A DNA stretch of 32,000 bases from Gemmata obscuriglobus (GTDB lineage Bacteria; Planctomycetota; Planctomycetia; Gemmatales; Gemmataceae): positions 5,130,001 through 5,162,000 of the forward strand of contig NZ_CP042911.1 of NCBI RefSeq assembly GCF_008065095.1. The letters run 5' to 3'. A model generated the notes under the pieces. The model ran no database searches. It was not told where the DNA came from and was given only the letters and a program-made list of their open reading frames with translations. Below, in pieces: positions 1 to 32,000 of this stretch; the stretch's first letter is position 1; each line of letters opens with the position of its first letter. A program made the translations under genes and the position numbers.

Positions 1-842
1 CCAATCCTACCCGAGCGACGTGACCGACGAGCAGTGGGGGCTCATCGAGCCACACATCCCCGTGTACCCCGGCGGCCGTCCCCGCACCACCGCCCTGCGG
101 GACGTCACCGACGCGGTCTTCTACGTGCTGCGGACCGGTTGCCAGTGGCGGTACCGGCCCAAGGACTTCCCGCCCAAGTCCACGGTCGGGCGGTACTTCG
201 ACGAGTGGCGACACAACGGCACCCGCGACACGATCCATGACCTTCTCCGCAAAAAGGTCCGCACCGCCGAGAGGCCGTACTCGCCCCGGACGACCGCGAG
301 CGTGGATAGCCAGTCGGTGGACACGACCTCCGGCGGCGAGGAGCGGGGCCGGGACAACGCCAAGAACGTGGACGGGCGGAAGCGGCACATCCTCGTGGAT
401 TCCATGGGGTTGCTGCTGGCCGTGCTGGTGACGGCCGCGAGCGTCGATGATGCCAAGGCGGCGGCCGAACTGTTCGGCCGGCTGGACGAGCAACCGATGG
501 GGAAGGTGCGCCGGGTGTTCGCCGACCGCAAGTACCACAACTACGCCCTGTACGAGTGGGTCGAGACGAACGCCCGGTGGGAGCTGGTCATCGTCCGCCG
601 CCCGGACGGGGCCAAGGGGTGGGTGAAGTTACCGCGGCGGTGGACGGTGGAGCGGACGTTCGCCTGGCTGGGGACGTGCCGGCGGTTGTCCAAGGACCGG
701 GAGAAGACGGTGCGGTCGTCGGAGGCGTTCGTCAAGTTGGCCATGATCCACCTGATGCTCAACCGGCTTGAGCCGAAAGGGGTCGACGCCGAGTTTCAAT
801 ACCACACGGTGGCATAAATCTCACATATGGGACAGTCACTAA
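1..842 (+). mobile_element. IS5-family insertion sequence, copy 1 (5' end runs off the window)
   Basis: The transposase ORF is identical at protein level to the inverted copy at 16703-17527. The terminal sequence TCACATATGGGACAGTCACTAA (821-842) matches the 22-bp terminal IR of copy 2 with one mismatch, at 821. Confidence 0.9.
2..817 (+). CDS. IS5-family DDE transposase (5'-partial; the first 3 codons lie outside the window)
   Basis: ORF track 20-817. The frame is open from nt 2 (QSYPSDVTDEQW...), matching MRTQSYPSDVTDEQW of copy 2. It has an N-terminal HTH-like region (RTGCQWRY) and a DDE-type C-terminal half typical of IS5-family transposases. Confidence 0.9.
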   Translation, partial: QSYPSDVTDEQWGLIEPHIPVYPGGRPRTTALRDVTDAVFYVLRTGCQWRYRPKDFPPKSTVGRYFDEWRHNGTRDTIHDLLRKKVRTAERPYSPRTTASVDSQSVDTTSGGEERGRDNAKNVDGRKRHILVDSMGLLLAVLVTAASVDDAKAAAELFGRLDEQPMGKVRRVFADRKYHNYALYEWVETNARWELVIVRRPDGAKGWVKLPRRWTVERTFAWLGTCRRLSKDREKTVRSSEAFVKLAMIHLMLNRLEPKGVDAEFQYHTVA

Positions 843-1999
843 GTCATCGTCGCGTCCGTGTGGGTTGGGCTGGTTGGTGGTACTTCCACTCCGCCCACCG
901 GACGCGGCGTTGTCAAGCACAATTCCAGCACCACCACGCGACCTCAAACGAACTCCCGCTCGGCAACTACCCGACGGCCAAACGAAAACACTCAAAAGGT
1001 GCGCACCAGCCGGATCACACCCGTTCACCTCGCAGTTCAGAGCGACGGTCAACTCGTGGAAGGCCCCTCGATCTGCCACCTCTTGAGGTAGATCTCCGCC
1101 ACCCGCACCGCGGACACCTTGCCCGGCAGGTCGGTCAGGACCTCCACCTCCGAGTCCCCGTCCTCGGTCGGCTCCTTCAGGCGCACGCGCACCTGCCGCA
1201 TCCGCAGCACCCGGTGCCTGCCCCGACAGACCTTCACCCGCCGATCGCTCACCCCGCCCCGATCCGTCTCGACCTCGCCCCCGTACTCCGTCTCGGGCTC
1301 GACGCTCAGGTTCCCGTGGCGGCGGGTGACGACATGAGCCCGCCGATCGGCCACCCCCCGCAGGAACTCCACCGTGCAGAAGTTGCGGTCCCCGGCCCAG
1401 ACGTCCCGCTCCTCCACCAGAGGCAAGACGTGCTCGATCAACGCCCGCTCCTGGGTGTGGGCGTCCTCGCACGCAACGATGTCGGTGATCAGCATCAGGG
1501 CCGGGCCGAGGACGACCAGACTCTGTCCGGGCAGGGGGCCGGCGGTGTGCCCCCGGGTGACGTCCAGTCGCCTCTGGGTGGCGGCCAGGTGGTTGCCATC
1601 GAGGATCCGCACCCGGTAGCCCGGCAGCAGGCTCTTGCACGCCCCACCCAACTCGGCGATCGGCGCCTGGCACCGGCCCGACACGTGAGTGACCACGGCC
1701 GCCGAAACACCCGTCTCGATGTTGCGGAGCTCGTCGTACACGCTCCTGAGGGTGACGGGAACTCGCTCGCGGAGGTGTGGGTACGCGGCCTGGACGTGGA
1801 GAGCCTTGCCGCCGACGACCAGGCTCATCAGGTCGACGGTGGTGGAGAACAGCAATTCCCGGGTGTAGCCGCGTTCGGCGGTCCGGTCGAACAGGTCATC
1901 GAGGGCCGAGGCCGAGAGTGCATGTTCGATGGTGGCCCGCGCCATCACACTCAACGGACGGGCCTTGAGAAAGCTCTCGAATACCCCACCGAAGAGCAT
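843..1999 (-). pseudogene. IS4-family DDE transposase remnant (frameshifted, 3' end cut by IS5 copy 1)
   Basis: ORF 1049-2191 with a likely start at ATG 1999 (MLFGGVFESF...). Motifs are ILDGNHL, WAGDRNF and YLKRWQIE (the Y-R-E signature of IS4-type enzymes). After RWQIEG the expected continuation (AFHELTVALNCE...) lies in another frame (ORF 759-1673). This implies a 1-nt indel at the C-run 1064-1067, and that frame then runs straight into the IS5 end at 842. Confidence 0.75.
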
Positions 2000-2391
2000 G
2001 GCTGCGCCCTCGCCCAAGCCTTGCCAAGTCCTTACCTGGTGGCACCTTATAGGCAAGCGGCCGCACCGTGAATGGCCTGGTCGGCTATGCCTGAACCGTC
2101 GCATCCCGAATGCGGCTTTCTTGACCAAAAAGATCGACGCTCGGCAAGCAGCACGGAACCGCGACCGAGTGAAGATCAACTTGTGCTTCAAAATCGCTGA
2201 CGCCCGGAAGAAGATGGCGAGAGTTTACCCAAAGCAAACTCCCGCCGCAGACCACTAGGCGACCTTACCGGCGACGATGAAGCTCGAACGCAATTTCAAT
2301 GCGCCCAACCTCGACACAGGTGATCTCGTTTTCGGCCCGCTTGTCAAGCAACTCGAACAACGATACGGTTCACGAAGCATCAGTAACGCCA

Positions 2392-4371
2392 TCACAGCGG
2401 GCGGTTCCCGCCGGGCGACACCCGGGTGCCGATGTCGAGGAACCGGACGATGGCGGTGGGGTCCGCGTTGAGCACCACCCCGCGGGCGCCGGGCTTCACC
2501 GCGTGCCCCTCGTTCCGCGCCGCCGCCCACAACTTCGGCGGCAGCGCGCTCGACATCCGGAACAGCAGTTTCGCCTCCGTCTCGGGGAAGCCCGACTCGT
2601 CGGCCGGGAAGTACGCGGGGGTGACCGGCACCTTCGAGATCAACAGGTTGAACAGCAGCACGTTACCGTCGGCGGTGGAAATGTTGCGGATGGCGCGGGC
2701 CGCCTCCTGCGGGTTGCCGTCGGAAGGCAGCCCGTCGGTTAGGTTCAGCACGATCGGCGGGTACGAGTTCGGGAACTCGTACACGAACTCCTTCACCGCC
2801 TGCCCCGCGACGCCGAGCGCCTCGCACATCGCCGTTTGGCCCCCCGAGATGGGGTCGTACCAAACCGGGAACTTCACCTTTTGCTCCGTCACCCGGCCCT
2901 GCGCGTCGAGCACCTTTTTCACCCGCGTGTCGACGCGGAGCGGGTGCTCCCCCAGCCGGCTCACCGGGATGAGCACGTTGGAAGGTGTGGCGCCGCCGAG
3001 CCCGGCCTTGACGGTGGTGCCGTACCCGATGACGCCGACCCGGAAGTAGTCGCGGACCCCGTCCGCCTTGGCCGAGCGGAGCACCACGTTCTGGAGCAGT
3101 CGGTTGACGGCGTCCGCAACGGTCGACGCTTTAGATGTCCCGCCGGCCCCAATAAACGGGTCGCCCATCGAACCGGACTGGTCGATCAGGAACAGCAGGC
3201 ACGCCGGGTTCGCCCGGCTGATCTGGGCGTCGTAGGAGCCGACCGCGCGGCGGATCGCCGGGGCCGGGCCGCCGGCCGACTTCGGCAGCAGCGGGTCCGA
3301 ATCGGGCGCGTCCGCGAGAGCCGGGTTCGCTTGCAACTCGGCCCGCGCCCGGGCCACCTCTTGCTGAATCCAGTCGTCGCCTTCGTCCCGGGCCTCGGCG
3401 AGCGCTTTGCGAGCCTCCGCGAGTCCCTCCCAGTGCCCGTTAACGGCCACGTCTACCAGCCCGGACAGCCCGGCGGGCATGATCCAGCTTAACTCCGTCG
3501 ACGACCGCCCCCGTGTGAAGGTGTCCAGCGTAATGCCTTGTTTCGCGCCGAGTTCCAGCTCGAGCGACCCGCCGTTCGGTCCCAGGTACGTGCCGACCAC
3601 GCGCGCCAGCCGGTAGTTCCGGATGTCCCGGTGGTACGGCTCGAACGTCGAGAACGTGAGGTCTTCGGTCATTTCGGGCGGGAGGAGCCGGACGCAGCCG
3701 TACAGGAGCAGCGCCACGACCCCGGGCTCGGCGTGGATGAACAGCCGCTTGCGGCTCCCGGGCTTCTCCGCGGCGAGCAGTTGCACCGCGTGCAGCGCGC
3801 GGGCCAGCAGGTCGCGTCGCGACGACGCCGGGAGCACGCGCAACCGCAGCGGGCACACGTCCACGGACGGCGAAGTGGGCCACGGCGGCCGGTCGCCGAG
3901 GAACGCGGTCAGTGAGGCGTCGCAGACCAAATCGTCGTCCGGCAGCTCGGGAGCCGGCAACGTCTTCGGTTCCCCTGACGAATACCTTACAGTCCACTCG
4001 GGCGCCCCCCACGACCGCAGCACGGTCGCCGGGCTCACCACCGGGAGCAAAATGAGATGTGAGAAGTAAGAGCGGTCGCGCCCGACGGAATCCTTCGCCA
4101 GGTACGCCGAGTGCGCCACCCACACCCCGCCGCGTTCGCCGACCGTCCGGGCCAGCCGGCGCGGCGCGGCCCCGGGTTCGGGCAGGTCGCGCCACATGTC
4201 GAACGGCAGTTCGTAGGGCGGATAGTGGGACGCCTCGTCGAGCAGCCCGGACGCGGTCGTCGATGCGGCCCGCACGGAGTAGCCCGACTCACGGCGCACA
4301 CTGTCGGCACGCACGCAGTGAGTAACGTAAAACTGGTGCCCCGCGCCGACCGACCTACCCGAGCCTGACAT
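2392..4371 (-). CDS. von Willebrand factor A (vWA) domain protein with a large unassigned N-terminal domain
   Basis: ORF 2392-4446; the preferred start is ATG 4371 (MSGSGRSVGAGHQFYVTHC...). The C-terminal ~240 aa form a vWA fold with a MIDAS motif (LFLIDQSGSMGDPF) and a downstream LNLTDGLPSD. The N-terminal ~400 aa carry no motif I can name with certainty. Confidence 0.8.
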   Translation of the reverse strand: MSGSGRSVGAGHQFYVTHCVRADSVRRESGYSVRAASTTASGLLDEASHYPPYELPFDMWRDLPEPGAAPRRLARTVGERGGVWVAHSAYLAKDSVGRDRSYFSHLILLPVVSPATVLRSWGAPEWTVRYSSGEPKTLPAPELPDDDLVCDASLTAFLGDRPPWPTSPSVDVCPLRLRVLPASSRRDLLARALHAVQLLAAEKPGSRKRLFIHAEPGVVALLLYGCVRLLPPEMTEDLTFSTFEPYHRDIRNYRLARVVGTYLGPNGGSLELELGAKQGITLDTFTRGRSSTELSWIMPAGLSGLVDVAVNGHWEGLAEARKALAEARDEGDDWIQQEVARARAELQANPALADAPDSDPLLPKSAGGPAPAIRRAVGSYDAQISRANPACLLFLIDQSGSMGDPFIGAGGTSKASTVADAVNRLLQNVVLRSAKADGVRDYFRVGVIGYGTTVKAGLGGATPSNVLIPVSRLGEHPLRVDTRVKKVLDAQGRVTEQKVKFPVWYDPISGGQTAMCEALGVAGQAVKEFVYEFPNSYPPIVLNLTDGLPSDGNPQEAARAIRNISTADGNVLLFNLLISKVPVTPAYFPADESGFPETEAKLLFRMSSALPPKLWAAARNEGHAVKPGARGVVLNADPTAIVRFLDIGTRVSPGGNRPL

Positions 4372-4491
4372 CTCTGGCCTCGCACACCCACCGCACCACA
4401 CCCGCGGCCGACACAGAATCGTACTCGCCGGGAGCGGTCGCCGCAACGCTGGCCGGCTGCCAGATGCGCATCATTCACGGCCCCGCTGGTG

Positions 4492-4554
4492 TTGTCTGTT
4501 TATTGTGGTACAGACATTCTTGTCTGCGCCACGAAGACAAAAACCAAAACAGAC
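4492..4554. promoter_or_regulatory. Cluster of TGTCT/AGACA half-sites upstream of the vWA gene (candidate operator)
   Basis: TGTCTGT 4493-4499 and ACAGACA 4510-4516 form an inverted pair with a 10-nt spacer. TTGTCT 4520-4525 and AGACAA 4535-4540 form a second pair, and ACAGAC occurs at 4549-4554. All lie in a locally AT-richer stretch 50-180 nt upstream of the possible starts of the vWA gene. Confidence 0.3.
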
Positions 4555-4665
4555 GCCACCAGCCGGATCGTGAATCAGGTGGCCGTTATAAACAGTTGCG
4601 GAGCAGACGCCGGTGGCGGCTTCGTTCCGGCCCACGCGGACCTGATGTTTGCGACAACCGATTTT

Positions 4666-4726
4666 GACGGGAGCGACAGGATTTAACTCGATCGGTCTTC
4701 ATCCGGTGAATCCTGTCGCTCCCGTC
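4666..4726. repeat. Perfect 18-bp inverted repeat (hairpin) in an intergenic region
   Basis: GACGGGAGCGACAGGATT (4666-4683) and AATCCTGTCGCTCCCGTC (4709-4726) are exact reverse complements separated by a 25-nt loop. The palindrome also shows up as the same peptide (FDGSDRI) in ORFs on both strands. Confidence 0.8.
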
Positions 4727-4935
4727 GAATCTTCTTGGATTAGTCATCGAGCGATTGTGCTTCTTCGGCCTCACTACAGTCTCTATCGGGGGGCGGGAGC
4801 GTGCGGCGTCACGGGTACGATCGGCAACACCGGTGCCGGTGGTCGTCAGGTTCACACCCGCACTGAAGTTGCGTAAACGACTCGCCGACCACACGGCTTT
4901 CTCACCGACTGCGAACCAGCTACGGGTTCCAACGC

Positions 4936-4976
4936 GGCCTCTGTCGCACGGGACAAAACGCTGTGTCACAGAGGCC
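4936..4976 (-). terminator. Candidate stem-loop terminator downstream of the DUF1501 gene
   Basis: GGCCTCTGT (4936-4944) pairs with ACAGAGGCC (4968-4976), 47-87 nt past the stop at 5023. There is no U-tract, so the call is weak. Confidence 0.3.
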
Positions 4977-5022
4977 CAGGAAATTGAAGTATCAGGAGTA
5001 AAAGATTGCTGCGAGCCCGCCG

Positions 5023-6369
5023 TCAAATCAGTTCCTTGATCGGCGCGCCGCTGTCTTCGACGAGATACTGCGGTCGCCCGGTGAAGTCCGGGAGCGTGAC
5101 CTTGTCGGCGTCGATTCCGAGGTTGTGGTACAGCGTCGCGAACAGCTCACCGAACGTCACCGGGCGGGACACGGCCTCTCCTGCGATCCGGTCCGTACTG
5201 CCGATCACCTGCCCCAGTTTCATGCCGCCCCCGGCGAGCAGCGCGCAATTCACGTTCGGCCAGTGGTCGCGCCCGAGCGCCGCGCTGATCTTCGGGGTCC
5301 GCCCGAACTCGCCCATGATGACGACGGTGCAGTCCTTGTCCAACCCGCGGTCGTGCAGGTCCTCGACCAGCGCGCTGACGCACTTGTCGAACACGGGGAA
5401 GTCCTCTTCCTCGCGCAGGAAGATGGAGTTGTTCTTGCGGCCCTCGGCGTTCATCCCGCCGTGCCAGTCCCACTTGCTGTAGTTCAGCGTCACGACCCGC
5501 GCGCCCGCCTCGACCAGCCGGCGGGCCATGAGCAGGCTCTGCGGCACCCGCGGGGCGCCGTTGCTGTCCATGAACACCTTCGGGTCGCCGGTGCCGTACC
5601 GGTCGATCACTTTGACCGGCTCGCGCGAAATGTCGAGCGCTTCGGCCATCTTCGAGGAGGTGAGCAGCCCGAACGCCTGTTCGGTGAAGGCGTCCATCGC
5701 CTTGACCGAGCCGGACGTGTCGGCGTCGCGGCGCATGTCGTCGAACTGCTTGAGGAGCGTCTTGCGGTCGGCGAGTTGGCTCACGTCGACGCCGCGCAGC
5801 GTCATGTCCTCGCGGGTGCGGCCCATCGCGCGGAACGGGGCGAGCGACTGGCCCAGGAACCCGGGGCCGGGCTCGTTGTAGGGGCCGTGGGTGCAGGTGT
5901 AACAGAGGCTCACGTACGACGGCACGGACGGGTGGACCGGCCCCTGCAGCTTCGCCACCGTGGAGCCGAACTGCGGCCACCCGCCGGGCGGGGTCGGTTT
6001 CTTCGGGTTGTGCCCGTTGTACACCTGGATCGCGTCGTGGTCGGCTTGGTTACCCACCAGCGAGCGGACGATCGCGAGCTTGTCCATGTTTCGGGCGAGC
6101 AGCGGAAACGCCTCGCAGATCTGGACGCCGGTGACGTTCGTCGGGATCGGCTTCCACGGCCCGGCGATCTCCTTCGGCGCGTCGGGCTTCAGGTCGAACA
6201 TGTCCTGGTGCGGCGGCCCGCCGACCAAGTAAATGAGGATGACCGACTTGTGCGGCGTGCGGGTACCCGCGTTGGCTTCGGCGCGGAGCAGGTTCGGCAG
6301 GGTTAGGCCCCCGAGGCCGAGGGCGCCGATCTTGAGGAACCCGCGGCGCGGGAGCGTGTGGGGCGGCAT
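5023..6369 (-). CDS. DUF1501 domain protein (sulfatase/alkaline-phosphatase-like fold, Tat signal)
   Basis: The N-terminus is MPPHTLPRRGFLKIGALGLGGLTLP (a twin-arginine signal), and the body matches the DUF1501 family that is abundant in Planctomycetota. Coding-type GC3 runs along the full 448-aa ORF. Confidence 0.9.
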   Translation of the reverse strand: MPPHTLPRRGFLKIGALGLGGLTLPNLLRAEANAGTRTPHKSVILIYLVGGPPHQDMFDLKPDAPKEIAGPWKPIPTNVTGVQICEAFPLLARNMDKLAIVRSLVGNQADHDAIQVYNGHNPKKPTPPGGWPQFGSTVAKLQGPVHPSVPSYVSLCYTCTHGPYNEPGPGFLGQSLAPFRAMGRTREDMTLRGVDVSQLADRKTLLKQFDDMRRDADTSGSVKAMDAFTEQAFGLLTSSKMAEALDISREPVKVIDRYGTGDPKVFMDSNGAPRVPQSLLMARRLVEAGARVVTLNYSKWDWHGGMNAEGRKNNSIFLREEEDFPVFDKCVSALVEDLHDRGLDKDCTVVIMGEFGRTPKISAALGRDHWPNVNCALLAGGGMKLGQVIGSTDRIAGEAVSRPVTFGELFATLYHNLGIDADKVTLPDFTGRPQYLVEDSGAPIKELI

Positions 6370-6554
6370 GACTTGAGCCCGTGTGGTGGGATGATGGGAG
6401 GGATTTCAAGTGTGGCCCGGCACAGCCGCCGCGTCAACCGGATTCTGCTGGAGGTTAACCGCTCACACCTTGGAATACGCCTTCGAGCGGTCGCACGTCT
6501 CCCGATCGGCCACATTCGCCACGGCGCCGCCTCCCAGGTCGTACAACGGACCTC

Positions 6555-7220
6555 ATGACGATACCTGCGATCATTTGGGATGTCGACGGAACCCTCGTGG
6601 ACACCGCGGAGCACCACTTCCAGGCGTGGGCGCGGTTCGCGGCGGAGATCGGCCGGCCATTCACCCGGGCCGACTTCGCCGCCACGTTCGGCATGCGCAA
6701 CCTGGAAATCCTGCGCAAGCTGTTCGAGCCGGACGCCGACGACGCGCTCTGCGCGAAGTGGGGCGAGCAGAAGGAAAACCACTACCGCGCATCCGTGCGT
6801 AAAGAGGGCACACAACTCCTGCCCGGCGTCGCCCGGCTCCTCAAGGAGTTCGCTGATCGCGGGTGGCCTCAAGCGGTCGGCTCATCGGCCCCGCAGGGGA
6901 ACATCGACCTGCTGCTGAGCGTCACGAACACGCGCGGCTACTTCGGCGCGGTCGTCACCGGCGACGACGTGAAGCGCGGCAAGCCGGACCCCGAGGTGTT
7001 CCTCACCGCCGCGGCACAACTGGGAGCCGACCCGCGGCGGTGCGTGGTGTTCGAGGACGCCGCGGCCGGCGTGGAAGCGGCGCAGGCCGGCGGAATGAAG
7101 TGCGTGGCGGTGACGTTCGTCGGGCACCACCCGGCAGATAAGCTCCGGGCCGCCGGGGCCGACATCGTCGTCGGCTCGCTCGACGAAATCACCGCCGAGC
7201 AGGTCGCGGCACTGGTGTGA
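6555..7220 (+). CDS. HAD-superfamily hydrolase, beta-phosphoglucomutase-like phosphatase (subfamily IA)
   Basis: HAD motif I is IIWDVDGTLVDT. Motif II is VGSSAP, motif III is KRGKPDPEVF and motif IV is FEDAAAGVEAA. Confidence 0.9.
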   Translation: MTIPAIIWDVDGTLVDTAEHHFQAWARFAAEIGRPFTRADFAATFGMRNLEILRKLFEPDADDALCAKWGEQKENHYRASVRKEGTQLLPGVARLLKEFADRGWPQAVGSSAPQGNIDLLLSVTNTRGYFGAVVTGDDVKRGKPDPEVFLTAAAQLGADPRRCVVFEDAAAGVEAAQAGGMKCVAVTFVGHHPADKLRAAGADIVVGSLDEITAEQVAALV

Positions 7221-7252
7221 GTTCGGGACGCGCAGCGCCTCCCGCGGCCGCC

Positions 7253-9058
7253 TCAGTTCTTGCGGGGCGCGTCGGGCAGTAAAAGATCGGGCGACGTGTC
7301 GGCGTTCCGCGAGTACACTTCCGCGCCGCCCGCCGACAGTTCCAACCGCACCCGCTCGCGCTCGCGGTCGATCTGGTCCGGTGTCGCCCCGAGCCGCCGC
7401 AGGATCGCCTCCGTCAGCGCCAGCGCCACCTCACCCTCGCCCGAAACTACTACCTCCGAACCGGCCCGCTGAAGCGCTGCCAGTTCGCGCACGTAAGCCG
7501 ACCGCGCCAGCACCCGGATGCCCGGGTTCAGCTCTTTGGCCGCCCGGATCACCTCGCTGCCGCCGCTCACCTGCGACGAACTCAGAATCAGGCTCGCCGC
7601 CCGGTCCGCCCCGGCCTCCTTCAGCGTGTTCGGGTGCGTTGCGTCGCCGTACACGGCCCGGACGCCCTCGGCCCGGAGTTGCTTCACGGTGTCGACGTTC
7701 AGCTCGACCACGGTCGGCTCAATGCCGTTCTCGCGCAGCAGCCGGCACACGGTGCGGCCGACCGGGCCGTACCCCACGACCACCGCGCGGTACGCCGGCT
7801 CCGCGTTCGCGGGCACCGGCTCCGGGCCGCTCCCGAGCCGCTCCCGGGTTCGCGCCGTGAGCAGCGCCCAGAGCCGCGGCCGGCCCGCAGCCCACCTTTC
7901 GAGCAGCCCCGCGAGCCGGTACACCAGCGGGCTCACCGAGATGGTCCCGATCGCGACCACAACCAGCACCTGGGTGGCGGCCTCCGGCAGCACGTTCAGC
8001 GACTTCCCGGCGGCGGCCACGATGAACGAGAACTCGCCGATCTGCGCCAGCGCAAGCCCCACCCCCAGTGCGACCCGCACCGGGTACCCGCGCGCCAGTA
8101 CCAGCGCAAACGTGGTCACGGGCGTGGCGATCATCACGATGGCGGCTGTCGCCGCCACGAGCCCCGGCGCTTTCAGGAGGAACGCCGGCTCGAAGAGCAT
8201 CCCGACGGAGATGAAGAACAACACCGCGAACGCGTCCCGCATCGGGAGCGCCTCGGTGGCCGCCCGGACGCTGAACTCCGACCGCCCGACCACCATGCCC
8301 GCCAGGAACGCCCCGAGCGCCATCGACGCCCCGAACAGCACCGCCGACCCGACCGCGATCCCGAGCGCGACCACCAGAACGGTGAGCGTGAACAGCTCGC
8401 GCGACCGCGTCTCGGCGACGTGCTTCAGCAGCCGCGGCACGAAATACCCGCCGGCCAACAGCACCGCCGCGATCAGCACACCCACTTTCAGCGCGGCCAG
8501 CCCGAGCGCCAGCGGCAGTTCGACCGCGTCGACCGGCCCGTCCTTGAGTACCGCCGGCAGCACCACCAGCACCAGCACCGCGAACACGTCCTGGAGGATC
8601 AGCCACCCGACCGCGACGTGGCCGGTCGGCGTGTGCAACTGGTTCTGGTCCGACAGCACGCGGGTCAGTACGACGGTGCTCGCGAACGACACCGAGATCC
8701 CGAACACGACCGCCGCGGGCGGGGACCAGCCGAACGCGAGGGCGACCGCGGTGCCGAACGCCGTCGCGGCCCCGCACTGGGCGAGGGCGCCGGGCAACGC
8801 GACCCGGCGCACCGCGAGCAGTTCGTCCAGCCGGAAGTGTAGCCCCACCCCGAACATGAGTAGGACCACGCCGACCTCGGCGAGCTGGTCCGCGAGGCCC
8901 TGGTCCACAACGAACCCGGGCGTGTGCGGCCCGACGACAGCCCCGGCGAGCAGGTAACCGACAATCGGTGACAGCCCGAGCCGGTTCGTGGCGTACCCGA
9001 ACGCGAGCGCCACTGCGAGCCCGCCGGCGAGCATAAACACGACGTCTTGGTTGTGCAT
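7253..9058 (-). CDS. Monovalent cation:proton antiporter-2 (CPA2, Kef/YbaL-type) with a C-terminal RCK/TrkA-N domain
   Basis: A ~400-aa polytopic hydrophobic N-terminal domain is followed by a Rossmann GxGxxG (VVVGYGPVGRTVCRLL). This is the typical architecture of Kef-type K+/H+ antiporters. Confidence 0.9.
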   Translation of the reverse strand: MHNQDVVFMLAGGLAVALAFGYATNRLGLSPIVGYLLAGAVVGPHTPGFVVDQGLADQLAEVGVVLLMFGVGLHFRLDELLAVRRVALPGALAQCGAATAFGTAVALAFGWSPPAAVVFGISVSFASTVVLTRVLSDQNQLHTPTGHVAVGWLILQDVFAVLVLVVLPAVLKDGPVDAVELPLALGLAALKVGVLIAAVLLAGGYFVPRLLKHVAETRSRELFTLTVLVVALGIAVGSAVLFGASMALGAFLAGMVVGRSEFSVRAATEALPMRDAFAVLFFISVGMLFEPAFLLKAPGLVAATAAIVMIATPVTTFALVLARGYPVRVALGVGLALAQIGEFSFIVAAAGKSLNVLPEAATQVLVVVAIGTISVSPLVYRLAGLLERWAAGRPRLWALLTARTRERLGSGPEPVPANAEPAYRAVVVGYGPVGRTVCRLLRENGIEPTVVELNVDTVKQLRAEGVRAVYGDATHPNTLKEAGADRAASLILSSSQVSGGSEVIRAAKELNPGIRVLARSAYVRELAALQRAGSEVVVSGEGEVALALTEAILRRLGATPDQIDRERERVRLELSAGGAEVYSRNADTSPDLLLPDAPRKN

Positions 9059-9176
9059 TCCGCGGTCCCGCTCCCGAGCCGGTCACTATTCACGCCCCGA
9101 TAGGGAGGTTAGCGGCACGTCGGGATTTGCGGAAGCCCGGTCACGCGGCGGCTCAGCGCCAAGCCCTTTCAACCGT

Positions 9177-10652
9177 CTGTACTTTCCGCGAATCAGCCGT
9201 GCTCACGCGGCCAAGTCCAAGCACCGGTAGGCGAGGTCGCGGATTTTCGTGTGGTCGTGGTGCTCGCCCACAACGGCCCGAATCTCCTCGGCCAACAGCT
9301 CGTGTTGCCAGGCCCGGCGCTTGTCCGCGTGACTCGGGCGCCGGCTCGGATCGTCCCACGGGGACGCGGACCGGTGCCCCACCAACTCGTCCGCGTTCCG
9401 AGCCCAGGCCCACACCTCGGTCAGGGTGTGCGCCCATGCACACAGGTGGAAGCACCCGACGTTCGACGGCACCCCGCGCACCTGTTGCTGGCCCGTCCCG
9501 GCGACTTGTTTGAGATCCCGGAAGCACGTCTCCAGGGTGAACCGGTCGGCCACCCGTTCCAAGATGTCGGTCACCGTCGCGCCCGGGTCGGTGCTGAAGA
9601 ACGCGACCCATCCGTGGGGCTCGTCCACCAGCACCACCCGGATCGCCCCACCGGCCGGGCGCCAGGTGGCCACGAACGTCTTGTACCGCTTCTCGACGGT
9701 CTTCCCATACACGGTGAACGTGCCGGTGCTCCACCCGCCGTTGTGCCCGGCCCGCTTGGCCAACGAGATCCGTGCCGTTCCGTACACCCGCGGGCGCCCG
9801 CGCAGCCCGGGCTCCCGCGCGGGCGGTAACGAGCACAGGGCCGCATCCCGGCGGAGCCGGCTCACCACCGTCACCCCGAGCTTCCGCAGCGGCTTCAGCA
9901 CCGGCCCCTGGGCGTACGCCCCGTCGGCCACCACCCACACCGCCATGCCCCACATCTTCAGCCATCCGTGCGCCCACCGCACCAGGTCAACGGCCATCGC
10001 CAGCTTGGTGGCGAACCGGGGCCGATCGGTCGCCCGCACCGCGCCCAGGTTCGCCTTCCGGATGTACAACCGGGCCAACAGGGGCAGAGCCACGACCCCA
10101 CCCAGTGGATGCGCCACCAGCAACCCGAGCACCACCCACACGTGCCCGTACACGAATGCGCTCCCGGCCGGCCCGGGTGTCGGGTTGTGATGCACCCCGG
10201 CCCCTTGTACCTTCGGTCCGTACCGGGCGGTCGGTGTGTCGTCCAACGCCAGCACCACCCGCGGCCCGGTCACCAGGGGCTTGAGGATCTCGACCAACAA
10301 CCGGGTCGCGATGCGCTCGACCCGGCGCCCGACCGCGGCCGCGGTGGGGTAACAGCGGCGGTATTGGGACGATAATCCGGCCGCCCGAATCCAGCAACTC
10401 AGGGCGTGCCGCCCGCGGGCCAGCAGCACACCCAGGAACAGGGCCGCCAACCGCCGACCCGAGCGCCGATCCAGTGCCCCGGCCAGAACCGAAAACCAGT
10501 GGCAACGCGGGGACGGAGTATGCGCAGATGGCATGGCCGTGTCCGTTCGGGGTGGCTGGTCGTGTGGTAACGCCATCCTCCCGGACGGGCCGGCACTCGT
10601 CTACTCCGAACCCACCATCACCTCCCGACCTACAAATTCGCGGAAAGTACAG
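9177..10652 (-). mobile_element. IS701/IS4-superfamily insertion sequence, apparently intact
   Basis: The 17-bp terminal IRs are CTGTACTTTCCGCGAAT (9177-9193) and ATTCGCGGAAAGTACAG (10636-10652). They are flanked by the direct repeat AACCGT (9171-9176 and 10653-10658). A 4-bp TSD (ACCG) with an 18-bp IR is an alternative reading. Confidence 0.85.
9203..10576 (-). CDS. DDE transposase (IS701-like)
   Basis: The 457-aa ORF carries LALDDTPTARYGP, VVADGAYAQG and LETCFRDLKQ (a D, D, E arrangement). The start could be the internal M15 instead. Confidence 0.8.
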   Translation of the reverse strand: MALPHDQPPRTDTAMPSAHTPSPRCHWFSVLAGALDRRSGRRLAALFLGVLLARGRHALSCWIRAAGLSSQYRRCYPTAAAVGRRVERIATRLLVEILKPLVTGPRVVLALDDTPTARYGPKVQGAGVHHNPTPGPAGSAFVYGHVWVVLGLLVAHPLGGVVALPLLARLYIRKANLGAVRATDRPRFATKLAMAVDLVRWAHGWLKMWGMAVWVVADGAYAQGPVLKPLRKLGVTVVSRLRRDAALCSLPPAREPGLRGRPRVYGTARISLAKRAGHNGGWSTGTFTVYGKTVEKRYKTFVATWRPAGGAIRVVLVDEPHGWVAFFSTDPGATVTDILERVADRFTLETCFRDLKQVAGTGQQQVRGVPSNVGCFHLCAWAHTLTEVWAWARNADELVGHRSASPWDDPSRRPSHADKRRAWQHELLAEEIRAVVGEHHDHTKIRDLAYRCLDLAA

Positions 10653-10888
10653 AACCGTGCGATCCGTCAAAAATTGCCCAGGCCGAATGATGGGCGGGGC
10701 GGCGTTCGTGCCCCCTTGCGCACGAGCGGACCGTGAAGCCGATGACGCGAGCAGTCCCCTCGCGCGGCGTGGCTGCTCGACGCGGGGCCGAAAGGGATGG
10801 ATGTGAAGAAGTCCCCACGCGCTCGCGCTGGTAATCGTGCCGCGGGCGCGTGTCAATTCGTGCGATCCCCGGAAGCGTGCCGGCCGAA

Positions 10889-11206
10889 TCAGGAGCGCGG
10901 CCTCGCGCCCTTCGCCGAGGCCGACTTGGTCGGGACGGCCGGGCGCTTCAGCTCGTACTCGTACTCACCGTATTCGGCCGCGTGCTTGCCCTTTTCTGTC
11001 AGCGAGTAAGTTGCGGTGAACGGGTCGGTCGCGGACCCGGTGCTGAACTCCAGCAGCCCCTCGTCGACGAGCGACGTGAGGAACGAGCCGTCTTTAGTTT
11101 TGCGGCTGGGGACCAGGCGCAGGGCGCGCCCGTCGATCGGCTTCTTGCTCCGCCGAACGGTGCGCAGAACCTGCCAAGTAAAGTGAGATGTTGGGCGTAA
11201 GGGCAC
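10889..11206 (-). CDS. Small winged-helix-like DNA-binding protein (hypothetical)
   Basis: ORF 10889-11371. The pattern WQVLRTV..KPIDGRAL......SFLTSLVDEGLLEF......YSLTEKGK resembles a wHTH (PadR/MarR-like). The 5' 165 nt of the ORF have low GC3, unlike real genes here. GTG 11206, preceded by GAGAGG with a 6-nt spacer, is the more likely start. Confidence 0.45.
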   Translation of the reverse strand: MPLRPTSHFTWQVLRTVRRSKKPIDGRALRLVPSRKTKDGSFLTSLVDEGLLEFSTGSATDPFTATYSLTEKGKHAAEYGEYEYELKRPAVPTKSASAKGARPRS

Positions 11207-11548
11207 GGGATGCCTCTCGATCTGTCCGATGCGGGTAACGAATCGTTGTTCAGAGATTCGGAGAAGTTTAGCTCCAACTGCACACCGGATCAACTCTCTT
11301 CGTTCAATTGTCAAAGACGTTACACTCACCACGAGCAAGACCGGGCACATAAATCCGATTGCCAGCGTCATACCGATTCGCGCAATGTGGACAGGATACG
11401 CGATTTGGAAAAGGCAACAAAACGGCCCGCGGCCCTGGCCCGAGCGGCTAATTTAATTCGCAACGCGCACATCACGGCCCCCATACCAGCTCATGTGAGC
11501 CGGTGTGCGATCCGTACTCGTGGCCGCCACCTTGAACCGGGTGCCCAG

Positions 11549-14500
11549 ATGCCGAACTGGTCGAAGCAAATGTTCAAGAGCCAACAGCCGACTCGGCCCG
11601 TGCACCTAGCCCCGCGACTCGGCGTCGAGGCCCTGGAAGACCGCAGCGTCCCGGCGACGGTCATCACGATCCAGGAAGCGGCCGGCTCGCTCGACGGGTT
11701 CCTCAGCGCGACCGACGGCACCATCGCCCTGAATGATCTGGCCGGCCAGGCCGGCACGCTCTCTCGCGCCGCCCTCCAGGGCGTCGGCGCGGGCGTTGCG
11801 ATCAGCATCGCTGCCGAAAACGCAATCGTCTTCGACGCCTCCCTCACGGCCCCCGTCGCGCTGCAAACGGACGGCACCGCCAGCGCCGCGTTCGTCGCGT
11901 CGAACGGGAACCTCGCGTTCGCGTCCGCCAAGTCCCTCACCACGAGCGGCGCCGACCTGACGCTCACCTCGACGAACGGCGTGCTCACCGTCGCGAACCT
12001 CGCCACCTCCGGCGGGAACGTCACCCTGAACGCCGACGCGGTGAACGTTCTCGCGGGGGTGCAGGTGAACGCGGGCACGAACCCGACCCGCAGCATCGTG
12101 ACCGTTCAGCCGGTCACCAACACCGTGAACGTCGATCTCGGCGGCGCCGGCAGCGCCGGCACCATCGGGCTCACCGACGCCGAACTGGACACGATCACCG
12201 CCCGCGTCTTGCGGGTCGGCAGCCTCACCGCCACCGGCACCATCGCCGTGACCGCCCCGATCACGCTCGCCGGCGGCGCCGTCCCGACGCTCAGCCTACG
12301 CACCGGCAACAACACCGCCACCGCGGTCACACAGACCGCACCGCTGAGCGTCACCAACCTCGCCGTCCAGTCGGCCGGTACGGTCGTCCTTACCACCCCT
12401 GGGAACGACGTAACCACGCTGGCCGCGAGCGTCACCGGGGCCGGCAACGCCTTCCGGTTCACCGACACCAACGCGCTGGTCCTCGGAACCGTGGACGGGG
12501 TCGCGGGGGCCGCCACCACCACCGCGCCCGGTTCGCAGGTGACCCTGTCGGCCGGCGCACTGACCCAGGCAGCCGGCGCCAACGTTACCACCAGCGAACT
12601 CGAACTGCTCGGCGCCGGCCCGGTCACCCTCACCAACGCCGGCAACAACGTCGCGACACTGGCCGCCAGCGTCGCCGGTGCCCTCAGCTACACCGACGCC
12701 GACGCTCTGACCGTGGGTATCGTTGGCGGCACCAGCGGCGTTGCCACGACCAACAGCGCCATCGTCATCGCCACCACCGACGGCGACCTGAGCATCACCA
12801 ACGGCAACGCGGGTCCGACGCCGGACGTGAACGCCGGCACCGGCACCGTGTCCCTCACCGCCGGCGGCGCGGCCGGGCAGAACCGGCTGCTTGCCGTCGC
12901 GATCGACGCCGGCGTTACCGGCACGGGCGGGGTCACACTAACCGCGAACGACGTTGAAATCGAGGCTGATGTGGACGCCGGAGCGCAACTGCTCCTGGTT
13001 CAACCGTTCGAGGCCAGCACGCCTATCAACCTAGGGACCAACACGGTCGGCGCGTTCGCGCTGACGGATGCCGAAATTGACTTTCTGATTACCACAGGGG
13101 CCGTGCGGATTGGTAACGCCGCGGCCGGGAACATTGATGTCAGCGCGGCGATCACCGTGGACGGCGCGAGCCAGCTCGAGTTGATCACCGGCGGCGGAGT
13201 CATGGACAACAACTCCGGTGCTCAGGACATTTCCGTCGCCCGACTCGCGATCACAGCCGGCACCGGGATCGGTGTGGTCGGCACCAACACTCCGAACCTC
13301 GAGCTGAGCGTCACGAACCTGGAAGCGACCACCGCGACCGGGGGCATCGGGATCAGTAATTTCGGCGAGCTGGTGATCGGCGGCGTAACCGGAGCACTCT
13401 CCGGGTTAAGCGTGACGACTTCGGGTGCCATCGCGATCACCGTCACGGGTTCGCTCACCGTCGGGGCGACCCCGACCGAGGGCGTGTCGGTCGCGGGCGG
13501 CGGAAACATCACCCTGACGCCAAGCAACGACCTGGCGATCAACGCGCCGGTCATCGCCAGCGGCGGCAACGGCAACATCACCCTGTCGGCCCGCAACGAC
13601 ATCACGGTAGACGCGACGGTCACCGTCGCCGGCACCGGCAACATCACCGCCGGCGCCGACAGCGACAATAACGGGGGCGGAAACTTCTCCAACACGGCGG
13701 CGCTCACAACCGCCGGCGGCGACATCACCATCAGCGCGCAAGACATCGAGCTCAATGCGGCCGCCACGACCACCACGGCCGCCAGCGGTGACATCTTCCT
13801 GCTCACCCGCGACCCGGCCGATGTCATCAACCTGGGCACTAACACCGGGTTCGGGCTCACGAACGCCGACCTCAACAACGTCACCACCGCGACCCTGCAC
13901 ATCGGCAGCGCGACCAACACCGGCGGGATCGCGGTCACGGGTCAGATCACGCTCGGGGGCGCCGTCCCGGTGCTGTCGCTCGAAACGAGCGGCGCAATCA
14001 CCGACGCCACCGGCGCCGAGCAGACCGACATCACGGTCGCGAGCCTCACACTGCTGGCCGGGCGCGCGGGGGCGGGCGGCATCGGCGCGACGGGCGTGGG
14101 CGGGCTTGATGTCGCAGTCACGAACCTCGCGGCCGCGAACTCCAGCCCCGATACGGGCGAGATCGTCATCGCGAACGCCTCGGCGGCTCTGAACGTGGGC
14201 ACCGTCGCCGGGCGCGCGGGGGTCGTGAACCAGAACACCGCCGGCGGCGTCGTGCTGTCCTCGACCGGCGGAATCGCCCTCGCCGCCACGGTGAGCGGGG
14301 CCACCGGTGTGGCCGTTTCGACCAGCGGCGGTGACCTGAACACCACCGCCCCCGTCAGCAGTTCCACCGGCGCGGTCCAGCTCACCGCCTCGGGGGCGGT
14401 CAGCATCGGCGGCGCCGTGAGTGGCACCGGCGCCACCGTCACGGCCGGCACCACGCTGACCACCACCGCGGCCGCCACCGTCACCGTCGGCGGGGCCGGG

Positions 14501-16669
14501 AGCGTGGCGCTAACCGCGTCGGCGGGCGCGCTGTCGGTCGGCGCGAGCGTCGCGGCCGGCATCGGCGGCGTCACCCTGACCGCCACCGACACCGCCGCGA
14601 CCACCAACACCGTAACGGTGGCCGCGGGCGTCTCGGTTTCGACCACCGCTGCCACGCTCACCATCAACGCGGGCGACGCGGTCACGATCGGCGGCACGCT
14701 CACCACCGTAGCCGGCGGCACGGTGAACGTGAACGTGGACGCGGGAGCTGTCGATGTCGGCGTGGGCGGCGCGGTCACCTTCTCGGCCACGTCGAACGTG
14801 AGCGGCGCCACCGTCATGAACGTGACCGGCGGGGCCGACGACGACACGTTCAACCTGCGCCCGCTCACCACCGGCATCACCACCAACCTGATCGCCGCGG
14901 CCGGGGCCGACACACTGAACATCGACCTGACCGCCGCGACCGCGTCGGCGTTCGGCAACATCACCGCGGTCGGGACGGGCACGTTCAGCTTCGGGAACCG
15001 CGGCAGCGTGGTCGCCACTGGGCTGGAATCGGTCGCGGCCACCGGGGGCACCTACGCCCTCAACATCGGGCTTCAAACGGCCGGGTTCCAGGACGGCAAC
15101 GCGAGCCCGGACGTGACCACCGTGTCGAACACCGGCAGCGCCCTGAACGTGACCGTTCAGGCCAACAGCACCGGTGCAACGCAAACGCTGTTCAGCGGCC
15201 GCACCGGCGACGTGAGCACCCTCACCGTCACCGGCTCGACCGACCGCGACACGGTGACCGTTGACCTCACGAACCCGCTGCCGGCGGTGACCGTCGTGGG
15301 AGGCGGCCCGACGACGATCCCGGGCGACACGCTGAACCTGATCACCACGAACGCCAACGGGGCCACGTTCACCCCGGTGGTCGGGGGCGGGACGTACACG
15401 TTCGCGAACCGCAGCGCGGTCACGTTCAGCCAGATCGAGGTCGGGCCGGCGCCGGTGCTCCGCGTCGCGGCTTCCGACGCGAGCGCCGCCGAGGGCGCCA
15501 CCCCGGACACCGGGACGTTCACCATCACCCGCGTCGGCGACACCTCCGCCGCGCTCACGGTGACGTACACGCTGAGCGGCACCGCGGTGAACGGGGTCTC
15601 CTACCAGGCGCTCACGGGCACCGTGACGTTCGCGCCCGGCGCGAGCACGGCGACCGTCACGCTGACCCCGATCGACAACTCGAGCGTGGACGGCACCCGC
15701 ACGGCGGTGCTCACGCTGTCCCCGAGCGCCTCCTACGAGATCGCAGCCGGGGCGAGCCAGGCCACGATCGCCATCGCCGACAACGACGCGCTCGGGCGGC
15801 GCCTGGTCGTGGGTTCGTCGGCCAGCGGCACGGTCCAGGTACTCGACAACAGCAGCAACACGGCGGTGGCTTCGTTCCGGCCCTACGCCGGGTACCAGGG
15901 CGGGGTATCGGTGGCGGTCGGGGACGTGACCGGCGACGGGGTGGCGGACATCGTGACCGGCGCGACCGCCCTGTCGCCGCACGTGAAGGTGTTCGACGGG
16001 GTCACCTTCAAGGAGATCCGGAGCTTCTTCGCGTTCACCAACTTCGCCAGCGGGGTGAGCGTCGCGGTCGGCGACCTTGACAACGACGGGAAGTCCGAGA
16101 TCATCGTGGGGGCCGGCACCCTGGCCCCGCACGTGAAGGTGTTCGACGCGACCACGCTGCAGGAGCGGGCCAGCTTCTACGCCTTCACGCTGACGACCGG
16201 AGCCCCGATCGCCAGCGGCATCACGGTGGCCGCGGGCGACACCGACGGCGACGGGCGGGCCGAGATCGTCGTGGGCGCGACCGTCGCCCCGCACGTGAAG
16301 ACGTTCGACCTCGCCGGCAACACGCTCCGCAGCTTCCTGGTCCCGAACCTGCCGCCGGACACCGGCATCAGTGTCGGCACCGGCGACCTCGACGGGGACA
16401 AGCGCGCGGAACTCCTGGTCGGCGCGCGGGTCGGCGGTCAGGCGGTGACGACGGTGTTCCAGGGCGAAGCCGCGATCGGGCAGTTCTCGTCCGGCGCGGT
16501 GGCGACCACGCCGCGGGTGGCGGGGACCGACCGCGACGGCGACGGGAAGGACGAACTGATCCTCACGCTCGGCCCGACCGTCAGCGTGCGGAGCGGGACG
16601 TTCCCGTTCGACCAGCTCTCCACCCTGACCCCCTTCACCGGGTTCAACGGCGGCGTGTTCGTCGGCTAA
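11549..16669 (+). CDS. Giant secreted or surface protein: N-terminal LEDR motif, long T/A/G/V-rich beta-helix-like repeats, Calx-beta domain, C-terminal FG-GAP/VCBS beta-propeller
   Basis: ORF 11210-16669. The likely start is ATG 11549 (MPNWSKQMF...RLGVEALEDRSVPA), since the upstream part has low GC3. A Calx-beta-like segment reads VLRVAASDASAAEGATPDTGTFTITRVG...VTFAPGASTATVTL. Five FG-GAP-like repeats are present (GDVTGDGVADIVTGA, GDLDNDGKSEIIVGA, GDTDGDGRAEIVVGA, GDLDGDKRAELLVGA, DRDGDGKDELIL), the first three with a PHVKVFD/PHVKTFD motif. Confidence 0.85.
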   Translation: MPNWSKQMFKSQQPTRPVHLAPRLGVEALEDRSVPATVITIQEAAGSLDGFLSATDGTIALNDLAGQAGTLSRAALQGVGAGVAISIAAENAIVFDASLTAPVALQTDGTASAAFVASNGNLAFASAKSLTTSGADLTLTSTNGVLTVANLATSGGNVTLNADAVNVLAGVQVNAGTNPTRSIVTVQPVTNTVNVDLGGAGSAGTIGLTDAELDTITARVLRVGSLTATGTIAVTAPITLAGGAVPTLSLRTGNNTATAVTQTAPLSVTNLAVQSAGTVVLTTPGNDVTTLAASVTGAGNAFRFTDTNALVLGTVDGVAGAATTTAPGSQVTLSAGALTQAAGANVTTSELELLGAGPVTLTNAGNNVATLAASVAGALSYTDADALTVGIVGGTSGVATTNSAIVIATTDGDLSITNGNAGPTPDVNAGTGTVSLTAGGAAGQNRLLAVAIDAGVTGTGGVTLTANDVEIEADVDAGAQLLLVQPFEASTPINLGTNTVGAFALTDAEIDFLITTGAVRIGNAAAGNIDVSAAITVDGASQLELITGGGVMDNNSGAQDISVARLAITAGTGIGVVGTNTPNLELSVTNLEATTATGGIGISNFGELVIGGVTGALSGLSVTTSGAIAITVTGSLTVGATPTEGVSVAGGGNITLTPSNDLAINAPVIASGGNGNITLSARNDITVDATVTVAGTGNITAGADSDNNGGGNFSNTAALTTAGGDITISAQDIELNAAATTTTAASGDIFLLTRDPADVINLGTNTGFGLTNADLNNVTTATLHIGSATNTGGIAVTGQITLGGAVPVLSLETSGAITDATGAEQTDITVASLTLLAGRAGAGGIGATGVGGLDVAVTNLAAANSSPDTGEIVIANASAALNVGTVAGRAGVVNQNTAGGVVLSSTGGIALAATVSGATGVAVSTSGGDLNTTAPVSSSTGAVQLTASGAVSIGGAVSGTGATVTAGTTLTTTAAATVTVGGAGSVALTASAGALSVGASVAAGIGGVTLTATDTAATTNTVTVAAGVSVSTTAATLTINAGDAVTIGGTLTTVAGGTVNVNVDAGAVDVGVGGAVTFSATSNVSGATVMNVTGGADDDTFNLRPLTTGITTNLIAAAGADTLNIDLTAATASAFGNITAVGTGTFSFGNRGSVVATGLESVAATGGTYALNIGLQTAGFQDGNASPDVTTVSNTGSALNVTVQANSTGATQTLFSGRTGDVSTLTVTGSTDRDTVTVDLTNPLPAVTVVGGGPTTIPGDTLNLITTNANGATFTPVVGGGTYTFANRSAVTFSQIEVGPAPVLRVAASDASAAEGATPDTGTFTITRVGDTSAALTVTYTLSGTAVNGVSYQALTGTVTFAPGASTATVTLTPIDNSSVDGTRTAVLTLSPSASYEIAAGASQATIAIADNDALGRRLVVGSSASGTVQVLDNSSNTAVASFRPYAGYQGGVSVAVGDVTGDGVADIVTGATALSPHVKVFDGVTFKEIRSFFAFTNFASGVSVAVGDLDNDGKSEIIVGAGTLAPHVKVFDATTLQERASFYAFTLTTGAPIASGITVAAGDTDGDGRAEIVVGATVAPHVKTFDLAGNTLRSFLVPNLPPDTGISVGTGDLDGDKRAELLVGARVGGQAVTTVFQGEAAIGQFSSGAVATTPRVAGTDRDGDGKDELILTLGPTVSVRSGTFPFDQLSTLTPFTGFNGGVFVG

Positions 16670-16677
16670 CGAACGGC

Positions 16678-17572
16678 TTAGTGACTGTCCCATATGTGGG
16701 ATTTATGCCACCGTGTGGTATTGAAACTCGGCGTCGACCCCTTTCGGCTCAAGCCGGTTGAGCATCAGGTGGATCATGGCCAACTTGACGAACGCCTCCG
16801 ACGACCGCACCGTCTTCTCCCGGTCCTTGGACAACCGCCGGCACGTCCCCAGCCAGGCGAACGTCCGCTCCACCGTCCACCGCCGCGGTAACTTCACCCA
16901 CCCCTTGGCCCCGTCCGGGCGGCGGACGATGACCAGCTCCCACCGGGCGTTCGTCTCGACCCACTCGTACAGGGCGTAGTTGTGGTACTTGCGGTCGGCG
17001 AACACCCGGCGCACCTTCCCCATCGGTTGCTCGTCCAGCCGGCCGAACAGTTCGGCCGCCGCCTTGGCATCATCGACGCTCGCGGCCGTCACCAGCACGG
17101 CCAGCAGCAACCCCATGGAATCCACGAGGATGTGCCGCTTCCGCCCGTCCACGTTCTTGGCGTTGTCCCGGCCCCGCTCCTCGCCGCCGGAGGTCGTGTC
17201 CACCGACTGGCTATCCACGCTCGCGGTCGTCCGGGGCGAGTACGGCCTCTCGGCGGTGCGGACCTTTTTGCGGAGAAGGTCATGGATCGTGTCGCGGGTG
17301 CCGTTGTGTCGCCACTCGTCGAAGTACCGCCCGACCGTGGACTTGGGCGGGAAGTCCTTGGGCCGGTACCGCCACTGGCAACCGGTCCGCAGCACGTAGA
17401 AGACCGCGTCGGTGACGTCCCGCAGGGCGGTGGTGCGGGGACGGCCGCCGGGGTACACGGGGATGTGTGGCTCGATGAGCCCCCACTGCTCGTCGGTCAC
17501 GTCGCTCGGGTAGGATTGGGTTCGCATGGACCATTCTACCCACCCAACCGCCACATATGGGACAGTCACTAA
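16678..17572 (-). mobile_element. IS5-family insertion sequence, copy 2 (complete, inverted relative to copy 1)
   Basis: The 22-bp terminal IRs are TTAGTGACTGTCCCATATGTGG (16678-16699) and its reverse complement (17551-17572). If the element is read as 16681-17569, it is flanked by TA on both sides (a possible 2-bp TSD). It sits 9-12 nt after the stop codon of the giant gene, depending on which element boundary is taken. Confidence 0.9.
16703..17527 (-). CDS. IS5-family DDE transposase
   Basis: ORF 16703-17605. The start is ATG 17527 (MRTQSYPSDVTDEQW...). The protein is identical to the partial copy at 2-817. Confidence 0.9.
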   Translation of the reverse strand: MRTQSYPSDVTDEQWGLIEPHIPVYPGGRPRTTALRDVTDAVFYVLRTGCQWRYRPKDFPPKSTVGRYFDEWRHNGTRDTIHDLLRKKVRTAERPYSPRTTASVDSQSVDTTSGGEERGRDNAKNVDGRKRHILVDSMGLLLAVLVTAASVDDAKAAAELFGRLDEQPMGKVRRVFADRKYHNYALYEWVETNARWELVIVRRPDGAKGWVKLPRRWTVERTFAWLGTCRRLSKDREKTVRSSEAFVKLAMIHLMLNRLEPKGVDAEFQYHTVA

Positions 17573-17669
17573 TTCCAAGTTCGGCAGGGCGTCACGAGGG
17601 CGCAACTCGTTTCGATCCTGCCACCGAAGGTCGTCTGTGTGTGACCAGTTTCAACCCAGAGGTGCAACG

Positions 17670-17786
17670 ATGCGAATGCTCCACCTGTTCGTGCTCGCCA
17701 TCAGCATGGTGGGCCTGGTGACGACTGCCGACGCTCGAGCGCGCGCAATGGACCCGCTGCCCGTGCCCGAACCGGTGGGATGCTGA
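17670..17786 (+). pseudogene. 5' fragment of a signal-peptide protein gene, truncated by the IS3 element
   Basis: AGAGG plus a 7-nt spacer precedes ATG 17670. The product is MRMLHLFVLAISMVGLVTTADA..., a signal peptide. The stop codon TGA (17784-17786) is supplied by the IS3 terminal repeat (TGCTGA...). The fragment lies in the 208 bp (17573-17780) left between IS5 copy 2 and IS3. Confidence 0.5.
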
Positions 17787-17810
17787 CGATTTGGCGGACA
17801 GTTCAGCTGC

Positions 17811-18689
17811 TTAGTTCTGGGCCATGGTGCGGGTTACGAATTGGTGGGGTGTAAGGTAGCCGATCGCCGAATGCTCCCGCTCGAGTCGGTAGTGCCTCAC
17901 GTACTCCGCGACGACCGTCCGGGCCGCCACGACACTGTCATACTCGGCCACTTCGAGTTCGCGCTTGATCGAACTCCAACAACTTTCCATGAACGCGTTG
18001 TCGTAGCAGTTGTCCGCCCGACTCATGCTCTGCTTCATTGAGGCACGACGCAGCACAGCTCGATACTCGGTGCCGGCGTACTGCCCGCCGCGATCCGTGT
18101 GATGCACCAGACCGGCCCTCGGTTGGCGCTCGCGGATCGCACGGCGCAACACGTCCAGCACCAGCGGCTCCGTCATCGTCGCGTCAATTGACCACGCCAC
18201 GATGTCACGCGAGTACCGGTCCAGCAACGCGGCCAGGTACCCGAACCCGCCGCCACGCAGCGGCAGGTACGTGATGTCGCCAACCCACAACTCATCGACC
18301 CGCGTCGGCTCATCCGCCTCGAGCAACAGGTTCGGGCTGTACCCCAGGGTGTGACGCGAGTCGGTCGTCTTGGGTACGAACGACCTCGGCTGGATCGCTC
18401 GCAAGCCCTGGCTTTTTAGGACCCACGCGACGCGCTTCGGGCTGCACACGATGTCCTCGTCCGCCAATTCCGAGGCGATGCGTCGGGCCCGGTAGCGACG
18501 GCGATGCCTCACGAAGATGTCCACGATGGCGGGTGTGAGTTCGTCGAGCTCCTGCTCGCGAGCACCGGGTTCTCGGGTGAGCCAGTCGTAGTACGCCGAG
18601 CGACTCACCTCGAGCGCGTCGCAGATCGTGACCGTAGGAATGCTCGTGTCCTGAGCGATGGCCTCGATGGCGGCATACACGTCGCTCAC
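17811..18689 (-). CDS. IS3 orfB (DDE integrase-like catalytic domain)
   Basis: The 292-aa ORF carries WVGDITYLP, HHTDRGGQY and CYDNAFMESCW (the DD35E region of rve-type integrases). It lies in the +1 frame relative to orfA, not -1. Confidence 0.85.
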   Translation of the reverse strand: MSDVYAAIEAIAQDTSIPTVTICDALEVSRSAYYDWLTREPGAREQELDELTPAIVDIFVRHRRRYRARRIASELADEDIVCSPKRVAWVLKSQGLRAIQPRSFVPKTTDSRHTLGYSPNLLLEADEPTRVDELWVGDITYLPLRGGGFGYLAALLDRYSRDIVAWSIDATMTEPLVLDVLRRAIRERQPRAGLVHHTDRGGQYAGTEYRAVLRRASMKQSMSRADNCYDNAFMESCWSSIKRELEVAEYDSVVAARTVVAEYVRHYRLEREHSAIGYLTPHQFVTRTMAQN

Positions 18690-18987
18690 TCGTTGCGGCC
18701 GAAAATGGCGAGCGCTTTTTTAGCACGTCGCGCTCGCGGGTGACGCGGAGCAACTCGGCTTCGAGTTGCTTCACGCGATCCTCGAGGGTCGAAGCGACGG
18801 GGCCGGCATGTTCGAGCTGCCGAGCCTTCCACTTGTACAGGAGCGTGGGGTCGTCGAGCCCGAGCCGCTCCGCCACGCTGGTCGCCGTGTGCCCATCCAG
18901 GAGCATCTGAACGGCTTCGCGGCGGAACTCCTCCGTGAACTTCCGTCGGGACGTGGTCGGTGCCGGTGGGCTGGCCTTTCGAGGCAT
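18686..18987 (-). CDS. IS3 orfA (HTH transposase subunit)
   Basis: The product is MPRKASPP...FTEEFRREAVQMLLDGHTATSVAERLGL...ERDVLKK up to the slippery A_AAA_AAG at 18715-18721. The canonical tail ALAIFGRNE-stop is in the -1 frame (stop 18686-18688). The 0-frame continuation to 18310 looks like a non-coding high-GC read-on. Confidence 0.75.
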
Positions 18988-19048
18988 CGCCGAACTCCTG
19001 TGGCGATGGCCATCTTAGGCAGTTGGGCTGTCCGCCAAATCGTCAGCA

Positions 19049-19850
19049 CCTCACCGGGTGGCCCGGCACGTGCCCGCCCGCCGCGGCGGTGCTCGGCCAG
19101 ATCCGGGTGGACGCCCAGACGAACGAGCACCAGGCGGCCCTGGCGTTGCTCGGGATCGTCCCGGTGGGCGGCTCGGTTTTGACCGGGGGTGCCACGTTCT
19201 GCCCGCGGGACGTGGCCGCGGCGGTGGTCGACGGCGGGGGCCATTACGTGCTCACGGCCAAGGACAACCAACCCGGCCTGGTGGCCGACATCGAGGCCGG
19301 GTTGGGGTTCGAGGACGCCGCCCGAGGGCTCGCGGCGGCCACGTCCCCCTGAGCCGGTCCCGACGCCCGAGCAACTGGGGCGCCCGGCCACGTCGGTGGC
19401 CCGGGGCACGGGCGGATCGAGACGCGGACCGTGCGGGCCACCCCGCTGCTGACGTGCCACGATCGGTGGACCGGATTGAAGCACGGGTCCCGCATCACCC
19501 GTGCGCGGACGGTCAAGGGTGTGACCACCGTGGAGGTGCTGCACGGGATCACCAGCTTGACGGTCGAGCGGGCCGACGCGCGAGCACTTCTGGGCCTGGT
19601 GCGGTCCCATTGGCGCATCGAGAACCAACGCCACGACGTGCGCGATGTGACCTTGGGCGCGGATGCGTGCCGGGTCCGCAAGGGGGCCGCACCGCAGGTG
19701 CTCGCGGCCCTCCGCAACGCCGCCATTCACCGGCTCGCCACCGTACCCGCCGACCGCACGCCCGAAGCACTCGAATGGCTCCAGCGACACCCCGAACACG
19801 CGCACAACCTTATCGGCATCACCCAACGTGAATAACGGAACGGCCCTGGG
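19049..19850 (+). pseudogene. ISAs1-family IS, copy A (5' third deleted at the IS3 junction; transposase interrupted)
   Basis: Homology to copy B starts directly at the IS3 end. The right IR is GTGAATAACGGAACGGCCCTGG (19829-19850). The protein pieces are ...QIRVDAQTNEHQAALALLG...HYVLTAKDNQPGL...AATSP-stop, then GHGRIETR...HWRIENQRHDVRDVTLGADACRVRKG. The D of the DAM motif is replaced (GGATF). Confidence 0.85.
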
Positions 19851-20220
19851 TGCACGACGGAACCGCCCGGCACGAGCGACCAGCCTTCTGACTTCGCAAC
19901 ACGTCCCCCACAACCAAGTGTCGGGTGAGTTGGGCGAACGGGGTCCCGATCAGTTTTCGGACCGGTTCGCCAACCTCATTTCTCCAACCACATTTCGCGG
20001 ATCGACGCGACCGCAGACCGCTGGACTACCAACACTTTTAGCGTGCCGCGCGGGTCGTGCGAGCAGCAGCGGCCCGGGTCACCGCCGTCAGAACCGTTTC
20101 CGTGTCGCACGAAGCACCGCGCACCAGTTTCACGAAAAACTCGCGCCAACATTCGCCGCCGAGCTGTGATAAGATGAGTGGGCTCCCTTCCACGTCTTTC
20201 GCCCGCGGAGTTCCGACGCC

Positions 20221-20493
20221 ATGTCACAGGCCATTGTGGACCCGGCCGAGGTGCGCCGGTTCGCCAGCAGCCTCAAGCGGTTCAACGCCGACATGCAGTC
20301 CGCGCTCGCCGGGTTGCACGGGCAGCTCACCGCGCTCGGGGACAGTTGGCGCGACCAGGAGCACGACCGGTTCCGACAAGAGTTCGAGGCCACCATGCTC
20401 GTGATGGAGCGGTTCCTCACGATGTCGGAAGAGCACGTGCCGTTCCTGCTCCGTAAGGCCGAGCGGATCGAAGAGTACCTGTCCCAGCGTTAG
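20221..20493 (+). CDS. WXG100 (ESAT-6/EsxA)-like small helical-hairpin protein
   Basis: The protein is 90 aa, with GGAG 10 nt upstream of the ATG. Its pattern parallels S. aureus EsxA as I recall that sequence: IVDPAEVRRFA... against IKMSPEEIRAKS..., and a central DSWRDQEHDRFRQEFE against ANWEGQAFSRFEEQFQ. It sits next to an FtsK/SpoIIIE ATPase gene. Confidence 0.7.
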   Translation: MSQAIVDPAEVRRFASSLKRFNADMQSALAGLHGQLTALGDSWRDQEHDRFRQEFEATMLVMERFLTMSEEHVPFLLRKAERIEEYLSQR

Positions 20494-20572
20494 TGCCGCG
20501 GCACGCCGGGCCGCCCGCACACCGCCGGCGGTTGGGAACTGACGACCTGCTGACCTGAGCCCGGAACCCTTC

Positions 20573-21229
20573 ATGAGCGCCGACGTCCGCTCGATCGCCG
20601 CGGTCATCGACTGGCACGCGGCCCTCACGAACTACCGCGACGGGCTCGACGAGGCGATGGCCGGCGTCGATCTCGAGATCCGCCGCGCGTACGACTGGCT
20701 AGAGGAGCAGCTCAAGCGGTGGCAGCGGGCCGTGCGCGACTGCGAAGAAGAGGTCGTTCGCGCGAAGGCCGAGCTTTCACAGCGGAAGTTCCCCAACTGG
20801 GACGGCCGCGAGCCCGACTGCACCGTCCAGGAGAAGGCCCTCCGGCTCGCGAAGGCGCGCCTGGAGCACGCCGAAGAGAAGGTCGTCACGGTGCGCCGGT
20901 GGCTCGGCCGCCTGCCGAAAATGGTGGACGAAACGTTCACCGGCTCGTCCCGCCGGCTCAAGTCGATGCTCGAATCCGACTTGCCCAACGCTTTGACCGC
21001 GTTGAACCGGCGGATCGCGGCCCTGGAGAGCTACGCGGGGCTGCGCACGGACTACGCCCCGGCGCCGGCGGCGCTACCGGCGCCGGCTGCCGAAACAAAA
21101 GGCGCGGCGGACACGCCCCCGGCGGGGGCGGAAAGCGCGGGGGCCGATTCGGCGGCCGTCCCGGAAGTTCATTCCTCCCCCCTTCCCTCCGGTGCGGGAA
21201 CGGGTCCAGTCGGTGAGGGCCGGTCATGA
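20573..21229 (+). CDS. Coiled-coil protein with a Pro/Ala/Gly-rich C-terminal tail (unknown function, part of the WXG/FtsK cassette)
   Basis: The 218-aa ORF has coding-type GC3. About 165 aa of charged heptad-like helices (EEQLKRWQRAVRDCEEEVVRAKAELSQ, LRLAKARLEHAEEKV) are followed by a ~55-aa low-complexity A/P/G tail. Its stop overlaps the next start (ATGA at 21226-21229). Confidence 0.65.
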   Translation: MSADVRSIAAVIDWHAALTNYRDGLDEAMAGVDLEIRRAYDWLEEQLKRWQRAVRDCEEEVVRAKAELSQRKFPNWDGREPDCTVQEKALRLAKARLEHAEEKVVTVRRWLGRLPKMVDETFTGSSRRLKSMLESDLPNALTALNRRIAALESYAGLRTDYAPAPAALPAPAAETKGAADTPPAGAESAGADSAAVPEVHSSPLPSGAGTGPVGEGRS

Positions 21230-21447
21230 AGTTCGGTGCCACCCGCAGCCAGATCTACGACGCACAAAAGACCGCCCGCGCCAAATGGGACGAAACGTTC
21301 ACCTCCTGGGACGACCAGGTCCACCGGGAGCACGAGGAGAAGGTGGTGGAACCGCTCGACCACGCGGTCAGCGACGCGCTACGGGCCATCGACCAGCTCG
21401 CGGTGCTGTTCACCCAGATCCGCCTGGAGTGCGAGTTCCCGTCGTGA
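21226..21447 (+). CDS. Small helical protein, possible second (short) WXG100-like partner
   Basis: The protein is 73 aa and is translationally coupled to the upstream gene through the ATGA overlap. Its central TSWDDQVHREHEEKV echoes DSWRDQEHDRFRQEF of the 90-aa protein. Confidence 0.5.
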   Translation: MKFGATRSQIYDAQKTARAKWDETFTSWDDQVHREHEEKVVEPLDHAVSDALRAIDQLAVLFTQIRLECEFPS

Positions 21448-21520
21448 CCCGTCGTCGGGTCGTTGGCGTTCACGTTTCCTGAGTGCGCCCGCACGTCGCC
21501 CACTTACGCACGGTGCATCC

Positions 21521-24500
21521 ATGCCCGACAACTTGTTCGATCACCAGCGGGCCGCGCTCGCGGGCCTCTCCGACGCCGCCCGCGAGCGCGCCGCCGCCGA
21601 AGCCGAGTTGACCGCCGCGTTCGAAACCGCCCGCGACAAGGCCGAGCGGGACATCGCCCGCACGCGGAAGGCGCACGCCGCCGCCCTTGGAGCGGAGCTC
21701 ACCGAACTCGACACGGAGCGTGCCACCACGCTCGCGCGTATCGCCACCGACTTCACCGCCGAGCAGGTGCGTCAGGACCGCACCCGCGAGGAGCGGCGCA
21801 AGCTCCTCATCGACCGGTTCCATGCCGCGGAGAAGAGCGGGCAGGCCAAGTTCGACGAGCAGTTGTGGAGCCACCACACGCTCCTTGAAGCCGGCGAGAA
21901 GACCGCGCGGGACCAACACGACACGCTGCAGCGCAAGGCCGCCGCGGGGGCCGAACAGGTGGAATCGCTGTGGGCGGACGCCGAACCGCTCCTGAAGCGC
22001 GGGCGGGTGACACGGGCGGCCGTCGAGTCCGCCGAAGCGCTGCCGGAACCTGGCGACGACGACCCCATCAAGCGGATGAACAAGTGGCTCGGCGCCGCTG
22101 ACAAGAGCGTCGAGCGGCTGGCACGGGCGAAAACGCCGTCGTGGGGCTCGCCGCTGCGCCTTCCCGTGCTGCTGGCGCTGTTCGCGGGCGTCGGTGCGAG
22201 TTCGTTCGCGGCCGTGCCGGACGTCGCCACGGCCGGGGCGATCACCGGCGGCGCCGCCGTGGTGCTCGGATTCGGATCGTGGGTCCTGCTCCGCTGGCTC
22301 GGAAAACGGACAACGCTCCGCGAAGGGAAAGTGATCGCGCAGCAGCTCGCGGAGGCGGCGCGTGCGTGCCAGTTGCTCCGGGAGTTCGCGACGGCGCAGC
22401 ACGCGGCCGAGATCCGGCGTCTGAACGAAAAGCACGACCGGGACCGGCAGCGCACCGAGGAGCACTACAAGCCGTTACTGGCGTCACAAAAGAGGCAGTT
22501 CGAAGACGAGCTGCGGCGGCTCGACTCCGACTTCGCAACGGCGGCGGAGCGGCTCCGGAACAAGCGCGACGCCGACACCCGCACCGCCGACAACCAGTAC
22601 AACACCAAGAAGGCCGAAACCGAATCGCGCAGAGGCGGCGAGTTGGCCGCCGCGGAGGCGACGTTCGCCGAACGAATGGCCCAACTGACCGCGGCCCGCG
22701 ACGCCCAGTGGGAGAAAATGGCGGGCGCCTGGAACGCCACCACCCAAAGCGTGGCCGGCACTTTTGAGGAACTCCGGGCCGCGGGCGCCGCGTTCCCCGC
22801 GTGGGACGCGTTCACACCGAACCGCCCGCTCGCGGACCGCGTCCCCGCGGGCATCCGCTTCGGCTCGGTGATTGTCGATCTGGGTACGATCACCGATGCC
22901 GTACCCACCGACCCGCGCCTGGCGCCGGCGGCGGCGCTGAGCGGCGAGGTGCCGGCGTACTTGCCCTTCCCGGACCGGTGTTCGGTGCTGATGCGGTGCC
23001 GCGACGAGGGCCGCGCCGCGGGCATCTCGGCCCTGCAAGCGATGATGCTGCGGTTCCTCACCGGCCTGCCGGCCGGCAAGGTCCGGTTCACAATCGTCGA
23101 TCCGGTCAGCCTCGGCGACAGCTTCGCCGCGTTCATGCACCTCGCGGACTACGACGAGAAGCTGGTCACCTCGAAAATCTGGACCGACCCGCGCGACATC
23201 GAGGCGCGGCTCTCGGACCTGACCGACCACACCGCGAGCGTGATCCAGAAGTACCTGCGCAACCAGTACAAGTCGATCGAGGAGTACAACAAGGCGGCAG
23301 GCGAGGTGGCCGAGCCGTACCGCGTGCTGGTGGTCGCGAACTTCCCGAACAACTTCACCCCGGAGGCGGCCAAGCGCCTCGTCAGCCTCGCGAACAGCGG
23401 CCCGTCGTGCGGCGTGTGCGTGCTGGTGACGGCGGACACGCGCGCCGCGATGCCGCGCGACTTCAACATCGCGGACCTCGAAGCCGCCAGCTACACGCTC
23501 GTCTGGAAGGACAACACGTTCGTGCCGAAAGACCCCGTGCTGGCCCCGTTCGTGCCGGCACTCGACCGCCCGCCGGAGCCGGCAACGATCGCCAGCATCG
23601 TTCAGCGGGTCGGCAAAGGCAGCAAGGAAGCGGCCCGGGTGGAGGTGCCCTTCGAGTACATCGCCCCCAGGCCCGAGGACGTCTGGACCGGCAGCGCGGC
23701 GAAGAGTTTCGACGTGGCCGTGGGCCGCGCGGGCGCGACGCGGAAGCAACTGTTCTCGCTCGGTCGCGGAACGGCGCAGCACGCCGTGATCGCGGGGAAG
23801 ACCGGGTCCGGCAAGTCCACTCTGCTGCACGCGCTGATTACGAACCTCGCTCTCACCTACAGCCCCGACGAGGCGGAACTCTATCTGATCGACTTCAAGG
23901 AAGGGGTCGAGTTCCAGTGGTACGCCAACTACCGGTTGCCGCACGCGCGGGTCGTGGCGATCCAGAGCGAGCGCGAGTTCGGGCTGAGCGTGCTCCAGCG
24001 CCTGGACGGCGTCCTGCGCGAGCGCGGCGAGAAGTTCCGTGACGCCGGCGTCAACGACCTGGCCGGCTACCGCGCGGCCGTGCCGCACGAGAAGACGCCG
24101 CGCATTCTCCTGGTGATCGACGAGTTTCAGGCGTTCTTCACCGAGGATGATAAGCTCGCGCAAGAGGCGTCGCTCCTGCTCGACCGGCTGGTGCGCCAGG
24201 GCCGCGCCTTCGGGATGCACGTCCTGCTCGGCTCGCAAACGCTCGGGGGCTCGTACTCCCTCGCGCGAAGCACCATCGACCAGATGGCAGTGCGCGTCGC
24301 GCTCCAGTGCTCCGACGCCGACGCGCAAATGATCCTCAGCAAGGACAACACAGCCGCCCGGTTGCTGTCGCGGCCCGGGGAGGCGATCTACAACGACCAG
24401 AACGGCATGGTCGAAGGGAACGACCCGTTCCAGGTGGTGTGGCTCGCGGAGGAGAAGCGCGAGCAGGTGCTCGAAGAGCTCCACGCGCGGGCCGGCGACC

Positions 24501-25387
24501 GGTGGCCCGCGCCGCTGGTGTTCAGCGGGAACTCGGCCGCAGTGCTCGCGAACAACCGCCCGCTGGCGAAGCAGTTGCGCGAACCGGCGCCCGTGAAAGT
24601 GCCGACCGCGTGGCTCGGCGATCCGGTGGCCATCAAGGAGCCGACGGCGGCCCTGTTCCGCGCCCATGGCGGCTCGAACCTGCTCATGATCGGCCAGAGC
24701 GAGGAGGTCGCCCGGGCGCTGTTCGTCTCCTCGGTACTCAGCCTCGCGGCTCAGGCGCCCGAAACGAAGTTCACCCTCCTCGACGGCACCCCGGACGACG
24801 CGGACGAAGCCGAATACCTCCGCAAGTTCACCGAGAAGTTGCCTTCCGCTACCGCCCCGAACCGTGCCGGCCTACCCGCCGCACTCGCCGAACTTACGGG
24901 GGAGATCGATAAGCGCCAAAAGGGAGAAAGCGAGCGCACGCCGCGGTTCGTGCTGATCTTCGGAATCCACCGGTTCCGCGAGCTGCGCAAAGCCGAGGAC
25001 GATTTCAGCTTCGGGCGCCGCGGCGAGCGCGAGCCGTCCCCCGCCGAGCGGCTCGCAACGATCTTGAAGGACGGCCCGCTCTCTGGCGTTCACGCGGTCG
25101 TGTGGTGCGACTCGCTCGTGAACCTGAACCGCGCGTTCGACCGACCGCTCCTGCGCGAGTTCGCACTGCGGGTGCTGTTCCAGATGAGCGCGACCGACTC
25201 CAGTACCCTGATGGACGCGCCGACCGCCTCGAAGTTGGGCCGGCACCGGGCGTTGTACCTCCAGGACGAACAGGACCGGCCCGAGAAGTTCCGCCCCTAC
25301 GGGTTACCCGCGCCGGAGTGGCTCGACGAGGCGTGTGCGTCCCTCCGAGCCCGACTCGCGTTGCAGCCGGAACACGCGGCGGTGTAA
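21521..25387 (+). CDS. Membrane-anchored FtsK/SpoIIIE-family ATPase with three P-loop-type modules (EssC/EccC-like)
   Basis: ORF 21236-25387; the likely start is ATG 21521 (MPDNLFDHQ...), giving 1288 aa. Walker A AGKTGSGKST is at 23792-23821 and Walker B RILLVIDEF at 24101-24127. Degenerate flanking modules are present (KVRFTIVDP...YRVLVVANFP upstream; NLLMIGQSEE...RFVLIFGIHRF downstream). Two TM helices map to about 22150-22300, with coiled coils on both sides. Confidence 0.85.
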   Translation: MPDNLFDHQRAALAGLSDAARERAAAEAELTAAFETARDKAERDIARTRKAHAAALGAELTELDTERATTLARIATDFTAEQVRQDRTREERRKLLIDRFHAAEKSGQAKFDEQLWSHHTLLEAGEKTARDQHDTLQRKAAAGAEQVESLWADAEPLLKRGRVTRAAVESAEALPEPGDDDPIKRMNKWLGAADKSVERLARAKTPSWGSPLRLPVLLALFAGVGASSFAAVPDVATAGAITGGAAVVLGFGSWVLLRWLGKRTTLREGKVIAQQLAEAARACQLLREFATAQHAAEIRRLNEKHDRDRQRTEEHYKPLLASQKRQFEDELRRLDSDFATAAERLRNKRDADTRTADNQYNTKKAETESRRGGELAAAEATFAERMAQLTAARDAQWEKMAGAWNATTQSVAGTFEELRAAGAAFPAWDAFTPNRPLADRVPAGIRFGSVIVDLGTITDAVPTDPRLAPAAALSGEVPAYLPFPDRCSVLMRCRDEGRAAGISALQAMMLRFLTGLPAGKVRFTIVDPVSLGDSFAAFMHLADYDEKLVTSKIWTDPRDIEARLSDLTDHTASVIQKYLRNQYKSIEEYNKAAGEVAEPYRVLVVANFPNNFTPEAAKRLVSLANSGPSCGVCVLVTADTRAAMPRDFNIADLEAASYTLVWKDNTFVPKDPVLAPFVPALDRPPEPATIASIVQRVGKGSKEAARVEVPFEYIAPRPEDVWTGSAAKSFDVAVGRAGATRKQLFSLGRGTAQHAVIAGKTGSGKSTLLHALITNLALTYSPDEAELYLIDFKEGVEFQWYANYRLPHARVVAIQSEREFGLSVLQRLDGVLRERGEKFRDAGVNDLAGYRAAVPHEKTPRILLVIDEFQAFFTEDDKLAQEASLLLDRLVRQGRAFGMHVLLGSQTLGGSYSLARSTIDQMAVRVALQCSDADAQMILSKDNTAARLLSRPGEAIYNDQNGMVEGNDPFQVVWLAEEKREQVLEELHARAGDRWPAPLVFSGNSAAVLANNRPLAKQLREPAPVKVPTAWLGDPVAIKEPTAALFRAHGGSNLLMIGQSEEVARALFVSSVLSLAAQAPETKFTLLDGTPDDADEAEYLRKFTEKLPSATAPNRAGLPAALAELTGEIDKRQKGESERTPRFVLIFGIHRFRELRKAEDDFSFGRRGEREPSPAERLATILKDGPLSGVHAVVWCDSLVNLNRAFDRPLLREFALRVLFQMSATDSSTLMDAPTASKLGRHRALYLQDEQDRPEKFRPYGLPAPEWLDEACASLRARLALQPEHAAV

Positions 25388-25405
25388 TTCCTTGTGCGCG
25401 AAACT

Positions 25406-26645
25406 CCAGGGCCGTTCCGTTATTCACGTTGGGTGATGCCGATAAGGTTGTGCGCGTGTTCGGGGTGTCGCTGGAGCCATTCGAGTGCTTCGGGCGTGCG
25501 GTCGGCGGGTACGGTGGCGAGCCGGTGAATGGCGGCGTTGCGGAGGGCCGCGAGCACCTGCGGTGCGGCCCCCTTGCGGACCCGGCACGCATCCGCGCCC
25601 AAGGTCACATCGCGCACGTCGTGGCGTTGGTTCTCGATGCGCCAATGGGACCGCACCAGGCCCAGAAGTGCTCGCGCGTCGGCCCGCTCGACCGTCAAGC
25701 TGGTGATCCCGTGCAGCACCTCCACGGTGGTCACACCCTTGACCGTCCGCGCACGGGTGATGCGGGACCCGTGCTTCAATCCGGTCCACCGATCGTGGCA
25801 CGTCAGCAGCGGGGTGGCCCGCACGGTCCGCGTCTCGATCCGCCCGTGCCCCGGGCCACCGACGTGGCCGGGCGCCCCAGTTGCTCGGGCGTCGGGACCG
25901 GCTCAGGGGGACGTGGCCGCCGCGAGCCCTCGGGCGGCGTCCTCGAACCCCAACCCGGCCTCGATGTCGGCCACCAGGCCGGGTTGGTTGTCCTTGGCCG
26001 TGAGCACGTAATGGCCCCGCCGTCGACCACCGCCGCGGCCACGTCCCGCGGGCAGAACGTGGCACCCCCGGTGAGCACCGAGCCGATCCCGAGCAACGCC
26101 AGGGCCGCCTGGTGCTCGTTCGTCTGGGCGTCCACCCGGATCTGGCCGAGCACCGCCGCGGCGGGCGGGCACGTGCCGGGCCACCCGGTGCGGGCCCGGC
26201 ACGTGCCCGCCCCGGCTCCCGCGCAGGCACTTGCCGTCCAGGGCCACATGCGCGCGGGCGTCCGGGGTCAGGCGGCCCGCGATCCACCGGCCCAGGGCCG
26301 CCTCCAGTTGCTGGGGGGCGATCCGCCGCAAGGTCCGGGACAGGGTCGACGCGGACGGCGTTTGACCCCGCCGGAACCCGCGCGCGTGAGCCAACGGGGT
26401 CCCGTACTGGCGCCCGAACCGGGCGATCCCCTGGAGGCCCGTGCGGCCCATCCGCACCGCCAACGCGACCAACCCGAGGACCGCCGGCAGCGGGTGGATC
26501 CGGCCCTGCAACCCGCGCGGGTCGGGGACCGTTGACTACTACTCATACTGCCAGCGCGCGCGGGCATCGAGCACCTCGGGCCGAAGGAGTGCCCCGCTAC
26601 CCAACAAGCCTGCACGCGACAAGGTGAAATAAGGAACGGCCCTGG
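25406..26645 (-). mobile_element. ISAs1-family IS, copy B (full length, transposase pseudogenised)
   Basis: The IRs are CCAGGGCCGTTCCGTTATTCAC (25406-25427) and GTGAAATAAGGAACGGCCCTGG (26624-26645). The N-terminal part is present (MQGRIHPLPAVLGLVALAVRMG...VALDGKCLRGS). The C-terminal 134-aa ORF is identical to copy A. Several frame changes and a 15-nt deletion relative to copy A are visible. Confidence 0.85.
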
Positions 26646-26651
26646 GCATGA

Positions 26652-27468
26652 CAGGGCCATTCCTTTATTCACTCTGGGGGATGCCGATAAGGTTCCTCGC
26701 GTTCTCGGGGTGGAGTTGGAGGAGTTCAATAGCCTCCGGCCGGCTCTTGGCCTCGACGCTGGCCAGCAGGTGAACCACAACGTTACGCACCGCAGCCAGG
26801 ACCTGCGGAGCCGTGCCCTTTCGCACGCGACACGCATCCTCGCCCAGCGTCACATCTCGAACGTAATGCAAGCCGTTTTCGATCTGCCAGTGATCACGAA
26901 GAATCGTCAGAAGTGTCGCCGCGTTCGCCCGCGCCATCGACAGGCTCGTGATCCCGTACACCACCTCCACCGTCTTCTTACCCTTCACCGCCCGCTCACG
27001 CGTGATTCGCAGACCTTGCTTCAGGCCCTTCCACTTCTGACCCACCGTCACGATCGGTGTCGTCTCCAGCGTCCGCTTCTCGATCCGACCGTGACCTTTC
27101 TCCGATGTCGTCACGACTCGGTCCGCCGGTGCCGAGAAGTGGACGTCTTCAGGGGGAAGTGGCCGCCGCGAGCCCTCGGGCGGCCGTTTCAAAGGCGAAT
27201 CCGCCCTCGATATCGACCTCCAATCCGGATTGGTTGCCCTTCACGACGAGCAGGTAATCGCCACCCCTGTCGATCACCTGTTCCGCCAGGTCCCGCTGGC
27301 AGAACATCGCATCGCCGACCACAACTTTGCCCTGGAGCGGCAGGATCCCCAACAATCCCAGAGCCGCCTTGTGTTCGTTGGTCTTGGAGTCAACGCGAAC
27401 CTGGGCGAGTACGGCTTCAACGGCCGGAGCATAGGCGGCGACGAGATGTTGACCGGGCACATCACCAT
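26652..27468 (-). mobile_element. ISAs1-family IS, copy C (a diverged relative of A/B, 5'-truncated)
   Basis: The right IR CAGGGCCATTCCTTTATTCAC (26652-26672) lies only 6 bp from the end of copy B. The left part is cut off by the ISKra4-like element at about 27469. Confidence 0.75.
26665..27468 (-). pseudogene. ISAs1-like transposase of copy C, in two overlapping frames
   Basis: orf1 (27149-27481) reads ...QVRVDSKTNEHKAALGLLG..VVGDAMFCQRDLA..DYLLVVKGNQSGL..AATSP-stop. orf2 (26665-27192, +1 frame) reads ..KGHGRIEKR...HWQIENGLHYVRDVTLGEDACRVRKG. The DAM/HGRIE/HW.IEN motifs are those of ISAs1-type enzymes. The ATG at 27481 is supplied by the neighbouring IS end. Confidence 0.75.
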
Positions 27469-27544
27469 GGGTGTACGACATGCTTTGCGCCTACCCAGCG
27501 AGTCTGTGTCGGCGTTCGCCGGTGATGTTGGCTTGTCGTCGATT

Positions 27545-28803
27545 CCAGTAGTTTCAAGTTGGCGGCTTGGTTTTGTTGGCCGATCGTGCAGTAGTAATGG
27601 ACTTATTTTCGCCATCTGTAGGTGCCAGCCCATCGGCCAACAGTATCAGGCATACCGCCGCCAGTGTCCACCCGAGGCCGCGGGCTGAGCGGGACCACAA
27701 CCAGGCGTTACGCAGGATCAGCCCGACGGCCACCCACAGGAGTCGCACGACCCCATCGGTGGTCGAGGTCCGGGGCCGAACCTGCCCCAACTGGCGGTAG
27801 CTGCTCTCGATCCCGAATCGGGTCCGGTACAGGTCCCGAATCGCCACCGGGCTCCCGCTCACCCGCCACACCGCGTACAGTAACTTCTTGCTCCGCCGGC
27901 CCCCGGTCCGCCGGTACCGGTAGCTCTTGTGAGCGATCACCACGTGCACCCGCACCGAGGTGCCCCGATCCGCGTGGGTGTACGCATATCGACCCGCGCC
28001 CCGCCGCCGCACGGCCCGCAACCCGACCCCCTTCACCCCGGGCCGGGGCTTGCGGCCCCGGACCACGGCCGGGATCACGAACGGCACACCCCGCGCCTGG
28101 AGCAACCGCATCACCGCGATCGAGAAGAACGCCTTGTCCAGCAGCGCGACCCGGACCGTAACCCGTGCCGCCGTCACCTGATCCAACAGCCGGGTGAGCA
28201 CCGCGGTCATCGGCTCCTTCTCGCCCACGGCCGTCAACCCGAGCGTGTACCGGTCCGGTCCCCCGACGAGGCACGCGGTGGCGTACGTGTGGAACGTGTG
28301 GGTGCCGCCGGCCCCCTTGGACCGGGTGGTGTCCCGGTTCGGCGTCCCGAAGTACCCGATCCGGTGGTAGTCGATCGCGACCCGAGCCGCCCGCTTCCGC
28401 TTGCCGAGCGGGGCGTGGAGGGCCGGCCGCAACCGCCGCTCGAGGGTGCGGCGCCGCTTGGGCAGCGTGAGGTACAAGCAATCCCAGATGGCCTGCCCGG
28501 ACGGGGCGTCGGCGATCGCGGCACAGGCCGCGGCCACCGAGCGGGCGAACGCCGCGGCGAACAGCACCACCCGCCACACCACCTCGGGTGTACAGGTGCG
28601 GCGACGCTTGGGCAGTTGGACCGCACGGCCGAGCCAGTCGGTCAGGACCGGACGGAGGTGCCGGGTGGCGTGGGCCGGGGTGGCTCGGATAGACTGACGT
28701 TTGGGTCGCATGGGGGCTCCGACAGTGGAGGCGTGGTAACCACCATTGACCGGTAAACCCATGCGGCCCGCTACTCATAAATCGCCCAACTTGAAACTAC
28801 TGG
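27545..28803 (-). mobile_element. IS4/ISH3-like insertion sequence nested inside the ISKra4-like transposase gene
   Basis: The 18-bp IRs are CCAGTAGTTTCAAGTTGG (27545-27562) and CCAACTTGAAACTACTGG (28786-28803). ATT lies on both flanks (27542-27544 and 28804-26806 read as 28804-28806), a possible 3-bp TSD. Excising it restores the host ORF. Confidence 0.85.
27554..28711 (-). CDS. DDE transposase (IS4/ISH3-like)
   Basis: ORF 27554-28762. The likely start is ATG 28711 (GGAG plus a 5-nt spacer; MRPKRQSIRA...). Motifs are VAIDYHRIGYFG, ALLDKAFFS and YRTRFGIESSYRQLGQ. Confidence 0.8.
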   Translation of the reverse strand: MRPKRQSIRATPAHATRHLRPVLTDWLGRAVQLPKRRRTCTPEVVWRVVLFAAAFARSVAAACAAIADAPSGQAIWDCLYLTLPKRRRTLERRLRPALHAPLGKRKRAARVAIDYHRIGYFGTPNRDTTRSKGAGGTHTFHTYATACLVGGPDRYTLGLTAVGEKEPMTAVLTRLLDQVTAARVTVRVALLDKAFFSIAVMRLLQARGVPFVIPAVVRGRKPRPGVKGVGLRAVRRRGAGRYAYTHADRGTSVRVHVVIAHKSYRYRRTGGRRSKKLLYAVWRVSGSPVAIRDLYRTRFGIESSYRQLGQVRPRTSTTDGVVRLLWVAVGLILRNAWLWSRSARGLGWTLAAVCLILLADGLAPTDGENKSITTARSANKTKPPT

Positions 28804-30525
28804 ATTCCAGAAGTCATCGAGCGGTGCGGTTTCGCTGAGCAGGTCGGCCCGGAGTTGGAGGATCGCTTCGGCGCCCGGCTCGGACCAGAACTTCTCGGAC
28901 CCCTTGACCCGATGATTCATCTGCTTGATCGTCGACTCCACGTGGCTGGTGGTGATCGGCAGACCGGCCCGGCGATACTCCGCGTATTTCATACGTCCCC
29001 GTTGGTTCTCGAAGTCGCACCGGGCCTCGGCTACGCACACCCGCGGGTGCGTCTCGCCGTCGGTCGCCTCGGGCATCCCGAGAACCTGTTGCCGCGACTC
29101 CAGACCCGACACGACCGTCGCAACATCCCCACGCCACAGCGCCTCGATCCACTGCACATATCGGGACCAACCCTCCCCAAACGGACCACCCGCCATCGCG
29201 GCACCGTACACATACGCCAACGCGTGGATGAAATCGACCACCGGCGTGAAGCTCGAGAAGTGCCGTTCCCACACGCCCCAGTTGGCATTCGACCCGTCGC
29301 CCAGAAACACCCGGCGTTTCGACCCGTAGAACCCACGGGCCCAAGCCGCGGCCGCCAGCAACCCACCGAACACCTCGACCCCCTGCTTGGTGCTCACCAC
29401 GCTCCGCACGACCAACTCGGGCGGTTCGTACCGGCCGGTCGCCTCGGGCACCGGTTGGGGATCGACCGGGGCGACCGCGTCACCGGCCGGCTCACGCCCG
29501 GCGGCCTTCGATTCCGACTTGATTTCCTGGGCCAGACGCGGGATCCGCTCGGGGTCGATATAGTGCGTGGGAATTTGCGGGCACGGGTCGTCCGTGTCGG
29601 ACACACTCGCCATTGAGGCCAGCAAACCCACCTTGTCCTCACGCCAATGCTCCCCCTTCTTCTTCTTCTTCGGGGGTACCGGCGTCGCGACCGCGGAGCC
29701 CTTCGGCTGTTCCGGTGACGTCGGGTTCCGGATCTGAAGCCTTCCGCCGTCCATCTGGACCACCGCAATCGGCGGGGGCACGACATCCGGAGGCGCCTTC
29801 TTGCGTTCAACCAGAGGCAAGGACTCGTAAGCCGCGACGGCGGCATCGCGTTCGGCACACCGCTCGGTACCGATCTGTTGCGTTCGTCGCTCGACCTGCT
29901 TGACCGGAACCGGAACCTCGGCCAGTTCCCGCAGGGCCTCAGCGGCCAGCGCAAACGATCCGCACCGGGTGCCCGCGAACACGACTTTCTTCAACAGGGC
30001 CGGGGATTGCCCGCCGCGGTCAATCGCCAGACTCGCCGACTGAGGGAAAAAAAGCCCGCCGGCAGGCGGTGCAGTAGGCCGACGGTTCGCTCCACTCCGC
30101 TTCCCCGACCCGCGTGGTGAGGATGCGTGGTTCGGGATCACCGGGTGATGGCGTCTGTCGGCACCCCGGGCATTGTTGTCTCTCGGCGGGTATGGTGCCG
30201 GCCGCTTGTTTCTGGAGAGCTTGGCGGAGCAGTTCGCGTGACACCGTTTGGCCCAACTGGACGACCAGTTCTTCGAGTTCCTCGAACGTCGTGCCCCACG
30301 GCGGCCCATCGGGTCCGAACAGCCTCTCGACCAACGTTTTGGCCACCCCGTCCAGGTACGCCTTATTCGCTGCGACTTCGGGACGAGCGTTATTGGGGCG
30401 TGCCATACCTGATCTCCACCAACGACTTGTGTGGCTCGCACGGCCGTTATTTCTTCGAGCCGCGGTCTATCATGATACCCCAACTTGCAAACCGTGTCGT
30501 GGACCCGGTCACTTCCGCCTCCGCC

Positions 30526-30616
30526 GCCGAACAATGAGCTCACCTGCACCGCCATGATACAGTCAGCGACGCGTCCCGAATCACATGGCGGTGTCAGGTG
30601 CAGCGCCGGGTTCGGC
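30526..30616 (-). repeat. 91-bp imperfect palindromic element, copy 1 (attC-like)
   Basis: On the plus strand it reads GCCGAAC-N8-CACCTGCACCGCCAT-29 nt loop-ATGGCGGTGTCAGGTG-N9-GTTCGGC. It contains the stop codon of the DUF2314-like ORF (30581-30583). Confidence 0.85.
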
Positions 30617-31051
30617 TTCTGCGCTATCCCGCCAGTAGTCGCGGGGCCACACTCGATCCGGCGGCTGACCCAACTGCCAGGCGACGTACTCGGGCGGCGG
30701 GTGGCCGATGTCGAGCACGTGCTCCGCCCGGAACGGTACCTCAGCCCCGAAGCACAGGTACACCCGGTCGGACCGTTCGAGGCACGCTGGCTGGTTGTCC
30801 AGGATGCCGATGTACGTGTCGCCGACCCGCTCGGCCACGAGCACCCACATACGCTCCGACCGCACCCCGACCGACCCGTCGTTCTCGTAAGCCTCGATAT
30901 GGAACAGCAGCTTAGCGGCGTCGCCGCGCTTGAGGCCGCGGCGCTGGTCGAGCGGGGGCACCCAGAACGTGTCGGGGTGCTGTCGGCTCAACTCCTCACC
31001 GGAGTCGATTTGCCAGTAATCACGCTCGAATGTGGCAAGCCGCACCGCCAC
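30581..31051 (-). CDS. DUF2314-like small protein (hypothetical)
   Basis: ORF 30581-31459. The part upstream of 31100 reads through repeat copy 2 and a GC-rich spacer and is probably not coding. The likely start is GTG 31051 (AGAGGG plus a 7-nt spacer) or ATG 31099. The core SERMWVLVAERVGDTYIGILDNQP...VPFRAEHVLDI resembles the DUF2314 signature as I recall it. Confidence 0.5.
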   Translation of the reverse strand: MAVRLATFERDYWQIDSGEELSRQHPDTFWVPPLDQRRGLKRGDAAKLLFHIEAYENDGSVGVRSERMWVLVAERVGDTYIGILDNQPACLERSDRVYLCFGAEVPFRAEHVLDIGHPPPEYVAWQLGQPPDRVWPRDYWRDSAEAEPGAAPDTAM

Positions 31052-31069
31052 TCGAAAACCCTCTGGGTG

Positions 31070-31160
31070 GCCGAACAGAAAGCTCACCGGCACCGCCATC
31101 ACCGGATCAGCGATGCGTCCCGAATCAGCGGGCGGTGTCAGGTGCAGCGCCGGGTTCGGC
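31070..31160 (-). repeat. 91-bp imperfect palindromic element, copy 2 (attC-like)
   Basis: It has the same architecture and the same length as copy 1, and is bounded by GCCGAAC (31070-31076) and GTTCGGC (31154-31160). It lies 544 bp from copy 1. Confidence 0.85.
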
Positions 31161-31251
31161 TTTCTCATTGCTGCACACCTCGGTGACGACCGAGGCTCAC
31201 CAACTCTTGAGCCACGCATCGGGAACACCAACTCTCCTGGCACAGCTCCGG

Positions 31252-31569
31252 TCAAGGCGGCGCCTTCTCTACCCCATGCTTGCGCTCCGACTCCTCTCGT
31301 TCGCGTTGGTTCCTTACCCTTTCCTGAGCGTGCCGCACATGGCCGAGCGTGGCGATGATCGTGGCCCCGAACACCAGCGCCACGGATGCGAGAAGGAACA
31401 TGACCACGAAGCGCGGCCGCTGCGGCCACACGCCGGTGTAGAGCGCGATGAGGAGCCATCCCACCAATACCGCAGCCAATGCCAAGCAGGCACCCCAGAT
31501 CGCCACTTCGCCAGGGGTACTAGTTTCCCAGTCTGGCTCTGGAGTCAAAATGGCGTTGGCAAACACCAA
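31252..31569 (-). CDS. Small membrane protein with two TM helices (hypothetical)
   Basis: The ORF is 105 aa. GAGGAG lies 3-6 nt upstream of the TTG 31569 / GTG 31566 starts. The two hydrophobic helices are AIWGACLALAAVLVGWLLIALY and FVVMFLLASVALVFGATIIATL, followed by a charged tail. Confidence 0.55.
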   Translation of the reverse strand: MVFANAILTPEPDWETSTPGEVAIWGACLALAAVLVGWLLIALYTGVWPQRPRFVVMFLLASVALVFGATIIATLGHVRHAQERVRNQREREESERKHGVEKAPP

Positions 31570-31583
31570 TCGCTCCTCGGGTG

Positions 31584-31674
31584 GCCGAACGAACAGCTCA
31601 CCTGCACCGCCATCATCGGATGAGCGATGCGTCCCGAATCAGATGGCGGTGTCAGGTGCAGCGCCGGGTTCGGC
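31584..31674 (-). repeat. 91-bp imperfect palindromic element, copy 3 (attC-like)
   Basis: It has the same architecture and length, and is bounded by GCCGAAC (31584-31590) and GTTCGGC (31668-31674). It lies 514 bp from copy 2 and contains the stop codon of the upstream ORF (31639-31641). Confidence 0.85.
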
Positions 31675-31914
31675 GTGCTTTTGGTGAGCCGTGGGTGCCG
31701 GAATCTGCTCCCGGCGCCACGCCACGGCCACGGCGGCCACCGCTCCGACCACCAGCCCCACGAGCAGCCCCTGTGACACGCCCGAACCGATGCCCACGTG
31801 CAGAGGGCTGAACCACGTCCCCACCGGCCGAAAATGCTCGGCGGGAGTACCCGGGGGCCGCCGCTCCGAGGAGATAACCGCCCCCGCCGCCGGCACACGC
31901 CCCGGCGAGGCCAC
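31639..31914 (-). CDS. Small glycine-zipper-type membrane protein (hypothetical; the 5' part is uncertain)
   Basis: The C-terminal part HVGIGSGVSQGLLVGLVVGAVAAVAVAW looks like a TM helix, and the stop lies inside repeat copy 3. A second frame (31652-31984) encodes a further TM-like segment upstream (LRAYLIVCLSGLAGACAGGGGGYLLG). A frameshift near the C5/G3 run at about 31852-31860, or a start beyond the window, is therefore possible. Confidence 0.3.
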   Translation of the reverse strand: MASPGRVPAAGAVISSERRPPGTPAEHFRPVGTWFSPLHVGIGSGVSQGLLVGLVVGAVAAVAVAWRREQIPAPTAHQKHAEPGAAPDTAI

Positions 31915-32000
31915 TCAGGCACACGATCAGGTATGCCCGCAGGACCGACACGGCGCCCCCCAGACGCAGCCCCCGGATGAGCACGGTGACCGACCCGATG

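What the first reader, a model, noticed from the sequence alone, without database searches (positions are those of the whole stretch)
30526..31674. Three 91-bp attC-like palindromes at 514 and 544 bp spacing between small co-oriented ORFs: candidate integron cassette array
Seen in the sequence: the three elements are each exactly 91 bp (30526-30616, 31070-31160, 31584-31674). On the coding (minus) strand each reads 5'-GCCGAAC-N9-CACCTGACACCGCC..-loop of about 29 nt-..GGCGGTGC(A/C)GGTG-N8-GTTCGGC-3'. That is an outer 7-bp inverted pair and an inner 15/16-bp inverted pair. The loop-distal ~45 nt are almost invariant. All three copies keep the same single unpaired base (the A in CTGACACC) on the arm nearest the upstream ORF. 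Each interval between elements holds one small minus-strand ORF. A Shine-Dalgarno-like GAGG(AG) and a start codon follow directly after GTTCGGC-CACCC in copies 2 and 3. ORFs that run into an element all end with the same tail, AEPGAAPDTAx-TGA. Established knowledge: integron attC sites are 57-141 bp imperfect palindromes bounded by RYYYAAC and GTTRRRY, with an asymmetric extrahelical base. They sit at the 3' end of each promoterless cassette, and chromosomal arrays have species-specific, highly similar attC sites. GCCGAAC and GTTCGGC deviate from the consensus at one position. Inference: this is the distal part of an integron cassette array, or a CALIN (cluster of attC sites lacking an integrase). 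The integrase and attI, if present, would lie beyond nt 32000. The array is cut on its downstream side by the ISKra4-like insertion about 20 bp after copy 1.
Basis: partly seen in the sequence, partly recalled or inferred. Interest (0 to 1): 0.7.

Follow-up and report, generated by a model that had tools for sequence, protein, structure and literature searches.

The report
Integron gene-cassette array in Gemmata
The three 91-base palindromes are genuine integron recombination sites (attC): they close the last three gene cassettes of a 131-cassette array in Gemmata obscuriglobus that has no integrase gene next to it, so this is a large but ordinary member of a well-known kind of gene-capture system.

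Summary
The window comes from Gemmata obscuriglobus CP025958.1. Its three 91-nt elements are the last three of 131 co-oriented copies spanning 68.65 kb (array A). At least three more arrays (44, at least 19 and at least 64 copies) lie elsewhere in the genome. As single-stranded DNA each element folds into a 7-bp outer stem, a 5-nt spacer, a 3-bp stem, a bulge at nt 16, a 6-bp stem, a bulge at nt 23 and a variable loop. Both bulges sit at the same positions as in the aadA1 attC of plasmid R100. The inner stem covaries. Cassettes behave as modules: identical copies sit between different neighbours, and a 99.7 %-identical cassette shared with another Gemmata genome starts and ends exactly at GTTCGGC. 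In four related genomes a TIGR02249 integron integrase lies just upstream of the same elements, in the same orientation as the cassettes. Array A has no integrase; it starts with a conserved attI-like head and ends in an insertion-sequence pile-up, so it is a CALIN. An inactivated intI has been reported on the contig that carries another array. The kind is known; the scale and the attI-like heads without an integrase are of modest interest.

The parts
31584..31674 (-). attC site, copy 3 (third from the end of array A). R'' box GCCGAAC at 31674-31668; R' box GTTCGGC at 31590-31584.
   Evidence: 117 bits. Folds as 7 bp, 5 nt, 3 bp, bulge G16, 6 bp, bulge A23, stem, loop.
31076..31589 (-). One complete 514-nt cassette, running from the TT of copy 3's R' box to the G of copy 2's R' box. 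It holds a 104-aa membrane-type ORF (31252-31566) and attC copy 2 (31070-31160).
   Evidence: This exact protein is annotated in G. obscuriglobus.
31070..31160 (-). attC site, copy 2. It carries C instead of A in the 3' arm, which leaves a T-C mismatch at pair 21-72.
   Evidence: 111.5 bits.
30532..31075 (-). One complete 544-nt cassette, the last of the array. Its 156-aa ORF (30581-31051) has its last 36 nt inside attC copy 1.
   Evidence: 1284 representative homologues, conserved over residues 3-138, some fused to TIR domains; pLDDT 92.
30526..30616 (-). attC site, copy 1, the last attC of array A.
   Evidence: 114 bits.
31675..32000 (-). 3' part of the cassette that ends with copy 3. Its upstream attC lies 251 nt beyond the window end. 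The candidate ORF 31639-31914 ends in the tail AEPGAAPDTAI, but the reading frame is uncertain.
30506..30525 (-). Stub of about 14-20 nt (GGCGGAGGCGGAAG...) that resembles the start of other cassettes, then breaks into insertion-sequence DNA.
   Evidence: The exact breakpoint is inferred, not mapped.
28808..30505 (-). ISKra4-family insertion sequence that ends the array. Its transposase is split by a frameshift at a run of seven T (ORFs 30020-30406 and 28771-29982). Its 3' end is cut by the next IS.
   Evidence: NF033572: 38 and 138 bits, model positions 18-103 and 130-420.
27541..28807 (-). ISH3-family insertion sequence with 22-bp terminal inverted repeats, inserted into the end of the ISKra4-like element.

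Best explanation
What it is. The 91-nt elements are attC recombination sites of integron gene cassettes. Each cassette is one short promoterless ORF followed by one attC. The window holds the last two complete cassettes and part of a third from a 131-cassette, 68.65-kb array in the Gemmata obscuriglobus chromosome.

How it works (inferred from established integron biology). When the DNA becomes single-stranded, one strand of the attC folds into a hairpin. The invariant outer stem (GCCGAAC/GTTCGGC) and the two bulged bases are recognised by an integron integrase (IntI). IntI cuts between the G and the TT of GTTCGGC, and so excises, inserts and reshuffles cassettes.

What is shown here. The fold, its covariation, the canonical positions of the bulges, and the strict co-orientation are shown. 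So are the one-ORF-per-unit layout, cassette boundaries exactly at GTTCGGC, the presence of the same cassette between different neighbours, and IntI genes next to the same elements in relatives.

What is inferred. Which strand is recombined is not shown. Whether recombination still happens in G. obscuriglobus is not shown either.

Status of this array. It has no integrase of its own, so it is a CALIN. It begins with a conserved attI-like head and ends in a pile-up of insertion sequences. Any activity would need an integrase supplied in trans. The only intI reported for this genome was judged inactivated.
For: Source. The window is CP025958.1; window position p corresponds to record coordinate 2,890,374 - p.

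Array layout. Array A holds 131 co-oriented copies and is fully read. Arrays B (44 copies), C (at least 19) and D (at least 64) were also found. A further 225 copies lie in 60 Gemmata and Gemmataceae loci, co-oriented within each locus.

Structure. The fold is significant. Both bulges sit at nt 16 and nt 23, exactly as in the aadA1 attC of plasmid R100. For covariation, 96.5 % of cells are paired and 13 pairs show changes on both sides. The score is 0.191, against 0.049 when shuffled and at most 0.024 when slid. In an independent HMM-based alignment, pair 21-72 reads TA 165 / GC 61 and pair 25-69 reads AT 187 / CG 51. G16 is kept in 266 of 267 copies and A23 in 263 of 267.

Modularity. There are 145 homologous cassette pairs in which both neighbours differ. 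Most 100 %-identical duplicates carry the loop of the downstream attC (33/33 identical) but not that of the upstream one (17-26/33). A cassette 99.7 % identical to one in Gemmata sp. SMAG_U3706 begins and ends exactly at GTTCGGC.

Integrase. IntI homologues lie directly upstream of the elements, in the same orientation as the cassettes, in L004, L005, L021 and L041. Three IntI proteins were scored against TIGR02249: those of L041, L021 and G. algarum. They reach 420-450 bits against a cut-off of 265, over the full model length.

Published model. The Planctomycetes attC filter HMM has the same architecture and hits only the elements: 44/44 with default settings and 74/74 without the bias filter, with 0 off-target hits in 84 kb.

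Prior record. An intI of G. obscuriglobus UQM 2246 is listed as inactivated on contig ABGO01000017.1, the contig that carries array D (PMC3108266).
Against: - No integrase is adjacent to this array. None is found in 84 kb around it or in the window.
- No intact G. obscuriglobus IntI appears among the best 120 homologues of two Gemmataceae IntI proteins.
- The R'' and R' boxes each differ from RYYYAAC and GTTRRRY at one position. The changes compensate each other.
- The base bulged at nt 16 is G on the coding strand. It is C in the aadA1 attC.
- The published Planctomycetes HMM gives weak individual scores (at most 17 bits; E = 0.24 and 0.6 in the window; copy 1 is missed).
- The IntegronFinder covariance model could not be run.
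- No recombination experiment exists.
Confidence: 0.93

Rival explanations
1. REP-, BIME- or MITE-like palindromic repeats that spread through intergenic regions, independent of any integron.
For: The elements are imperfect palindromes, about 90 nt long, highly similar to one another and intergenic. The genome is full of insertion sequences.
Against: Copies are co-oriented within each array and each locus (131, 44, at least 19, at least 64, and 225 copies in 60 loci). The window has none outside the array. The units between them move as cassettes with boundaries at GTTCGGC. IntI genes adjoin them in relatives.
Confidence: 0.02
2. The hairpins act mainly at the RNA level, as terminators or mRNA-stabilising 3' stem-loops after each small gene. 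The array would have arisen by ordinary tandem gene amplification.
For: Each hairpin sits at the 3' end of an ORF and would be transcribed. Covariation cannot tell DNA pairing from RNA pairing.
Against: No run of T follows the stem. The outer 7-bp stem is invariant in sequence, as expected for a recombinase core site rather than a purely structural helix. Both bulges are kept at the attC positions. Unrelated genes share the same element. Identical cassettes lie between different neighbours. An RNA role could exist alongside the attC role.
Confidence: 0.03
3. An immunity-gene array of a polymorphic-toxin system, whose conserved intergenic repeats promote homologous recombination without any integrase.
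For: Many cassettes encode SUKH/SMI1_KNR4, Imm1 or Barstar-type proteins.
Against: No toxin gene heads the array. Many cassettes are unrelated to immunity proteins (TIGR02996, bS21, membrane proteins). The breakpoints fall at the G|TT of the R' box rather than anywhere within the 91-nt repeat. Immunity-type cassettes are compatible with an integron.
Confidence: 0.02

Closest known systems
Clusters of attC sites lacking an integrase (CALIN; Cury et al. 2016, PMC4889954)
   Same: Two or more attC sites with no intI nearby. They are often next to insertion sequences and often occur in genomes that carry an intI or intI pseudogene elsewhere. Array A fits this definition.
   Different: At 131 sites it exceeds the largest CALIN quoted in that survey (114). 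It keeps a conserved attI-like head. The genome holds at least four such arrays.
Sedentary chromosomal integrons, such as the Vibrio cholerae superintegron with its VCR attC sites
   Same: A very long chromosomal array of short cassettes, mostly of unknown function, with nearly identical lineage-specific attC sites and duplicated cassettes. (The comparison with Vibrio rests on established knowledge.)
   Different: This array has no integrase at its head. In relatives, intI is transcribed towards the cassettes rather than away from them. As I recall, this 'inverted' arrangement has been described for Treponema and some other phyla. The cassettes are spread over several arrays.
attC of aadA1 in the class 1 integron of plasmid R100 (NC_002134.1)
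   Same: Identical architecture: outer stem, 5-nt spacer, 3-bp stem, bulge at nt 16, 6-bp stem, bulged A at nt 23, terminal stem-loop. It lies directly after the ORF and ends in GTTRRRY (compared).
   Different: It is 60 nt rather than 91 nt. There is no sequence similarity outside AAC and GTT; the Gemmata covariance model does not detect it. The base bulged at nt 16 is C there and G here.
Planctomycetes attC model of Ghaly et al. 2021 (PMC8352920; 188 chromosomal attC sites)
   Same: Consensus GCCUAAC-AAuGC-GUU-G-CAgC ... GCUG-AaC-UucGuC-GUUAGGC, the same 7 / 5 / 3 / bulged G / stem layout. Its filter HMM aligns to the Gemmata elements in register and hits nothing else.
   Different: The Gemmata family has G where the model prefers U at position 4 of R'' (probability about 5 % in the model). 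It has a different spacer and a longer inner stem. HMM scores are low, so the family seems poorly represented in that training set.

Membership tests
Integron attC site | Terminal inverse core sites R'' (RYYYAAC) and R' (GTTRRRY), with AAC and GTT conserved | tested here: met
   GCCGAAC and GTTCGGC are nearly invariant in 267 unique copies (97-100 % paired). Position 4 of each box departs from the degenerate consensus, but the two changes are complementary. The published Planctomycetes model allows G there at about 5 %.
Integron attC site | Imperfect palindrome that folds into R box, unpaired central spacer, L box with extrahelical bases on the ORF-proximal arm, and a variable terminal loop | tested here: met
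   Bulges at nt 16 and nt 23 match the aadA1 attC fold. Loop sequence and length vary (74-115 nt overall).
Integron attC site | Score above threshold with the IntegronFinder attC covariance model | not testable with these tools
   The model is not available here. As a surrogate, the filter HMM of the Ghaly et al. Planctomycetes model was rebuilt from the supplement. It hits 2 of 3 window copies (E = 0.24 and 0.6) and 44-74 of the 85 copies read at that point, with no off-target hit. Scores are at most 17 bits.
Integron cassette array | Co-oriented attC sites, each at the 3' end of one co-oriented ORF, a few hundred bases apart | tested here: met
   131 of 131 copies are co-oriented. In the part of the array first read, spacing was 286-1803 nt. 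Nearly all annotated genes are on the same strand. Start codons lie 9-25 nt after R'.
Integron cassette array | Cassettes are discrete mobile units bounded at the G|TT of R' | tested here: met
   Identical cassettes lie between different neighbours. The downstream attC travels with the cassette and the upstream one does not. An inter-genome cassette at 99.7 % identity is bounded by GTTCGGC on both sides.
Complete integron | Integron integrase (tyrosine recombinase with the IntI-specific domain) and attI adjacent to the array | tested here: not met
   There is no IntI homologue in the 84 kb around array A or in the window. The feature is met in relatives: IntI homologues adjoin the elements in L004, L005, L021 and L041. 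The L041, L021 and G. algarum proteins score 420-450 bits on TIGR02249 against a cut-off of 265. An attI-like head is present at the start of array A. An inactivated intI is reported on the contig of array D.
CALIN | [quoted passage not shown] | tested here: met
   Definition from PMC4889954.
Integron attC site | Recombined by an integron integrase as a folded single strand | not testable with these tools
   This needs an in vivo or in vitro recombination assay.
REP / BIME / MITE repeats | Dispersed copies in both orientations, unrelated to a single array | tested here: not met

The most novel reading that the evidence does not exclude
In Gemmata the attI-like 'head' is itself a portable unit, and one genome runs several attI-headed cassette platforms that share one integrase acting in trans, or none.

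In G. obscuriglobus the arrays read at their start (A, B, C1, C2) begin with the same conserved non-coding head. It is conserved for up to about 470 nt, carries three GTGTTATTGYGC repeats and ends in CTAAACACTG|GTTCGGC. No intI lies in the sequence read upstream of A, C1 or C2.

In Gemmata sp. SMAG_U3706 the homologous head of about 175 nt follows the intI stop codon at one locus. At four other loci it sits in a cassette position, directly after the R' box of another attC.

If these heads are functional attI sites, arrays could be seeded or fused by attI x attC exchange. Large 'orphan' arrays would then be working insertion platforms rather than decayed integrons.
Probability: 0.3. Interest if true: 0.6.

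Novelty: new member of a known kind. Interest (0 to 1): 0.35.

Why it matters
It places one of the largest cassette reservoirs outside the Proteobacteria in a cultivable, well-studied planctomycete. At least 258 attC sites lie in at least four arrays covering about 134 kb, roughly 1.5 % of the genome.

The material suits three open questions. How do integrase-less arrays (CALIN) arise and persist? Do they keep a usable attI? Can cassettes still move when the only integrase reported for the genome is inactivated? A 99.7 %-identical cassette shared with another Gemmata genome, and 100 %-identical duplicates inside the array, suggest recent movement.

There is also a practical point. Genome annotators call ORFs that run through the attC sites, which adds spurious shared C-terminal tails to many G. 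obscuriglobus proteins.

Tried and rejected
- Rfam at gathering thresholds found nothing in the window. This is expected, because attC sites are DNA elements.
- The first guess at the start codon of cassette 2, the guess for cassette 1, and one IS gene returned no record. The ISKra4-like transposase is single-copy, so it did not help in walking along the genome.
Proteins obtained through the cluster look-up were accepted, and that route allowed the walk.
- The third homologue search returned a 91 %-identical representative instead of the G. obscuriglobus protein.
- No G. obscuriglobus IntI appeared among the best 120 homologues of two Gemmataceae IntI proteins. tblastn with IntI against about 170 kb of array sequence gave only noise; the best hit was a 36-residue match at E = 0.5 inside array D, which I rejected as chance.
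- The Gemmata covariance model does not detect the aadA1 attC of R100. The comparison with canonical attC sites therefore rests on architecture, not on a shared model.
- I counted top-strand against bottom-strand wobble pairs by hand from the table to see which strand folds. The counts were about 46 and 43, so the test was uninformative.
- Pfam, NCBIfam and PADLOC gave no significant match for the three window cassette proteins; the best was a sub-threshold DUF3995 match for cassette 2. Foldseek against the PDB gave no significant match for the confident model of cassette protein 1.
- The sigma-70 consensus scan of the array A head found no promoter-like site.
- Full-text searches found no paper that describes the Gemmata arrays themselves.
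Full report
OBSERVATION. On the minus strand the window carries three 91-nt elements at 31674-31584, 31160-31070 and 30616-30526. Start-to-start spacing is 514 and 544 nt. Their first 30 nt are identical. The differences lie in the central loop, in the 5-nt 3' spacer, and at one A/C position in the 3' arm. A 30-mer search with three mismatches allowed finds only these three sites in 32 kb, with none expected by chance. As single-stranded DNA each folds into a 7-bp outer stem (GCCGAAC/GTTCGGC), a 5x5-nt internal loop, a 3-bp stem, a bulged G at nt 16, a 6-bp stem, a bulged A at nt 23, a further stem of 8-10 bp, and a loop of about 27 nt. The z-score is about -4 for copies 1 and 3. It is weaker for copy 2, whose A-to-C change breaks one pair.

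SOURCE AND EXTENT. One cassette protein is annotated with exactly this sequence in Gemmata obscuriglobus CP025958.1. The window is identical to that record, with the window minus strand equal to the record plus strand. I walked upstream using paralogous cassette proteins and read the whole array. It holds 131 co-oriented elements between 2,791,196 and 2,859,848, a span of 68.65 kb. Of these, 125 score at least 40 bits against a profile of the three window copies. The window holds the last three.

Three further arrays turned up. Array B has 44 copies at 2,509,788-2,531,101. Array C has at least 19 copies in two sub-arrays within 417,035-437,277. Array D has at least 64 copies ending at 6,682,096. 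A pattern scan of one genome per species found the element almost only in Gemmata and Gemmataceae: 60 loci and 225 copies, co-oriented within every locus, with up to 14 copies in 8 kb.

STRUCTURE AS AN attC SITE. I recalled the attC of aadA1 from memory and then verified it. It lies at 100 % identity between aadA1 and qacEdelta1, downstream of intI1, on plasmid R100. Its fold has the same layout and puts both bulges at nt 16 and nt 23; the second bulge is an A in both elements.

The Planctomycetes attC model published by Ghaly et al. (PMC8352920) also has 7 paired, 5 unpaired, 3 paired, a bulged G at position 16 and then a stem. I rebuilt its filter HMM. It hits nothing in the window except copies 3 and 2, full-length and in register (E = 0.24 and 0.6). 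In the 84-kb array region it hits 44 elements with default settings and 74 without the bias filter, with no off-target hit. Individual scores are weak, at most 17 bits.

Covariation supports the inner helix. In an HMM-based alignment of 267 unique copies, pair 21-72 is TA in 165 and GC in 61. Pair 25-69 is AT in 187 and CG in 51. Pair 26-68 is CG in 214 and GC in 33. G16 and A23 are kept in 266 and 263 copies. In a covariance-model alignment, 96.5 % of cells pair and 13 pairs change on both sides. The score is 0.191, against 0.049 when shuffled and at most 0.024 when slid. The outer 7-bp helix never covaries, as expected for a recombinase core site.

CASSETTES ARE MODULES. I split the arrays at the elements, which gave 251 cassette bodies. 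Among them, 145 homologous pairs have unrelated neighbours on both sides. For most 100 %-identical duplicates the downstream element is identical in its loop (33/33) and its 3' spacer (5/5). The upstream element differs (17-26/33 and 2-3/5). The mobile unit is therefore the ORF plus the downstream attC, and the junction lies in the R' box. One 390-nt cassette is 99.7 % identical between G. obscuriglobus and the Gemmata sp. SMAG_U3706 assembly. Its flanking cassettes are unrelated, and even the upstream attC belongs to a different subfamily. The homology starts and stops exactly at GTTCGGC. This is the behaviour that defines integron cassettes.

INTEGRASE. Proteins 51-55 % identical to IntI1 lie directly upstream of the elements in four loci: strain CJuql4, a Planctomycetota MAG, Gemmata sp. 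SMAG_U3706, and a contig binned as Alcaligenaceae. In all four the gene has the same orientation as the cassettes. My recalled IntI1 query is identical to the R100 gene over the 186 residues available. Three IntI proteins were scored against the NCBIfam integron-integrase model TIGR02249: those of CJuql4, the Planctomycetota MAG and G. algarum. They reach 420-450 bits against a cut-off of 265, over its full length. Public sources name them integron integrases.

Array A has no such gene. Nothing is found in 6 kb upstream, inside the array, or in the 30 kb downstream that the window covers. The genes upstream are lpxK, larE and zinc-ribbon proteins of unknown function. Array A is therefore a CALIN in the sense of Cury et al.. 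Cambray et al. 2011 list an intI of G. obscuriglobus UQM 2246 as inactivated, on contig ABGO01000017.1. That contig carries array D. The gene should lie just upstream of the part of array D that I could read.

ENDS OF THE ARRAY. Array A starts at a lone GTTCGGC preceded by CACTAAACACTG. This resembles the junction found 150-170 nt after the intI stop codon in two complete integrons. The same head, conserved for up to about 470 nt and carrying three GTGTTATTGYGC repeats, also precedes arrays B, C1 and C2 and a G. algarum array. In SMAG_U3706 the homologous head follows intI once. At four other loci it follows the R' box of another attC. I read the head as a candidate attI; this has not been tested.

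At the other end, copy 1 is followed by about 14-20 nt that look like the start of another cassette. Then comes an ISKra4-family element with a frameshifted transposase. That element is in turn cut by an ISH3-family element with 22-bp inverted repeats, and more IS fragments follow.

THE SHARED PEPTIDE TAIL. ORFs enter the element in all three frames. In the part of array A first read, 19 stop at the loop TGA (tail AEPGAAPDTAx), 10 stop at the TGA that contains the bulged A (tail RTRRCT), 10 stop in the third frame, and 27 stop before the element. Homologues of cassette protein 1 align only to residues 3-138, and the last 17 residues are modelled with low confidence. The tail is a by-product of ORFs overlapping a conserved attC site, not a functional motif.

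CASSETTE CONTENT. Recognisable families include SUKH/SMI1_KNR4, Imm1, Barstar, TIGR02996, an NTF2-like protein, DUF3108-like proteins, and four identical copies of a ribosomal protein bS21 paralogue. The three window cassettes match no significant Pfam, NCBIfam or PADLOC family. Cassette protein 1 belongs to a large unnamed family of about 135 residues. It is predicted with pLDDT 92 and has no significant PDB neighbour. In some relatives the domain lies C-terminal to a TIR domain.

VERDICT. I found no paper that describes these arrays. However, the integrase of this species and attC models for the phylum are already in the literature. The array would probably be picked up by standard software, although I could not run it. 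What is mildly new is the scale and the presence of conserved attI-like heads on several arrays that lack an integrase.

Noticed in passing
L065 5150-5644 (head of array A); L073 about 190-416; L076 about 8250-8725 and about 16600-17079; L009 65: Every G. obscuriglobus array read at its start begins with the same conserved non-coding head, up to about 470 nt long. It has three GTGTTATTGYGC repeats and ends in CTAAACACTG|GTTCGGC. No integrase lies upstream of A, C1 or C2. It is a candidate attI with a possible promoter region.
   Followed up: partly
L022 about 957-1131; L032, L053 and L059 (minus strand); L004 next to intI: In Gemmata sp. SMAG_U3706 a homologous head of about 175 nt follows the intI stop codon at one locus. 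At four other loci it sits in a cassette position, directly after the GTTCGGC of another attC. This looks like the product of attI x attC exchange, or like a portable attI unit.
   Followed up: partly
CP025958.1 2,808,878 (array A) and L029: A 390-nt cassette is 99.7 % identical between G. obscuriglobus and a Gemmata MAG of another species, while all flanking sequence differs. This points to recent horizontal exchange of a single cassette.
   Followed up: yes
Loci of Gemmata sp. SMAG_U3706, e.g. L029, L048, L057, L060: A second attC subfamily (GCCGAACCGGGCGCTGCACCGGACCGCGCC...GGCGCGGCCGGTGAGCT...GTTCGGC) is interleaved with the main one in the same arrays. It differs by compensatory changes in the inner stem.
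   Followed up: yes
window 30581-31051 (-): Cassette protein 1 belongs to a widespread unnamed family of about 135 residues (1284 representative homologues). It is predicted with pLDDT 92 and has no significant PDB fold match. In some relatives the domain is fused C-terminally to a TIR/SEFIR domain, which hints at a defence-related role.
   Followed up: partly
L072 6785-7039 and 19257-19511; L079 and L080 10001-10255: Four identical cassettes in arrays A and D encode an 84-aa ribosomal protein bS21 paralogue.
   Followed up: no
window 30581-31168 and 31545-31898 (-): GenBank gene calls run through attC sites. One is a 195-aa call that spans attC copy 2; another is a 117-aa call that reads through copy 3. 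These are probably over-extended or spurious ORFs of a 68 % G+C genome.
   Followed up: partly
window 1-843 and 16677-17519: An 843-nt perfect inverted repeat, made of IS5-family copies, brackets a 15.8-kb segment. The segment includes a 1819-aa repeat protein (11210-16669). The layout resembles a composite transposon.
   Followed up: no
window 19237-19849 and 25406-26018: A 613-nt perfect inverted repeat of IS4-type transposase fragments brackets a 1383-aa FtsK/NACHT-type ATPase gene (21236-25387).
   Followed up: no
window about 30040-30050 (-): The ISKra4-family transposase is split into two ORFs at a run of seven T. This is either a programmed frameshift site or an inactivating mutation.
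   Followed up: no
L005 (contig CAZKIQ010000141.1): A contig binned as 'uncultured Alcaligenaceae' carries a Gemmata-type intI and a Gemmata-type attC (79 bits). It is probably mis-binned planctomycete DNA.
   Followed up: no
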